Shown piece by piece: positions 1 to 64,000 of a stretch of 64,000 bases of DNA. Position numbers and translations under genes: made by a program. Numbering within the stretch: the first letter of the stretch is position 1; each line of letters starts with the position of its first letter. Source of the DNA: Candidatus Dormiibacterota bacterium (GTDB lineage Bacteria; Chloroflexota; Dormibacteria; Aeolococcales; Aeolococcaceae); assembly GCA_963709585.1 (NCBI GenBank), contig CAVPXI010000007.1:320001-384000 (forward strand), written 5' to 3'. The notes beneath the pieces were generated by a model. That model had not been told where the DNA came from. It saw nothing but the letters and a program-made list of their open reading frames with translations, and did no database searches.

Positions 1-2360
1 TCGGCCCCTCGGTCGCGCGCCAGGGCGCCGGCACCTTGCGGTAGAGGAATCGCGGCCAACTCCCCCGCGTTCACGGTGGGCGCAACCGTTGCTGGACTCA
101 CTGCACTCGCGGCTTCCGTATCCATCAGGGTTCCGCATCCACCATCGCGCATGAAGAGCGCAAGGGTACGGAAGTGGTCGTCGGCCGGATCCCGCCGCGC
201 CCGGCCGTTCCCGTCCAACTCAGAGAAGACCGACTCCCAGTCCGGCTCTTTCTTTCGTGTCGCCGACACGAACAATTGCCGCTCCGCTCGAGTGATCGCG
301 ACGTACACAAGTCGGCGCAACTCGGCTCGGTCCACATCCTTCGGGAGCTCGCCCGCTCTCGCGGCGAGAAAATGGCCGTGCTTCAGTGTCGGATTCCTCG
401 TGTCACCGAGATCCTTGATGATCAGCCCCATCTCATCGTCGAAGAAGAGCCAACCCCTGTGCTGGATGGTCGGAGGCTTGACGTGCGCCAGGAACACGAC
501 GGGAAACTCAAGCCCCTTTGCCGCATGTACGGTCATGAAGCGCACAGCATCAGATCCGGAGACATCCGCTTCGGGGACGTCGATCTCGTGTTCGTCGTGC
601 AGGTTGACGTAGCGGATGAACTCATCTAGGCCAGTGAACGCCTGTGACGCCTCGAAGTCGCCGGCCATCCGATAGAGCTTGCGTAGGTTGCCGACCCTTC
701 GCGGCGCCTCCGCCGCCTCGCTCCCGGCAAGCGCGGCATATCCTGTCTCATCCAGTACCGCCTGCACCAAATCGCCGACCGACACTCCGGCCCGTCGCGA
801 TGCTAAGCCTCGAACTAGGTCCAGCGCGGTTGTCACGCGCTCGGCGGTGCCGGCGTCACCCAGCTCCGTGAACCCTCCTTTCTCCGCCCGGATGACCCGA
901 TCCCACCTGTAACGCAGCTCCAGTTCGTCACCCTCTGCACTGCGAAGGAGACGGTGCAACTGCCCGTCGCTCACCCGAGCCAACGGACCCTGAAGGACGC
1001 GAACCAGCGCCATGTCGTTGAGCGGGTTGTCGACCAAGGCCAGATAGGCCATCACGTCCTTGATCTCCTCGCGATCGAAGAACCCCTGACCGCCCGAGGT
1101 GACGTAGGGAACCCCGTGCTTGCGCAGCTCCTGCTCAAACGCGATGGGGGGTCGCGCCATGCGAGTGAGGAGTGCGATCTCTTGCCAGCGTGTGCCCTCA
1201 CCGTGCACGCGCAGAATCTGTCCCGCCACGAACCGCGCCTCGTCCTCGGGAGTGTCGGCGCGGTAGAGGGATACAGACCGCACATCGCCGCCGCCAGCAT
1301 CGGCCACCAGGTCGGGCTCATTCGCAAACTGACCGTCCTTCCGGATCAGATTTGTCGCCACATCCAGGATCGGTTGTGCCGATCGGTAGTTCGTCAGCAA
1401 GAGCCGCTCATCGCCGGGGAAGTCGAGAAGGTTGCGGATCTGTGCGTCGCGCCACCCATAGATGCTCTGCTTGGGATCGCCGACGACGGAGACATTTGCA
1501 AATCCGTCCTGCGCGAGCAGCTCGAGGACGTCGCGCTGGATCCGGCTTGTGTCCTGGAACTCGTCCACGATGATGTACTGGAACCGCTCGCGGACACGGT
1601 GCCGCCACGCAGCGTTGTCTCGCAGCGCATCACGGAGACGCAGCAGGATACCGTCGAAGTCGAGCATCCTCCACGCGGCGAGCCGCCGCTCGTATTCGTG
1701 GTAGGTCGCGCAGATGAGGCGCGCCACTTCCTCCTCCGCGAGCCGTTCGTTCCCCTCATCCGGTAGGACATCGACGCCGGCCGTGTCGTGCCAGTACACC
1801 TCAGCGCAGGTTGTGCACTGAGTGGCAAGGGTATCGGGTGCGATCCCCCGCCCTTTCATGCGCTGGATGAAGCCGAACGCCTCCGACGACACCTTCATCG
1901 CTACTTCGGTGCTGAGGACACGCAGGTCGAGGATCCCGGCCTCGGGAATCTCCCCGTTGCGCAGCGATGTGAGCACCTGGTCCACGAGGAGACGCTCTTC
2001 CAGCGGGTCGATGACCCTCGTATCCCGGTCGAAACCAATCTCGTAGCAGTCATCGCGCAGCAGGCGCACGCAGAGTCCGTGAAAGGTACCAACCCAAGCT
2101 GCGTCCATCGACGCACGATCCGCAACGAGGCCACCTGCAACCAGCCGATCGGTCACTCGACCGCGCAGGTCCGCCGCTGCCCGGTTGGTGAAAGTCACAG
2201 CAACGATGCGGCTGGGATCGAGGCCCCGCTCCGAGACCAGATACGCGAAGCGCTCCACCATCGTGAGCGTCTTGCCCGTGCCGGCTCCCGCGACAATCTT
2301 CTCCGCCTGAGTCGGGTCTGCTGTTGCCGCGGCCCGCTGCAGGTCGTTGATTTCAGTCAT
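1..2360 (-). CDS. UvrD/SF1A ATP-dependent helicase (AdnB/AddA-like), runs off window edge
   Basis: Not in ORF track because it is open to base 1. Hand translation from ATG 2360: MTEINDLQRAAATADPTQAEKIVAGAGTGKT..VTFTNRAA..GTFHG..IIVDEFQDT..VGDPKQSIYGWR..NYRS..MTVHAAKGLEF..YVAITRA; ATGA overlap with upstream gene. Confidence 0.92.
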   Translation of the reverse strand, partial: MTEINDLQRAAATADPTQAEKIVAGAGTGKTLTMVERFAYLVSERGLDPSRIVAVTFTNRAAADLRGRVTDRLVAGGLVADRASMDAAWVGTFHGLCVRLLRDDCYEIGFDRDTRVIDPLEERLLVDQVLTSLRNGEIPEAGILDLRVLSTEVAMKVSSEAFGFIQRMKGRGIAPDTLATQCTTCAEVYWHDTAGVDVLPDEGNERLAEEEVARLICATYHEYERRLAAWRMLDFDGILLRLRDALRDNAAWRHRVRERFQYIIVDEFQDTSRIQRDVLELLAQDGFANVSVVGDPKQSIYGWRDAQIRNLLDFPGDERLLLTNYRSAQPILDVATNLIRKDGQFANEPDLVADAGGGDVRSVSLYRADTPEDEARFVAGQILRVHGEGTRWQEIALLTRMARPPIAFEQELRKHGVPYVTSGGQGFFDREEIKDVMAYLALVDNPLNDMALVRVLQGPLARVSDGQLHRLLRSAEGDELELRYRWDRVIRAEKGGFTELGDAGTAERVTTALDLVRGLASRRAGVSVGDLVQAVLDETGYAALAGSEAAEAPRRVGNLRKLYRMAGDFEASQAFTGLDEFIRYVNLHDEHEIDVPEADVSGSDAVRFMTVHAAKGLEFPVVFLAHVKPPTIQHRGWLFFDDEMGLIIKDLGDTRNPTLKHGHFLAARAGELPKDVDRAELRRLVYVAITRAERQLFVSATRKKEPDWESVFSELDGNGRARRDPADDHFRTLALFMRDGGCGTLMDTEAASAVSPATVAPTVNAGELAAIPLPQGAGALARDRGA

Positions 2361-5300
2361 TCGGCCTCGTACGCCTCAGGTTCCTCGATGCGTCCAGGAC
2401 ATACCCAGGCGTAGTCGCACCCTTTGCCCCAAGCTGCGAGGCACGTATACCCGTCGTGGCGAGGGCGCGGCGCGAAATCTCCCGCGTGGATCTCTTCCAG
2501 CGTCGTGAGGATCCTCCCGCGGGCTTCTTCAAGCTGATCGTCGTTCAAATGGAGCGGCCCATTCTTGGGCGTCTCACCGTCGTCGGCAATGATCCGCGTC
2601 TTGCGGATCTGACCCCCCTTCATCAGGTTCGACGGATACCAGAGTCCGACGACATGGGGATCGACGGCGGGCACACCATCCACTTGACCGTCGCGGGAGC
2701 CGAAGAAGTAGATCAGCAACTGGAAGTCATGGGGGACGTCGCTCGTGATGCCGAGGTCGTCGCCCAGTTCACCGGTAGTCTTGCCGTTCTTGCCCGTCTT
2801 GTAGTCGATGATCTCGTGGCCACCTTCGTCAAGGACGATGATCCGGTCGATGTAGCCGCGGATCGTGACGTCTCGCAGCGGATGCCAGGTGATTCGTGCC
2901 TCGGTGGCCGCCGTGAGCGGCAACTCCTGCCCGTCAATTTCTGACCTGTAATAGTTGGCGAAGAGGCGGCGGAGCGAGCCCTTTTCGACACGGCGATCGA
3001 GCTCTCCGTCGACGGTGCGGAGGTGTGCCTCGATCGCCGCGTCACAGCACTCGGCATAGAACGTTTCGGCAAGCGCGGCGTCGTGGCGCCACCGCCGTTC
3101 GTTCTCCGGAGCGTGGAATCGCTCGGGCGCCGCGTGAAATGCGCTGCCTCGAGCCGCCGCGACCCCGGACTCGGTGCGCAGTCCGAGTGTCTTGCTGTAG
3201 TAGTACTGGCGAGGACAGGCGAGGAACTTGCTGACGCTCGATGAGCTGTCGTACAACTCACTGGTGAAGACGACCGGCTCTGACCACGCTTCCCAGCCGC
3301 TGAAGGCCGCTACATCGCGCTCGTCCTGCGCGTTGCGGCCGCTGCCAAGTGCCGGGTCGCGCTGTAGCTCTGTGTACTCGCCAAGTGGAGCGTCGCCCGC
3401 TAGTGGCTCTAGGAATGCGCTTGGCGCTCCGATCTCTTCCTTCTCATAAGTATCCGCCCACGACAGAAAGAGCATGTCTTGGGCTCGCGTGGACGCAACG
3501 TATCCGAGGCGCGCCTCTTCGCGCAGGAACTCCTCGTCGGTGGCGGGCCACGGAGGTGCGAAATCCACGAGCGTCTTCTCTAGCCACTGCTGCTCGTGCT
3601 TCTCCAGGAGTGGGGTCCGGGCGCGAGCCACGACGGGAAAGTGCTGCGATGCCATCGTCGGCATGAACACGACAGGAAACTCGAGTCCTTTACTGGCGTG
3701 AGCGGTGAGGATGCGAACGACACCCTGCTCGGGCTGGTCGGCAGCCGTAAGCTCGTCGATGTACTCGGGAAGGAGTTGCTCGAGGGCGGTGACGGTCTCG
3801 GCGAGTGAGGGTGGATGCTCGCTGAGCAGCGTCTGAAACTCGACGTAGTCGCCCACTGCTCGCAGCAACATCCGAAGCGGTACAAGGAGCTCGTCGCGCC
3901 GTGAGTCGGACGTAGCCGGTGACATCAGCAGGCGCACCACGCCGAGTTCGTCGAGGACCCTCTGCAGCAGTACATTGATGGCGACCTGACCGGCGCTCGA
4001 CCGCAATCGTGCCCATCGCCAAGTAAACCCATGGATGGCGTCGCGTCCATCGTCGCTCAGGAGATCGAAGAACCCTGCGGTTCGGCGCTTGGTTTCGTTC
4101 GGCTCGCGGGAACTCCACTCGAGGGCGTCGGCCGCGGCTCTCTCCCGCTCGAGGTCAGTGCGGTCCTCTGGAGAGAGCGGCGGTTCCGTGTTGCTCCACG
4201 GCAGCGGCCAGCGACTGGGATCTGCATCGCGGAGGAGGAAGCAGGTGTGCTTCAAGACTGTCAAGAGTGACGTGGTGCGCAGCGCTTCCGTCGCCGCACG
4301 CTGGCGGCGCTGCGCCTCCGCGAGCAGCCGGTGAGCGTCGGCAGCCGGAACACCAGCAAAGGGCGACTCCACCACGCGCATCAGGAAAGTGTCGTCATCG
4401 GGATGAGCGAGCGCGCCTAGGGCGTGCACCGCGAATCGAATAACGTCGGACGACGCGAAGTTGGGAGACGCGCCCACCTCGTGCGGGATACCAGCAGCAC
4501 GGAGCGCTTCTTCGAACTGACGGCCATGGCGGCGAACGCTGCGCAGGACGATGGCAATGTCACCGGCAGCGTAGCGCGGGCCGGGGGCGTGGCCGCTGGC
4601 AATGAGCTCCGCGATCTGGCGGACTACCGCCGTGGCCTCGTCGGTCGCATTCTGCTCGTGCTCGCGATGCAGCACCGGAACATCGGCATTGCCGCGGTTT
4701 GGGGTGAGCCCTGCGGCGCTAAGTCCATAGCGGTCGAGGAGACGATCCGAAGCCCGGAGAATGGAACCGTACGATCGGTAGTTCTGGCGCAGCTCCACAC
4801 GCGTGCCACCGAACTGCCACTTCTCATCAAGGAAGGCAGGCAGCGTCCCCCGGAACGAGTAGATGGCCTGGTTCGGATCACCCACCCACAGCAAGTCTGG
4901 GGTGCGGGTGATGGTGCTCCACCAACTGCGCGATGAGTTTGACCTGAGCGGCGTCCACGTCCTGATACTCGTCGACGATGACGTGCTGGAACTTCATCGA
5001 CAGCTCCTCTCGCAGTGCGTCGTCCCGCTCCAGATGGAGCTGACACTGGGCGATGACATCGCGAAAGTCCCAGAGGTGGCGGCTGTCCTGTTCGGCCCAG
5101 TACGCCCTGTAGATTGCGGCCAGATCCCGCATCTTCGCGTTGTTGGTAACGCGGGAGTACCCACCGAAGTCATCCGACCGAACAAGATTCTGCTTGAGAA
5201 CGCCGATGAACCAAAGGGCGTCCTGAACAAGTGCTTCGCTCGTCTGCAGCGGGCCAAGGATCTCAAGACCGCTCATCTGCGTAAGCACCCGGCGCATCAG

Positions 5301-5666
5301 CACCTTCTCCTCGAAACTGTTCATAAGGCGGAAGGGGACGATCCCGTGGAGGTAGCCGTGGGTGGTGAGGATACGGGTGGCGAAGGAGTGGAATGTGCTG
5401 ACCCACGACTCGTCATATGAGGTGTTGTGTAGGCCATCGATACGGCGCTTAAGATCGCTGGCCGCGTTATTGGCGAACGTCAATAGGAGGACTTGGCTCG
5501 GGCGCAGTCCGACCTCGTCGAGCAGGCGCAGATACATGGCTACAACCGTGGTCGTCTTCCCAGTTCCAGGCCCAGCGACTAGGCGGAGCGGCCCCTCGCC
5601 CATAAGGTTGAGGGCGGTCCGCTGCTCCGCGTTGAGATGTAGCCGGTCGGCTACAGGAACCGTCAT
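2357..5666 (-). CDS. UvrD helicase fused to PD-(D/E)XK nuclease with Fe-S-type cysteines (AdnA/AddB-like); +1 frameshift near 4885
   Basis: ORFs 4878-5792 (AGPGTGKT, DEYQD) and 2357-4894 (GDPNQAIYSFRG, NYRS, TAHASKGLEF, GYIDRI, IDYKTG, CP...C-x7-C-x5-C) join as LAVVGDPNQ if one G is removed; likely start ATG 5666. Confidence 0.88.
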
Positions 5667-6436
5667 GTCCAGATTGTGGACGCCGGGCAGTGACGACGCC
5701 GTATCGAACCCATGAAGCCTCTGGGCACGGCCTTCAAGCCAGCACTTTCGACCGCGGCCGGGGATGGCCCACGCGGCATCGATCGACGCCACGCTGCCGC
5801 TTCATCTTCAGATCTGGGAACGTGTTGACATCCGTAAGCTAGGAGTCCGGCCAGACCCGCGTGTGTGCCGTCCCCTGAGCTTTACGTAGGTGCAGCGAGA
5901 GTGATCGATCGCTGCTATCAGCAACGCACGCATCTAGCGCGCGCGGCGGGCGGCGGCGACGGGTGTCCAGGGCGGTCTTGCTTCGTAAGGTCGATGCGCG
6001 CGCCTTGACATCACGGAACTAATTGCTACTGCCAAATCATCCAACGTCTTATAAGTCCCACATTTCAGCGCTGTCAAATTCACAAGCACCGGCTGATTCC
6101 ACAGGTCACGCTTTGGCCATCGACTGATCACGAGGTGATGAGCGAGTAGATCCTGCGCCAGATGGCGTGGCTCCTTCGACCGCAAGAGTTCTCGGCCGGT
6201 GGATCTGAAGGAAAGGGCATGAACGCTCCCGATGCGGTCGCAACGAGTCGACCAAACGGTGTCTTAGTCACCAAGAAGATGGTCTCTCTTCGAGATCGCC
6301 CGGCGCCTGGAGGCGGGCGACGTGCCTACACCCACCGGCCGAGCGAGATGGTTCCCGAGCTCCGTTGGCAAATTGCCAAGGCAGGCACACGATGATCACC
6401 CAAAACGAAGTTGACACGCGCGCTCCGCGCACGCGC

Positions 6437-9194
6437 TCACTCGATGCTCACCGCCTCGGCGAGCCCGAGTTCCTGCAGGATCTGACGCACCTCCGACACC
6501 AAACTCTCGCTGGCAGCAGCGTTGACCGTAACGGAGAATTCCACCCCAACTTTGAGATCAGAGCCGGATCGCAGCTTAGGAAGGATTTTCGTGCCGAGGC
6601 GGTTCCACATCTCCGGGGGAATCGTGCCAACGAGCCGGAAGCTCTTGGTCTGCTCGCCAGGGACCGGCTCAAATCCTGGTAGGGGGCCGGGGTCGCCGGC
6701 AGGTTCAGGACTTGGCTCGGCAGTGGGAGCAGACTCCGGCACGAAAACGCCACCCGCTTTTATTGCTTCTGCCGCCTCCCGTCGAAGTAGAAACACATCG
6801 GCGTCGAAGGCGACCTCGTCGGCCGGGAGGATCTCGTTGAACCACACGCGCTCGTAGCTACCGTCTGGCGTCTTGCCGGAGGCAAAGCCAAAGTCGCCAT
6901 GCTCGACGAAGTCGGTTATCTTGCCCCGAAGAGTTGTGTCGGGGTCGACCAGTCGTGTCAGTGAGCCGTTGAGAAAGCTCTGACGCAAGCTAGCAACAGG
7001 CCACGCCCCGGACGTCTTCAGCGCGGGTGGCCAGTTGCGCTCGATGTACCCTGCGCCGACCGATTCGTTGAGAAGCGCTCCCGACCGTAGCGCATCGATC
7101 ACCCGGCCGCAGAGCGTTCCTCCACTCGATGAATGGCCGGCACCCAAATCAATCACTTTGAGGCCATCAGGCTCTTGGCTATCCGCGACGACAGCGAATC
7201 GATAATCACCCCAGACCTCGTCCTTCGCGACCCCTTCCGCGTCCTTCACCTTCGTCTGCAGTTCGGCACGGTCGCTCTTCTCGAACTCGCCGCCTAGCGT
7301 ACCCTCGGTAACCTCGCGCGCCACCCGCCTCCACGCCAGCATCAGTTCAATCTTGTCGCGCAGTTCGCGGCCGGGCTTCTTGAGGCACCAGACAAGCGCA
7401 CCGGGGTAAAGGCGCGGAGATTTACCGCGCTGACGGGTCCACTCTGACAACTGTTCGCGTAGTGTCTCGCCGCCTGGCCACTCCATCTCAGGATCGGCCA
7501 CGACGAGCGTAAGCCTGGGAGTGTCCGGAATCTCCGTGGCTTCACTCGGGAATGGGATAACCGGGATGCTCGCCCCGCGCCGGAATTCCTCCTCGACGAG
7601 CTTCCGAACGCTTGGCTTCACCTCCGTCGCATCGTCGAGCGAGGCGCGCCGGTCGCTAACGACCTTCTTCATTGTTGGCTGATAGCCGATTCGAAATCCA
7701 TCCGAACCCGCCTTCCGAATGAAGTACGAGCGGTCCTCGAGCGCGAACGCGGCGTTGTCGATGGTCGTCGTGTCCAGCTCCGGCTCGCCGAGTGCGAACC
7801 GCAGCTCCGGGAGGTGCGCCACCTTGTCCGTCTGCCCGCCCGACGAACTCGAAAAGGATTGCGGTGCCAACGCGACGATGGATATCCCGCAAGGGGCCAC
7901 TGGTGTCGGCGTCGAGTGCTCTACTGTGCGCCTGCTCGCCGGCGATGTCCGTGTCGATCGCCGCGACAAGCCTGGACTCGCCGAGCTGTCCCAGCACCAC
8001 GCTGCGGAACCCGGGCTCCGCGAGCGGTGCCGAGCCGAGGGTGATGAGCGGCTCGTTGCGCGCCTTGGTGAATGCATCCTGGGCAGCGATCGAAATCCAC
8101 TGGGCGAGCATCGCCAGCGTGCCCCGCGTCTGCTGATATTGAGGAAGCGCCTGCCACTTGCGCTGGAAGACCGATAGTGTCGCCGGATGAAATGGGTAGC
8201 AAGCTTCGAACCGCCCCTGCAGGAACTCGCGCGCCTTCGCCTCTGTCGCTGCCGAGTCAACCGCGGTCCATTCAGGCGGTAGCTGCGCGCGACGCTCGAA
8301 ACACCAGTCTCCGAATGCCCTGGCGACGTTCCTCCGGATCTTCTCGCTTCCGATGTCCTGGAAGAGCCGACGCCGCACGACCTCGCTGATCTCTGTTTCA
8401 TCGTTCACGATCAGATCCTTGGCCACCCGACGGACCACCTTCGAGATTCGCTCCTGCCATTCCTGATCCCAGTCGGTCAACTCGACCTGGCTTCGCGGCA
8501 GGCTGATCACGCACGCGCCGTGTGAAGTACCGGTCGTGGCCACGGTCAGGTTTTGGATGAAAGAGAGGAACGACTCGGCACTACCGCGGTGGCGGTTCAG
8601 GTAATTGAGGACCTCGTCAAAGAGCAGCAGGACTGGAGCTCCGGCAGCCTGAAACACCTGCGCTATCGCATCGGTGCCAGGGGCGGTGGTCTTCGCTGCC
8701 GCGCCGAGCGCCTCGACGCCCTTGTCGCCTGCTAGCTGGCGGGCAACGTCGATCCAGGGCGTTTCGCGCCCGTCTTGCGGGTCCCAGGCATTGCCCACGA
8801 ACACCGCGACCTTCGCCCGAGGAATGGACGCGACGCCAGATTCACTTACTAGATCCGCGACCCCGTCGTAGCGGCGGGCTGCGTCTCCGTTCGTCGCAAG
8901 GTGGTATAGCGTGGTCAGCGTGTGAGTTTTGCCGCCGCCGAATTGGGTGATCAGAGTCAACACTGGCGAGGTGTTCTCGGTCTTGCCCGATAGACGGCGT
9001 AGCACCATGCCGGAGTGCTCACGTAGCGCCCGCGTGAAGCACGTGCGAGCGAAGAACTGCGCAGGATCGCGGTAGTCCTGCGGCGCTGTTCCGGCGACGA
9101 CCTGCTCGAGGGCAATGGCGAACTCATCCGGGTTGAAGGATCGACCTTCGCGAACCTCCCTGCGAGGGGTCGCTACCTTGTACCACGGTTCCAT
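6437..9194 (-). CDS. DUF499 family AAA+ ATPase; +1 frameshift near 7846
   Basis: PWYKVATPRREV, TQFGGGKTH Walker A, LLFDE, YPFHP; ORFs 7656-9194 and 6437-8401 join as ILFESSGGQ; GGAGG RBS before ATG 9194. Confidence 0.88.
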
Positions 9195-9203
9195 TCCAAC
9201 CTC

Positions 9204-10179
9204 CTAAGGCCTCTTCATACGAGCGAACAAGCTCGATAGCCGGTTCCTTCAGACGCACAAGGTTTGCATACGCGAGCGGCTCGAAACCGCGATCCGCCGC
9301 ATACATCCGGTAACGAACGCCGTCGGTGACAATGACGTCGCGGACAACGCCGAGCATCGCTACATACCCTTTGGCTTGTTCGAGCGCCCCTTCCACCCCG
9401 GCCCCCAGACGCTTTGCTTCGATCACAAGGTGGCAATTCTCCGGGGAACGTGGCAATGCGCTGAATACTGCCACGTCGATGTGTCTCCATTGCACCGCGA
9501 TGTTCTCCGGCGGCCAGCCGAAAGCGCGTAGAGCCGGCACGACGAAATGGGCGATCAGTTCGTCTTCGCTCGGTTGATCACCGAACCGTTGGCGGTCTTG
9601 GAGAAGGGGAACGAGGTCTGCTGCTTGAGCGACGATCCCTTGCAACATACTCGGGACCTCGTCGAGGAGCGCCTGTTCGACGGGGACGTCGGGAAGAGCT
9701 CCCATCTGCCACTGCGTCGGCGGAGACTTGACAAACCGCTGGGCGAAGTCAACGGCTTCGCTGTTCCATACCCGCGCGCATCGCGTCGGATTGGCTCCGA
9801 AGACAGGTCCAGAAAATATGTAATCCGTGGGCAGGTGATACCACCGTACGCGCCGAGCATGCTGAAGATCCCATCCGTTCACATCGTCGAAGGCATTGTG
9901 GTACTTATACTCGCTCGCCACAATGCCGACCGCCCCTATGGTCGCCTGGCCGGTTCGGAGCAGGAATATGTTCCCCGCTTGGACCTCACTCGCGAAGCGC
10001 CGCACGAATCCACCTTCGAACTCTTCGTCGTCGCGGTCCGGCGACCACGGACCAGCATCTCCTGGGCCAACGAGAGCGACCCCGTACCGGAGGAAGACAT
10101 CGGCATACGAGCGCGAAATCGGACCGCCCGATATCTGCCACACGCTTTGCGATGGATCGCTTGCCTGAGTTGCGGTCAT
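9204..10179 (-). CDS. Putative endonuclease: N-terminal PUA/EVE-like domain plus HsdR_N-like PD-(D/E)XK domain
   Basis: C-half HIDVAVF..LVIEAKR..ALEQAKGY..IVTDG; N-half resembles Mrr/McrB N-terminal modules (inference). Track end is 9124; removing one T near 9229 gives ELFARMKRP-stop at 9204, overlapping the next RBS. Confidence 0.7.
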
Positions 10180-13100
10180 CGGGGCAAGGCGAGCAGCATT
10201 GCGTCGAGCAGGCGCTTCTCTTCACTAGTCTTTGGATAGAGTGCGGAGAGTGCGTTGGCGAGACGCATAAAATCGGAACCACGTTCCTGCTCCGCTTTCA
10301 GCAGCGCGCGCAGCGCGTTCGAGCGGCCGCCGGCTTGGAGCAGCATCGCTGCATGGACGCGGTCGAGCGTGGTTGCGTCCAGAGCGCCCGCCAAACGGTC
10401 ATCCGAAACGTCGACGTCAGCACGCTTACCGCTGACACGCCCGCGTCCGCGCACCGTCGGGGCCGCATTACTATCAGGAAAGAGCAGACCCTGTAGCGGG
10501 TTGCCACCGAGCGTCGCCTCGTGCTCAAGCCGCGTGGCAACGGCATGCGCACCATCGTCGCCGAAGAGTTGTTTGGCCCGCTCGCCGATTGGGAGCAGCC
10601 TCACAACGCCCTGCTTCGTTTCTATCACCCGACCTTCCCACTTAGGCAGATCAATGCCGAGCGGCTGCGCGAACCGGCGGACGACGTCAAAGACGAGCGT
10701 GAATCCTTTGACTTTGCTGGCCGACGCATCCTCATCATCCTCATCGGACGACGCCTCGGCCTGATCGTCGTCGCTCGTCCCGTTGACTGTCTCGCTGTTC
10801 GTGCTCTGAAGTGTCCAGAGAAAGAGCGCCGTGAGCCGCGCGTCCTCCTCTACGGCACCGGCAGCTCCATTGCGCGCCTTCGCCTCGGCAGTGCCGAGCA
10901 CTTGCTCGAGAGCGCTCCTCCCGACTACTTCCCAGACCTTCTCCAGATATTCGGCCAGATCCACCTCACGGCCTTCGGCCGTTTCAACCCTGGCGTGACG
11001 ACTGAAGATCTCTAAGGCAGGGCCTATGCATGCAAACACGAGATCAGCGCCCCGCACGCCTTCGTGCTGCAAACGCTCCATCCAGTTTCCGACGCGCTTT
11101 GGAAGCTCTCGGAGGATGTCGGCCCAGTCACCTATGACCGCATCGTCGGGACGAGGACGGCAAACGAGGTGAACGCTGGTAGCGAGCGCCGCCGAGTTTT
11201 GAGCCCTCAGTCTACCGGGCCTTTCCGTCGCAATTGGCCACGACGCAGTGATCGTCCACCCGCCGCGGATCATTCCTGACAGGAGCGCCTCCCACCCTTC
11301 CGTGGTTTTATGCGCAAAGACAACGGCACCGATTCCGTCGTCCCGTAAAACACGCCGACCTTCCGCGAATGCCCGCCGAACCCCATCCTCGAAAAAGGCT
11401 TGGTCCTTTTGCGGGTACCGTTCGGGATCCCAGTGTGCCATTTCGCACAGCTCGCGGTCTTTTGGAGTAAGCGGGTTCGTCGGATCGAGGCGGTCTCGAA
11501 GAAGGGGATTTTCGGGCATGAGCCGCTTGAGCCAGACGAAGAAGTAATCCGATAAGTCAGCATACGGAACCGCAAAGTAGTACGGCGGGTCGGTAAACCA
11601 AACGGCCGCCGCCTCGTCGGGAAGCGGATGCTCAGCAGCGTCAGCGGATTCGACAGTCCCAGCTGCAGAACCGGGCCATGCCTCGATAACCCGAGCAACC
11701 CAGTCGATGGCCCCGTCAAGGTTGCCCGACGAATCAGTCCACGGACTTGCCTCAGCAAAGTCCCACACCATAGGTAGCGCCTGTCGTCCAAAGGTGTGTG
11801 CGACGAACTCACCAGTTTGCGCCCATACAACGCCCGAGCTCCCGTAGTCAGCCGCGCGGCCGACGACCATCGCCATCGCGTCTCGGAGTGCTCCGTCTTC
11901 TATTGCCGGCCGCTGGCGCGCGATGCGTACAAGAGTTACCATCGCGAGCTTCTGCCTAGCCGAGAACATGTCTCCCCAGCGGCGCACCCCATAGAGCGGC
12001 ACATTAAACGTGCCGCTCATGAGTGGCAGGATCTCGTCCGGGACGGGGCTTAGCCCTTGCTTTCCACCATCCTCCCATTCACGAAGGACCGCGGAGAGCA
12101 TGACCTGCGACCTTCGGACCGCCTCGTAGTCCGCGGTCGTCGCAATTCGATAGCTGCATCCGCGTTCTCCGGGACGCCGCGTCACCACCGCGATAATCCG
12201 CGCTCCGCCTGATCGTTTCGATCCCACGCCATCGAACACGACGTCGGCACCCCCGTTCTGGGCGATGAGTTGGACGCGGACTCGCTCCGGTGCAAGCACA
12301 GCTCCGCACGTAGGGCACATTGCTTTCGCACGCGTTGTTGTACCGGACGGCACGTCCTTGTTCGATGTCGGCTCGAACACTTCCAGTTCAAGACGCGGCG
12401 TTCCCGTCGAAGGCCGTACGACGTCGTATCGTAGAGCTCGCTTGCGACCGGCTTTCGTACAAAGCCAGAAAGAGCGGACGAGCGGTATCTCGGTGCCGCA
12501 ATTCGGGGACTCGCATCTCACGGTTCGCGCCCACAAATATGCCGTGGGTCTCCGGCCGTCGGGATCATTCGGGTAAAGGTCAGCTAGCGCAGTCTCCGCC
12601 TCAGCCCTAATCTCGGCCCCTACTCGCCGCAGATCCTGCGCAAGCGTGACACCGTGCCGCGGAATGTCTTGCAGCATGACCTTCAAGATCAGGCAAGCGA
12701 CGGGATTCAGATCGCTCGCGAACGCGTCGCAACCAAGGCGAAGGGCCTCCAGTGGAATGGACCCGCCGCCAGCAAACGGATCGGCGATCAAGGGCGGCTC
12801 CTGTCCGTGTGCCGCCCTCACCAGCGCTCGGCTCACCTGCAGATACCTGCTGTTTGCGGCAAGATCCCAGTCCGCGAAATCACCAATGAACTTCAGCAAA
12901 GCTTTCCGTAAGTCCTCGTCGCGCGTCCCAGGGTTGTAGCCGACTTCTTCGCGCAACAACTTACGGGCTTGTTCTTTGAATTCCGGTGGGCACAGCGCAT
13001 CGCACGGATCGGGCCAAAGCAATGCGAGGAGAACAGCTCGAACTCGAAGCGAGCGGACGCCTGGCCCACCATATGTGCAATGTGCTCGGGTGTCCGTGAC

Positions 13101-13188
13101 GGATCGACTTCTCAGTCGCTGCGTGTCGCGAGACCTCGGCGATCGGAAAGTCGACCTCGGCTAGGCGCTTGCAATCTTTGGGGATCAC
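10176..13188 (-). CDS. DUF1156 adenine-specific DNA methyltransferase; +1 frameshift near 13041
   Basis: [10 protein letters not shown] (ORF 12961-13188) joins ORF 10176-13022 with [10 protein letters not shown] (SAM motif), CxxxxC/CxxC insert and FTDPPYY catalytic motif. Confidence 0.92.
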
Positions 13189-16100
13189 GACGCGCCATCG
13201 TAGGGAGGCGCGTCCTCGCGGACTTCCATTGGTGTGGTCATTGCGTCGACCGACAGGTAGTAGTGGGCTACCTTGCTTACCTCGTGCCAGTCAAGACGCG
13301 CGGGATCGCGGATCGGCTCTTGGAGCCGCGGCGTACCGTTGCAATCAGTGACGACGTAGAGCCAGAAGCAGTCAGGACGGTCCTCCGCGACGCGGCGCTC
13401 GTTGGGGGTCAGTAGGATCGTGCCCGTCACCGCGCCAAGCCCCTTGACCTCGATCAGCCTGAGGTCTCCTGAGGCGAGGTCGAGACTGGTGACGTCATAT
13501 CCCAAATTCTTCTCGGACACGTCGGCGACTTGGCGGCCTTGTCCACGTTCATGCTCCATCACAACGCGCATCGCGGTTGCCTCGGTTTCGAAGTTCGGCC
13601 GGAGACGCCTGACTTCAGGCGTATCACCGTCGGGATGCGGCAGGACCAGGACACTAGCGAACCGTTCTACCGATTGCAGCGTCAGCGCCCGTTGGCGGTC
13701 GAGGTCTGTGCGTCGGCGATCGCGACGGGCGAGTAGTTCTGAATGTCGCGCTTCCGCTTGTGCAAGTCGCCCCTCGGCGCCAGCCAACTTTTGCTCGACG
13801 TCGGACCCCGCACGCCCGATCTCGTCATCGGCCCGTTGGAGCAACTCCGTGAGCGAGAGCTCGACGTGTGCACTGACCCGACCAACCTCGGCCACGCGAT
13901 CTTTGCGCATCTCTTCCAGAAACGGGGCGAGTGCACTGTCGTGCAGCCAACCCGTGGCCTGGGGGAGAGACGCAACGGCAGGCAGTTCCGCCGGCGGATC
14001 AGCAGGCGAGAAATTGCCAAGCAGGCCGGGTTCCTGGAGACGAGGGTCGTCACCGTCGCTGATTTCCACGGCAAAAAGCCGCTCGTGTACGACCTGCCCG
14101 AGCCCATCGACGACACGCGCGCGATAGAAGTCGATGCGCGCCGGGCGCTCATGCTGAAGCGAGTAAAACGTCGCCCCCTGGCCGAGAACGTCGAGAGCCT
14201 GCAGGTGAGTGTGACGTCGGATGGCCTCGAACAGTGGATGGCCTGGGGTGACCCATTCCAGCTTTTCGGTCTCAGCTGTGTCGCGGTCGGTCGAGCAGCG
14301 GGGATAACGGTCCGCAAGGGGCGGCAGCTTCCAGTCTGCTTCTTTCTCGTAGCGCCTCAGAACCGGCGGCGTCCGAGCCGGTTCGAACGTGTGCGGAAGA
14401 TTCGGCACGTCCTTCAGCGCCAGCGGTACGAATCCGGAAGCCTCCCGGATGAATCGCGCGATGGTCTCAGGGACGACACGCCGCTCCTGCGCCTGCGCTC
14501 GTCGCTCGATCAACATCTCCAGGTTCAGCTTCTTACTTGCCAGCCCCTCCAAAGCGTTCTGGCAGATGGCGCGAAACTGCTTTTCATCGACGTCGCGGAG
14601 CAGCCGTTCCTCGAGGTCGGCATCGCCCAGCTTGCCCGCATAGTAGTCGCGCAAGACGCGCTCCACGTGAGCCGCTGGCAGAACTTCGCCGACAACGTTG
14701 AACACAGAATCGTCGTCGAGCGCATCCCGAATTTCTTGCAACTTTTCATGGAGGCGCTGCAGCACACGTCCCTCGATAGTGTTGGTCGCGACGAAATTGA
14801 AGATGAGGCAGTCCTTGCGCTGTCCATAGCGGTGGATACGCCCCATGCGCTGCTCGAGCCGGTTCGGATTCCAGGGGATATCGTAGTTGAACAAGATGTT
14901 GCACACCTGGAGGTTGATGCCCTCGCCCGCAGCTTCCGTGGCGACGAGAATCTGGATCTCACCTTCCCGAAACTGTTGCTCAGCGTGCAGGCGCGTGCCG
15001 GGCTCATCACGCGAACCCGACTTCATCCCACCGTGAATGCACCCGACGCGGAAGCCCCAGGACTCCAGCCGCTCCATGAGGTAGTCCAGAGTGTCTTTGA
15101 ACTCCGTGAAGAGGAGCAGGCGCTGATCCGAGTTATCAAAGAACCCTTCCTCGTGAAGCAGCTTCTTGAGTTTCGATAGCTTGGCCTCCGTTCCCGAGTT
15201 CCTCCACACCTTGTGCCTGAACTGCGAGACGCCGGAGCTCTTCAGCTTCGTGGCGTACCTGATCGGCGCTCCCTGCCAGCGTGATGGCCTCGAGCATCGC
15301 TTCCAACCGCTCGCGCTCGCTGTCCTCCATCTCCTCCAGCTCCTCCGGATCGGGGAGATCAGGAGGAGCCTGGCGAGCGAGATCTTGCGCATGCTTGAGA
15401 CCCTCTTCCAAGCGCCGCGCGCGGTTCTCCAGCGAGCGCCGCATAGCGCGGGTACTGGAGGCGAGCCGACGCTGGTAGAGAGACATCAAGAATCCGATCG
15501 CGCGCGCTCGCGGATTCTCACCTTCGGCAGCAGCCCGAGCGCTTTCACGCTTCACGAACCGCGTCACGTCGCGGTAGAGGTCGAACTCGGCACCGTCGAT
15601 GGCGAAGTCCACCGTGTGCGGGATGCGCTTGGTAAAGATTGGCTTGGCCGCCCACGTGCCATCTTCTCGCCGCTCCGGAAAGTAGACCATCGCCTCCTTG
15701 GTCCGCCGCAGGTAGAACGGCGCCCGGCGTTGGTCCATCGCCTGCCGGATCGACTTCACATCGGCAAACGCATCGGCGTCGAGGAGTTGCAGGAATAGGC
15801 TGAAGTTCTCCGGATCGCCCTTGTGAGGCGTCGCGGTGAGCAGCAGCATGTGATCGGACGTGTCGCGCAGCAGCTCGCCCAACCGGTAGCGCAGGCTCTT
15901 GTGCAACTCATCGGAGGCCGACATTCGGTGCGCCTCGTCGACGATCACCAGGTCCCACTGAACCTGTCGAAGCCCTGGAAGGATGTCGGCGCGCTTCGCC
16001 AAGTCGAGCGACGTGATCACCCGCTTGCGATCCAACCACTGGTTCACGCCGAACTGTTCGCGGACGTCTTGCCCCCGCATCACCAAGAACTTTGTGTCGA

Positions 16101-16620
16101 ACTTTTCTTTGAGTTCGCGCTGCCATTGGAAAGCGAGATTTGCAGGGCAGACGATCAGGATGCGTTCGGCGAGTCCCCGCAGCTCAAGCTCGCGAATCAG
16201 GAGCCCCGACATAATCGTTTTGCCGGCGCCCGCGTCGTCGGCAAGGAGAAAGCGCACCCGCGGCAGCTTGAGCAGGTAGTCGTAGATCGCCTCGAGCTGG
16301 TGCGGCAGTGGGTCGACACGAGAGATTGACAGCCCGAAGTAGGGGTCGAACTCGTACGCGATGCCGAGCGCGTACGCCTGAAGGCCCAAACGGAGAAGAC
16401 GGCCATCGCCGGCGTATGAGTGCTGCGAATCAAGGATCGTCAGGCTGGCCAGATCCTCAGCAGTTAGGGTGACCCTACGGAACCGCTCCGACCGTGTTCC
16501 CGCCAACCCGACTACCCAGCTCGAAGCGCTATTCGCCTCTACGGTTTCAACGCGCATTGGCTCGTTGAATAACGCGCCAGTCAGAATCTGGCCCGTCTCG
16601 ATCGTGCTGGAGCCGGTCAC
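13185..16620 (-). CDS. SNF2-family helicase with C-terminal DUF3883 nuclease-like domain; +1 frameshift near 15195
   Basis: [55 protein letters not shown]; two track ORFs join at VEDSGTEAKL. Confidence 0.92.
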
Positions 16621-16838
16621 GACAGACTGCGCTCAATCAACACGCGACCAGCCAGCGGCCTTCGGCCTCCAGGTCGGCTGCGCGCTGTGCTCTCGGGAAG
16701 GTCTTGTCGACGGCGGCGATACGCGGCCTTCCGGCACGCAGGCGAGCAGAAACGCCGCGGCCGTCCAGTGGACCCATGTTCGATCTCCCTTCCACAACTT
16801 GCGCAACCATCACCGACACGTAGTGCCGCTCCAGCCAT
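16617..16838 (-). CDS. Small Cys-rich zinc-finger protein (CxxC...FCSxxCR)
   Basis: CASCGREIEHGSTGRPRRFCSPACRKAAYRRR; stop overlaps the SNF2 GTG start. Confidence 0.6.
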   Translation of the reverse strand: MAGAALRVGDGCASCGREIEHGSTGRPRRFCSPACRKAAYRRRRQDLPESTARSRPGGRRPLAGRVLIERSLS

Positions 16839-16957
16839 GCGGAGCGGACCCTACCACCTTTCGTCCCGCGCTACAACGCGCCGCAACGGAGCTACACGTT
16901 GACCCAGGCCCGGCCGAATCCCGAAGGCGCTGACCGAAGCTCTCCCCTTCACTTCAA

Positions 16958-18220
16958 TTACCGCCGAGTCACGCGGCGTGCAACTCTTGAGCCAGCCGCT
17001 CGAGTTCGACTCGCCTGTCCAGCTCCTGCGAGCCCGGCGGCCCGATCGATATCCCGCGAGATCACGTCGTCGACGGCTCCCGCGGAAAACGCCTGAACCT
17101 CGGCGGAACGGGCGAGCAGGTAGTGCCAAAAGTTCGAGCCAGTTGCCCGGCTCGTTGGAGTTCGCCGCGTACTTTCACCTACCTGCTGATCCGCCAGAAG
17201 TACGTCCAGCGGATGCACCCCGCGCGCGAAAAGGCCGGCGCAGAAAGCGCACTCGCAATAGCGATCTCGGTACGCAGCCGCGTCCAGATCACTGCCACAG
17301 CGGTGGGCATCGTCGAAACGCATGACGCCACGCACCCCCGGTACGTAGGTCCGACAGGACCGGGCGAAGCCGCCCAACTCTTGCGCAGGCTCGCCGTTGT
17401 CAACCCAGCCTAGATGATGAGCTACGCCCGCTACCCCAACGAGTGATAGCGCGGCCGCCGTGTACCCGAGCTGGGTTGGTATGACGGGGACACCACGCGT
17501 CGCAAGAGTCCGAATCGCGACCACCAAAGCGGCGAACGCGTCGTGCCTGCTGACCAACCATTCCTCGGTCACCCCAGGAGTCCACAGGAGGTAGCCTCGA
17601 GCGCTGGCTTCCGGCACTGAACGGAGCAGATCTCCGACTTGGTCAAGGGTGAGCCTCTCCTTTGGAATCACCACCATGGCCAGCACCGGCTCGCCTGCCG
17701 CCTCGGCCGCGGCATCGACCAGAAGGCGGTTCACCTCGTCCTCCCTCGTCGACAGGGCCACAAGCGCGGGCGCGATGAATCGGCTCGGGCGAAGCTCACG
17801 AGACAACATGGGATCGAGCATGTCGAGTTGACAGCTCATCTCAAGTCGATCCTTCTGATACCGGACGATGTTCGCGGCAAGACGCTCCCACTCCGCGACC
17901 GTCTTCACCGTTTCGAGCAAATGTCCTTCCTCGAGGTAAAGGTTCGTCCCCTCGGAGTAGTGCTTGGCGAGCCGACGGTAGTTCCGCTTCGTCTCTCCCT
18001 TGTCGTTGCGCCACCACTCCGGCACCTGGAAGCGCCAAAGCACGGGATCGACCATGTAGCCGTAGCCAGTGCCGCGCAGATGGGCCGATGTGCTCTCCGG
18101 GCTGTTCTCCAACTGATTCGCGTTGACGATGAGTTCATCGCACATGCCGCCCTGGAGATACGTGAGGTCGTCAGATGTGCGCAACCTCATGTAGTGGACG
18201 AGCTTGTTGTCCTCTGTCAT
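16958..18220 (-). CDS. Uncharacterised TIM-barrel-like protein with TGT-type CxCxxC...H zinc motif
   Basis: ATG 18220 overlaps upstream stop (ATGA); YCECAFC followed by NFWHYL; alternating beta/alpha pattern. Fold call is inference. Confidence 0.65.
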   Translation of the reverse strand: MTEDNKLVHYMRLRTSDDLTYLQGGMCDELIVNANQLENSPESTSAHLRGTGYGYMVDPVLWRFQVPEWWRNDKGETKRNYRRLAKHYSEGTNLYLEEGHLLETVKTVAEWERLAANIVRYQKDRLEMSCQLDMLDPMLSRELRPSRFIAPALVALSTREDEVNRLLVDAAAEAAGEPVLAMVVIPKERLTLDQVGDLLRSVPEASARGYLLWTPGVTEEWLVSRHDAFAALVVAIRTLATRGVPVIPTQLGYTAAALSLVGVAGVAHHLGWVDNGEPAQELGGFARSCRTYVPGVRGVMRFDDAHRCGSDLDAAAYRDRYCECAFCAGLFARGVHPLDVLLADQQVGESTRRTPTSRATGSNFWHYLLARSAEVQAFSAGAVDDVISRDIDRAAGLAGAGQASRTRAAGSRVARRVTRR

Positions 18221-19185
18221 GACAGGCTTCGGCGGTGCGCGCGCCGTTTGTCGACCTCCGCCTTGATCAGCGAGCGATCCGTTAGTTCCGGAAACGCCGC
18301 GTACACCCGCTCGACCAGGTCGGGCGTGTCCCACTTCCGGCGCAGCTTCTGCACTCGTTCATGGAGCTCGTCGTACGCATCACTTGACTGCCGGAGGCGC
18401 TCGGCCGTCGCCCGACCGGCTTCGCTCAGCTCGAAGACCTCGGCCTCCCCCTCCTGTGGAGGGGCGGCCCGCTGCATAACTGTGGCCATCATGTGCTCGA
18501 ACGAGGGTGGCGACGAGGACGCGGAGCCCGCTTGCCCGCTGGTGAGAAACCCGTTTACCCGTAAGGCTTCAGCACTATCGATGACCCTTTCATCGAACGG
18601 CCCATAGTTGTGTGCATAGAAGGTCGAGGACTCCCGATCAAGCTCCTGTTGGATCACAAACAGCAGCTTCTGCAAACGGGTCATTCCGTGGATCGCATCG
18701 CGACCCTTGCGGTCACCGTCGAGAAGCAGAATCATCATTTCCTTCAGAGATGGCCGGGGCCGGATGGAGGCTACCGCATCCTCCCGCGCAAGGCCGGCCT
18801 CCACCCATTGGCGGGCCAGCTGGTGGTACGGCCGGCGAGTCTCGTGGGAAAACTGCTTCAGCTCGCCGAGCATCTGGGGTTCGACCTTGAGGTTGAGCTG
18901 CTCTGACGATCTCGGCGCCTCGGCGTCGTCGAGCTGGGCCGCCGCGCTTGGCACTTCGCCCGACCGCAAGCCTTCAAGAATCCAGGACCGAGCCAACCCG
19001 TGGTATGGCAAAGACTTCGACGCAGCGACGGTCTTCAGTGTTGAGATCAGTCGCTTCGGGACCCTCAGAGTGATCTGAGCTGTCTTGGGCCGGGCGTAGA
19101 CAAGCGGCGGACCCTCCGGGAGATCGTCCCAAGAGTCCCCCCAATCCTCAGCGAGGAGCCCGTCGTGCTTCGTCGAGTCAGCCAT
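18217..19185 (-). CDS. Antitoxin fusion: two CopG/RHH (BrnA-like) repeats plus Panacea/SocA (DUF4065)-like domain
   Basis: QITLRVPKRLISTLK..LPYHGLARSWI and QLNLKVEPQMLGELK..RPYHQLARQWV are internal repeats; GMTRLQKLLF..FYAHNYGPF is DUF4065-like. Confidence 0.78.
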   Translation of the reverse strand: MADSTKHDGLLAEDWGDSWDDLPEGPPLVYARPKTAQITLRVPKRLISTLKTVAASKSLPYHGLARSWILEGLRSGEVPSAAAQLDDAEAPRSSEQLNLKVEPQMLGELKQFSHETRRPYHQLARQWVEAGLAREDAVASIRPRPSLKEMMILLLDGDRKGRDAIHGMTRLQKLLFVIQQELDRESSTFYAHNYGPFDERVIDSAEALRVNGFLTSGQAGSASSSPPSFEHMMATVMQRAAPPQEGEAEVFELSEAGRATAERLRQSSDAYDELHERVQKLRRKWDTPDLVERVYAAFPELTDRSLIKAEVDKRRAHRRSLS

Positions 19186-19483
19186 TGGTTGCACGGCGAA
19201 ACGCCCGCCGCTCCTTGTCGGTCATTTCCCGCGCGCTGTATACCCTCACGATCCCACCCGCCTGTTGCTCGTAGACCAGAAAGAGCATTCGTCCGACGTA
19301 GGTTCGACCGAGCAGGAGGTTCGCCCCTCCTCGGCAACGCTTGCTCGTGTGCCCGCTCGCGAAACACTGCTCCGCTTCCATGGCCGAAACGTCGTGGTGC
19401 TCCAGAAGTTTGGTCTCGTTGCTCTCATCCCAATCGAACTCGGGCAGCAGACGCCGTCCACCGCTTCTGCCACCGCCAGCCAC
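19178..19483 (-). CDS. brnT: BrnT (DUF497) family ribonuclease toxin
   Basis: FDWDESNETK..HDVSAMEAEQCF..LGRT..LFLVY..VRVYSAREMTDKERR; start uncertain. Confidence 0.85.
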   Translation of the reverse strand: MAGGGRSGGRRLLPEFDWDESNETKLLEHHDVSAMEAEQCFASGHTSKRCRGGANLLLGRTYVGRMLFLVYEQQAGGIVRVYSAREMTDKERRAFRRATNG

Positions 19484-19556
19484 CCTCGACGGCTCGCCGT
19501 CACCACTCGCTCGGGGCGAGGGCCAGGTGACGGGCCATAACGCTGCTCACTCGCAC

Positions 19557-19585
19557 ACTATAGCGTATATCCGAGAGATATACAA
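19557..19585 (-). promoter_or_regulatory. Sigma70-type promoter with palindromic operator for the brnT operon
   Basis: Minus strand TTGTAT-17bp-TATAGT; inverted repeat GTATATC-N5-GATATAC (19565-19583) overlaps the -35 and spacer. Confidence 0.8.
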
Positions 19586-19616
19586 GCGCTTCCCTTACCT
19601 GATAAGAGCCCTCGTC

Positions 19617-19657
19617 AACTTCCGATCGGCTGAGCCAGCGGTAGCCCGTTTACGCGG
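19617..19657 (-). repeat. Degenerate att site (tRNA-Gln 3' fragment plus element arm), copy A
   Basis: aacttccgatcggctgagccag matches tRNA 26910-26931 aacctccgattggctgatccag at 19/22; 19621-19657 matches 23408-23444 at 29/37. Confidence 0.72.
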
Positions 19658-19893
19658 TGTGCGTGTGCCACCGGTGCGTTCACGTCAGGCGTGTCGGCTG
19701 ATCCGGCAACCCCGATCCTGTCCATCGACTGATCCGTGCACGGGCGGCCAGCGCCTGCTCGGGGTGGCCGGCGCCTTGACCGTGCCGCTGATCATGGGTG
19801 TGACGACCTCTCGTCGTCCGAACTGGTGGCTGCCGGTAAGCTCCGAGCCTTGGCCGAGCTCCCGGCGACGAGCATCAAGGCCGCCATCAGCAG

Positions 19894-20180
19894 TTAACAA
19901 ACCAGGCCACGGTGTCGGTGACCCACCCGCCCCGTAGCGGGAACAGTGGGGATCGCGGTCACCGCTAGCACTCCGGACGACGCTCCCTGGTGCGCGGGAC
20001 TTCCGTTGTAGGTTGCCGTGAACGAGTGGCTGCCGACTGTGATCGCACTGGTCGTGAAGATGCCCGCCATTGACAACAATCGCCGAACCCAGCCGCGTGC
20101 CGCCGTCAAAGATGCTCGCGGTTCCCGACGGCTGGCCGGTTCCGGGAGCGACCGGCGCGACCGCAACGGTGAAACGTCGT
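19894..20180 (-). pseudogene. Remnant of a surface protein: bacterial Ig-like (group 3) domain with LPxTG-like tail
   Basis: FTVAVAPVAPGTGQPSGTASIFDGGTRLGSA in one frame continues as TTSAITVGSHSFTATYNG..IPTVPATG in another; no start or signal peptide. Confidence 0.65.
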
Positions 20181-20346
20181 CGTGGGCATCGATTAATGAG
20201 GCGGCGCGCGGGTTTACACACCCCGATCGCGGTAGACCACACACACCGCGATCTCAGGGGTATTCGATCACCCCCGCTCCTGCCAATCAGGTGCCCGGGC
20301 CTCCTTTCGCTCAGGCTGCTCGAGTCAGGTTGGTAGCCTGCAACCA

Positions 20347-21480
20347 ATGCCCAGCGAATATGTTGAGCGAGACGCCTGGGGCGTTGGCCTACGGTCAATT
20401 CGCGCCCAGCGCCCCAGGTGGGCGCGAGGAGGAGCCCGCGCTCAAACATTCGGAGCCGGGTTGGAACAGGCGGAGCAACTCTGGCGAGCCAGCGAAGCGG
20501 TCGGTCCTATCGCCAGTCCGCTCTTGCTCTTCTATGGGCTGACGCAGGCGGGTCGGGCCATATGTGCCGCGGGCTTGCCTGGATCCGCTTGGAGACCAGC
20601 GGAGAGCCATGGCCTCGAATTCGAAATCACCCTCCCCAGCAGCGGTGCGAATTTGGACCTGGCGTCGGTGCTCGTGAAACCGAGCGGAGAGGGTCTTGTC
20701 CAACAGGTCGCTCGCATCCTCGATTCCCCAGTGCTCGGGGGTCCGGCAACTTTGTCCGCGCTGCTCGCCTCGATCGATAAGCAACTCTTGTTTACCGATC
20801 TCCAAGTGCCTGATCCGCATCCCTTAGAAGTGAGTGAGTGGACGAAGAACCTCACGACGCTCGGCACTACCGGCACCGAAAGCCTATTCCTCGCGCCGGC
20901 GCCAGCGCGATTCGCTGCAAACACCGAACGGGTCCCGGCCCGTGCGCAGAATCTCGAATACACAAAGATCATCCCGCCGACTGCTAACGCGATTGCGGAG
21001 TGGTTGGCTGCCTATCCCACGCTCCATGAGCTTGGGACTCCCAAAGAGGTCATTGGCCCGGAGCCATCGTTAGACCGGTCCGACCGCGGTGAATGGGTCA
21101 TCAAGCTGATCTGGAATTCAGGCAACTCGATGGCTGGGGTCAAGCAGAGCGATTGGACGGCGGATCACGTCGATGAGCTGTACTCCTATGAGTGGAACGG
21201 AACCTCCGGTGTCGTGCTCCCGGCCGTTGACGGGAACACAAAGCCCCACGATCTCCTCGTCACCTGGTGGCTCGTCTTGTACTGCTTGTCGATGCTCGCG
21301 AGGTACTACCCGAAGGAGTGGACCGAGATGCTCGACGTGGACAAAAGTGAGCTTGCGGTACCAATCGAACACGTCCTGTCCGTCGCCTACTCAACGGTTC
21401 CGGATCTGATTGCCTTTCGGCTGCGATCGCTTCGTACCATCCAGGAAGAAAGACCAACCACACGCCGTAACCGAGCGTAG
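20347..21480 (+). CDS. YaaC-like protein (function unknown)
   Basis: LEQAEQLWRA..SPLLLFYGLTQAGRAI..SHGL..WWLVLYCLSMLARYYPKEW pattern typical of the YaaC family. Confidence 0.8.
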   Translation: MPSEYVERDAWGVGLRSIRAQRPRWARGGARAQTFGAGLEQAEQLWRASEAVGPIASPLLLFYGLTQAGRAICAAGLPGSAWRPAESHGLEFEITLPSSGANLDLASVLVKPSGEGLVQQVARILDSPVLGGPATLSALLASIDKQLLFTDLQVPDPHPLEVSEWTKNLTTLGTTGTESLFLAPAPARFAANTERVPARAQNLEYTKIIPPTANAIAEWLAAYPTLHELGTPKEVIGPEPSLDRSDRGEWVIKLIWNSGNSMAGVKQSDWTADHVDELYSYEWNGTSGVVLPAVDGNTKPHDLLVTWWLVLYCLSMLARYYPKEWTEMLDVDKSELAVPIEHVLSVAYSTVPDLIAFRLRSLRTIQEERPTTRRNRA

Positions 21481-21678
21481 GCGGGCCTGCACTCAGCCTT
21501 AACGCTGGCGATACAGCTCTGGACCAAGAAGGCGATCGCAAGACAGGATTCTCTGATCGTATTCAGCCGGCCAAATCGGGGTTGATTTGGAAAGAGTGAC
21601 GGAGTGCTAAAGACCTGCGCCCGGCTCCTTCTCGAGGATAGGGTCAATCTGGCGCAAGCGACCAGACAGGCCCGTACG
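21476..21678 (+). ncRNA. Candidate structured ncRNA (~200 nt) between yaaC-like gene and RT
   Basis: Nested helices found by eye: 21481-89/21667-75, 21494-97/21504-07, 21522-25/21642-45, 21527-32/21627-32, 21533-37/21555-59, 21565-70/21621-26, 21571-78/21583-90, 21648-52/21662-66 capped by GCAA. Confidence 0.65.
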
Positions 21679-21896
21679 TGCCGCATTCCCGCGTCGATCC
21701 GTGAGACCTCGCGCAGACGATAGAATCGCGGCACCCCCCTGAGCCGGTCGTTTTATTAGGAGCCTCAGCCTTCGACCTCAGCAGCATCGAGATTCGCGGC
21801 ATCCTCCCCGGCCTCCGCCGGTACGACTTAAACCACGAGTTCCCCGACGTCCTGAACTACGAGGACTTCGACCTCCGCCCGGATCTCCTGGAGCTG

Positions 21897-23291
21897 ATGA
21901 TGGCGGGTCGCGGCCGCTTCGCATTCGATGGTCTGCAGCCGGTGAAAATCGGGAGGATCCGGACCTTTCCTTACCCGAAGTTCTCGCACGTCCCGGGGGA
22001 GGCGGCGGTGCGCGAGATGGCGGATATCGGGATCGTGGAACGGGTGGTGTTGCGAGGTGTGGCGGCGAGGATCGGGGCCGAGCTCGACGCGACGCTAAGT
22101 CCCCGGATGTTCGCGTACCGCCTGATCGAGTTCGGACCGCGGTGGCAACTCCGCCACTACGCCGAGAGCCACGCCGCGTTCCGCGAGGGACAAATAAACT
22201 CCCTGGTGGATAACTGGTGGCCGTATACGCTCTTCACGGATATCGCGTCGTTCTACCCGTCCGTTGACCTCGAGATGCTCGAGCGTGAACTCCGGTACCG
22301 CTGTCCGTCTCCGAGCGCGGCGGAGGCGGTCACCGCCCTGCTCGAGATGCTGCGGAAGTGGCACGACCGGGATCAGCTTGCGGGGCTTCCGATCGGAGAA
22401 GAGGCGGCTGGCATCTTCGCCGCGGCGGTCCTGGCGCCGGTGCACGAGGTGCTCCATCGAGTGGCTGCTGACCACTACGGATACAGCGACGACCTGGTGG
22501 TGTTTGCCGGCAGCGTCAAATCCGGCCGGCATGCCCGCGAGGCACTCGACGGCCGTCTCGCAGAACTTAGGCTCACGCCGCACCCGATCAAGACGCACGA
22601 GGTCGAGAACCCCCTCGACGCCGCGCGCGAGATCCAGAACTTCGCCATCTCCTACATCGAGGACTTCGCCGGGTGGATGGACTACCTGCTGCAAGAGAAG
22701 GTGCGCGAGCGGTGGTACGAGCGCGCCGCCGACGCCATCGATGAGCCCTACCAGGTGAGCGAGGTGAAGTATCTGCTCAACAAGATGCGCGCGGCCGGCG
22801 ACCGCCATGCCGTCGGGGGGCTGCTCAAGCGCTGGGACGTGATGGAGCTGTTGCCCAAGGAGACCACCAGGTACCTCGGGGATGTGGCGCTCTACGACCC
22901 GGATGTGGTCGACGCCATGCTCCGGGCTGCCGGCCACCCAGTCACTCGCACTAACGAGGGTCTGGTGCTGCACGCTCTGAAGCTTCTGAGCCGCGCGCCG
23001 CGGGACGATCGGTTGCTCGCGGTGTGCAACCGCGTGCTGGCATCGAAGACGGCAGCGGAGCCGACCAAGGCCTGGGCGGCCTACGCGATGCGACAGGCGC
23101 CGAGTTGGAGTTGGAGCCAGACCATCGAGCGTGCCGAAACCGGACAAAAGTACCTGGTGGGACGAGCGATGCTCGCGTCGACCCGGGGGATTACGGATCT
23201 TCCGGTGACCCGGCGGAGGATCCTCGAATCCATCGGCCGAGACCGGGTAGACATGGCCGCCACCTGTGAGTGGGCGCTGAGAGCCGCCTGA
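21897..23291 (+). CDS. Reverse transcriptase, UG/Abi (defence-associated)-type with helical C-terminal region; true start probably further upstream (~21701)
   Basis: TDIASFYPSV, GLPIG, YGYSDDLVVF, LTPHPIKT; frame open back to 21705 with coding-like HEFPDVLNYEDF; no group II intron X/En domain or retron VTG motif seen. Confidence 0.88.
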   Translation: MMAGRGRFAFDGLQPVKIGRIRTFPYPKFSHVPGEAAVREMADIGIVERVVLRGVAARIGAELDATLSPRMFAYRLIEFGPRWQLRHYAESHAAFREGQINSLVDNWWPYTLFTDIASFYPSVDLEMLERELRYRCPSPSAAEAVTALLEMLRKWHDRDQLAGLPIGEEAAGIFAAAVLAPVHEVLHRVAADHYGYSDDLVVFAGSVKSGRHAREALDGRLAELRLTPHPIKTHEVENPLDAAREIQNFAISYIEDFAGWMDYLLQEKVRERWYERAADAIDEPYQVSEVKYLLNKMRAAGDRHAVGGLLKRWDVMELLPKETTRYLGDVALYDPDVVDAMLRAAGHPVTRTNEGLVLHALKLLSRAPRDDRLLAVCNRVLASKTAAEPTKAWAAYAMRQAPSWSWSQTIERAETGQKYLVGRAMLASTRGITDLPVTRRRILESIGRDRVDMAATCEWALRAA

Positions 23292-23380
23292 GGCAACGTA
23301 ACAGTCCCGCCAATGTTGCACTGGTCTGTTCGCAGCGCGTGACCGCATCTCTTCCAATACCAAGCGGATGCGAAATCGCA

Positions 23381-23444
23381 TTGGAGGAGAAGAGAGCGAT
23401 TCGAGCCTCAGATCGACTGAGCCAGCGTTAGGCGTTCTACGTGG
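23381..23444 (-). repeat. Degenerate att site (tRNA-Gln 3' half plus element arm), copy B
   Basis: 23398-23425 gattcgagcctcagatcgactgagccag matches tRNA 26904-26931 at 23/28, ending at the anticodon; ttgg (CCA end) and purine tract align further left. Confidence 0.8.
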
Positions 23445-23504
23445 CGTTCGCGATTTCGGTGGTCATGAACTGATTGGCATCGAATGAGCGCGCATCCCCG
23501 GTCA

Positions 23505-23520
23505 TCAGGAGCGACTAATC
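23505..23520 (+). repeat. 16-bp direct repeat TCAGGAGCGACTAATC, copy 1 (possible integrase arm site)
   Basis: Identical to 26800-26815. Confidence 0.75.
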
Positions 23521-23791
23521 TCCTGCCTCCGGGTCCTTGAGCATCCGTCCATGTCCGCTCACGCTTACTCACCGTGGTGCACGCGGGCACGCACCACGAG
23601 CAGCGTTCGCGGGGCCAGATTTCAGGAGCGATCGCTGCACCGTTGGTGGCCGTCGAGGTTCAGCGATGCTCGCCGGTGCGATCCCTGATGGCCCCATCGC
23701 CTCACCAAACGCCTCGAGAGCTCCCTCTCACATTCGCCCTCCACGGGTGCGGGGTCGGTGCTCCTTAACATCAGACGCCTCATCGGGCGTG

Positions 23792-24544
23792 TCAGCTGTC
23801 CACAAAGTCGGGGGCATATCGGCGTCGTTCCTCATCTGCCTGATCGAGCGCATCCACAACCGGTTTCCACACCGCGTCCGGACGACCGCCGCCTCGGCGA
23901 TACCCCTTGCCTGCGTCCAGATGGAGTCCGTCAAAGAGCGACTCGATCCGTCGCCGTAGGTTCGGCCACTCTGCGAACGCCGCGCCATCGGTTCGGAACC
24001 GCGTGACAATCGATTCGATCGCGTCGGCGACTTCGGCCGCAATGATCTCCTGGCTCTCCTCCCGATCGAAGGATGGATAGGGTCGGATCCGGGCCCATAT
24101 CTGTGCCACCTCGACCCGCGCATCCGGAGCGCCGGCGATCAGATGTTTGACGGCGACCACGAGCTCGTCGGGGGCACGATGCAGCTTCGCTTCGAGAGAT
24201 TCGGCCCTGGTCCGTAGTAAGGAGCAGGCATCGGTCATCGACGCAAGGCGCTGTCGTGTCGCCGTTAGCTCCAGTTCCACTTGTCCGTGTGCCTCGGCCC
24301 TACGCTGCAACGCGTCGTGTGCCTCGACGATCCTGGCAAGAGCGTCTCGTGTCGCCGCTAGCTCTCGACGGACCTCGGCGCGGGCAGCGGTGAGGGCGTC
24401 CGCCTTGATCTTCGCGACGTCAAGCGCTGCCAGACGAGCGTATTCCGAAGGCTTCACGCCCATGCCGCGGGCCAGGGTGTCGATGGTCTGCCGCTCTGCC
24501 TTGCTTTACCGAAAGGCGAGCGTCCGACTACGTTGTTCGGCCAT
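23792..24544 (-). pseudogene. MobC-like ribbon-helix-helix plus coiled-coil protein with in-frame TAA at codon 13
   Basis: MAEQRSRTLAFR*SKAERQTIDTLARGMGVKPSEYARLAAL fits the RHH/MobC pattern across the stop; continues in frame into ORF 23792-24463. Confidence 0.62.
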
Positions 24545-24587
24545 CGTGATGGCGGGTGTCAGGCTCCCCGACCCCGCGAGCCTGATC

Positions 24588-24647
24588 CGTTTGCATACCG
24601 TTTCGACTACGTTTACGCGCCGTTTGCACCGCGTTTGCGACGCGGTT
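24588..24647. repeat. Six phased CGTTT motifs with exact 11-bp period
   Basis: CGTTT at 24588, 24599, 24610, 24621, 24632 and CGGTT at 24643. Confidence 0.85.
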
Positions 24648-25149
24648 CCGAGGCCACTGCGGGGTCTCTACGCGCGCGCGTAAGGGTGCTGCGCGGCACG
24701 TGTATGCGACCCGTTCCACGGGGCATCCTGTGCGGCCCCGCGTGCGCGAGGCTAGGCCCCACGGACTCGGGTCGGTCGAGAGGGTCCGTCGCCATCGCTC
24801 ACAGGTCGACCCACGGCTGATCGCCGGCGGGCCACCCACAGCCCGCACCAAGTGGCTCGTCAACACGAGTGACCGGCAGGCCGTCGAGGGAGACGCTGGT
24901 CGGCTGCCTGGCCTCGCATGTCGCCGCGGCGATGGGCGCAAGCGTCGTAGCCAGCCGCTGCACGCTCGGCCAGTGCACTTGCAGGAGACCGCGCCTTCGA
25001 GGAACTGGCAGAGGACTCTGGCGGACGCCCCTTGCATCGCACCGAGTGGGCCGTCAGGAACGTACGACACTCCCGCGAGGACCGAGTCAAGGTCCGGGAA
25101 CATCTGCCAAGTGCACCGGACCACCCTCAGCTGGCCGCAAAACTGCCGG

Positions 25150-25358
25150 ATATGGACATTTCCCATCAGCACTCGAAGTCCCTGGTGGAGACACCTGCAT
25201 CCACGACGAACATTCGGCAAAGGCTCTGATGCGTATTCAACGCACTGCGAAACTGACATATATGGACATTTCCCATCAACCATCGTCGTCTCCGGACCTG
25301 ATGGGAGAAGTTACATTAACCGATGGGTAACTCCATATCCCATAAGGGATATCCATAC
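25150..25358. promoter_or_regulatory. Operator-like direct and inverted repeats upstream of the XRE gene
   Basis: ATATGGACATTTCCCATCA at 25150-25168 and 25260-25278; degenerate inverted copies TGATGGGAGAAGTTACAT (25299) and CGATGGGTAACTCCATAT (25321). Confidence 0.7.
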
Positions 25359-25499
25359 TGCGAGGTACCTTGACGTCCGATCGCGCAACGCGCATCATGC
25401 CCACATGATCTGCACAAGACGGGTGGCGATGCCATCCACTGCCGCCGAGACAGACGCGGCGCAGGTGTAGCGTCCGGCAATGACTGACGAGGGAGAGCT

Positions 25500-25763
25500 A
25501 TGAGTATCCGCATCAACGGCGAGGTCTTGAAACACATGGCCGCGCTTCGCGGTTGGAATGGCTCGGCCCTCGCCAAGAAGGCGGGCGTGGTCAACTCCAC
25601 GGTGAGCAGGGCCTTCGCCGGCGACGAAATATCGGTGACGACGCTGAGGCTCTTGGCCACAGCCCTGAAAGAAACGTCCGTCGACGAGGTTATCGAAAGG
25701 TTGCTCGGCCGAGGCGACCCGCCGCCCGAAGATGATCGGCCACCCACACCCGGGAACACGTAG
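25500..25763 (+). CDS. XRE-family helix-turn-helix regulator
   Basis: LRGWNGSALAKKAGVVNSTVSRAFAG; GAGGGAG RBS. Confidence 0.85.
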   Translation: MSIRINGEVLKHMAALRGWNGSALAKKAGVVNSTVSRAFAGDEISVTTLRLLATALKETSVDEVIERLLGRGDPPPEDDRPPTPGNT

Positions 25764-25792
25764 CGAGCTGATGGCGTCGGTGCACTCGGAGC

Positions 25793-26734
25793 TCACCGCC
25801 GGCTCGGGGACGTGAGCGCTCTGACCATGGCGTTGTAGCTGTCGTCCTTGTTGAGGTGGGCGTAGCAGCTGGCGATGACCTCAGGGGATGCTCCGGCGAT
25901 GAAAGACAGCTGCACTGAGTTCATGTCCCGGCGCAGCATCTCGGTGATCCAGGAATGCCGGAGCAAGTGGGGGTGTATGCGCTTGGGAATCCCGGCTTTG
26001 GCGACGGTGTCCTTGACGATTTGATAGACGCCGCCGCTGGTCAGGGCGTCATAGTCGCCGAGTGGGCCGCGCCGAGAGGTCAGGAAGATTGCATCCGAGC
26101 TGCGCTCGTCTGGGCGATCCGAGATCAGCCGGTCGAGCCGACGGGCGAGGGTTGGCGGCACCGGCACATCCCGGATTCGATCGCGCTTACCGTGGACGCG
26201 AACGTGCACCTGCCGGCCGCTGCGGATCAGGTCGCCGGCGGTGAGGCGCGTGAGCTCGTCGAGCCGGAGGCCGCAGTCGGCGAACACCCGGATGATCACC
26301 TTGTCCCTCTCCAGGAGCGCTGCCTGCTCGAGCTGATCAATCTCGGCGCGGCTGAGCACGTCTCGGATGGGGCGGCCTCGGCGGGGAAGCTGAGGCTTCG
26401 CGGTGACCACTTCGCCTTCCCGACTCGCCCAGCCGAATAGCAGGCGAATCGGACGGATGTAGGTGGCGACCGTGTGCTTGAAGAGCGGCTGGCCCGCTTT
26501 CGTGGTACGAGTGAGGAGCTCCGAGGTGAACCGGTCGATGGCGCGGCGGTCCAGCTGGCTGAGGTCGGTGATGCCCTCCCGTTCGCACCAGGGGAGAAAC
26601 ACCGACTGGATCGAGTAGGTGTACTGGTGTTCGCTGCGCGGCGACAGGCCGCGCGCCCGGCAGTTGCTCAGATAGTCGTCGGCGAGGCGCGTCAGTGAGG
26701 ACGGGGCCCTGCTCTTGAGGAGTCGTACGGTCAT
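25793..26734 (-). CDS. Tyrosine recombinase / phage integrase
   Basis: SAM-like N-terminus; CGLRLDEL, HGKRD, HPHLLRH, C-terminal YAHL; adjacent to tRNA 3' end. Confidence 0.93.
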   Translation of the reverse strand: MTVRLLKSRAPSSLTRLADDYLSNCRARGLSPRSEHQYTYSIQSVFLPWCEREGITDLSQLDRRAIDRFTSELLTRTTKAGQPLFKHTVATYIRPIRLLFGWASREGEVVTAKPQLPRRGRPIRDVLSRAEIDQLEQAALLERDKVIIRVFADCGLRLDELTRLTAGDLIRSGRQVHVRVHGKRDRIRDVPVPPTLARRLDRLISDRPDERSSDAIFLTSRRGPLGDYDALTSGGVYQIVKDTVAKAGIPKRIHPHLLRHSWITEMLRRDMNSVQLSFIAGASPEVIASCYAHLNKDDSYNAMVRALTSPSRR

Positions 26735-26799
26735 GGTGGAAGCCCTTCACGCAGATATTTGTGGATTTATCGTCGTCGACTGAGCCGAAAAATCAATGC

Positions 26800-26815
26800 T
26801 CAGGAGCGACTAATC
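26800..26815 (+). repeat. 16-bp direct repeat TCAGGAGCGACTAATC, copy 2
   Basis: Identical to 23505-23520; TCGACTGAGCC at 26776 also recurs at 23413. Confidence 0.75.
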
Positions 26816-26888
26816 GGGTGATGTTTTGGGGACTTATCCACAGGTCGAAATCACCCGAAAAGGCCCGAATCGAATTCAAAATTCGGCT

Positions 26889-26963
26889 TGGCTGGGGAGG
26901 GAGGATTCGAACCTCCGATTGGCTGATCCAGAATCAGCTGCCTTACCACTTGGCCACTCCCCA
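26889..26963 (-). tRNA. tRNA-Gln (CTG)
   Basis: TGGGGAGTGGCCAAGTGGTAAGGCAGCTGATTCTGGATCAGCCAATCGGAGGTTCGAATCCTCCCTCCCCAGCCA: cloverleaf, anticodon CTG, GTTCGAAT T-loop, encoded CCA. Confidence 0.97.
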
Positions 26964-27041
26964 GCGGAGGCCATCGAGTGTACCGGACGCCTCCCAGCGC
27001 CCCTGTTTGCCACCTCGGCACGCGGCATATACTGGACAGTG

Positions 27042-27362
27042 ATGGACTTGCTCGAGTTGCTCCGCTTCCAGGCCCGGCGCTATCGGTGCTCCGCCTGCGG
27101 CGAGAACATGGCCGACTGCGGGATCAATGTTCTTGCACAGCAGGGCAATCGGGCACTGGTCCGCGTCACCTGCGCGTCGTGCAACGACGAGAACCTGCTT
27201 CAGATCATCTTCCAGACCGAGGCCGAGGAGAGCAAGGTCCCCGCCATCGACGAGGGCTTCCCCGACGTCGCCGACCCGATCACCGGTGACGAGATGCTCG
27301 AGCTCCACTCCATCCTCTCCTCGCACGAAGGCGCACTGACCGAGCTGCTCGTCAAGCGCTGA
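27042..27362 (+). CDS. Small zinc-ribbon protein (two CxxC)
   Basis: CSACG and CASCN; strong GC3 codon bias; TATACT -10 at 27028. Confidence 0.75.
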   Translation: MDLLELLRFQARRYRCSACGENMADCGINVLAQQGNRALVRVTCASCNDENLLQIIFQTEAEESKVPAIDEGFPDVADPITGDEMLELHSILSSHEGALTELLVKR

Positions 27363-27403
27363 CGGCGATCTCCGCCGGGGGTCGTGCGACACTTCCCCGC
27401 CAT

Positions 27404-27802
27404 ATGGCGAGCCTCGATCCCGGCCAGAGCATGGTGTTCGACGCCCTCTACGGGCTCGAGTTCGGCGAGACCACCCCGGAACACATGACCGCCTCGTGCC
27501 CGGTCACCCCCAAGGTCCTCCAGCCGTTCGGGATCGTCCACGGCGGCGTCTTCTGCGCGATGGGCGAGACCCTCACCTCGGTCGGCACCTACCTGGGAGT
27601 CAAAGACGCCGGCAACATCTCGGTCGGGATGTCCAACAACATGAGCTTCCTCCGCCCCATCACCAACGGCACCATCCATGCCGACGCGAGGCCGCGCCAC
27701 CGCGGGCGCACGACCTGGATCTGGGACGTGGAGATCACCAACGACGACGGCGCGCTCTGCGCCATCGGCCGGATCACGATCGCGGTTCGGCCCCGGCCCT
27801 AG
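27404..27802 (+). CDS. PaaI family thioesterase
   Basis: QPFGIVHGG..GET, SFLRP, HRGRTT hot-dog motifs. Confidence 0.9.
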   Translation: MASLDPGQSMVFDALYGLEFGETTPEHMTASCPVTPKVLQPFGIVHGGVFCAMGETLTSVGTYLGVKDAGNISVGMSNNMSFLRPITNGTIHADARPRHRGRTTWIWDVEITNDDGALCAIGRITIAVRPRP

Positions 27803-28208
27803 TCTCCTGGCGGTCGACCAGCCGCTTGGCCGCGTAGGCGCCGCCCGCCGAGCCGGCCGCGGACACCCCGCGGAGCACGACCTTCTGCCAGATCGGGGTC
27901 TTGTCGCCCCCCTTTTTGATCTCCTTGCGCAGTGCGTGCAGTTCGGCCGCGAGGTCGTCCAGCGTGACCAGCGCCGTCTCCTCCTCCTCGGCGACTTCGC
28001 CGCGCAAGCGCGACCGGATGAACACGATCGTCCCGACCAGCGCGATCGCCACCCCGGCGATCGCCGCATATCGCGGGGCATCGCGGCGCAGGCGCGCCTT
28101 CCAGTCGAGCTCGGCACGCACCTTCTGCTCCAGCCGGCCGGCGCTCTGCTCGAGCGCCTGCTTGCTCAGCTCCCGCTGACGCTGCGCTTGGTCAGTTCCC
28201 GGAGCCAC
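27774..28208 (-). CDS. Hypothetical membrane-anchored protein (DUF3618-like)
   Basis: Coiled N-terminus, one TM helix; GTG 28208 overlaps upstream gene. Confidence 0.6.
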   Translation of the reverse strand: MAPGTDQAQRQRELSKQALEQSAGRLEQKVRAELDWKARLRRDAPRYAAIAGVAIALVGTIVFIRSRLRGEVAEEEETALVTLDDLAAELHALRKEIKKGGDKTPIWQKVVLRGVSAAGSAGGAYAAKRLVDRQETRAGAEPRS

Positions 28209-28597
28209 TCGGCATCCTCCTTCAACGTTGCCTGCACGTTCTTCCGTCCCCGTTTGATCACCTTTCTCGCCCGTGATTGCCCGATGAAGATGAGCACCAT
28301 CGCGACGATCAGGAAGATCCCCCCGAGCGCGGCCCATCTCGCCCATTCGCTGCCGAGGATTGTCAGCCCCGACGGCAGCGCACCCAAAGCCTCGATCACA
28401 CCGATCAAGAGGAACACGAATGCGACCATGATCATCGCGATCGCGATTGCGAGCTGAATGATCGCTCGCTTCAGCTCGGCGCCGACCACCTCCATCTCGG
28501 CGCGCGCCAGCTTGATGGCGTCCTCGACCACCTGACGCGCGAGCGAGATGGGGTCGGTGCTCTCAGGCGCGTCGCCGTCCACAGTACCTCCAGGCAT
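28166..28597 (-). CDS. Phage-holin-family (YqjE-like) membrane protein
   Basis: LARAEMEV..ELK followed by two TM helices and TLKEDAEWL. Confidence 0.75.
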   Translation of the reverse strand: MPGGTVDGDAPESTDPISLARQVVEDAIKLARAEMEVVGAELKRAIIQLAIAIAMIMVAFVFLLIGVIEALGALPSGLTILGSEWARWAALGGIFLIVAMVLIFIGQSRARKVIKRGRKNVQATLKEDAEWLRELTKRSVSGS

Positions 28598-28733
28598 TGG
28601 ATCGGGAGCTCAACGCGACACTCCAGTGCGGCGCGTCGCCCGCAAGCTCACCCAAACTCGCAGGGTTGCATGATACTGGCGCGTACCACGGGGGGCGTAA
28701 CCCGAGCCGTACCCACCCCGTTGGACCCACCAG

Positions 28734-28928
28734 ATGGCCGAAATTTCTCCACTTCGACGTCTCCCCCGCGGCGGGCCCGACGGCTCTGCCGACCTGGCGG
28801 TTCGCCAGCGATACCTCCGCCGCAGCCGTCGCTTCGAGACCGGCCGCGCGTGGATCACCGTGTGGGTCGCCGCCTTCGCCGTCGTCGGCTGGCTCTTCAT
28901 CGCGGGGTTTGCCGGCTTCAACCACTGA
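28734..28928 (+). CDS. Small membrane protein
   Basis: 64 aa with C-terminal TM helix filling an intergenic gap. Confidence 0.5.
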   Translation: MAEISPLRRLPRGGPDGSADLAVRQRYLRRSRRFETGRAWITVWVAAFAVVGWLFIAGFAGFNH

Positions 28929-28958
28929 ACCCGAAGGGGGGTCCAGGCTCCGCGAGCG

Positions 28959-30455
28959 TCAGTCGATCAGCTCGCGGAGATCCTGGAGCTGGAGCGTGAT
29001 CCAGCGTGTGATGTCATTGGTCCGCACCACGTCGCGAATCTTTGTCTGGCGAGCCTTCTTCTGCGCCTCGTCCATCATCAACCCCAGGTAGAGCGCCTCC
29101 GCGGTCTCGTCGATGTCGAACGGGTTGACCGTGATCGCCCATTCACCCAGCTCCTCGTGTGAGCCCGCGTTCTCGCTGAGCACCAGGACGCCGTCGCGCT
29201 GGTTGACGAGCGGGCCTTCCTTGGCCACGAGGTTCATGCCGTCGTAGATCGGGTTGACGAGGAGCACGTCGAAGACGCGATACCCCGCGATCGCGCGCTC
29301 CATGTTGTCCTCGATCTCGACGCGAATCGGCGTCCAGCCACCGCGACTGTATTCGCGATTGATGCGCGCCGCGACGCTGAGCACGCTGCCGAGATAGGCA
29401 CGATAGTCGTCGATGTCCTGCCGGCTCGGCTGCAGAAAGGCCCAGAACATCACGTCGCCGGTCAGCTCCGGGTGCGCGGCGAGCAGGCGCTCGTACGCGA
29501 GAAAGCCACGCACGATGTTCTTGCTCAAGTCCGTACGATCGACGCGGAGGATGAGGTGCTTCGGCCGCCATTGGTCGATACGCTCCATCTCCACGAGCAC
29601 CGCGGGCTGCTCCGAATGCTGAATGAATGTTTTCGGATCGACGCTGATCGGGTAATTGCGCACCCACACCGCGCGGCCCTCGGAGAACACGGTGCGCTCG
29701 CGGTGGTCGACCGTCAATCCGAGGTTCTGCTCGCACGTCATCAGAAAATTGCGCACGTCGCGCGACGTCTGGAATCCGATGATGTCCGCACCGAGCAGGC
29801 CGTGCACGATCGCGTCGCGGATGTGCCTCGGCAGCACCGTCCAGTACTGCGGCGTCGGCCACGGGATGTGCACGAAGTGCTGGATGCGCACGTCGGGCCG
29901 GCGCTCGCGGATCAGCCCCGGGACGCAGTACATCTGGTAGTCCTGCACGAACACGACCGCCGGTTTGTCGGAGCGCTCGACCTCGGCGAGCACCCGCGTC
30001 GCGACCAGCTGGTTCACGTTCATGTAGCCGTCCACCCACGCCCTGTGGATCGACTCGTCGACGACCGGCTCGCGCGCCAGGTCCCACAGGTAGTGCTGGA
30101 TGAACCAGAGCAGCGGGTTCGAGATCACGTTGTAGTAGAGGTCGTATGCCTCGCTGGTCGGCTCGACGAAGGCGACCTTGATGGTGGTGCCGTCCTCGGT
30201 GGTGAGCTCGGCCGGGTCACCTCGTTCCGCGAGCCGGCGATCAGAGCTGTCGCGCGCCAGGGCGACCCACACGGCGTCGGTCGCCGAGGCCAGCGAGGTC
30301 ATCGCGGTGACCAGCCCGCCGGCGCCCTTGACCAGTCGCTCCGACGTCCCCCGGTAGGGGTCGGCAGGGTGGAGGACCAGCGGCGCCCGGTTGGCGACGA
30401 TGATCGGCTGGACGCCTCCGAGGATCCTGCGCGTGTACGGCTCGATCGCCGACAA
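28959..30455 (-). CDS. otsA: Trehalose-6-phosphate synthase family glycosyltransferase (GT20)
   Basis: ANRAP, GGLV, QDY, HIPWP, RVDRTDLSKN, DGMNLVAKE. Confidence 0.88.
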   Translation of the reverse strand: MSAIEPYTRRILGGVQPIIVANRAPLVLHPADPYRGTSERLVKGAGGLVTAMTSLASATDAVWVALARDSSDRRLAERGDPAELTTEDGTTIKVAFVEPTSEAYDLYYNVISNPLLWFIQHYLWDLAREPVVDESIHRAWVDGYMNVNQLVATRVLAEVERSDKPAVVFVQDYQMYCVPGLIRERRPDVRIQHFVHIPWPTPQYWTVLPRHIRDAIVHGLLGADIIGFQTSRDVRNFLMTCEQNLGLTVDHRERTVFSEGRAVWVRNYPISVDPKTFIQHSEQPAVLVEMERIDQWRPKHLILRVDRTDLSKNIVRGFLAYERLLAAHPELTGDVMFWAFLQPSRQDIDDYRAYLGSVLSVAARINREYSRGGWTPIRVEIEDNMERAIAGYRVFDVLLVNPIYDGMNLVAKEGPLVNQRDGVLVLSENAGSHEELGEWAITVNPFDIDETAEALYLGLMMDEAQKKARQTKIRDVVRTNDITRWITLQLQDLRELID

Positions 30456-30552
30456 AGGCTCGACTCCATGACAGGCCGAGCGGGGCCCGCCCGCCGAACC
30501 ATGCTACCGGACCGTCCTTTGGTCGTCGCCAGCGGCGACAATCGCGTCTCAC

Positions 30553-31446
30553 ATGAGCCATCCCATCGCCGAGTACCGTGTCGATACGCCTCGATTGGCG
30601 CTCTCGGTGCGAGATCACGCCGGCGGCGAGCCTGCCCTGCTCGCGCTCCACGGGCTGGCGAGCAACGCGCGCTGGTGGGACCTGGTCGCGGACCGACTCG
30701 TCCCCGCCCACCGGGTGATCGCGGTCGACCTTCCCGGTCACGGGCAGAGCGACCGCCCCGACGGCGGGTACGACTTCGACACCGTGTCCCACGATCTCGA
30801 GGGGCTGCTGGCGGCGCTCCGCCATCCCGAGCCGCTGGTGGTGGTCGGGCACAGCTGGGGCGCCACCGTCGCGCTCTCCTTCGCGGCGGCGTATCCGGAC
30901 CTGGCGCTCGGTGTGGTCTGCATCGATGGCGGCGCCGGCGACCTCAAAGCGTACTTCGGGCCGAGCTGGGAGATGGCCGAGCAGACCATGCGTCCGCCGG
31001 CGCTGTCGGGGATCACCCCGGCGATGCTCCGCGCCTGGATGGACTCGTCGCCGCTTCGCGACGGGTCGGACCCGGACACCGCCGCGGCGATCCTTTGCGG
31101 CAACTTCGAGGACGACGGCACCGGCGCGGGCACCCTCCGCCCGAGGCTGTCCCTCGAGCACCACATGCAGATCGCCCACCACCTCTTCGACGCCAACGGG
31201 TACGAGTTGATGGCCAGGGTGCGCTGCCCGATGCTCTTCATCCCGGCGGGCCATCCCGACCACGAGGACTCGCCGAAGGTGCGCTCGATCGCTCGAGCGC
31301 GCGAAGTGGTGGGTGATCGCGCTCACTTCGTGTGGATCGACGGGGTGCACGACCTGCCGGTGCAGCGTCCCGTCGAAGTCGCTGCGGCGATCGCTGCGTT
31401 CGTCGACGAGCTGGCGGCTCAGCCGAGCAGCACGTCCCAGAAGTAG
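30553..31446 (+). CDS. Alpha/beta hydrolase
   Basis: LHGLAS, DLPGHGQSD, GHSWG nucleophile elbow, C-terminal His. Confidence 0.9.
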   Translation: MSHPIAEYRVDTPRLALSVRDHAGGEPALLALHGLASNARWWDLVADRLVPAHRVIAVDLPGHGQSDRPDGGYDFDTVSHDLEGLLAALRHPEPLVVVGHSWGATVALSFAAAYPDLALGVVCIDGGAGDLKAYFGPSWEMAEQTMRPPALSGITPAMLRAWMDSSPLRDGSDPDTAAAILCGNFEDDGTGAGTLRPRLSLEHHMQIAHHLFDANGYELMARVRCPMLFIPAGHPDHEDSPKVRSIARAREVVGDRAHFVWIDGVHDLPVQRPVEVAAAIAAFVDELAAQPSSTSQK

Positions 31447-32945
31447 CGCTCGCTCCGGGGCACGCCCTGGTCGACGTGGATGTGCTTCACCTCGGTGTAC
31501 TCGAGCAGCCCCGCGCGGCCGTGCTCGCGACCGATGCCGCTCTGCTTGTAGCCTCCGAACGGCGCCAGCGGATTGAGCAGGTGCCAGTCGTTGATCCAGA
31601 CGGTCCCGGTGCGCAGTTGTTTGGCGATCTCGATCGCGCCTCGCGTATCCCGCGACCACACCCCGCCCGCCAGGCCGTAGATCGTCCGGTTGGCGCGCTG
31701 GATCACCTCGCCGAGATCGCTCCAGCGCTGCACCGCGAGCACCGGTCCGAAGATCTCCTCGGTGCCGGCGTGCGAATCCGGCGAGACGTTGGTGAGAACG
31801 GTCGGCTGGAGGAAGAAGCCGCGCTCGCTGACGTTGGGCGCCCGTCCGCCACCGCACGCGACGGTCGCGCCCTCCTGCTTTGCCCGCTCAATGGCGGACA
31901 GGATCATGTCGTACTGCGCCTGGCTGATCACCGGGCCGACCTGGGTGTCGAAGTCGGCCGCGTCGCCGACTTGCAGCGACGCCGCACCGTCGACGAGGCG
32001 GTCGACGAACGTGTCGTAGATGTCGTCGTGGACGAAGAGGCGCGTGCCCGATTCGCACATCTGGCCCTGATGGAAGAAGGTGCCGAAGAGCGCGCCGTCG
32101 ACTGCGATGTCGAGGTCCGCGTCGGGGCAGACGATGTTCGCCGATTTACCACCGAGCTCGAGCGTCACCTTCTTGATGGTCGGGGCCGCGGCGGCGAGGA
32201 TCTTGCGGCCGGTCGCCGTCGACCCGGTGAACGCGACCTTGTCCACGTCGGGGTTCTCGACCAGCTCGATCCCGGCGTCGACGCTGTCACCGGTGACCAC
32301 GTTCAGCACACCTCTGGGCAGCAGCCCGGTCTCGTCGATCGCGCGTGCCACCGCGAGCGCGGTCAGCGGCGTCTGCGCGGCCGGCTTGAGCACGATCGAG
32401 TTGCCCATCGCCAGCGCCGGGGCGATCTTCCACATCGCGAAGATGAGCGGGTAGTTCCACGGGATGATCCCGGCGCAGACTCCGACCGGCTCGCGCTGCA
32501 CGAAGTTCCAGGACACGTACGGTGAGTTGATCCAGGGCAGTGGCTCGTACCAGGGGACGCCCAGCCCCTGCTCGGCCATGCTCCGGAACCACTCGATGGC
32601 AAGCGGCACGTCGACCACGGATGTCTTGCGCAGCGCCGCGCCGGCGTTCTGAGACTCGAGCAGTCCCCAACCGTCGGAGACCTCCTGGAGGTGCTCGACG
32701 ATCTGAAACATGATCTGGGTGCGCTGAAGTTGCGACTTGAGACGCCAGTCGCCGGCCTCGAAGGAGCGCCGCGCCGCCGCCACGGCTCGGCGCGCGTCGG
32801 CCCTCGTGCTGGCGGGCGCGACAGCCATCACCTCTTCAGTGGAGGGATTGATCACACCGTAGGTGCGCCCGTCCTCGGCGCCCGTCCACTCGCCGTCGAT
32901 GTACTGCTGATACGTCGCCACATCGGGTTCGACGATCGCCGTCAC
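31419..32945 (-). CDS. Aldehyde dehydrogenase
   Basis: PWNYP, FTGS, LELGGKS, GQMC, EEIFGP, PFGGYKQSG. Confidence 0.95.
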   Translation of the reverse strand: MTAIVEPDVATYQQYIDGEWTGAEDGRTYGVINPSTEEVMAVAPASTRADARRAVAAARRSFEAGDWRLKSQLQRTQIMFQIVEHLQEVSDGWGLLESQNAGAALRKTSVVDVPLAIEWFRSMAEQGLGVPWYEPLPWINSPYVSWNFVQREPVGVCAGIIPWNYPLIFAMWKIAPALAMGNSIVLKPAAQTPLTALAVARAIDETGLLPRGVLNVVTGDSVDAGIELVENPDVDKVAFTGSTATGRKILAAAAPTIKKVTLELGGKSANIVCPDADLDIAVDGALFGTFFHQGQMCESGTRLFVHDDIYDTFVDRLVDGAASLQVGDAADFDTQVGPVISQAQYDMILSAIERAKQEGATVACGGGRAPNVSERGFFLQPTVLTNVSPDSHAGTEEIFGPVLAVQRWSDLGEVIQRANRTIYGLAGGVWSRDTRGAIEIAKQLRTGTVWINDWHLLNPLAPFGGYKQSGIGREHGRAGLLEYTEVKHIHVDQGVPRSERYFWDVLLG

Positions 32946-33121
32946 TGAGAACCTCCACCGCCGCCTGCCGGTCTTGACACCGGTGTCGATTATGCGTCGA
33001 CGCGGGCGCGGTTCCTGACGACCCGTGTGTCCGGCTGCGAATCGCCGATTTGTCCGTAGCGGGGATCTGGCGAACCCCTACGATACTGTCATTCTGCGAA
33101 CGCACATAGTGGAGTTGCGGC

Positions 33122-34426
33122 ATGGATCAGATCGAGTTCGCCGACGGCTTCGACCGCCCCGACACGCTGGCCTTCGGGCTCGGCGCCGGACAGCTCGCGG
33201 TGGTGATGGTGGGCGCGCTGGCCGCCTACTCGCTGGTGCGATCGCCGCTCCCACCATCAATTGTCGACCCGGCGGCGGCGGTGCTCGCTTCGGCGGCGGC
33301 AGGGCTCGGATGGCTGAGGATCGCCGGCCTGCCGGCGCTGGACTGGGCGCTGTTCGCTGGACGGTTTTGGATGCGGGCGCGACGCGGGACGACACGCTGG
33401 GAGCTCGCGGCGGCGGCGCCGGGCAGTGACACGGGTAGAGATGCCGGCGATGACGCGAGCCGAGCTGCCGGCGGTGACGCGGGCCGAGCCGCCGGCGACG
33501 ACCCTCAGCCCGCGGATGTGGCACCCGCAGATACCGGCGACGCTTCTCAGGCGCCGATCCTCGAGCTGTTTGGCCAGCGCGGCGTGTTCCGCGCGGGGCC
33601 GTCGAATCGATCGCCGGGATCCCGTCCGCCATCGCATCCGAACAAACCGCCATCCCTCCGGCCCGCGAGCCGCCCCGACGGCGCCCGCCGCGTGACGTTC
33701 TTCTCGCTGCGCGGCGGCACGGGACGCAGCACGCTTGCCACCGAGCTCACGTGCCTGCTCGCGGCGGCCGAGAGCGGAGACCAGCCCGCGCCCCGCGTCG
33801 CCCTCGTCGACCTCGATTTGCGCAGTCCGAGCGTCGGGGTCCGCCTCGGCACCCCGGAGCGAACGCTGCTCGACTACGCGCTCGCACCGCCCGAGGACCG
33901 CAGCGTCACCGATTTCATGGTCTGCCACGCGTCGGGCGCGCGTGTCTTGCTCGGACCGCAGAGGGCGGTGAACGCGGAGTGGCCGGTCACGCCCGCGCTG
34001 CTGCGCGAGATCCTCCGGGAGCTGGACATGGAGGGCTTCGAACTCGTGGTCCTCGACGTCTCGCCCGAGCTGTCCCCGCTCAACACCACCGCGCTCTGCG
34101 CCTGCGATGACGTCTTCGTGGTGGTCGTGCCCACTGCCGGCGGCGTCCAGGATGCCTACCGCAGCACCGAGGCGCTTCGCCGTCTCGGGCTGCGCCATCA
34201 ACTCCGCTACATCGTCAATCGGTCGCGGCCGGGGACGGACATGAGCGAGCCGATGGCCGACCTCGGCGGTCAGGTGATCGGCGACATCCCCGATGACGAG
34301 TTGGTGATCAGCGCCGAGAACGCCCACCGCCTCGTCGGTCTCGACGGCTCGGCGCCCGCGGCGATCGCGCTGCGCCGTCTCGCGCGCCGGGTCGGGAGCG
34401 AGCTGCGCGCCCCGTGGCCCGGCTGA
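33122..34426 (+). CDS. PrgI-like membrane domain fused to CpaE/MinD-like ATPase
   Basis: DTLAFGLGAGQL plus 2 TM (PrgI-like); low-complexity linker; SLRGGTGRST, VALVDLD, VVLD, VNR. Confidence 0.75.
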   Translation: MDQIEFADGFDRPDTLAFGLGAGQLAVVMVGALAAYSLVRSPLPPSIVDPAAAVLASAAAGLGWLRIAGLPALDWALFAGRFWMRARRGTTRWELAAAAPGSDTGRDAGDDASRAAGGDAGRAAGDDPQPADVAPADTGDASQAPILELFGQRGVFRAGPSNRSPGSRPPSHPNKPPSLRPASRPDGARRVTFFSLRGGTGRSTLATELTCLLAAAESGDQPAPRVALVDLDLRSPSVGVRLGTPERTLLDYALAPPEDRSVTDFMVCHASGARVLLGPQRAVNAEWPVTPALLREILRELDMEGFELVVLDVSPELSPLNTTALCACDDVFVVVVPTAGGVQDAYRSTEALRRLGLRHQLRYIVNRSRPGTDMSEPMADLGGQVIGDIPDDELVISAENAHRLVGLDGSAPAAIALRRLARRVGSELRAPWPG

Positions 34427-34525
34427 GCCCCCGAACCTGGCGCCTGCCGGCGGCCGGGCCTGGCACTCGCGTCCAGGATCGCGGTCCGGGGCGACCGCTG
34501 CGAGCATGCCGGGCTCGTCTCGGCC

Positions 34526-36613
34526 GTGCTCGCGACCAGCGAGCTCGACATCGATGCCCTCGACCCAGCGCGCAAGGCCGCGGCCTCGGCGTCGTTCGCC
34601 CGGATCTGTCACACGCTGCAAACCCCGATGCAGCTGCTCGTCCGGGTCCGCCTGCTCGCCGCCCCGGACGCACCGTCCGGTGACGGCCCGCACGCGCCGC
34701 TCGATGCCGCGATGCACCGCCACTGGACCGAGCAGGTCCGCGACGCGAACCGGTACACCCGCCAGGTCCTCGTCGCACTGAGCGCCGCGACTCCGGCGGC
34801 TCTCGACGCTGTCTGCGCGCAAGCGACCGATCGCCTTGCCGCGATCGGAGTCACGGCAGTGCGCCTCGATGGTGACGCGCTCTTCGCCACGATCACTGAC
34901 GGCTTCGAAGTCACAGTCAGCTGGTACGAGCAACCGAAGTACGCGGTCATCGGGGACGTGATCGCGCGCGGACACGCGCTGCGCCGTCTGCCCGGCCATC
35001 CCGTCGGCGCCGGATGGCTGGCACCACTGCTGAGTGTGCAGACCGAGTGCGACATCGCTGTGCATCTGGCGCCGGCATCACTCGGCGAGGCGCTCGGGCG
35101 TCTCAGCAGGCGTCTTCGCGATTTCTCCGCGCATCGCATGCTCGAGATGGAACGCGGTGCGCTCAGCGACGTGCATGTCGACATCGGGGTGGACTCGGCA
35201 ACGGCGCTTCGCGAGCGGCTCGCTCGCAACCAGGGACGTCCTCTGCATCTCTCGGTGATCGCCACCGTGCGTGGTGATTCCCACGACACCGTTGAGGCGC
35301 GAAGCGCGGCGCTCTGTCTCGGATTCGCGTCGTCGCTCATCGGCGTGGAAGCCACGCACTTCCGCCACATGGCCGCGCTGGTGAGCACGCTCCCGCTCGG
35401 CATCGAAGCGCTCGGAGCCGGCAAGCTCGTGGACTCGACGGCGGCCGCGACGTGCGTTCCCTGGGTCGAGGCCGGGTGCGCCGATCCCGGCGGCTACCGG
35501 CTCGGGGCGGCGATCCGGTCCGGACTGCCGGTGCGGGTCGCGCCCTTCGACACCGCGCGCCATCCCAACCCCAACATCGCCGTGTTCGCAGCCTCGGGTC
35601 ACGGCAAGAGCTTTGCGATCGGGACGCTGGTGCTCGAGGCGGCGGTCGCGGGCGTGAACTCGGTGATCATCGATCCCGAAGGCGAGTACCGCGGCCTCGT
35701 TAGCGCGCTGGGCGGGCGCTACCTCGAGCTGGCGCCGGGAACCGACGCCGCGGTCAACGTGTTCGAGGGCGCCGGCGATGACCCTGAGGAGGCGACGGCC
35801 GCGGTGGTCGATCTGGTCACCGTGCTGTGCGGCGATCAACTCGGCGAGGTCGAGCGCGCGCAGGTCGACGCTGCGGCGCGCGCAGGCTTGCAGCGTGCGG
35901 CAGGCGAACACCGGGTTCCGCTGCTCGAGGACTGCCTCTTGACGCTCGATGTCGATGCCCGTCCGGTTGCCGCGGTCGTGCGGCGTTTCTGCACCGGCGG
36001 CCTCGGCGCGTTGTTCAACCGGCCCACGTCGATAGCGGTCGATTCCGGCGTGTGTGCGATCTCGCTTCGCGACATGCCACCCGAGCACGTGGCGGCGGCG
36101 ACGCTGATCGTCGCGCGCTGGCTCTGGGAGTTGGTGCGACGCGATCGCCGTCGCCGGCACATCGTGTTCGATGAGGTTGGCGCGCTCTGCGTTCACCGGC
36201 CGCTGCGTGATCTGCTCGTGCAGCTCGCGCGGCGCTGCCGCAAGTACGGAGCGTCGCTCGTGGTGGCGACGCAGAACGCGCAGGACCTTCTCGGCAGCGA
36301 CGAGGGCAGCGTGATCGCGACCAACTGCGCGGTGGTGCTGCTCGGTGGTCATCGAGCCGCTGAAACCGCGCGAATGGAGCGCGCGTTCGGCCTCACCGAC
36401 GCGCAACGCGGCTTCCTCGAGACCGCATCTCGCGGCGAGTTCCTGTTGATCGCGGGCGATCGACGCGTTGCCATGCGCATCGAGGTTCCCGAGCTGCATC
36501 GGTCCATACTCACCGACGAAACTGATGCGTCATACCCCCTTGACGTCCGGCTTCCCGACTCGCAAGATATGGGGGCTCCCGGACGGCCGAGCCCCAAGAT
36601 ATGGGATCATTAG
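34526..36613 (+). CDS. VirB4-like ATPase (start and stop uncertain)
   Basis: NPNIAVFAASGHGKS, IIDPEGEY, VFDEVG, RRCRKYG, VATQN; probable real start GTG 34414 with an indel; C-terminus runs into nrdJ promoter. Confidence 0.82.
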   Translation: MLATSELDIDALDPARKAAASASFARICHTLQTPMQLLVRVRLLAAPDAPSGDGPHAPLDAAMHRHWTEQVRDANRYTRQVLVALSAATPAALDAVCAQATDRLAAIGVTAVRLDGDALFATITDGFEVTVSWYEQPKYAVIGDVIARGHALRRLPGHPVGAGWLAPLLSVQTECDIAVHLAPASLGEALGRLSRRLRDFSAHRMLEMERGALSDVHVDIGVDSATALRERLARNQGRPLHLSVIATVRGDSHDTVEARSAALCLGFASSLIGVEATHFRHMAALVSTLPLGIEALGAGKLVDSTAAATCVPWVEAGCADPGGYRLGAAIRSGLPVRVAPFDTARHPNPNIAVFAASGHGKSFAIGTLVLEAAVAGVNSVIIDPEGEYRGLVSALGGRYLELAPGTDAAVNVFEGAGDDPEEATAAVVDLVTVLCGDQLGEVERAQVDAAARAGLQRAAGEHRVPLLEDCLLTLDVDARPVAAVVRRFCTGGLGALFNRPTSIAVDSGVCAISLRDMPPEHVAAATLIVARWLWELVRRDRRRRHIVFDEVGALCVHRPLRDLLVQLARRCRKYGASLVVATQNAQDLLGSDEGSVIATNCAVVLLGGHRAAETARMERAFGLTDAQRGFLETASRGEFLLIAGDRRVAMRIEVPELHRSILTDETDASYPLDVRLPDSQDMGAPGRPSPKIWDH
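36540..36606 (+). promoter_or_regulatory. nrdJ promoter with tandem NrdR boxes
   Basis: CAAGATATGGG at 36563 and 36595 (32 bp apart); TTGACG-17bp-CAAGAT overlaps box 1. Confidence 0.8.
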
Positions 36614-36715
36614 GGTGATCTCAGCACGCGGAGATTGGGACAGCAAGCCGCCAGGGCGCCGTCCTGCACACGTCTTCGCACAATGAAGCGCCCACCAGAC
36701 AGAAGAGGAAAGACC

Positions 36716-39586
36716 GTGGATCGATCCGCCTCCAAACCCGTCCCAGACGACTCGCACAGCATCTCGATGGAACCGCCGTCGGGCCGTCGATCGAGTCGCA
36801 GAACCGGGACGGCGCAGGCACGGCTCGGCACCAAAGTTGAGGTTGAGGGCGGCGGTATCCACGTCGAGCGGCGCTTGACGCACGAGGGCGTGCATCCCTT
36901 CGACGAGGTCACCTGGGAAACGCGGACCGCGGCGATCGGCAACGAGAAGGGCGAGACCGTCTTCGAGCAGAAGGACTGCGAGATCCCGACATTCTGGTCA
37001 CAGATGGCCACAAACGTCGTGGTCAGCAAGTACTTCCGCGGCAAGCTCGGCACCCCGGGTCGTGAGCACAGCGTCAAGCAGATGATCTCGCGGGTTGCGG
37101 ACACGATCGGGAAGTGGGGCAGGGAAGGCGGCTACTTCGCCACCGAGACCGACGCCCAGGCCTTTCAGGATGAGCTCACCCACCTCTTGCTCCATCAGAA
37201 GATGAGCTTCAACAGCCCGGTGTGGTTCAACATCGGCGTCCCCGGCAGCAGGAATCAGGCGAGCGCGTGCTTTATCAACAGCGTCGAGGACACGATGGAG
37301 TCGATCCTCACGCTCGCCAAGACCGAGGGCATGCTCTTCAAGTACGGCAGCGGGACGGGGACCAACCTCTCCACGATTCGCTCCTCGACCGAGTCGCTCG
37401 CCGGCGGCGGCACCGCCAGCGGACCGGTATCCTTCATGAAGGGGTTCGACGCCTTCGCGGGTGTCATCAAGAGCGGTGGGACCACGCGGCGTGCCGCCAA
37501 GATGGTCATCCTCAACGCCGATCATCCCGATATCGAGGACTTCGTCACCTGCAAGGTGAGCGAGGAGCGCAAGGCGTGGGCGCTCATCGAGGGTGGCTAC
37601 GACAGCTCCTTCACCGGTGAGGCGTATTCGTCGGTCTTCTTCCAGAACAGCAACAACTCGGTGCGCGTGACCGACGAGTTCATGCGCGCCTTGCAGGACG
37701 ATCGCGACTGGCATCTGCGCGCGGTGACCAACTCCAACCGGATCCTCAAGACCGTCAAGGCCCGCGAGCTCATGCGTCTCATCGCCGAGTCGGCATGGCA
37801 GTGCGGCGATCCCGGCATGCAGTACGACACCACCATCAACGACTGGCACACGTCGGCGGCCACCGGGCGGATCAACGCCAGCAACCCCTGCAGCGAGTTC
37901 ATGTTCCTGGACGACACCAGCTGCAACCTCGCGTCGATCAACCTCACCAGGTTCCTCAACGACGACGGCTCGATCGACATCGAGGCCTACAAGCACGCGA
38001 TCCACATCACCATCACCGCCCAGGAGATCCTGGTCAGCAACGCCTCGTACCCCACCGAGAAGATCACAAAGAACAGCGAGGAGTTCCGGCCGCTCGGTCT
38101 CGGGTACGCGAATCTCGGTGCGCTGCTGATGGCCCGCGGCGTTCCCTACGACTCGCCGCAGGGTCGTGACCTCGCCGCCTGCCTCACCTCGATTCTCACC
38201 GGCGAGGCGTACGCGCAGTCCTCACGCATCGCCCGCGAGATCGGCCCGTTCAGCGGCTACGCCGCCAACCGCCAGCCGATGCTGCGCGTGGTCGGCAAGC
38301 ATCGCGAGGCCGCGTACAACATCCCAACCGACAACATCGAGCCCGATCTCGTCGGCGCCGCCCGGCACGCATGGGATGAGGCACACGAGCTCGGCGCGCG
38401 CCACGGTTATCGCAACGCCCAGGCATCGGTGCTCGCCCCCACCGGGACGATCAGCTTCATGCTCGACTGCGACACCACCGGCGTCGAGCCGGACATCGCG
38501 CTCGTCAAGTACAAGAAGCTCGTCGGCGGCGGGATGTTGAAGATGGTCAACGGCACCGTGCCGGCCGCGTTGCGCCGGCTCGGCTATGGCGAGACCGCGA
38601 TCGGGGACATCATCGCGTACATCGACGCCAACGACACCATCGAGGGCGCGCCGACGCTGCGCGATGAGGACGTCGCCGTCTTCGATTGTGCGTTCACACC
38701 ACAGAACGGCAAGCGCTCGATCACGTGGCAGGGCCACCTCCGGATGATGGCCGCAGTGCAGCCGTTCATCAGCGGCGCGATCTCGAAGACGGTGAACATG
38801 CCCAACGAGGCGACCGTTGAGGACATCGAGCGCGCGTACACCGACGGGTGGAAGCTCGGGCTCAAGGCGGTCGCGATCTACCGCGACGGCAGCAAGCGCA
38901 GCCAGCCGCTGGCGACGAGCATCGACAAGACGACGGGACACCGCGTCCAGGTCGTCGAGCGTCCGCTGCGCAAGCGTCTGCCGGCAGAACGCACCGCGAT
39001 CACCCACAAGTTCGAGGTCGGTGGCCACGAGGGATACATCACCGTCGGCCTCTACGAGGACGGCACACCCGGCGAGATCTTCCTGCGCATGGCCAAGGAG
39101 GGCTCGACGGTCAGCGGGCTCATGAACTCGTTCGCCACCGCCGTATCACTCGCCCTTCAATACGGCGTCCCGCTGCCGGCGCTCGTCGACAAGTTCTCGC
39201 ACACGCGCTTCGACCCGCAGGGGTTCACGCGCAACCCGGAAATCCCGATCGCCAAGTCGGTGATGGATTACATCTTCCGCTGGCTCGCGTCCCGCTTCCT
39301 GCCCCAGGAAGATCGCGACCGGCTCGGCATCATCCGCCGCGAGCCCGACGGCAGCGTGACCGAACCGGTGTCTGCTTCTGACGCCGCGATCGAGGCCATG
39401 GCACCGGTCGCGGTTGCTCCTTCCGCCGCGGCGCGCAAGCCGGTCGCCGCGATTCCCGTGACCAGCGCGGGCGCATTCATCAACCAGGAAGACGCACCCA
39501 CCTGCAGCGATTGCGGCAGCCTGATGGTGCGCAACGGCGCCTGCTACAAGTGCCACAACTGCGGAGCAACGAGCGGCTGCAGCTGA
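36716..39586 (+). CDS. nrdJ: Vitamin B12-dependent (class II) ribonucleotide reductase with TSCPD domain
   Basis: FNSPVWFN, ASACFI, TTRRAAKM, SNPCSE, APTGT, ISKTVN, C-terminal CxxC..CxxC..GCS; GTG 36716 after AGAGGA. Confidence 0.95.
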   Translation: MDRSASKPVPDDSHSISMEPPSGRRSSRRTGTAQARLGTKVEVEGGGIHVERRLTHEGVHPFDEVTWETRTAAIGNEKGETVFEQKDCEIPTFWSQMATNVVVSKYFRGKLGTPGREHSVKQMISRVADTIGKWGREGGYFATETDAQAFQDELTHLLLHQKMSFNSPVWFNIGVPGSRNQASACFINSVEDTMESILTLAKTEGMLFKYGSGTGTNLSTIRSSTESLAGGGTASGPVSFMKGFDAFAGVIKSGGTTRRAAKMVILNADHPDIEDFVTCKVSEERKAWALIEGGYDSSFTGEAYSSVFFQNSNNSVRVTDEFMRALQDDRDWHLRAVTNSNRILKTVKARELMRLIAESAWQCGDPGMQYDTTINDWHTSAATGRINASNPCSEFMFLDDTSCNLASINLTRFLNDDGSIDIEAYKHAIHITITAQEILVSNASYPTEKITKNSEEFRPLGLGYANLGALLMARGVPYDSPQGRDLAACLTSILTGEAYAQSSRIAREIGPFSGYAANRQPMLRVVGKHREAAYNIPTDNIEPDLVGAARHAWDEAHELGARHGYRNAQASVLAPTGTISFMLDCDTTGVEPDIALVKYKKLVGGGMLKMVNGTVPAALRRLGYGETAIGDIIAYIDANDTIEGAPTLRDEDVAVFDCAFTPQNGKRSITWQGHLRMMAAVQPFISGAISKTVNMPNEATVEDIERAYTDGWKLGLKAVAIYRDGSKRSQPLATSIDKTTGHRVQVVERPLRKRLPAERTAITHKFEVGGHEGYITVGLYEDGTPGEIFLRMAKEGSTVSGLMNSFATAVSLALQYGVPLPALVDKFSHTRFDPQGFTRNPEIPIAKSVMDYIFRWLASRFLPQEDRDRLGIIRREPDGSVTEPVSASDAAIEAMAPVAVAPSAAARKPVAAIPVTSAGAFINQEDAPTCSDCGSLMVRNGACYKCHNCGATSGCS

Positions 39587-39614
39587 TTTCCTAGCACCTC
39601 CTCCCCTCTCGCCC

Positions 39615-39649
39615 GGGCCGCCTCCGAAACGCTTGGAGGCGGCCCTCTT
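39615..39649 (+). terminator. Intrinsic terminator hairpin after nrdJ
   Basis: GGGCCGCCTCC / GGAGGCGGCCC 11-bp stem followed by TCTT. Confidence 0.7.
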
Positions 39650-39860
39650 GCATTCCATCGGTTTCAATCTCGGGACCGCTCTGGCGGTGAAAGGTAGGAT
39701 CGGTACATGGTCCTCTCGTTGTGTCGGCTTGGGTAGCGCCGCTGCGGCGTCCCATCTTTGATGACCCTCCCAGGGGGTCTCTCGCGCGGGCCGTATCCAG
39801 AACTGGACGCGGCCCGTGGTGCGAGAGACGTGGAGTTGGCCGACTGGCCGGCGGGGCGCT

Positions 39861-40046
39861 TCAGGACGTGTTAAGTCCGCCCACCACGAGACGTTGTTCA
39901 TGCGCGCGGCGCACCATCCGGCGCGGCGCCAATCGCCGGAGAGCCCGGATGCGGTCCAGATTCGGCACCGCGATCATTGCGATCGCGACGAATGCAGAGG
40001 CGCCGGCTGCGAGGTCGATGTTGAGGAGGATTTCCGAGGCCGTCAT
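39861..40046 (-). CDS. Small membrane protein
   Basis: AAGGAG RBS; MTASEILLNIDLAAGASAFVAIAMIAVP hydrophobic helix then basic tail. Confidence 0.6.
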   Translation of the reverse strand: MTASEILLNIDLAAGASAFVAIAMIAVPNLDRIRALRRLAPRRMVRRAHEQRLVVGGLNTS

Positions 40047-40155
40047 ATCAGTGCTCCTTGCGGACGGTTGTTGTTCGACACTGACGACGCTAACGACCAC
40101 CCCTCCACTCCGTCTTGGAGGTCTCTGGGAGTTCTCTCAGTCTTCAGGGCGGCGG

Positions 40156-40854
40156 CTAGCGAGCAATCGCTAACTCGCTCTCATACATCGTTGGATCCGC
40201 CAAATCCGCCTGCGCGAAGGCCTCACGGCGTTCGACACACGTGCCGCACGTCCCGCAATGCAACGCACCGCCCTTGTAGCACGACCAGGTTCGCTCGAAT
40301 GGAACCTTGAGCTCGTCGCCGAGCTTCACGATGTCGGTCTTGTTCATGGACAGAAACGGCGCGAGGATCTCGATACTCGCGAGCCCCTCGACGGCGATGT
40401 TGACCACCGCCTCGAATGCACGCACGAACTCCGGCCGACAGTCCGGGTAGATGAAGTGGTCGCCGGTGTGCGCGCCGAACGCGACCGCACCGGCTTCGCG
40501 TGTCACGGCGAGTGCGCATGCGATGCTCAGCATGATCGCGTTGCGGTTTGGCACGACCGTGATCTTCATGCTCTCGTCGGCGTAGTGGCCGTCGGGAATG
40601 GTCACGGTATCGTCGGTCAGTGCCGACCCGGTGAGCGAGCTCGTGAGTCCTGCCGCGTGCAGATCGATCAACGTCCACGGCGCATCGAGGTCGGCCGCCA
40701 TCCGCTCCGCGAACGCCAGTTCCTTGCGGTGACGCTGGCCGTAATCAAATGAGATGGCGATGACCGAGTACCCTTGGGCTCGAAGCGAGTAGGCCATGGT
40801 CGTGGAATCGAGTCCACCAGACACGACCGCGACGGTCCTCCGTTCAGCAGTCAC
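40156..40854 (-). CDS. queC: 7-cyano-7-deazaguanine synthase
   Basis: SGGLDS, DYGQRH, VPNRN, YPDCRPEF, TWSCY..CGTCGTC. Confidence 0.95.
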   Translation of the reverse strand: MTAERRTVAVVSGGLDSTTMAYSLRAQGYSVIAISFDYGQRHRKELAFAERMAADLDAPWTLIDLHAAGLTSSLTGSALTDDTVTIPDGHYADESMKITVVPNRNAIMLSIACALAVTREAGAVAFGAHTGDHFIYPDCRPEFVRAFEAVVNIAVEGLASIEILAPFLSMNKTDIVKLGDELKVPFERTWSCYKGGALHCGTCGTCVERREAFAQADLADPTMYESELAIAR

Positions 40855-41255
40855 GAGGGGCGTCGTCGGGGTCGGTGTACACGACGGTGTTCCGGGTCGT
40901 GGCAGAGTTCGAACACCTTGCCGTCCGGAGCGCGAAAGTGCTGCCAGGAATAGCCGCTCGCGCTGCCCTGCCGACCGCCGATCAGCTCGATGCCGGCCCG
41001 CCGCAACTCTTCGGTCGCCGCCTCGATGTCGTCGACAAGAAGTCCCGCGACGACCTCGCCGTGAGCGAATTGCTCAGGTGAACTGGGTCCGTCCGGCCCA
41101 AAGATCTCGACCTGGTCCCCGTTGGGCATGCGAAATACGACGAAGTCGTGCTGCTCGAGGACGGCCTGGAGACGGACGACGTCTCGGAAGAATCGGGCCA
41201 TTGCCGCGTAGTGGTCTGTCCTGACTCCGACCCAGCTCACACCTTCGATCCGCAT
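40851..41255 (-). CDS. VOC / glyoxalase family protein
   Basis: FFRDVVRL, LVDDIEAA..L, HFRAPDGKVFEL; AAAGGAGG RBS. Confidence 0.85.
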   Translation of the reverse strand: MRIEGVSWVGVRTDHYAAMARFFRDVVRLQAVLEQHDFVVFRMPNGDQVEIFGPDGPSSPEQFAHGEVVAGLLVDDIEAATEELRRAGIELIGGRQGSASGYSWQHFRAPDGKVFELCHDPEHRRVHRPRRRPS

Positions 41256-41544
41256 GCGCAGCCTCCTTTGTTCGCTCTCAGATCCAGCCGCGACGCCGGA
41301 AGAAGAACAGCTGACCGTCGACTGTGAACAACGAGCGCATCGCACGGCGATCCTACGGTCTTGCGGCCGCACCCGGTCACGGACCGAATTGCGCCCATCC
41401 CCCTCGGAGCGTCAATCCTGATTCGACGGACGGGGCCGACCGGGCCGCGCATTCTCGGCCCGGCGACCCCTTCCGCCGCTCACCAGCGGTTGTTTGCTGC
41501 TAATAGCGGGCGCGGCCCGCTGCTCGGCACGTGCATGAAGCCGA

Positions 41545-41880
41545 TCAGGACCTCCTGCCGGCCATCAACTGACGCCAGCCTCTGACCTCGATTTCCACGC
41601 CGTGGCGCTTCGCCGCCGCGCGAATCCTGCGCCAGGCCCGGTCACGCTCCGCATCGCTCACGCCCTCGACCTGGTCGAACCTGGCGACCGCGTTGCGCAC
41701 GTGCGATGGATCGGTGAGCGGTTCCTTGCGCTCCGCTGGAAATGCGAAACGCTCGGTGCTCAACTTGTTGCGATCGCACTCGCGGGGCTCATTGCCGCGC
41801 TTGGGTGCCGCCTTGTGGCGGGCACGCTGGGCGGCCGTGATGTCGCTCCGCGCCGCTGATTTCTGCCGTTGCGTGGCCAT
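41545..41880 (-). CDS. DUF6582-like small protein
   Basis: FAFPAERKEPLTDPSHVRNAVARFDQV; GGAGG RBS. Confidence 0.75.
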   Translation of the reverse strand: MATQRQKSAARSDITAAQRARHKAAPKRGNEPRECDRNKLSTERFAFPAERKEPLTDPSHVRNAVARFDQVEGVSDAERDRAWRRIRAAAKRHGVEIEVRGWRQLMAGRRS

Positions 41881-42176
41881 GGCGATGACCTCCAAGTGGG
41901 CTCGTGCTTATAGAGAACCTATCACTAAGTATGATGCCGGACTGTAGGCGAAATCGCAAGGGCCTTCACTGGCACCTGCGGGACGAGCCCTACCCGCGCC
42001 GGGCGCCGGCGCCCACTCGGCTGAGCTCGTGTGGATTGGGTGGATAACTCGGTGGAAAAGGTATACCGGGCGTACCAGATTTCGACTCAGCCGGAGCGCA
42101 GCCGGGCCGCCAGGTCGAGGGCGTTGCGACCGCACTGCCGGTGGTGTCGTCGTTCCGGTCGTCCCGGGAGCCGCGA

Positions 42177-42512
42177 TCAGTCGAAGCGGTCGCCGTAGTC
42201 GAGGCGGTGCGGGCGCAGCGCGTCAAGCAGCGAACCCTGCCACGAGAGCAACGCGTCGTGCAGCCTCGCCCCCGACCTCGCGCTCCAGACCGCGGCCGGT
42301 GCGCGGACGGCGGTGACGCGCTCCAGCTCGGCGATCGCTGCCATCACGCCCGAGGGCACGCCGCGCTGCATCTTGACGTTCTGGGCCTCCACTGACTCGA
42401 GGAGATCCTCGAAGTCCTGCAGCTGGCGGGCGCTTTCCCGCCGTTCGTGCTCGAAGCTGAGCGAGGTTGCTCGGGCGAGGCTGCCTTCGTAGATGGCGCT
42501 GGCGATGCCCAT
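42177..42512 (-). CDS. Hypothetical protein
   Basis: GAGGA RBS; TTGACA-16bp-TATAGT promoter at 42552-42579 on minus strand. Confidence 0.7.
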   Translation of the reverse strand: MGIASAIYEGSLARATSLSFEHERRESARQLQDFEDLLESVEAQNVKMQRGVPSGVMAAIAELERVTAVRAPAAVWSARSGARLHDALLSWQGSLLDALRPHRLDYGDRFD

Positions 42513-42719
42513 GGATGTGTCCTCGTAGCTGTCGGTAAAGGTGATAGTGATACTATAAGTCTAAGCGCGTCGCTGTCAAGCAGCTTTCGCCAGCGAGGGC
42601 ATGAGGCGCAACCGCCCGGTTCGATGCCCCATTTGCGGTGCACGCGACTAGAATCGAGTCCATGATGAATGTGCGATTCGCATGGCGCACCCTCGGTCAC
42701 AACGACAACGCGATGGGGA

Positions 42720-43070
42720 ATGGCCATGCCTGTTGAAGCTCTGGCGCCGATGTCTGAACGGATGCTCGACCTCGACAAGCCCCTGTACACGATCAGTGTC
42801 GCTGCCGAGATCCTGGCGTCGCACCCGCGCACGCTGATGATGTACGAGACCATGGGCCTCGGCGTACCGGCGCGAACCGCGACCAACCGCCGCCGCTACA
42901 CGCAACGCGACATCCTGACTCTGAGCGCGATTCAGCGCCTGACGAGGCAGCACGGTCTGAACATCGCGGGGGCGCGTTATGTCATCAAATGTCTGCAACT
43001 CCTCGATGCGCACGGCATTCCGCGACCGCCCGAGCTCGCGGCGATCGACCTGGAGCACGTTCGCCTCTAA
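42720..43070 (+). CDS. MerR-family regulator (HspR-like)
   Basis: PLYTISVAAEILASHPRTLMMYE..RRRYTQRDI..GLNIAG. Confidence 0.85.
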   Translation: MAMPVEALAPMSERMLDLDKPLYTISVAAEILASHPRTLMMYETMGLGVPARTATNRRRYTQRDILTLSAIQRLTRQHGLNIAGARYVIKCLQLLDAHGIPRPPELAAIDLEHVRL

Positions 43071-43143
43071 ACGCTGCGCGCGTCTCGCTTCTCGACTTGG
43101 GATCGACGGCGAACTCGCGAGCATGGGAAGGGCATAGGGCGAT

Positions 43144-43794
43144 ATGGCGAGATCGCGGGACGACCACCTCTGGGCACTGGCGCACGCCGAACGGACTGCG
43201 CTTGCGGAGGACCTTTCGGGGCTCAATGCCGAGCAGTGGCGGCACGCAACCCTGTGCGGGCAGTGGGACGTCGAGGAGGTCGTCGCCCACCTCACCGCCG
43301 CGGCAAGCCTGAATCAGTGGCGATGGGTGCGAAGCATGCTCGGCGCGCGTTTCCGTGTCGACGTGCACAACCAGCGCCGGCTGGTCGAGCATCGGGGCAG
43401 CACCCCCGCCGAGACGCTCGACCGTTTCCGCGCCATCATCGGCAGCACGACCGCCCCCTCGGGACACATCCCAGCCTACCTTGGGGAGGTCGTCGTGCAC
43501 GCCCAAGACATCCGTCAGCCGCTGGGGCTGCCGCGGACACCACACGTCGACGCACTGACGCCCGTGGCCGACTTTTTCGCGCGCCGCAACTTCGCGGTTG
43601 CCAGCCGGACCGCCGTTGCCGGTCTGCAGTTGCGCGCGGACGATGGGCCGTTTGCCACCGGCACCGCACCGCTCGTCACCGGATCGACCCTCGCGCTGGT
43701 GATGAGCATGGCTGGCCGCGCTCCTTACGTTGACCAGCTCGACGGCCCGGGCGTCCCGACTCTGCGCACACGCGTCCACGGCTCTGCAGCGTAG
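43144..43794 (+). CDS. Maleylpyruvate isomerase family mycothiol-dependent enzyme (DinB fold)
   Basis: TLCGQWDVEEVVAHL, EVVVHAQDIR. Confidence 0.88.
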   Translation: MARSRDDHLWALAHAERTALAEDLSGLNAEQWRHATLCGQWDVEEVVAHLTAAASLNQWRWVRSMLGARFRVDVHNQRRLVEHRGSTPAETLDRFRAIIGSTTAPSGHIPAYLGEVVVHAQDIRQPLGLPRTPHVDALTPVADFFARRNFAVASRTAVAGLQLRADDGPFATGTAPLVTGSTLALVMSMAGRAPYVDQLDGPGVPTLRTRVHGSAA

Positions 43795-43926
43795 CCGGGC
43801 CCCCAACCTGATAGCTAAACACGCAGCAATTGTGATACTCAGAATAGTACAATGGTCGGGACGGCGAGCGCACCAGCCAGGGACATCGGGGCAATCATTG
43901 ATGCAAGAACTTGGCGCCCCACGGGA

Positions 43927-44280
43927 ATGACAGCACCGCCACCCGATGACGTGTCCGACCACACCAAGGCGGAAAACGAGCAGGCGGCGCTCGAGCAGGT
44001 GGAGCCCGATCGCCTTCTGGAAGGCGAGGATGAACAGTCGCAGCACCTCGACGACGCGGAACACTGGGTCAAGGTCTACAGGGAACTGCTCGAGTTCAAG
44101 CGCTCGGTGCTGGCCACGACCCAAGAGCACGTCGGAACCATGGAAGCGGATGCCAGCGCCGAGGTGCAAAAGACCGATCTCAAGGCACTCCATGCGGAAG
44201 CGCTGCGCTTCGAGCAGCGCCTCGTGTACTGGCGAAGCCGGATGACCGCGCTCCAGGACCGGGCCGGCGGCGCCGGCTGA
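43927..44280 (+). CDS. Hypothetical helical protein
   Basis: RLLEGEDE..DAEHWVKVYRELLEFK; good codon bias. Confidence 0.7.
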   Translation: MTAPPPDDVSDHTKAENEQAALEQVEPDRLLEGEDEQSQHLDDAEHWVKVYRELLEFKRSVLATTQEHVGTMEADASAEVQKTDLKALHAEALRFEQRLVYWRSRMTALQDRAGGAG

Positions 44281-44293
44281 GCAGCGCTCCGTC

Positions 44294-44890
44294 TCAGCCC
44301 TTCTGTAGCCCGTTCCAGCTGAGCAGCGCCGTCCAGTCGTGCTCGAAGCCGAGCGCCGACGGTGCCGCGGTCGCGAGTTGCAGATGCTGGGCCGCGGCTG
44401 CGGGAAACTCGAGCCACAGAGCGGTGAGGATGCGCAACTGATGGCCGTGCCCGAAGAGCAGCACATCGCCTTCGATTGGACGCACGCGCGCGATGACGCG
44501 TTGCGCACGGACCGCGACCTCGTCGATTGTCTCGCCGCCGACGACACCGTCGCGGAACAGCGTCCATCCGGGCCGCCGCTCCCGGATCTCGTTGCCCGTC
44601 AATCCGTCGTACTCGCCGTAGTCCCACTCGACGAGATCCGGGTCGACCACCGCGCGATCCGCGAAGCCGGCGATGTCGCACGTCTCTCGCGCACGTTGCA
44701 ATGGGCTCACGAACACCGCCGCGAACTGGAGGCCGCCGAGCGGCGCGACCAGGGTCAGTGCCTGCTCGCGACCCTCCGGAGTCAGCGGGATGTCGGTGCG
44801 GCCGGTGTGGCGCTTCTCGCGGCTCCATGCGGTTTCGCCGTGACGCACCACCACGATCTGCTGCGACGTGTTGCGAGGATGAAGCTCCAC
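44294..44890 (-). CDS. Histidine phosphatase family protein
   Basis: RHGETAWS, SPLQRARET, EWDYGEYDG, HGH. Confidence 0.92.
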   Translation of the reverse strand: MELHPRNTSQQIVVVRHGETAWSREKRHTGRTDIPLTPEGREQALTLVAPLGGLQFAAVFVSPLQRARETCDIAGFADRAVVDPDLVEWDYGEYDGLTGNEIRERRPGWTLFRDGVVGGETIDEVAVRAQRVIARVRPIEGDVLLFGHGHQLRILTALWLEFPAAAAQHLQLATAAPSALGFEHDWTALLSWNGLQKG

Positions 44891-44901
44891 GGAGCGCGAC
44901 T

Positions 44902-45756
44902 CTACCCCGCGGGTGCGGTGGTGGCGGGGTCGGCCTCCGGCTTCTCCCCGACGATATCCCACAGGCGTTCTGCGACCGCGGCGGTCACCGCATCGGGGTC
45001 GTGCTCGCGCTGATCCACCCAGAAGTGGCAGTGGAGCAGGGGCACCTCTCTGTCGAGCGTCGGCTCGAAGGCGACCGCGGGCTTGGCCTCGATGCCGGGA
45101 ACCTCCTCGACGGCGGCCCGCGCGCGCCGCATCAGGTCAGCAAGATCGGTCTCGGTGGGAATCCGCACCCCGACGGTGAGACGGCGGGTGTCGTAGTGCG
45201 TCGTGTTGATCACGATCCCCGTGAATACCGTGAGGTTCGGCAGGATCGCCAGTTCGCCGACGCCGGTGCGGAGTGTGGTCGTGCGCAATGTGATGTTCTG
45301 CACGGCGCCGGTCTGATCCATGACGGTGATCGTGTCGCCGAGCCGGAAGGGCTGCTCGAGGAGAAGCCAGATCCCGGCCAGGACGTTGCGCAGGAGATCC
45401 TGAAACGCCAGGCCGATGGCGACCGTCCCGACGCCGGCCGCGGTGAGGATCACCGCGACGTTGACACCGTAGACGACCAGCGCGCTGATCACCGCGACCA
45501 CATAGGTCGTGACCGTGATCAGGTTGCGAACGAGGGTGCAGACCTGGCGGTCGGCCTTGCTCCTGCGCATCGTCCAGAGCGCGAGCGCGCGGATCAACCG
45601 GCCGACGAGATAGAGAATGATGAAGATGGCGATCGCGCTGATCAGGTGCTCGACGAGCGGCCCGGCGAGTCCACTCTGGTCCCGCGACTGGATGGATCTG
45701 CAGACGAAGTCGAACCAATTGCTCGAGTTGCACGTCGACACGGCGGCGGTCAGCAT
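44902..45756 (-). CDS. mscS: Small-conductance mechanosensitive channel
   Basis: Three TM helices, AIGLAFQDLLRNVLAG, PFRLGDTI, ITLRTT, LPN. Confidence 0.88.
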   Translation of the reverse strand: MLTAAVSTCNSSNWFDFVCRSIQSRDQSGLAGPLVEHLISAIAIFIILYLVGRLIRALALWTMRRSKADRQVCTLVRNLITVTTYVVAVISALVVYGVNVAVILTAAGVGTVAIGLAFQDLLRNVLAGIWLLLEQPFRLGDTITVMDQTGAVQNITLRTTTLRTGVGELAILPNLTVFTGIVINTTHYDTRRLTVGVRIPTETDLADLMRRARAAVEEVPGIEAKPAVAFEPTLDREVPLLHCHFWVDQREHDPDAVTAAVAERLWDIVGEKPEADPATTAPAG

Positions 45757-45861
45757 CGCGCGCTTCGCCTGTGCGTCACCAACGCCGCCGCGACCGTCGC
45801 GATCATCGTCGCGCCGTACATCGAGCAGACGGCAACGCGGTCGGGATCCGGGTCGAAGCCG

Positions 45862-46524
45862 CTAGGACGACCCGGCGTCGTCGTCGGCGCTCTCGGCTTC
45901 CTCGCCCTCGCCCTCAGCGGGCGCAGCCTCCGCCTCCTCCTCGGGTTCGGCGGCGACGCGCACCTGGGCGACCTTGAGGACGAGCTCGTCGGGATCGACA
46001 CCGGTTGCGAGCGCCACCCGCTCGGGGAGGGGCACCTCACTCAGACGGATGCCCTGGTCGATCTCGACCAGCCTGGAGATGTCGACGTCGAGCTGCGCGG
46101 GGATGTCTCCCGGCATGCACTCGACCTTGACCGCGGTGATGATCTGCTGGAGCACGCCGAGCTTGAGCTCGGTGACCGCGGGCGATTCGCCGACCGGGAT
46201 GAGCGGGATCTCGACGGTCAGCTTCTCTCGGAGGTTGACCGCGAAGAGGTCAACATGCATGAGCTGGGTGGTGCGCGGGTTCACCTGCAGCTCGCGGATC
46301 AGCACCTTGCGAGCCCGTCCGCCGTCGAGCGCAAGGTCGACGAGATGGCTGTGGCCCGCGCCGTGCCAGACCCGGCGCAGGCTGCGCGCGTCGATCGAGA
46401 GCGCCTGCGGCTCGACGTTGTGTCCGTAGAGCACCGCGGGCACCTCGCCGCGACGCCTGACGGCGTGGACGTGACGCCCGGTCTCCGACCGGAGCGATGC
46501 GCTGAGCTCGAGGGGGGTTGCCAT
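45862..46524 (-). CDS. rplY: 50S ribosomal protein L25 (Ctc form)
   Basis: RRRGEVPAVLYG, HVDLF, acidic tail. Confidence 0.93.
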   Translation of the reverse strand: MATPLELSASLRSETGRHVHAVRRRGEVPAVLYGHNVEPQALSIDARSLRRVWHGAGHSHLVDLALDGGRARKVLIRELQVNPRTTQLMHVDLFAVNLREKLTVEIPLIPVGESPAVTELKLGVLQQIITAVKVECMPGDIPAQLDVDISRLVEIDQGIRLSEVPLPERVALATGVDPDELVLKVAQVRVAAEPEEEAEAAPAEGEGEEAESADDDAGSS

Positions 46525-46534
46525 CTCTGCCCGG

Positions 46535-47218
46535 CTACTCTACCGGCTCTGCAGTTGCTGCCGAGTTCACCGCCGCGGCGATCGCGTCCAGGGCGGCGTC
46601 GACGCACCCCTGTCCGCGGGCCGGTCTCGCATCGGGATCAGCCGCCGCCGGGGTCTCCGGCCAGGCCGCGCACGCAGCCGCGATCAGCCGTCGGGTTGCC
46701 GTCGGGCTCCCGTCGGGGAGCACGAAATACGGCCAGGCGACGTCGGAGACCTCCTCCCCGTCGCCGGGCGACGCGAGGATCTCGAGCGCTCGCTCGAGAG
46801 CGGCGCGGCGGACGTCGTTCGCTCCCGCCTCGATCTCGTCATGCACGGCATCGTGGAGGCGCTGCCCCGTGCCGGACACATCGGTCTCGCGGTACCGGGG
46901 TGGCCCCGTCTCCTCGGCGCCGTGGAGCATGAAGATGCCGCCGTTCCATACGGTCCTCCAGGTCTCCGCGCCATCGCCGCGGATGACCCGGCAGACCTCG
47001 TCACTGCCGCTGACGTCCAACCACGCCTGACGAGCACCATTGCCGCGCAGGAAGGACAGCCAGAGGTCTAGGCTGTCGCCGATCGGTTCGAAGGCCTGCC
47101 CGTCGACCCAGACATAGGACATCTTGCGAAAGGTCGCGAACGCCGGATGCCGGGGAGCGACGCCTGCGCTCGTGTCCCCCGGGTCATTGACGGACCGCCC
47201 CGCACGCGCGGCCGCCAC
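46535..47218 (-). CDS. Hypothetical protein
   Basis: Fills gap in a minus-strand gene run; no recognisable motif; start uncertain. Confidence 0.5.
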   Translation of the reverse strand: MAAARAGRSVNDPGDTSAGVAPRHPAFATFRKMSYVWVDGQAFEPIGDSLDLWLSFLRGNGARQAWLDVSGSDEVCRVIRGDGAETWRTVWNGGIFMLHGAEETGPPRYRETDVSGTGQRLHDAVHDEIEAGANDVRRAALERALEILASPGDGEEVSDVAWPYFVLPDGSPTATRRLIAAACAAWPETPAAADPDARPARGQGCVDAALDAIAAAVNSAATAEPVE

Positions 47219-47241
47219 CGCGAGGCAGAGTAGCGCCGGGG

Positions 47242-47673
47242 TCAGGCCGTCGCCCCCGCGCCGAATCGCTCCTTGACGTAGGAAACCGCCTCGTCGAGCG
47301 AGGTCCCGGGGGTGAACACCTTGTCGACCCCGAGCTTCTCGAGTGCGGTGACGTCGGAGTCGGGGATGATCCCACCGCCGAAGACCACGATATCCGACGC
47401 GTCGCGCTCCTTGAGCAGACGGATGATCTCGGGAAACAGGGTCATGTGGGCGCCGCTCAGGAGGCTGATGCCGATGCCGTCGACGTCCTCCTGGATTGCG
47501 GCTTCGACCACCATCGCGGGCGTCTGATGCAGCCCGGTGTAGATCACCTCGACACCGGCATCACGAAGCGCCCGGGAGATCACCTTGACCCCGCGGTCGT
47601 GCCCGTCGAGGCCGACCTTGGCGGTCAGGATCCTGATCTTGCGCCCGGTTGCCGGCGCGGCGGTGGCGTCCAT
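47242..47673 (-). CDS. Cobalamin-binding subunit of acyl-CoA mutase
   Basis: GLDGHDRG, SLLSGAH, GGGIIP, FTPGT. Confidence 0.93.
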   Translation of the reverse strand: MDATAAPATGRKIRILTAKVGLDGHDRGVKVISRALRDAGVEVIYTGLHQTPAMVVEAAIQEDVDGIGISLLSGAHMTLFPEIIRLLKERDASDIVVFGGGIIPDSDVTALEKLGVDKVFTPGTSLDEAVSYVKERFGAGATA

Positions 47674-47718
47674 GACGACTTGATGTTAAGAGGTTGACCC
47701 TCGCTTAGACTGCTGCGA

Positions 47719-49303
47719 GTGCACCACTCGGGCAATCGCGGGGTTCCTGGACTCCGGGCGGTGCAAGCGGCTGGCGCGCGCCGCGCGCTGCTGGCCGGTC
47801 TGGGGCTCACCCTCTTTCTGATCTCGTTCGCGGGCGCCAACCCAGGCGGGGCCGTTTCCGACGAGACCGATCAGTACATCAAGACAATCGCCGCGGGGCA
47901 CCTCGACCTTCTGGGCATGAAGGTGTCCGATGCGCAGGCGCGTTCGGTGGACAGCTGGCTGCCAGACATCAATCGCATCCTGAGGAGCTACTCCGTCGAC
48001 AGTCAGGCCGTGCGCGCGTTTTCGATCTCGTCCTCGCTGGACCCTCGGTACCTCGGTTGCACGGTCGACGACACAATCGCCACCTGCCTCGATCGCCAAC
48101 CGCCGCCCGCGGCCGGCCCGAGCGAGACGTTCGTCAGCTCGGTTGGCACCCGTCAGCCATTCATCTTCATCCCTGCGGGGCTGGCAATGCGCTTCGCGAG
48201 TAGCACTGCTGCAGCGCTGCTTCTCGGGCGCCTCACCTTCACGCTTATCGCCGCCTTGCTGCTACTCGGAGCACTGCTTGTTGCGCTGCGCGCCCGTCCA
48301 GGTCCGCTGTCCGTGGCCGCCATCGCTCTCTGCGTCACGCCCACGGGCGTGCTGGTCATGTCCGGGATCAGCACGAGCGGGCCGGAGTTCCGCGGCCGGC
48401 GTCGCGTGGTGGGTCGCCATGCTTGCGGTGAGCGAACCCACCCCTCGCCGTGGAGCCTGGTGGCTTGCCGTGGCGGCGGGGCTCGTTCTCGGACTGGCAC
48501 GCACAACTGGTCCTGTCTGGATGTTGCTCATCGTGGTCGTCGTCACGCTTTTCCGAGGGCCGGGCGCATCCTGGCAAGCTCTTCGTTCAGGCGGCAAACT
48601 TGCGGTGGCCGCAATCGCGGTCTCCGCGATCGCCGTCATCGTGACCATTGGGTGGCAGCTCGGCATCCAGCCGGCCGCCCTCGAAAGGGCTGTGCCGACG
48701 CTGCAGGAGGTGACGCCGTCGCTGATCGGCTTCATCCTGTCACACGGGGTCGCCACCTTTGGGTGGGGTGAGGCAGCTCCGCCGGTCGTGATCGCTCAGG
48801 TTTGGGGATTGCTGGCCCTCGCACTTGTGTCGCTTGGTGTGAGGTCAGCAGTTGCACGTGGAGCGCGACGCGAGATAGTCGCGTTGCTCGTGGTGGTCGT
48901 CGGGGGTATCGCGATCATCGTTCTGTTTCTTGCATTCGGGAGCGAGAACGGGCTGGTGCAGGGGCGCTGGTTCATCGCTCCTCTTGCCGGAATCCCCATC
49001 CTGGCGGGGTGGATGGCCGCGTCACGACCTGCCACCGCAAGCTTCGAGCGAAGCTCGAGGATCGTTGCTGGCGGCGTGACCGCCGGCGTCGTCATCTGCC
49101 TGGCCGTCTACTGGTGGCTCAATGAGTATCGTTACGCGGTCGACGGCGGTTCCCTGTTGTTTATCGGACATACGCTCTGGCAGCCCCCGCTTGGATGGGC
49201 GCCGTGGCTGGCATGCGCAGTCCTCGGCCTGCTCGCCCTCGTCGCCTCCGGGCTACCCGGAAGGAACGCCAGCGGCGTGGCCGCGCTCAGTGACCCTGGG
49301 TGA
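47719..49303 (+). CDS. DUF2142-like multi-pass membrane protein (GT-C-like); +1 frameshift near 48391
   Basis: SDETDQYIK, many TM helices, VQGRW; ORFs join as PEFAAGVAWW. Confidence 0.68.
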
Positions 49304-50033
49304 TCGCCTCGTCTTGTGGAAGGGCCGCTACTGCGGCTTCGGCGAGCCGGCGAGCCACGCTGAGCGCGCGATCGGCGTGGGGGAGGTGGTCGCGGTCGAC
49401 GCCCGCGACCGCACGACCGCCGTCGCGAGCCCCGACCAGCGCCCCGGCAAGGCTGGCCGCAACCGCTGTCCCTCCTGCCGCGGCGGCGAGCACGTCATCG
49501 AAAGGGTTTTCGGTGGCGAGCGCGCAGATCGCGCGCTGCAGGGTCAGACCCGGGTCCGGGTCTGAGACGTCCATCGGAGGGCCGGCGTCGACCACTCGGA
49601 GGCGCTCGAGCAGCGCCATCGGCGCGTCCTCGAGCAGGGACTGACGCACCCTCACGAGGGCGGTCTGCAGATCGAAGCGGAGCAGGTCGGCGATCAGCAA
49701 CGCCGCCGCCACGGCGGTGACCGCGGTGCCCTCGTCGGCGCCTGCCATGGCGACGCATCGATAGGCATCGCGGCGCAGCCTCGGACGGTCCAGCGGGCTG
49801 AGCAATCCAAACGGCAGCGCCCGGAGGAGGAGGCGGGCCGCGCCGGCGCGCGACGGGCGCTCGAGCCCCCGCTGACGGAGATCGGCGTCGTCGAAGCAGC
49901 CGCACGCCGCCGCCAACTCGGCGACGCCGACCAGGTCGGCGGTGCCCGCCGCGGTGCCGGCGGCGTCCTCACCGGCAAGTGCCCCGATGAAGCTCGCCTC
50001 GATCCGGCCGGGGAGGTCGTCGATCAGCGTCAC
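49287..50033 (-). CDS. ADP-ribosylglycohydrolase-like protein (degenerate motifs)
   Basis: RIEASFIGALAG, ASLAGALVGARDG; canonical GDALG and TDD motifs not seen. Confidence 0.65.
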   Translation of the reverse strand: MTLIDDLPGRIEASFIGALAGEDAAGTAAGTADLVGVAELAAACGCFDDADLRQRGLERPSRAGAARLLLRALPFGLLSPLDRPRLRRDAYRCVAMAGADEGTAVTAVAAALLIADLLRFDLQTALVRVRQSLLEDAPMALLERLRVVDAGPPMDVSDPDPGLTLQRAICALATENPFDDVLAAAAGGTAVAASLAGALVGARDGGRAVAGVDRDHLPHADRALSVARRLAEAAVAALPQDEAITQGH

Positions 50034-50058
50034 CTGGAGAACGCTATCCTGTCGAACG

Positions 50059-50445
50059 ATGCCGACGTCGGAACGTGCCGTGGCCGCCGTCCGTGCGATC
50101 GCCAGCAGTGGCGTGCTCCGCGCGGCCCCCGGGCTCCTCGACCAGCGGCGCTGGCGGGGCCCACGACCGGCCGCGGTTCGCATCGAGCGGAGCCGTGTGC
50201 ATGGCGACGGCGGCGTGGTAGCCGACCAGACAGCCTTGACCATGTGGTTCGGCGAGGGCCCCGGCCTCTCCGGGATCTCGGTTCGCGGCCGCGCGACCCG
50301 GGTGGCGGTCCGCACGCTGGCGGGCGTGGCCGCGGCGGTTGCGATCGGCGCGGCGACCGCCTTCGTCCAGCGCCAGGAGGCGACGCGGCTCGGAGCCGGG
50401 TCCCGGCTGCTACTCCGCGAGCCAGGGCAGAACCACCGGCCCTGA
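50059..50445 (+). CDS. Hypothetical protein
   Basis: Fills the gap between flanking minus-strand genes; one hydrophobic segment. Confidence 0.45.
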   Translation: MPTSERAVAAVRAIASSGVLRAAPGLLDQRRWRGPRPAAVRIERSRVHGDGGVVADQTALTMWFGEGPGLSGISVRGRATRVAVRTLAGVAAAVAIGAATAFVQRQEATRLGAGSRLLLREPGQNHRP

Positions 50446-51240
50446 GGTTCGCGACCGGCGCGAGACTGCGCGCAGTCGCTGCCCGTCGGTGATCAGCACC
50501 TCGCGCGAGCACGGGTTCATCGCCTCGCGCCACTCCTTGAGCACCCGGCGCTGAAATCGATCCGACGACGGCAGCGATGCCGCCAGCGCGAGGACGGCGC
50601 CTCGATCGGGCACTCCGAGCAGCACGTCGCCGCCAGCGCGCTCGGCAAACGCGGCGAGCACGCGGGGCGCCATCAGCAGGCTGCCCTGGAACAGCGGATC
50701 CGACGCAACCCTCCATCCGTCGGCGGGGATTCGGTCCGTCCGTGCAATGCGCCCGACCAGCGGCTCGAAGCGGTCCGCGGTGTTGAGCGTCGCCGCGCGT
50801 TGCACATCCTCATCGCCCAACCCCACCGACGTCCATTGGTCGCGGGGGACGCCGCGCATGATCGACCCCGGCAGCTCTTCGGCGACGAACGCGGTCATGT
50901 CGGCGCCGACCGGCGCGCGCAGCAGGTCGCCGACGCGCCCGTGGCCGGCAAGAAAGCGCTCGTTTCGCACGCACCAGAGCAGCCGGGATGTCGACAGCGC
51001 CATGGCCGGCTGAGGCGTGAGCTGATGGTCGACCGACGCGACGTACTCGCCGATCAGCGCCGGCACCCTGTCCGGCTGGCGTTCACACGCGTGGTGGAGC
51101 GGTGCGAGCGGCAGCATCAGGTCGAGCCCGGAGCCGGTGACGTGCAACGCGAAGCGCGTCGCGTCCACCTCGACAGTCGCGCTGCGGTAGCGCGCGATCA
51201 ATTGCAGACGGATTCGCTCCGCGAACGCCCCCCGTTCCAT
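50410..51240 (-). CDS. Hypothetical protein (DUF1444-like)
   Basis: ATG 51240 just after upstream stop; LLGVPDRGAVL, SREVLI. Confidence 0.65.
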   Translation of the reverse strand: MERGAFAERIRLQLIARYRSATVEVDATRFALHVTGSGLDLMLPLAPLHHACERQPDRVPALIGEYVASVDHQLTPQPAMALSTSRLLWCVRNERFLAGHGRVGDLLRAPVGADMTAFVAEELPGSIMRGVPRDQWTSVGLGDEDVQRAATLNTADRFEPLVGRIARTDRIPADGWRVASDPLFQGSLLMAPRVLAAFAERAGGDVLLGVPDRGAVLALAASLPSSDRFQRRVLKEWREAMNPCSREVLITDGQRLRAVSRRSRTSGPVVLPWLAE

Positions 51241-51244
51241 CCGT

Positions 51245-51979
51245 TTACTGGGTGGCGGCGGCGAGGCGCGATCGCAGCAACGCGATTCGTGATTCGTCGC
51301 CGCGACGCGTGACCGCGTCGATCGGCACCCGTCCCCACAGGTACAGGAACAGTGCGGCTGGATCGCCGGAAAGCACCGCGTTCGGCGACGTTCTCCGACC
51401 GGGTGCGACCAGGGTGCGTGAGTCCTCGAGCAGCACAGACCAGGCGTCGTCGCCGGCGAGCAGCTCGACGGTCCCGGTGCCAGCAACCGAAGCCGAGGCC
51501 TCCTCGTCTCCGGCCAGCATGATGGTCAGCACCTCGTCGATGCCGTCGACCGCGAGCGCAGGGTCGATCGCGCTCGGTGCGCCGAACTGGGTCTCGACAT
51601 CGACACGGTGCACGACCGTTTCCAGGGCCATCCGGCGGTACCAGAATCCGACGGTCTGATCGGGCTCCCACCACGACCAGGCAAAGTCCTTCGGCGCATG
51701 CGACACCAGCTCCGCAAGCAGCTTCGCGTGCTCGTCGGAGAACCACTCGACGGTGTCCTTTCCGAAAGGCTCATCGGTGGTCCACTCGCCCTGCTCCGGC
51801 CTGCGCCCGAGGCGCATGGCCATGACCTTGTGGTCGTACACCGTCGCCAGGTGCGCGACGACCTCGCGAACATCCCAGGGCGGACACACCGGCACCGGCA
51901 GATCGAGTCCGCGCGGCGCCATCGCAGCGATCAGATCGCCGTCGTTGCGAATGTGATCGAGATACCCCCTGAACTCCAC
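51245..51979 (-). CDS. Maleylpyruvate isomerase family mycothiol-dependent enzyme
   Basis: VPVCPPWDVREVVAHL, RRMALETVVHRVD, DGIDE. Confidence 0.88.
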   Translation of the reverse strand: MEFRGYLDHIRNDGDLIAAMAPRGLDLPVPVCPPWDVREVVAHLATVYDHKVMAMRLGRRPEQGEWTTDEPFGKDTVEWFSDEHAKLLAELVSHAPKDFAWSWWEPDQTVGFWYRRMALETVVHRVDVETQFGAPSAIDPALAVDGIDEVLTIMLAGDEEASASVAGTGTVELLAGDDAWSVLLEDSRTLVAPGRRTSPNAVLSGDPAALFLYLWGRVPIDAVTRRGDESRIALLRSRLAAATQ

Positions 51980-51983
51980 CCGC

Positions 51984-54117
51984 CTATGCCGCTCCCCGCT
52001 TCGAGCTCACGTAATCGACCAGGACATAGTCCCCAAGCCGATCGGGGCTGATGAAGAATGCGCGACCGCGGTTGAGCCGCGTCATCTGATTGACGAACTG
52101 CACGAGGTGGTGATTCAACTCGAGCATGAATGTGTTGATCACGATGTTCTCCCGCGTGCACCGCTTCACCTCGAGCAACGTCTTGTGAAACGTCTCGGGC
52201 AGCGGCGGATAGAAGAACACCGGACGCCCATTCTCGATATGCGCTGTCGGCTCGCCGTCACTGACGATGATGATCTGTTTGTTCTCCCCCGGATCCCGCG
52301 CGAGCAACCGCCGCGCCAGCATCAACCCATGCTGCATGTTCGTCCCATAGACGTACTCATTCACGGACAGATGCGGCAACGCCGCCGGCTTGATCTCCCG
52401 AGCCAGATCACTGAACCCAATGATGTGCAGCGTGTCTCTGGGATACGCACTCCGTATCAGCGAGTCCAAAGCCAAAGCCACTTTCTTCGCCGCATAGAAG
52501 TACCCACGAAGCGGCATAGACCGACTCATATCGAGCATGAGAACGGTCGCGGATCGGGTCATCGTATCGGAGCGATGCACAACGAAGTCGTCGGGCGAAA
52601 GTCGAGGCACGGCGCGCCGCGAACGACGCTCAGTCGAGGTCGGAGGGGACCCCGGCGGAGGCGGCATATCGAACGTCAGAGTCGCCGGAGCCGGGGTCTC
52701 CTCCGGCCGCCCCGGAGCAGGGGTCTCCCCCTGCCGCAAGTCACGCTGTTCGGCATCGCGCCGTACCGCGTTCATGAGCGTCTCGCGCACGTCGAGATCA
52801 AACACGTCCCCAAATTCGTAAGGCTTCGTGTCCTCTTCGCGTTCTCCGCCCTGTCCATGCCGCGAGACGGGATGGTCCCCAAAGCGATCGCGTCGCAAAC
52901 GGGCGAAGAGGTCACCGAGCGCCTTCTGTCCAATGCGCCGGAGTCCACGCGCGGTGAGACGCATGCCTTCCTCATCGCGTTCGATGAGCCCACGCTGCTC
53001 GAGCTGATCGGTCATGCGCTGGAGCCGGGAGAGGTCGCGCGCGGCGTTGTCACCGAGGACGTCGCGCAACGCTTCCTCGGTCGCGTTGTCGAGCGGGTCA
53101 CCGCGGTACATCCCGCGCAGCCCGCGTTCGAGCTCCTCGATGGATTGAAGGCGATCCATGACGCCCATCGCCTCATCGAACGGGAGCTGCTCGTTGCCGA
53201 AAAACGAGTATCGCTGGCCGAGGTGACGGCGATCGGAGAGCAACTCGAGGCCGCCCATCAGCTCGGCGAGCTGCGCCTGCAGGTCCGGGTCGCCGAACGT
53301 CGCCGAGACCATCTCCTCGAGCTGGTGACGCATCTCGGGTGACAGCGACTGCATGAGCGAGTCCATGCGCGCCATCTGGGCGGCGAGCTGGGCGAGGAAC
53401 TCGTCGAAGGTCGCGGGAGCGTCGGGAAACATCGAGCCCCACTTCTTGAGGAAGTCCTCGTAGTTGTGCTGCAGCTGCGCGTCGGGGACGCCTTCGAGCT
53501 TCTGGCGCACCAGCGAGTTGAGGTCGCGGGCCATCTCGCGCAGCGCGGTGATGTCCTGCTTCGACATCTGGCCCATCTGCTCGGCCATCTGCTTGAAGTA
53601 CGTGTTGACGACGTTCTGCTTGATCTCCTCGAGGAGTTTCTGAAACGCCTGCTCGGCGCGCTGGTCCATGAATTCGTAGCCCTGCAGCTCGCGAATCACC
53701 CCGCCCGGTTCCTGGGGCAGGTTGTCAAGGTGCTCGCGGCGCTTCTTCGCCACACGCTCGAGGATTCGCTGGGCGCTCCCGTCTGTCGCATTCTTGAGCC
53801 GCTCGTCGATTCCCTGGCGTTCGAGGCGGAGCACGTTGTCGAGCTTCTCCTCGATGTCCTTGAAGACGTTGTCGAGGCTGTATCGCTCGAGCTGCTTCTG
53901 ACGCTGCTTGCGGAGTTGCTCCATCAACTCCTCGAGCCCGGCGAACTTGCGCCCGTCGCGATCGCGCCAGCCCTGACTTCAGCAGGCGGCGCAGCGCCGT
54001 CTCGAAATCCCAGCCGTGAAAGACGTCCTCGCTCAGCCTGTCGAAGAGCGCATCGGCGTCATCGCCGAGCGGGTCCTGGCTCCCGTCCCAGACGCTGAAT
54101 CGGTGCTGGCGCGCCAC
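51984..54117 (-). CDS. vWA-domain protein; +1 frameshift near 53978
   Basis: RFSVWDGSQDP N-terminus joins as LLSQGWRD; DMSRSM MIDAS, TNMQHGL, SDGEPT. Confidence 0.85.
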
Positions 54118-54199
54118 ACGCGACCGAATCCCGCGTGAGCCTTCGCCTATGGATTCGTCTCCCGAGACATCGTGCCCGGGCGGCTCTTCCGATACCCCG

Positions 54200-55600
54200 C
54201 TACCCTCCATAGACCGCGCTGCCCTCGAGTGCGGTCTTGTTGAGGCGCTTGCCGAGATGCAGCCCCTCGAGCACGAATTCGAGCACGGCGACCCGCATCG
54301 CGTCGGTGTCCGGCTCGCCGAGGCGCTGTCGGGCGCGTTCGACGCCGCCGAGCTCGGTGAGTGCCTGCGCGTAATGGGCGACGGTGTGCTGATCTCCGAC
54401 CTCGACAGTGAAGCCACCACGATCGAAGCGCTGCACCAGGTCGCTGAACTCCTGGACGGTGAAGTGCCGGCGGAACACGTTGTTGCAGGCGGTCCGCATC
54501 AGCTTCTCGAGTACCGCGCCGTCATCGCCGTCCTCCCAGGTCTCGAGCTCGATCTTGCCCGCCGTGGAGGATGTCAACGCGGGGAGATCGCTGATCCGCG
54601 CGACCGCCTCGCGCTCCCCGGTCCGCAGCGCGCGGCGCAAAGCGCCGGCGGCGAGGTTCTCGTAGTTCGCGGTCGTGAGCCGGACCGAGACGCCGCTGCG
54701 CTGATTCACCTGCGGATGACGGCGCGCGACGTGCGAAAGCTCGGCGACGATCTCCTGCATGAACCCGGGAACCGTGACCGGGACGGGCATGTCGTCGAAC
54801 GTGGTCCGCTCCTGCTCGGCGATGGCAATCTCGTCGTCGATCGTGCTCGGGTAGTGGGTGCGAACCTGCGCGCCGAAGCGGTCCTTGAGCGGGGTGATGA
54901 TCCGCCCACGATTCGTGTAGTCCTCGGGGTTCGCTGTCGCGACGACGTAGACATCGAGCGGCAGGCGCAGCCGGTAGCCGCGGATCTGCACGTCGCGCTC
55001 CTCGATGATGTTGAGCAGCCCGACCTGGATGCGCTCGGCGAGGTCGGGAAGCTCGTTGATCGCGAAGATGCCTCGGTTGGTGCGCGGGATCAGCCCGTAA
55101 TGGATGGTGAGCTCATCGCTCAGGTAGCGTCCCTCGGCCACCCGGATGGGATCGACCTCGCCGATCAGGTCGGCGATCGACGTGTCAGGGGTTGCGAGCT
55201 TCTCCGAGTACCGCTGCTCGGGGGTGAGCCACGCAAGCTCGGTCGCATCACCGTGCTCGGCCACGAGATCGCGGCAGCGACGGCAGATCGGCTGGTACGG
55301 GTCGTCGTTGATCTCGCACCCCGCGATCGCCGGCACGGCATCGTCGAGGAGCGTGACCAGGGCTCTGATGAGCCGCGACTTCGCCTGCCCGCGCTCTCCG
55401 AGCAGGACCATGTCCTGGCCGGCGAGGATCGCGTTCTCGATCTGCGGGATCACCGAATCGTCGTACCCGCGGATGCCGCTGAACAACTCCTCGTGGTTGC
55501 TGAGCTTTCGGATCAGGTTGCGGCGAAGCTCGGTCCTGACGGGCAGGACGCGGTACTCCGCGCGGCGCAACTCACCGATGGTGGACGGGGCCTGGGACAT
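54200..55600 (-). CDS. Magnesium-chelatase-like AAA+ ATPase, partner of the vWA protein
   Basis: LGERGQAKS, AINELPDL, ATANPEDYTNRGRIITPLKDRF. Confidence 0.9.
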   Translation of the reverse strand: MSQAPSTIGELRRAEYRVLPVRTELRRNLIRKLSNHEELFSGIRGYDDSVIPQIENAILAGQDMVLLGERGQAKSRLIRALVTLLDDAVPAIAGCEINDDPYQPICRRCRDLVAEHGDATELAWLTPEQRYSEKLATPDTSIADLIGEVDPIRVAEGRYLSDELTIHYGLIPRTNRGIFAINELPDLAERIQVGLLNIIEERDVQIRGYRLRLPLDVYVVATANPEDYTNRGRIITPLKDRFGAQVRTHYPSTIDDEIAIAEQERTTFDDMPVPVTVPGFMQEIVAELSHVARRHPQVNQRSGVSVRLTTANYENLAAGALRRALRTGEREAVARISDLPALTSSTAGKIELETWEDGDDGAVLEKLMRTACNNVFRRHFTVQEFSDLVQRFDRGGFTVEVGDQHTVAHYAQALTELGGVERARQRLGEPDTDAMRVAVLEFVLEGLHLGKRLNKTALEGSAVYGG

Positions 55601-55612
55601 CGCATCCCAAGC

Positions 55613-57085
55613 CTACACCGGGGCGGCGAATCGACTGCTTTGGCCTGCCAGCGTGGTGTGCCCTCGGCGCTCGAGAGACTCGCGCGCGGCGGCGACGAGG
55701 CGGCCGGCGAGCTCCTGCTCCTGGCCGAAGTGGAGGTGAATGAATGACGCGAGCATGAGCGGGTCGGTCCAGCCCTCGCAGCCGAGTGGCTCGCCGTCGG
55801 AGTCGTGCATCGTGTATGCGGGATTGAGGCAGTCGCCGCCCGACAGCGGGCGGCTGAAGTGGAACTCGTGGCCACGCAGGCGCGTCCCGGCGGGGCCGAG
55901 CATCGATGCTGTGGCGATGCTGAGGTCGCGATATCCGCTGTGCAGGGTGCCGGCCTCCAGGGCGATGTCGATGGGGATCAGGCCGGCCATTGCGTGGGTT
56001 TCGCCGTCGCTGGTTCGCAGCGAGCGGGCGGAGTACTGGAGCCCGGAGCCCTCCGCGTAGACGGGCACGCCGTGCGCGTGCGCGCGCCGGAACAACTCGA
56101 GGAATGACTGGTTGCTCGCGAGTCTCGGCACATACGCCTCGGAGATGCCCCCGCCCAGGTACATGAGGCCGAGGTCGCGCGGCAAGGCAGCGTCCTCGAG
56201 AGGGGAGAACGTGACGATCTCCGCGCCCGCATCCTCGAGCATCTCGAGGTTTTCGGGGTAGTAGAAGCAGAACGCGTCGTCGAAGGCAACGCCGATGCGC
56301 ACGGGCTCCTCGGTGCGCGCAGGGGTGTGGCGGCGCGCCGGCGGCTGCACCGGGTGCGCTCCCTCCATGAGCCGCTCGATGAGGTCGAGATCACAGTGCC
56401 TACTCATCGCGTCACCGAGCGCGGTGATCGCCTCATCCACGTTCGCGTTCTGGAGCAGCGGCAGCAGGCCGGTGCGCAAGTCGGGGATGCGCACCGCCGA
56501 CATGTGCGGGAGCGCGCCGAGCACCGGCATTCTCGCAAGCGACCAGATGGCGTCCTCGATGACGCGACGTCGGTAGTCGTTGGGGACGTTGTTGAGAATC
56601 ACGCCGATCACGGTGCCCGCGCGGTCCAGTTGTTTGATCCCGAGTGCGGCCGCGGCGGCGGTCTCGCCCATCGCCCAGGCGTCGACCACCAGGACGATCG
56701 GCGCCGCGATGATGCGCGCGACCTCGAGCGTGCTCCCCGGAAACTCGGGCGCGCTCGAAGCGGGAGCCTCGGTCACCATGCCGTGGCCGTCGAGCACCCC
56801 CATCGCTCCCTCGACGATCACGCAATCCGCGCCGAGCGCTCCGTGCGCAAGCGAGCGCCGCACGCCCTCGGGTCCGAGCAGCCACGAGTCGAGATTCCGA
56901 CACGGTCTGCGGCTTGCGTGCGCCAGGTACGCGGTGTCGATGAAGTCGGCGCCCACCTTGAAGGTCTGGACGGTGCGGCCACGATCACGGAGCGCGGCGG
57001 TGAAACCCAGGCTGATCGAGGTCTTCCCGGAACCCGAACCCAGGCCACCGACCACGAGCCGAGGAATCCCGACCTCCTCGAGCAT
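55613..57085 (-). CDS. cobB: Cobyrinate a,c-diamide synthase-like protein
   Basis: SGSGKT, FKVGADFID, RNLD, EGAMG, DDAFCFYY, GHEFH, HLHF; glutaminase Cys absent. Confidence 0.85.
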   Translation of the reverse strand: MLEEVGIPRLVVGGLGSGSGKTSISLGFTAALRDRGRTVQTFKVGADFIDTAYLAHASRRPCRNLDSWLLGPEGVRRSLAHGALGADCVIVEGAMGVLDGHGMVTEAPASSAPEFPGSTLEVARIIAAPIVLVVDAWAMGETAAAAALGIKQLDRAGTVIGVILNNVPNDYRRRVIEDAIWSLARMPVLGALPHMSAVRIPDLRTGLLPLLQNANVDEAITALGDAMSRHCDLDLIERLMEGAHPVQPPARRHTPARTEEPVRIGVAFDDAFCFYYPENLEMLEDAGAEIVTFSPLEDAALPRDLGLMYLGGGISEAYVPRLASNQSFLELFRRAHAHGVPVYAEGSGLQYSARSLRTSDGETHAMAGLIPIDIALEAGTLHSGYRDLSIATASMLGPAGTRLRGHEFHFSRPLSGGDCLNPAYTMHDSDGEPLGCEGWTDPLMLASFIHLHFGQEQELAGRLVAAARESLERRGHTTLAGQSSRFAAPV

Positions 57086-57358
57086 GCAGTGCCTCCGGAA
57101 TGCGCCCCGCGTACCCTGTCGCCGCCTGGCACGCCAAGGGCTTGGTCTCTCGCTGGCGAGCATGGCGTAAACCGCCCGGCTCGCGCGCTCGACGCTAGCA
57201 CCGGGGGACGGCCGGGGCAAGTGCAAACTTGTAACGAACGTCGACCGGCTACCTCGTGTGCGCCGGGCGGATCAGAGCATTCGTGCCGGAGCGCGCTTGC
57301 CACGCACACTCAAAGACGTGCGCCGCCACAAGGATGGCGACGAAGACGACGGATTCCC

Positions 57359-58003
57359 TTAGATCATCGGCGCAAGCGACAGGTTTGTCAGGCGCGCGAG
57401 TTCGACTGCGTCTGCAAGTGAAAGCAGAAAGGTCCCGGGGTGCCGCTCGATCCACTGCTCACCGGCGCGTTGCGACGCAAAGAAATGTATGAAGTGGCAG
57501 AAGCTCGTGATGACGTCGCCGTCGAACCGACGCTCCGGGCTGAGAAATGAGACGACGACGCTGTCGGGCACCACGCTTTCGACATGGTCGGGCGCAACGC
57601 GAAGTTCGACTGTTTCACCGGTGATCGGGCAGACGCTTCGGACCTCCAGCACCGCGCCGAGACGCGCGGGCAGAAAGAGCGTGTCCCACGCGCACCAGGC
57701 CCAGAGCTTCACGCCGCCGACCATGAGCTCATGGGGCGGCATCTCGTTGACCGTCAAACCCCAGAAGCCGACCACCCGACCTTCCGGGTCACGAAACACG
57801 GCCGGCCACGCGCCGAGCCGCCGGTCGACCTCAGCCGGCGTCGAATCCGCGTCCGCACCGATCTCCTCCATCGACGCCGATAGGCCGTGAGCGAGGACGC
57901 GGTAGGTCGCAATCACGATCCGTTGATCGATCGCGTCCAGGCGCGGCAGCGAACCGCTCAGCGCATCTGCGAGGTTGCGAAGGTCAGTCGTCGTCGCATG
58001 CAT
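57359..58003 (-). CDS. merB: Organomercurial lyase
   Basis: WAWCAWD, SVCPITG, SFCHFIHFF. Confidence 0.9.
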   Translation of the reverse strand: MHATTTDLRNLADALSGSLPRLDAIDQRIVIATYRVLAHGLSASMEEIGADADSTPAEVDRRLGAWPAVFRDPEGRVVGFWGLTVNEMPPHELMVGGVKLWAWCAWDTLFLPARLGAVLEVRSVCPITGETVELRVAPDHVESVVPDSVVVSFLSPERRFDGDVITSFCHFIHFFASQRAGEQWIERHPGTFLLSLADAVELARLTNLSLAPMI

Positions 58004-58008
58004 GTCGC

Positions 58009-58293
58009 TCACCTCGTCAATGCACCGATAACGCGCTCGCGAGTGGGAAGGTCCAGACGGCACATTGCCCCGTGAACGGCAGCTCGTCCCATCACATCTA
58101 CTCCGCTTACCAGGACGGTTGGCGACGGGTAGTCACCCTCGCGCTCCTGGATCGGCGTGTCGATGGCGAGCTCGGCGAGGCAGCTGCGCAGTAAAGATCG
58201 AGTTTCTTCGACGTGCGGACAACCGGGAATGTGCAGCACTTCGATCAGGGTTGCCGTCGCATGCTGTGGCGCAGCTTCCAGTGCCGAACTCAT
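58009..58293 (-). CDS. Small thioredoxin-like protein often found with merB
   Basis: IEVLHIPGCPH, SPTVLVSGVD, CRLDLPT; ATGA overlap with merR. Confidence 0.75.
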   Translation of the reverse strand: MSSALEAAPQHATATLIEVLHIPGCPHVEETRSLLRSCLAELAIDTPIQEREGDYPSPTVLVSGVDVMGRAAVHGAMCRLDLPTRERVIGALTR

Positions 58294-58712
58294 CGGGCTG
58301 TCCTCGGACGAACCGGCCTGGCATCTACCGCGAGGGCCTCGAGCAGCGGGCATTCCCTTTGGTGTCGCGGCTTCTCGCAGGTCGCGACCAGTTGCCGTAG
58401 CGAGCCCTGCATCGCCCGCAGGCTGGCGATCTTTCCCTCGAGTTCCGCCAGCTTTTCGGTCGCGAGGCCGCGAGCTCGGTCACAGTTGGCCGGACCGCCG
58501 GCGGCGAGGTTGAGCAGCGACTCGACCTCGGTGAGGCTGAAGCCCAACTCCTGAGCCCGCTTGACGAAACGGATGATCCCGACCGCGTCAGGTGCGTATT
58601 CGCGGTAGCCGGAAGGGCGTCGAGGGGGCACCTGCAGCAGACCTCGTCGCTCGTAGTACCGCAACGTCTGGATGTTCACGCCTGACTGGCGCGCGACCTG
58701 TCCGGTTCTCAC
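58290..58712 (-). CDS. merR: Hg(II)-responsive transcriptional regulator
   Basis: GVNIQTLRYYERRGL, AQELGFSL, three Cys (ANC, ATC, ECP). Confidence 0.88.
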   Translation of the reverse strand: MRTGQVARQSGVNIQTLRYYERRGLLQVPPRRPSGYREYAPDAVGIIRFVKRAQELGFSLTEVESLLNLAAGGPANCDRARGLATEKLAELEGKIASLRAMQGSLRQLVATCEKPRHQRECPLLEALAVDARPVRPRTAR

Positions 58713-58719
58713 AAGATCC

Positions 58720-58751
58720 AGCCTAAACCCTGTACCGAGGTACCGAGTCAA
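58720..58751 (-). promoter_or_regulatory. mer promoter/operator
   Basis: TTGACT-20bp-TAGGCT with GTAC-N4-GTAC dyad in the long spacer, the MerR hallmark. Confidence 0.88.
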
Positions 58752-58888
58752 GCAAAACGACGCCAGGGTTCGACCAAAGCAACCGCGGGCTCATCAAGCC
58801 GCCCCATCCCCTTTACTGACCCCTGTACAGTCGCAACCACCGTTCGCCGGGGGACGGCAAGCGATGGCGGGACTTGTGGAGGAGCGAG

Positions 58889-59512
58889 GTGGCCGGAAAC
58901 CAATGGCCGCTCATACGTGCTGAGCGGGTAGCCCTGATCGCAGATCTCGAGAACGTGACCGATGCGCAGTGGTCGACGCAATCGCTGGCTTCTGCTTGGA
59001 CCGTTCGCGACGTGCTTGCGCACATGACCTCCACGGCGAAAATGACCCCGGGGCGATTCTTCGGCAAGATGGCCGGTGCTGGGTTTCGGTTCAACGCGAT
59101 GAGCGACCAGGGCGTCAAGGACGAGCTCGGCGCGACGCCCGCGGACACGCTCGCAGGTTTCAAGGCGGTGGTCGATCGCACCACCGCGCCGCCAGGTCCA
59201 GTCGACGCGATGGTCGCCGAGGCCGTCATTCACACGCAGGACATCCGCCGGCCGCTCGGGATCGCCCACACCTTCCAGCCCGCGGCGCTGACGCTGGTCG
59301 GCGACTTCGTCATTCGCGGCAACCTGTTGCTGGGCGGTAAGCGCCGGGCGACCGGTCTAACGCTCACCGCGACCGATGTCGACTGGACCCGGGGCGCGGG
59401 GCCCGAGGTGAACGGACCGCTCGCCTCGATCATCCTGGCGCTCACCGGACGCAGGGTGGCGCTCGCGGACCTGGGTGGCGACGGGCTCGCGACCCTGACC
59501 GGAAGGATCTAA
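58889..59512 (+). CDS. Maleylpyruvate isomerase family mycothiol-dependent enzyme
   Basis: WTVRDVLAHM, EAVIHTQDIRRPLG; GGAGG RBS. Confidence 0.88.
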   Translation: MAGNQWPLIRAERVALIADLENVTDAQWSTQSLASAWTVRDVLAHMTSTAKMTPGRFFGKMAGAGFRFNAMSDQGVKDELGATPADTLAGFKAVVDRTTAPPGPVDAMVAEAVIHTQDIRRPLGIAHTFQPAALTLVGDFVIRGNLLLGGKRRATGLTLTATDVDWTRGAGPEVNGPLASIILALTGRRVALADLGGDGLATLTGRI

Positions 59513-61245
59513 CCGGCTGCGGCGGTCACCGCTCCAGCCACCGGCTGGCCGCTGAGCGTCACCGCCTGGGCGGGGCGCAGGTCACGCAAGCGAGCGCGGA
59601 CACGCTGCATGCCCTGGAAGCTGTCGAGCTCGAGCGCGAAGCAGGCGTCAACGAGCCTGCCCCTGGGCAGGTGGTCGGCGAGATTCGGTTTGTTGAAGGC
59701 GATCGCCTCGACGATGCCCGACCCGGTGGCGAGCGCGACCCTGACGTGCTGGCCGTCCGATCCGAAGGTCGACGTGCCGAGCACCCGGGCGCCGCGGACA
59801 GCGAGCAACGGCGCGGGGTTGCCCTGCCCGCTCGGCTCGAGTTGATCGAGCGCGTGGCACAGCTCGGGGGTCACGTCGATGCCCGAGATCTCACAGTCGA
59901 TGACGAAGTCGCGGCGGCGCTCGACACCCACGTTCTGCTCTCCAACCGATGCGGCGATGATGTCGCGGAACTCGTCGAAGCGTGAGGCCTCGAGGCTGAA
60001 ACCTGCCGCCGCCGCATGGCCGCCATAGCGGAGCAGCGAGGTGGCGGCCCCGTCGAGCGCTTTGACGATATGGACGCCTCCCGCGGAGCGCGCCGAGCCC
60101 TTGGCCTCGACGGGGTCGAGGCAGGCGATGAACGTGGGCCGCGCATAGCGTTCGGCAAGCCTCCCGGCAACGAGCCCGACGATGCCCATCGGCCACCCGG
60201 GGTCGCCGAGCACGATCGCCGGCGCGTCCTCGGCGATGTCGGCAACCTGTTCCTCGGCCTGAGCGAGGGCGACGGCGACCGCCTGCTGGCGCAGCCGGTT
60301 CTGGGTGTCGAGGTCGGCGGCGAGCCGCGTCGCCTCGTCGGGATCATCACAGAGGCAGAGTTCGAGCGCCAGGCGCGCGTCCTCCATCCGGCCCGCGGCG
60401 TTGATCCGCGGTCCCACCGCGAACGCGATATCCGTTCCTCGCGGGGGCGGGGCGATCCCCGCGACCTCGCAGAGCGCGCGAAGCCCGGGCAGATCGGCGA
60501 TCCGTGCCAGGCCATCGCGGACGATCACGCGGTTCTCGCCGCGCAGCGGCATCATGTCGGCGATCGTCCCGAGCGCGGCGAGCCCCAGTGACGCCTCGGT
60601 GCTGCCGGCAGGCACGACGCTGCGCAACTCCAACGCCTGGACGAGCTTGAACGCGACCCCGGCGCCGGCGAGCCCGTCGAACGCGTACTTCGAGCCCGGG
60701 AGCTTGGGGTTGACGAGCGCGTCGGCTGCAGCGAGTTGCGGCGGCGAGCCCCCGGGAGCGAGCGCCAGGTGATGGTCGGTGACCACCAGGCGCATGCTCG
60801 CGGGCCGGCCAAGCGCCGCGTCGACGCTGCTGGTGCCGCAGTCCACGGTGATCACGCATCGAGCGCCGCGCTCCGCCAGCTCGGTGAGCGCGGCTGCATG
60901 AAGCCCGTATCCCTCGGTCATGCGGTTGGGGATGTAGGGAATGACCGTCGCACCCGCCGCGCGCAGGCAGCGTGTGAGCATCGCGCAGGCGGTCACCCCG
61001 TCGGCGTCGTAGTCACCGTAGATGGCGATCGCGCCGCCTTCGTCGATGGTCGCCCGGATCGCAGCGACCGCCGGCTCCATCGCCGGCAGCCCGAACGGAT
61101 CGTGGTATCCCCCGCTGACGTCGAGGAAGGCGGTTGCGGCGTCGAGGTCGAAGCCGCGCGCCGCCAGGACCTGCCCGACCACCGGGTGCAGCCCGGCCAG
61201 CGGCTCGGCGTCGCTCAACCGCCAGCGACGCGGCGCCGGCTGCAC
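59509..61245 (-). CDS. recJ: Single-stranded-DNA-specific exonuclease RecJ
   Basis: GDYDADG, EGYGL, TVDCG, TDHH, GTIAD, PRINAAGR, GGHAAAAG. Confidence 0.95.
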   Translation of the reverse strand: MQPAPRRWRLSDAEPLAGLHPVVGQVLAARGFDLDAATAFLDVSGGYHDPFGLPAMEPAVAAIRATIDEGGAIAIYGDYDADGVTACAMLTRCLRAAGATVIPYIPNRMTEGYGLHAAALTELAERGARCVITVDCGTSSVDAALGRPASMRLVVTDHHLALAPGGSPPQLAAADALVNPKLPGSKYAFDGLAGAGVAFKLVQALELRSVVPAGSTEASLGLAALGTIADMMPLRGENRVIVRDGLARIADLPGLRALCEVAGIAPPPRGTDIAFAVGPRINAAGRMEDARLALELCLCDDPDEATRLAADLDTQNRLRQQAVAVALAQAEEQVADIAEDAPAIVLGDPGWPMGIVGLVAGRLAERYARPTFIACLDPVEAKGSARSAGGVHIVKALDGAATSLLRYGGHAAAAGFSLEASRFDEFRDIIAASVGEQNVGVERRRDFVIDCEISGIDVTPELCHALDQLEPSGQGNPAPLLAVRGARVLGTSTFGSDGQHVRVALATGSGIVEAIAFNKPNLADHLPRGRLVDACFALELDSFQGMQRVRARLRDLRPAQAVTLSGQPVAGAVTAAAG

Positions 61246-61255
61246 CGGCGAGCCC

Positions 61256-61918
61256 TCAGGCGCCCGAGACGGGAGGCGCCGGCGGCGATCCCGGCGCAGC
61301 CGAGGGCGCAGGCGCAGCCCCAGAGCCCTGCCCATACGTCGCGTTGGTGATCGCGCTGAAATCGACCTTCGGCGGCTCAGCGACCACCGCGCGCTGCGCA
61401 GCGTCGATCTGGAAGAACTCGGCGTTCTGGAAATGGAACATGTTGGCGATCACGTTCGACGGGAAGGACTGGATCCGGCGGTTGAACTGCTGGACGTTGG
61501 CGTTGTAGATCTGCCGCGAGGCCTGGATGCGGTCCTCGGTGTCGGACAGCGTCGCCTGGAGCTGGAGGAAGTTCTGGTTGGCCTTCAGCTCCGGGTAGTT
61601 CTCCGCCACCGCGAAGAGGTGACCGAGGGCCATCTGGAACGGGCCTTCGGCGGCGGCCGCGGCGGCCGGTCCCTGGGCCTGCAACCCGACCGAGCGCGCC
61701 TGGGCAACTTCCTCGAAGACCCCTCGCTCGTGGGCGGCATAGCCCTGCACCGTCGAGACGAGGTTGGGGATGAGGTCGTAGCGACGCTTGAGCTCGGTGT
61801 CGATGTCGGCCCAGGCGTTCTGCACCGCGTTGCGCTGAGAGACGAACCGGTTGTACGAGGCCACCGCGGCCAGCGCGATGACCACGATGATGACGAGGAC
61901 CACGATGAGGGCAATCAC
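61256..61918 (-). CDS. lemA: LemA family protein
   Basis: N-terminal TM, LKRRYDLIPNLV, ENYPELKAN, SFPSN. Confidence 0.93.
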   Translation of the reverse strand: MIALIVVLVIIVVIALAAVASYNRFVSQRNAVQNAWADIDTELKRRYDLIPNLVSTVQGYAAHERGVFEEVAQARSVGLQAQGPAAAAAAEGPFQMALGHLFAVAENYPELKANQNFLQLQATLSDTEDRIQASRQIYNANVQQFNRRIQSFPSNVIANMFHFQNAEFFQIDAAQRAVVAEPPKVDFSAITNATYGQGSGAAPAPSAAPGSPPAPPVSGA

Positions 61919-62000
61919 GAGCGTCTCCTTGGGAGCGGGGGATCGGGTGCGGGTCTAGAGTACCGCGCCGGAAGTGACGACCAAACGCCTGCGCCGGAGA

Positions 62001-62654
62001 TCAGGCGACGGTCCGGGCGCGCACCAGCGCGGGAATGCGCCGCTCGATCAGAACGGTCGCGTCGAAGATGGCGCCGATCTCGGCGACCGGACGGCGGTGC
62101 GCGTACACCATCAGGTAGGCCGGTCCGAACACCACGTGGTACCCATCATCGAGCCCGAGCAACGTCTCGATCATCTGCGCATCGATCAGCTCGACGGCGA
62201 ACGCGGCGTCGCTCGATTGCACGTCGAAGCGGTCGTTGAAGTCGATCGATTCGAACCGGATGCCCGGGGCACCGACCGACTTCTCAGCGAGAGTCCCGAT
62301 CGCGCCGCGCGGTGTCACGGTGACCTGCGGCGTCTGCACGCCGAGCACCGCGACGACGTTCGAGAAAGAGATCGTGTTCTGGTTCTTCCCGTCGGAGACC
62401 ACGTACGAGTAGTCGCAGTAGGTCACCGGGAAGCCGCCCCACGGTCCGCGCAGCACGTTGTGCCAGTAGCGGCGAGTGCCCTCACGGAAGAGCGAGAAAC
62501 CGCAATCGCCGAGATCCCAGTCATTGCCGATCACGGTCAGCCCGTGCGCACCCGCGAAGGTGGCGATGTCGCGTATGCGCTGCTGCCCGACGAAATACGA
62601 GACGAACCCGACCACCACGACGACGATGAAGAAGAGGACGAAGAGAACCATCAC
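62001..62654 (-). CDS. DUF3137-like membrane-anchored protein
   Basis: N-terminal TM; IRFESIDFNDRFDV; next to lemA. Confidence 0.7.
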   Translation of the reverse strand: MMVLFVLFFIVVVVVGFVSYFVGQQRIRDIATFAGAHGLTVIGNDWDLGDCGFSLFREGTRRYWHNVLRGPWGGFPVTYCDYSYVVSDGKNQNTISFSNVVAVLGVQTPQVTVTPRGAIGTLAEKSVGAPGIRFESIDFNDRFDVQSSDAAFAVELIDAQMIETLLGLDDGYHVVFGPAYLMVYAHRRPVAEIGAIFDATVLIERRIPALVRARTVA

Positions 62655-62670
62655 ACGTCTGAGCGAGGGC

Positions 62671-64000
62671 TCAGCCGTTCATGAGCTGGCGCAGCACGAG
62701 CGGGAGGATCCCGCCGTTGCGGAGGTACTCGACGTCGGTCTCGCTGTCGAGACGGGAGACGGTGTCGAACTCGATGTCTGCCTGTCCGGCGCGCCGCGCG
62801 CTCACGTGCACCGTCGAACCGGGCGACGCGCCCGCGACGCCACGAATCGTGTACAGCTCGGTGCCGTCGAGGTGGAGCGACTCGGCGCTCTCGCCGTCGC
62901 GGAACTGCAGCGGCAGAATGCCCATGCCCACCAGGTTGCTGCGGTGGATGCGCTCGTAGGACTCGGCGATCACGGCACGAACCCCCTGGAGCAGCGGGCC
63001 TTTCGCGGCCCAGTCCCGCGACGATCCGGAGCCGTACTCGCGCCCCGCGATCACGATCAGCGGGACGCCTTCCTGCTGATAGAGCGCTGACGCGTCGAAG
63101 ATGGTCATGACCGCGCCGTCCGGGAGGTGCGCCGTCCACCCACCCTCCTTGCCGTCGGCGAGCTGGTTGTGCAGGCGGATGTTCGCGAAGGTCCCGCGCA
63201 CCATCACGTCGTGGTTGCCGCGCCGCGCTCCGTAGGTGTTGAAGTCACGGGCCTCGACACCGTGCTCACGAAGGTACCCCGCCGCGGGGCTCACGCCGGA
63301 GATGCTTCCCGCCGGCGAGATGTGGTCGGTGGTGATCGAGTCGCCGAGCAACGCGAGCACGCGCGCGTCGATCACATCCGCCGGCGCCTGTGGCTCGGGT
63401 GACATGCCGACGAAGTACGGCGGTTCGCGAACGTACGTCGAGTCCGGGTCCCAGTCGAAGAGGCCACCGGCCGGTGACGGCAGCTGCTGCCAGTGCTCGT
63501 CGCCGTCGAAGATCCGCGCGTACTCCCGGGTGTAGAGGTCGCTCCCAATAGCGGCGCGCACGGTCTCGGTGATCTCGTCGGCACTCGGCCAGATTTCGCT
63601 GAGGAACACCGGACTCCCGTCATGTCCGGTCCCGAGCGAGTTGGTGGTGAGGTCGATGTCCAGGCGTCCCGCGAGCGCGTACGCGACCACGAGCGGTGGC
63701 GACGCAAGATATGCGGCGCGAACCTGGGGGTGAATCCTGCCTTCGAAGTTGCGGTTACCGCTGAGTACCGCGGCGACGGTGAGATCCTCGGCGTCGATGC
63801 GGTCCGCGACCGACTCGGGAAGCGGCCCGCTGTTGCCGATGCAGGTCGTGCAGCCGTAGCCGACCAGGTTGAAGCGGAGCTGCTCGAGGGAGCCGAGCAA
63901 TCCCGCTCGCTCGAGGTAATCGGTGACCACGCGCGATCCGGGCGCGAGCGAGGTCTTCACGTAGTCCGGAGGCATGAGACCGCGGGCGACGGCGTTGCGA
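62671..64000 (-). CDS. acnA: Aconitate hydratase A, C-terminal part
   Basis: GYGCTTCIGNSG, SGNRNFEGR, TTDHISPAG, YGSGSSRDWAAKG; 5' part outside window. Confidence 0.96.
   Translation of the reverse strand, partial: RNAVARGLMPPDYVKTSLAPGSRVVTDYLERAGLLGSLEQLRFNLVGYGCTTCIGNSGPLPESVADRIDAEDLTVAAVLSGNRNFEGRIHPQVRAAYLASPPLVVAYALAGRLDIDLTTNSLGTGHDGSPVFLSEIWPSADEITETVRAAIGSDLYTREYARIFDGDEHWQQLPSPAGGLFDWDPDSTYVREPPYFVGMSPEPQAPADVIDARVLALLGDSITTDHISPAGSISGVSPAAGYLREHGVEARDFNTYGARRGNHDVMVRGTFANIRLHNQLADGKEGGWTAHLPDGAVMTIFDASALYQQEGVPLIVIAGREYGSGSSRDWAAKGPLLQGVRAVIAESYERIHRSNLVGMGILPLQFRDGESAESLHLDGTELYTIRGVAGASPGSTVHVSARRAGQADIEFDTVSRLDSETDVEYLRNGGILPLVLRQLMNG

Follow-up and report, generated by a model that had tools for sequence, protein, structure and literature searches.

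The tRNA-Gln(CTG) locus described here is probably a tandem-accretion array of mostly integrase-less modules, as judged from its repeated sites and from comparison with related genomes. Two degenerate copies of the tRNA 3′ part, A and B, are by their sequence two of the 12 copies of a putative recombination-site family of ~110 nt. All 12 sites have one orientation and lie on the 3′ side of the tRNA gene, spanning 92 kb of contig C7 (C7:254,957–346,930). These sites are restricted to one locus and one strand, homology breakpoints fall at their cores, and a single conserved integrase is present. The original prediction, made from a 64,000-nt stretch of this contig (the window, to which coordinates without prefix refer), had interpreted the copies as att-type sites delimiting modules, which agrees with the position of module breakpoints at site cores in relatives; the extent it had given the island, 19617–26963 (7 kb), proved too small, with sites out to C7:254,957.

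The anchor and the sites within the window are as follows:

26889–26963, minus strand: tRNA-Gln(CTG), Rfam tRNA 66.8 bits, the intact anchor on the attR side of the array
23381–23521, plus strand: site B, with a decayed tRNA 3′ half (23381–23425), the core GACTGAGCCAGCGTTAG and a conserved arm to GAGCGACTAATC
19617–19735, plus strand: site A, with a tRNA-like part (19617–19638), the core GGCTGAGCCAGCGGTAG and an arm with TCGGCTGATCC and ATCGACTGATCC
6051–6129, plus strand: partial site with arm blocks only (model positions 33–111; profile E 1.6e-4, covariance model R1 E 1.3e-6)

The Rfam search returned the tRNA as its sole match, with no other Rfam family. The 3′ 46 nt of the tRNA (26889–26934) were duplicated exactly at C7:269390–269435, about 77.5 kb leftward and beyond the window, and the left side of this repeat carried 13 bp of the native tRNA-downstream flank. 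The same 13-bp flank was seen beside the tRNA in a related genome, G020, in which 71 bp separate the tRNA from a conserved left-flank gene. Repeats matching the host's own tRNA variant at 46/46 positions were present in G000, the genome of the window (77.5–77.7 kb off), and in G004 (6.1 kb off), and the tRNA 3′ repeat matched at 43/46 in G016 and 42/46 in G003. Degenerate repeats 3.5 and 7.3 kb from the tRNA, together with the exact 46-bp repeat at 77.5 kb, form the pattern of tandem accretion; relatives show the same arrangement, G004 with its 46/46 repeat among them. A tRNA-Gly-like gene is also located within the array.

In an ungapped scan of the window, the best non-self matches of the tRNA 3′ part were, as originally noticed, 23398–23425 (23/28, copy B) and 19617–19638 (19/22, copy A). 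Both copies stop at CAG, the complement of the anticodon, and they share the substitutions GATTGG to GATCGR and GATCC to GAGCC as well as the adjacent arm. The likeness of A and B was thus reproduced, whereas the in-register count previously given as 29/37 came to 28/37; over a longer stretch the two matched at 35/47 positions, and by blastn-short at 33/43. To the left, copy B continues to about 23381 as a complete but decayed tRNA 3′ half, and site B is the left boundary of the integrase module. When both strands of the genome (3,520,809 bases) were scanned for the tRNA 3′ part, a score of at least 21/28 was reached at only four places (the tRNA, the exact copy at C7:269405–269432, copy B and tRNA-Gln(ttg) on contig C21) and a score of at least 18/22 at only three (the tRNA, the exact copy and copy A). 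Since so few places in the 3.52-Mb genome reached an equal score, such matches are rare genome-wide, and an objection raised with the original prediction, that they might be common, does not hold. The leftward search that it proposed found further sites and the exact attL.

The site core, with the consensus GATYGGCTGA-7 nt-TTA, is derived from the tRNA-Gln anticodon stem-loop. To its right lies the conserved arm with two direct TCGRCTGAYC repeats ~35 nt apart, and the same motif pair is found in the P arm, which separates the integrase gene from the tRNA. A blastn-short search of the complete genome with the copy A arm alone recovered only plus-strand copies on C7 between 255 and 340 kb. A site profile gave 12 matches with E < 1e-3, all on the plus strand of C7:254.9–343.5 kb, and E ≥ 0.01 in the rest of the 3.52 Mb. 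R1 again found 12 sites, two of which were absent from its training alignment: the site at C7:254,957 (E 3.9e-16), left of the exact 46-bp repeat, and the partial site at 6051–6129, which divides the Hma/TA module from the helicase module. Of the 42 genus genomes, 25 carried R1 sites; among 151 genomes sampled across the class, seven were positive, all from this genus, against 0/141 in 47 other genera. Where a contig also included the tRNA gene, 70 of the 71 listed sites were co-oriented and on the 3′ side of that gene, and co-oriented sites numbered 11/11 in the single-contig genome G019 (within 126 kb), 12/12 on G016:C1 and 11/11 on G005:C2.

Across 31 sites from 11 species, three arm columns were invariant and ten more were at least 90% conserved; neutral DNA among the same species was only 44–75% identical. 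The 7-nt spacer falls into at least five classes: TCCAGAA (as in the tRNA), GCCAGCG (A and B), TGCCAAA, TGAGAAG and TGTGGAC. If spacer identity is needed by the enzyme, many pairs, including B × tRNA, would recombine poorly. The 5-bp inverted repeat of the core was paired in 69.7% of cells, compared with 69.1% after shuffling (217 of 500 shuffles were as high). RNAalifold predicted 0 pairs in the 121-column site alignment, which showed no hairpin or covariation, and no reading frame in the site was open in more than 12 of 31 copies, with no clear period-3 signal.

The module adjacent to the tRNA encodes the integrase:

25793–26734, minus strand: Xer-like tyrosine recombinase (integrase), 313 aa, PF00589 74.2 bits
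26735–26888, plus strand: P arm, separating the integrase start from the tRNA 3′ end
25500–25763, plus strand: Cro/CI-type HTH protein, 87 aa, a putative ORF convergent with the integrase

The gene for this tyrosine integrase lies 154 nt from the tRNA 3′ end. As originally predicted, there is one integrase: PF00589 matched at 11 places in the genome, only one of them on C7 (614 kb). No serine recombinase (PF00239) was found on C7, and the sole match in the genome was on contig C4. Eleven of the 12 modules are site-flanked units without any recombinase. Substitutions in the integrase, counted by codon position, were 39/24/108, a third-position excess that the rest of its module did not show, and by this measure the integrase is under purifying selection. 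Orthologues are 92% identical in two species and occupy the same position in relatives; those of G008, G021, G022 and G012 are broken, and G019 retains a remnant in which window positions 23400–23673 are joined to 26680–26968. Sites were carried by 12 of the 15 genus genomes that have a tRNA-side integrase orthologue and by 13 of the 27 that lack one, a weak association that counts against the array reading.

In the family sense, the likeness to an integron drawn in the original prediction did not hold: unlike attC sites, which are imperfect inverted repeats read as folded hairpins, these sites show no hairpin or covariation, and the integrase fails the IntI models (TIGR02249, 46.5 bits with a cut-off of 265; NF011946, 19.2 with a cut-off of 435). 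Its best model matches were XerA, XerC and XerD, all under cut-off (XerC 88.6 vs. 335, XerD 80.8 vs. 329.6), and the closest solved structures were XerA and XerD. Almost every genome of the genus contains paralogues of 34–37% identity elsewhere, which look like the housekeeping XerC/XerD pair; the array integrase would then be a dedicated paralogue. The P arm contains direct copies of the arm motif, TCGACTGAGCC at 26776–26786 and GCGACTAATC at 26806–26815, and a partial profile match at C7:346774–346820, and positions 26778–26928 are 97–98% identical to two other species. For the HTH ORF, the codon-position counts (18/17/25) provide weak coding evidence, and the protein is a possible regulator or directionality factor. 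The rest of the 3.5-kb module had no match in Pfam, NCBIfam or PADLOC and lacked a codon-position signal.

The array is split into 12 modules of 1.0–14.6 kb with genes on both strands, and the inter-site distances in four genomes (n = 47) have a median of 4.9 kb and a range of 0.5–24 kb. Modules contain whole operons with regulators, and the GC content of the array is 62.7% compared with 67.2% for the remaining contig. The three modules named originally (integrase, YaaC-RT and TA/restriction) were all present. The window covers the last 27 kb of the 92-kb array, with the following cargo:

21897–23291, plus strand: reverse transcriptase of class UG23 (defence-associated UG/Abi RT)
20347–21480, plus strand: YaaC-like protein (PF14175), whose gene partners that of the RT within the 3.8-kb A–B module
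19178–19483, minus strand: BrnT-like toxin, right end of a 13.6-kb module
18217–19194, minus strand: ORF that includes a CopG/BrnA-like antitoxin part, also at the right end of that 13.6-kb module
6437–16620, minus strand: Hma-type defence system
15136–16620 and 13185–15392, minus strand: HmaA, split
10176–13022, minus strand: HmaB methylase
7656–9194 and 6437–8401, minus strand: HmaC, split
1–5792, minus strand: UvrD-family helicase/PD-(D/E)XK nuclease gene pair, of which the second gene is split at 4878–4894

The helicase/nuclease pair fills a module that starts at the site C7:318,232, left of the window. The original description of the modules as defence cassettes was too narrow, as eight of the 12 contain genes of metabolic, regulatory or unknown function. 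Pfam showed no conjugation genes.

Comparison between species used metagenome-assembled genomes (G000 is 88.8% complete, in 24 contigs). In 13 of 182 end pairs, the homology-block end was no more than 60 nt from a site in each of the two genomes, against an expectation from 1000 circular shifts of 0.05 on average and 2 at maximum, and these ends represent at least five independent boundaries. The check proposed originally, a comparison of this locus across relatives, was run: module boundaries there match the sites, and modules are gained, lost and re-neighboured. In G005, two additional site-bounded cassettes (1.7 and 1.0 kb) separate the integrase module from the left neighbour that it also has in G017. 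In G004, the integrase module is placed between the tRNA and a module that directly abuts the tRNA in G010. The 8.3-kb module headed by the site at C7:254,957 is common to G016 and G017 and starts exactly at the core, with an offset of d = +4 in both G000 and G016. Moreover, a 1.7-kb CHAP-domain cassette was 90.8–94.9% identical where the core flank was 80.1–89.8% identical, in all 10 species pairs; as measured by divergence, the recent movement of this one cassette between species is shown. The integrase module, the 8.3-kb module and a 6.3-kb module diverge about like the core flank, which counts against the array reading and indicates that a large part of the array is of old, vertical descent.

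We propose that circular modules with one site would insert at either the tRNA or a resident site, and that recombination between two co-oriented sites would remove a module. Crossover may occur in or beside the anticodon-loop equivalent (about site positions 6–20), such that the arm right of the core would go with the right-hand module and the tRNA-like left half with the left-hand module. From the sequence, we infer that circular intermediates exist and that the resident integrase is the catalyst, acting in trans. Most modules would then depend on this integrase, like cis-mobilizable elements or integron cassettes.

Alternatively, each module may have come as an independent element with its own integrase, later deleted, leaving the sites as non-functional attL; the resident integrase would then move its own 3.5-kb module only, or nothing. 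We consider this unlikely. Broken or deleted integrases in several relatives, such as the G019 remnant, fit such a history, but the 614-kb contig has no second PF00589 match, intact or fragmentary, so that 11 integrase genes would need to have been lost without trace. The differing spacer classes are also expected of dead scars. Orthologous sites were better conserved than the adjoining DNA in one of the four sets examined and no better in the other three, which counts against the array reading and gives no sign of continuing selection on most sites, although the arm columns are conserved across species despite the low neutral identity. The core-like divergence of the three large modules is compatible with old scars, whereas single-gene cassettes of 1.0–1.7 kb are too small for an integrase, there was gain or loss of two site-bounded cassettes between neighbours inherited vertically, and the 1.7-kb cassette was recently transferred. 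Degenerated elements and scattered partial tRNAs in Prochlorococcus islands are read as remnants of this kind (bioRxiv 10.1101/2020.12.28.424599).

A single composite integration, in which the 77.5-kb segment between the exact 46-bp repeats is today's mobile unit and A and B are fossil sites inside it, brought from earlier hosts, is improbable. The 46/46 repeat with its 13-bp native flank matching G020 would be explained in this way, as would the far greater degeneracy of the inner copies, and an integrase at the tRNA end is usual in tRNA islands. However, the site family continues left of the exact repeat, where the site at C7:254,957 heads a shared module, and relatives differ by module rather than by whole island. 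Such an integration accounts for the outer repeat but not for the array, with which it is compatible as the latest event. That the repeat is instead a regulatory element, small RNA, leader peptide or MITE-like repeat enriched in a variable region is hardly credible: the arm is conserved as sequence blocks, but the core grades into true tRNA 3′ halves (up to 46/46), occurs at one locus on one strand, coincides with homology breakpoints and has no predicted pairs, consistent open frame or Rfam match beyond the tRNA.

Beyond the tandem-accretion array itself, it is conceivable, and we suggest it only tentatively, that a whole genus of uncultured Dormibacterota keeps a chromosomal gene-capture platform that does the integron's job with different parts. 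Such a platform would combine a tRNA anchor, double-stranded sites of ~110 nt derived from the anticodon arm and one Xer-like integrase working in trans, which would insert, excise and reshuffle integrase-less modules ranging from single genes to 24-kb operons and exchanged between species, with cargo for defence, metabolism and regulation. If the integrase acts in trans, the locus would be an independently evolved gene-capture system and would explain the exchange of defence (Hma, UG23 RT and toxin-antitoxin) and metabolic operons in an uncultured, globally common soil phylum, which would proceed without recognisable conjugative or phage machinery. The well-defined sites are testable in E. 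coli without culturing the host, and the arm motif and site model make it simple to mark off the accessory modules of these genomes.

Tandem accretion is already known at tRNA and tmRNA genes; the present case is extreme and integron-like in its logic, with up to a dozen or more co-oriented sites, one integrase, cassettes down to ~1 kb and cassette movement between species. The Dehalococcoides ssrA islands and the tycheposons come closest. The former are described as a series of tandem islands, all within 100 kb and on the same flank of one small-RNA gene; direct 20-bp repeats of the 3′ end of this gene, together with additional conserved flanking sequence, mark the limits of every island (McMurdie et al., 2011, PMC3146451). 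About half of them (15 vs. 16) are described as lacking an integration module and are proposed to be cis-mobilizable and joined by accretion; a CcrB-like serine recombinase is encoded in a six-gene module, and the cargo is varied (PMC3146451). On that description, tRNA-Gly-like sequences occur in both systems, as a pseudo-tRNA inside ssrA islands and a gene inside this array, whereas a tmRNA target, the serine recombinase DsiB and a 20-bp repeat contrast with tRNA-Gln, an Xer-like tyrosine recombinase and a ~110-nt site here (PMC3146451). Tycheposons of Prochlorococcus are tyrosine-recombinase elements at tRNA genes in which newcomers push older elements inward, partial tRNAs and degenerated elements accumulate and the cargo serves defence and niche adaptation (bioRxiv 10.1101/2020.12.28.424599). 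The array shares with them a tRNA-targeting tyrosine recombinase, accretion, partial tRNAs and defence cargo. As described there, however, tycheposons carry their own integrase and replication hallmark genes, of which a helicase/primase module was not found in the integrase module here, and their remnants are read as decay, not as a conserved site family (bioRxiv 10.1101/2020.12.28.424599).

The likeness to integrons lies in one Xer-like recombinase at the end of co-oriented, site-bounded, integrase-less units that differ between relatives. In place of attI the anchor here is a tRNA gene, the integrase lies inside the first module, and promoterless single-ORF co-oriented cassettes expressed from Pc contrast with modules of 1–24 kb with their own operons on both strands. 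Xer-dependent elements and the pdif modules of Acinetobacter plasmids are likewise integrase-less, bounded by short recombinase sites and moved by an Xer-type enzyme encoded elsewhere. They rely on the housekeeping XerC/XerD and on 28-bp dif-like sites that alternate in orientation, unlike the dedicated Xer paralogue and ~110-nt co-oriented tRNA-derived sites of this array. In ICE/CIME accretion (ICESt1/ICESt3 of Streptococcus thermophilus), att-flanked recombinase-less elements lie in tandem with an integrase element and are gained, lost and co-mobilised by site-specific recombination at common att sites. The concept is the same as that of the array described here, but ICE/CIME arrays comprise 2–3 elements and depend on a conjugative partner, whereas up to 12 or more sites are associated here with an integrase element of 3.5 kb.

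The window, C7:320001-384000 of genome G000, contains a single tRNA gene:

26889-26963, minus strand, tRNA-Gln(ctg)

Because this gene lies on the minus strand, its 3' end faces left. Two degenerate copies of its 3' part, copy A at 19617-19638 (19/22) and copy B at 23398-23425 (23/28), had been proposed to delimit tandem modules of an island, and they were indeed the best non-self matches to the tRNA 3' part in the window. Matches of equal score were not common genome-wide when both strands of the 3.52-Mb genome (G000) were searched. At 21/28 or better, the search returned the tRNA, copy B, the Gln tRNA (ttg) on contig C21, an exact copy at C7:269405-269432 on the contig carrying the window, and nothing else; at 18/22 or better, it returned the tRNA, the same exact copy and copy A alone. 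Copies A and B also have substitutions and the adjacent arm in common, as predicted (28/37 and 35/47 in register, 33/43 by blastn-short). The degenerate tRNA copies are confirmed, far beyond chance.

The predicted extent of the island, 19617-26963, proved too small, since an exact tRNA repeat lies 77.5 kb to the left and related sites reach C7:254,957. This repeat, C7:269390-269435, copies the 3' 46 nt of the tRNA, starting at the acceptor end and including CCAGAAT of the anticodon loop. Its left side carries 13 bases of native tRNA-downstream flank, the flank found beside the tRNA in the related genome G020, where the conserved left-flank gene is 71 bp from the tRNA. The tRNA variant of the host itself is repeated exactly in G000 and G004 and nearly so in G016 and G003, and these repeats show genuine integration into the tRNA. 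The tRNA-Gln genes of the genus (loci L026-L039) have two T-stem variants, GGGAGG/CCTCC and GAGAGG/CCTCT, one compensatory pair apart; the variable part of the T-stem belongs to the half that would come from an integrating element.

Alignment of the sites defined a unit in which a core replacing the anticodon stem-loop is followed by TCGnTCTAC, GAACTC, TCGGCTGAYCCGAC and CATCGACTGATC, the last two being direct repeats of the motif that makes up the core's left half (TYGGCTGAKCC). The motif pair recurs in the arm that separates the tRNA from the integrase start (26776-26786 and 26806-26815), where a partial profile match was obtained. The arm of copy A alone, used as a query, matched only C7, at 255.0, 294.4, 297.9, 299.4 and 313.4 kb, all on the plus strand. 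Across the whole genome, the site profile gave 12 matches with E<1e-3, all within C7:254.9-343.5 kb and on the plus strand, and all other matches had E ≥0.01. Moreover, a sequence-only covariance model of the sites (R1) recovered 12 sites, two of them absent from its training alignment. The spacers fall into at least five sequence classes, with GCCAGCG common to A and B and TCCAGAA in the tRNA. Orthologous sites were clearly more conserved than their surroundings in one of four sets only (site B).

A hairpin or attC-like fold of the site was rejected, as covariation in the 5-bp inverted repeat of the core was no better than in shuffles and RNAalifold returned no consensus pairs. A coding or leader-peptide function was likewise rejected: each frame was open in at most 12 of 31 copies, and a clear period-3 signal was absent. 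In addition, Rfam detected no RNA family besides the tRNA in window 19000-27200.

The sites divide C7:254,957-346,930 into 12 modules, and the GC content of this array is 62.7% vs. 67.2% for the rest of the contig:

Module 1, 14.5 kb, conserved 8.3-kb block, then IS110 and a LuxR gene
Module 2, 14.6 kb, MFS transporter, IS256, Ser/Thr kinase-AAA-TPR protein and FHA protein
Module 3, 1.0 kb, GNAT acetyltransferase
Module 4, 9.4 kb, two-component system and solute-binding protein
Module 5, 3.4 kb, RibD_C, AHSA1 and HxlR genes
Module 6, 1.5 kb, one gene of unknown kind
Module 7, 14.0 kb, sugar-catabolism and ABC-transporter block
Module 8, 4.9 kb, unknown genes and a tRNA-Gly-like gene
Module 9, 7.8 kb, UvrD-family helicase/nuclease pair
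Module 10, 13.6 kb, Hma system and BrnT-like toxin with a CopG-like partner
Module 11, 3.8 kb, YaaC-like protein and UG23 reverse transcriptase
Module 12, 3.5 kb, integrase module, beside the tRNA

The IS110-family element is present in three copies that are 100% identical (C7:266581-268040, C4:323055-324514 and C8:72826-74284), the first of which lies inside the array beside the exact tRNA repeat. The tRNA-Gly(GCC)-like gene (L003:18000-18075, equal to C7:318000-318075, plus strand) is located within the array, 2 kb left of the window, with a site 160 nt to its right; its strand is opposite to that of tRNA-Gln. It scored 50.2 bits with the Rfam tRNA model and has an unusual T-loop. Splitting into two overlapping ORFs affects three long genes, namely the UvrD-like helicase-nuclease (4878-4894), HmaC (7656-8401) and HmaA (15136-15392), which may reflect frameshift decay or long-read homopolymer errors. 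At 20347-23291, a YaaC-like protein (PF14175) is the partner of the UG23-class reverse transcriptase. The accessible text of PMC9226505 gives NUDIX or SLATT as UG23 partners and describes the defence role of UG23 as inconclusive. The 416-nt gap between YaaC and the reverse transcriptase had no Rfam match, and neither YaaC nor the remaining ORFs of the integrase module had a PADLOC or NCBIfam match.

The distribution of the sites was evaluated in relatives, all of the genomes being MAGs; no claim is based on G027, G032 and G036, which are flagged as unpublished. The tRNA and its right flank were kept in 24/24 same-genus genomes of the first draw, with 80-91% identity. Of 42 genomes of the genus, 25 had sites detected by R1, with a maximum of 17 in one genome, and in a class-wide draw of 151 genomes the positives were confined to this genus (0/141 in 47 other genera). 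On tRNA-bearing contigs, 70 of the 71 listed sites were co-oriented and on the 3' side of the tRNA, as in the single-contig genome G019 (11/11 within 126 kb), G016:C1 (12/12) and G005:C2 (11/11). The only exception to co-orientation among the 71 belongs to a head-to-head pair in G010. There, two opposite-facing sites share one core at array coordinate 32006 (L033). Sites were found in 12 of 15 genomes of the genus with an orthologue of the tRNA-side integrase and in 13 of 27 without one, a weak association confounded by incomplete MAGs.

Whether module boundaries in relatives miss the sites, an outcome named as refuting by the original prediction, was checked by comparing the arrays of 13 genomes (14 array sequences). 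The boundaries coincide with the sites: 13 of 182 pairs of homology-block ends lay ≤60 nt from a site in both genomes, against a mean of 0.05 and a maximum of 2 in circular shifts (n = 1000). These 13 pairs are not 13 independent events because the genomes are related; they involve at least five different boundaries. In G000 and G016 the 8.3-kb module starts 4 nt past the core, against 52 nt in G017; its site carries a 43/46 tRNA copy in G016 and has an unrelated left half in G000. One module with sites at both ends is common to G000 and G019. In G005, two additional cassettes of 1.7 and 1.0 kb, each bounded by sites, separate the left neighbour seen in G017 from the integrase module, and in G004 the integrase module and a preceding displaced tRNA copy stand between the tRNA and the module that abuts the tRNA in G010. 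Furthermore, the neighbours of a 6.3-kb module differ among G016, G019 and G010. To the right of the sites, homology starts at site positions ~7-20; therefore, each arm moves together with the right-hand module. The crossover would take place in or beside the anticodon-loop equivalent.

Public runs were found as assembled contigs (10 runs, holding ≤31% of the sampled words), and four were compared with window 12000-28500. Their contigs contained no 19638/23425 or 23425/26931 joint, a result that is uninformative either way, as contigs cannot show rare junctions. A 23541/26700 joint, with 138 other letters between, was present in two public soil runs (X1 and X2) on a contig ~10% diverged. It was rejected as an excision product, being a relative's integrase-deleted form, as in G019 and G015. 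The analysis as a whole revealed no recombination product.

Sequence divergence differed among modules. The integrase, 8.3-kb and 6.3-kb modules show roughly the divergence of the core flank, which fits long residence. The 1.7-kb integrase-less cassette, which encodes a 143-aa CHAP-domain protein of the peptidoglycan hydrolase type (L033:13121-13552), is 90.8-94.9% identical vs. 80.1-89.8% for the core flank, in 10/10 species pairs; this comparison points to one cassette having been transferred singly and recently.

PF00589 had 11 matches in the genome, one of them on C7 (window 25793-26734), and the sole resolvase-family match was on C4. The 313-aa integrase belongs to the simple tyrosine recombinases; its best models were XerA, XerC and XerD, all under cut-off, and its nearest solved structures are XerA and XerD. 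Substitutions relative to the G005 and G017 orthologues numbered 39/24/108 at the three codon positions; the other 2 kb of the module showed no such bias, and window 26778-26928, mostly the arm beside the tRNA, was 97-98% identical to these genomes. Were the integrase module alone excised, the tRNA would be left with a decayed 3' half, which may be why this module is stably resident. The five nearest named integrase loci are recorded as lying in MAGs of Candidatus Dormibacterota, one of them labelled Saccharimonadales. At least seven other tyrosine-recombinase genes of G000 lie within ~1.3 kb of tRNA genes (Ser, Leu and Thr on C4, Gly on C8, Lys on C10, Gly on C14 and Ala on C20).

A 20-nt degenerate core pattern identified 75 loci in metagenome_contigs, 32 with a site-profile match, and none in viral_contigs. 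Several of the metagenome loci repeat the site-integrase-tRNA layout; none of these is demonstrably circular. One 2170-nt metagenome contig (L082) encodes an integrase 56% identical to that of the window, directly left of an attL-type junction and with no intact tRNA, representing either an attP form or an internal module that carries an integrase.

Tandem modules delimited by tRNA-Gln att copies are a real finding, and this core idea withstands its own refutation test. The description as an integron-like array holds in part: tRNA-derived sites bound the modules, but IntI (46.5 with the integron-integrase model vs. a cut-off of 265), a folded attC and promoterless single-ORF cassettes are lacking. 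The array is not an integron. In its behaviour it resembles a tandem-accretion array that includes cis-mobilizable members. No description of the array was found in the literature outside subscription journals on Dormibacterota integrases, genomic islands and mobile elements and on integron-like tRNA cassette arrays. The closest precedent in the literature covered is the Dehalococcoides ssrA islands, for which the available part of PMC3146451 describes numerous direct repeats no more than 100 kb from ssrA, 15 of 31 islands without an integration module, and a tRNA-Gly-like pseudo-tRNA, comparable to the tRNA-Gly-like gene of the array; those islands differ in using a serine recombinase and a 20-bp repeat. 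Tycheposons, as presented in the accessible portion of bioRxiv 10.1101/2020.12.28.424599, similarly stack at tRNA genes, but each has its own integrase and replication genes. The tandem-accretion class is already known, and the array is a variant of it, set apart by its long conserved site, 11 of 12 modules being integrase-less, its genus-wide spread and the evidence of single-cassette transfer.
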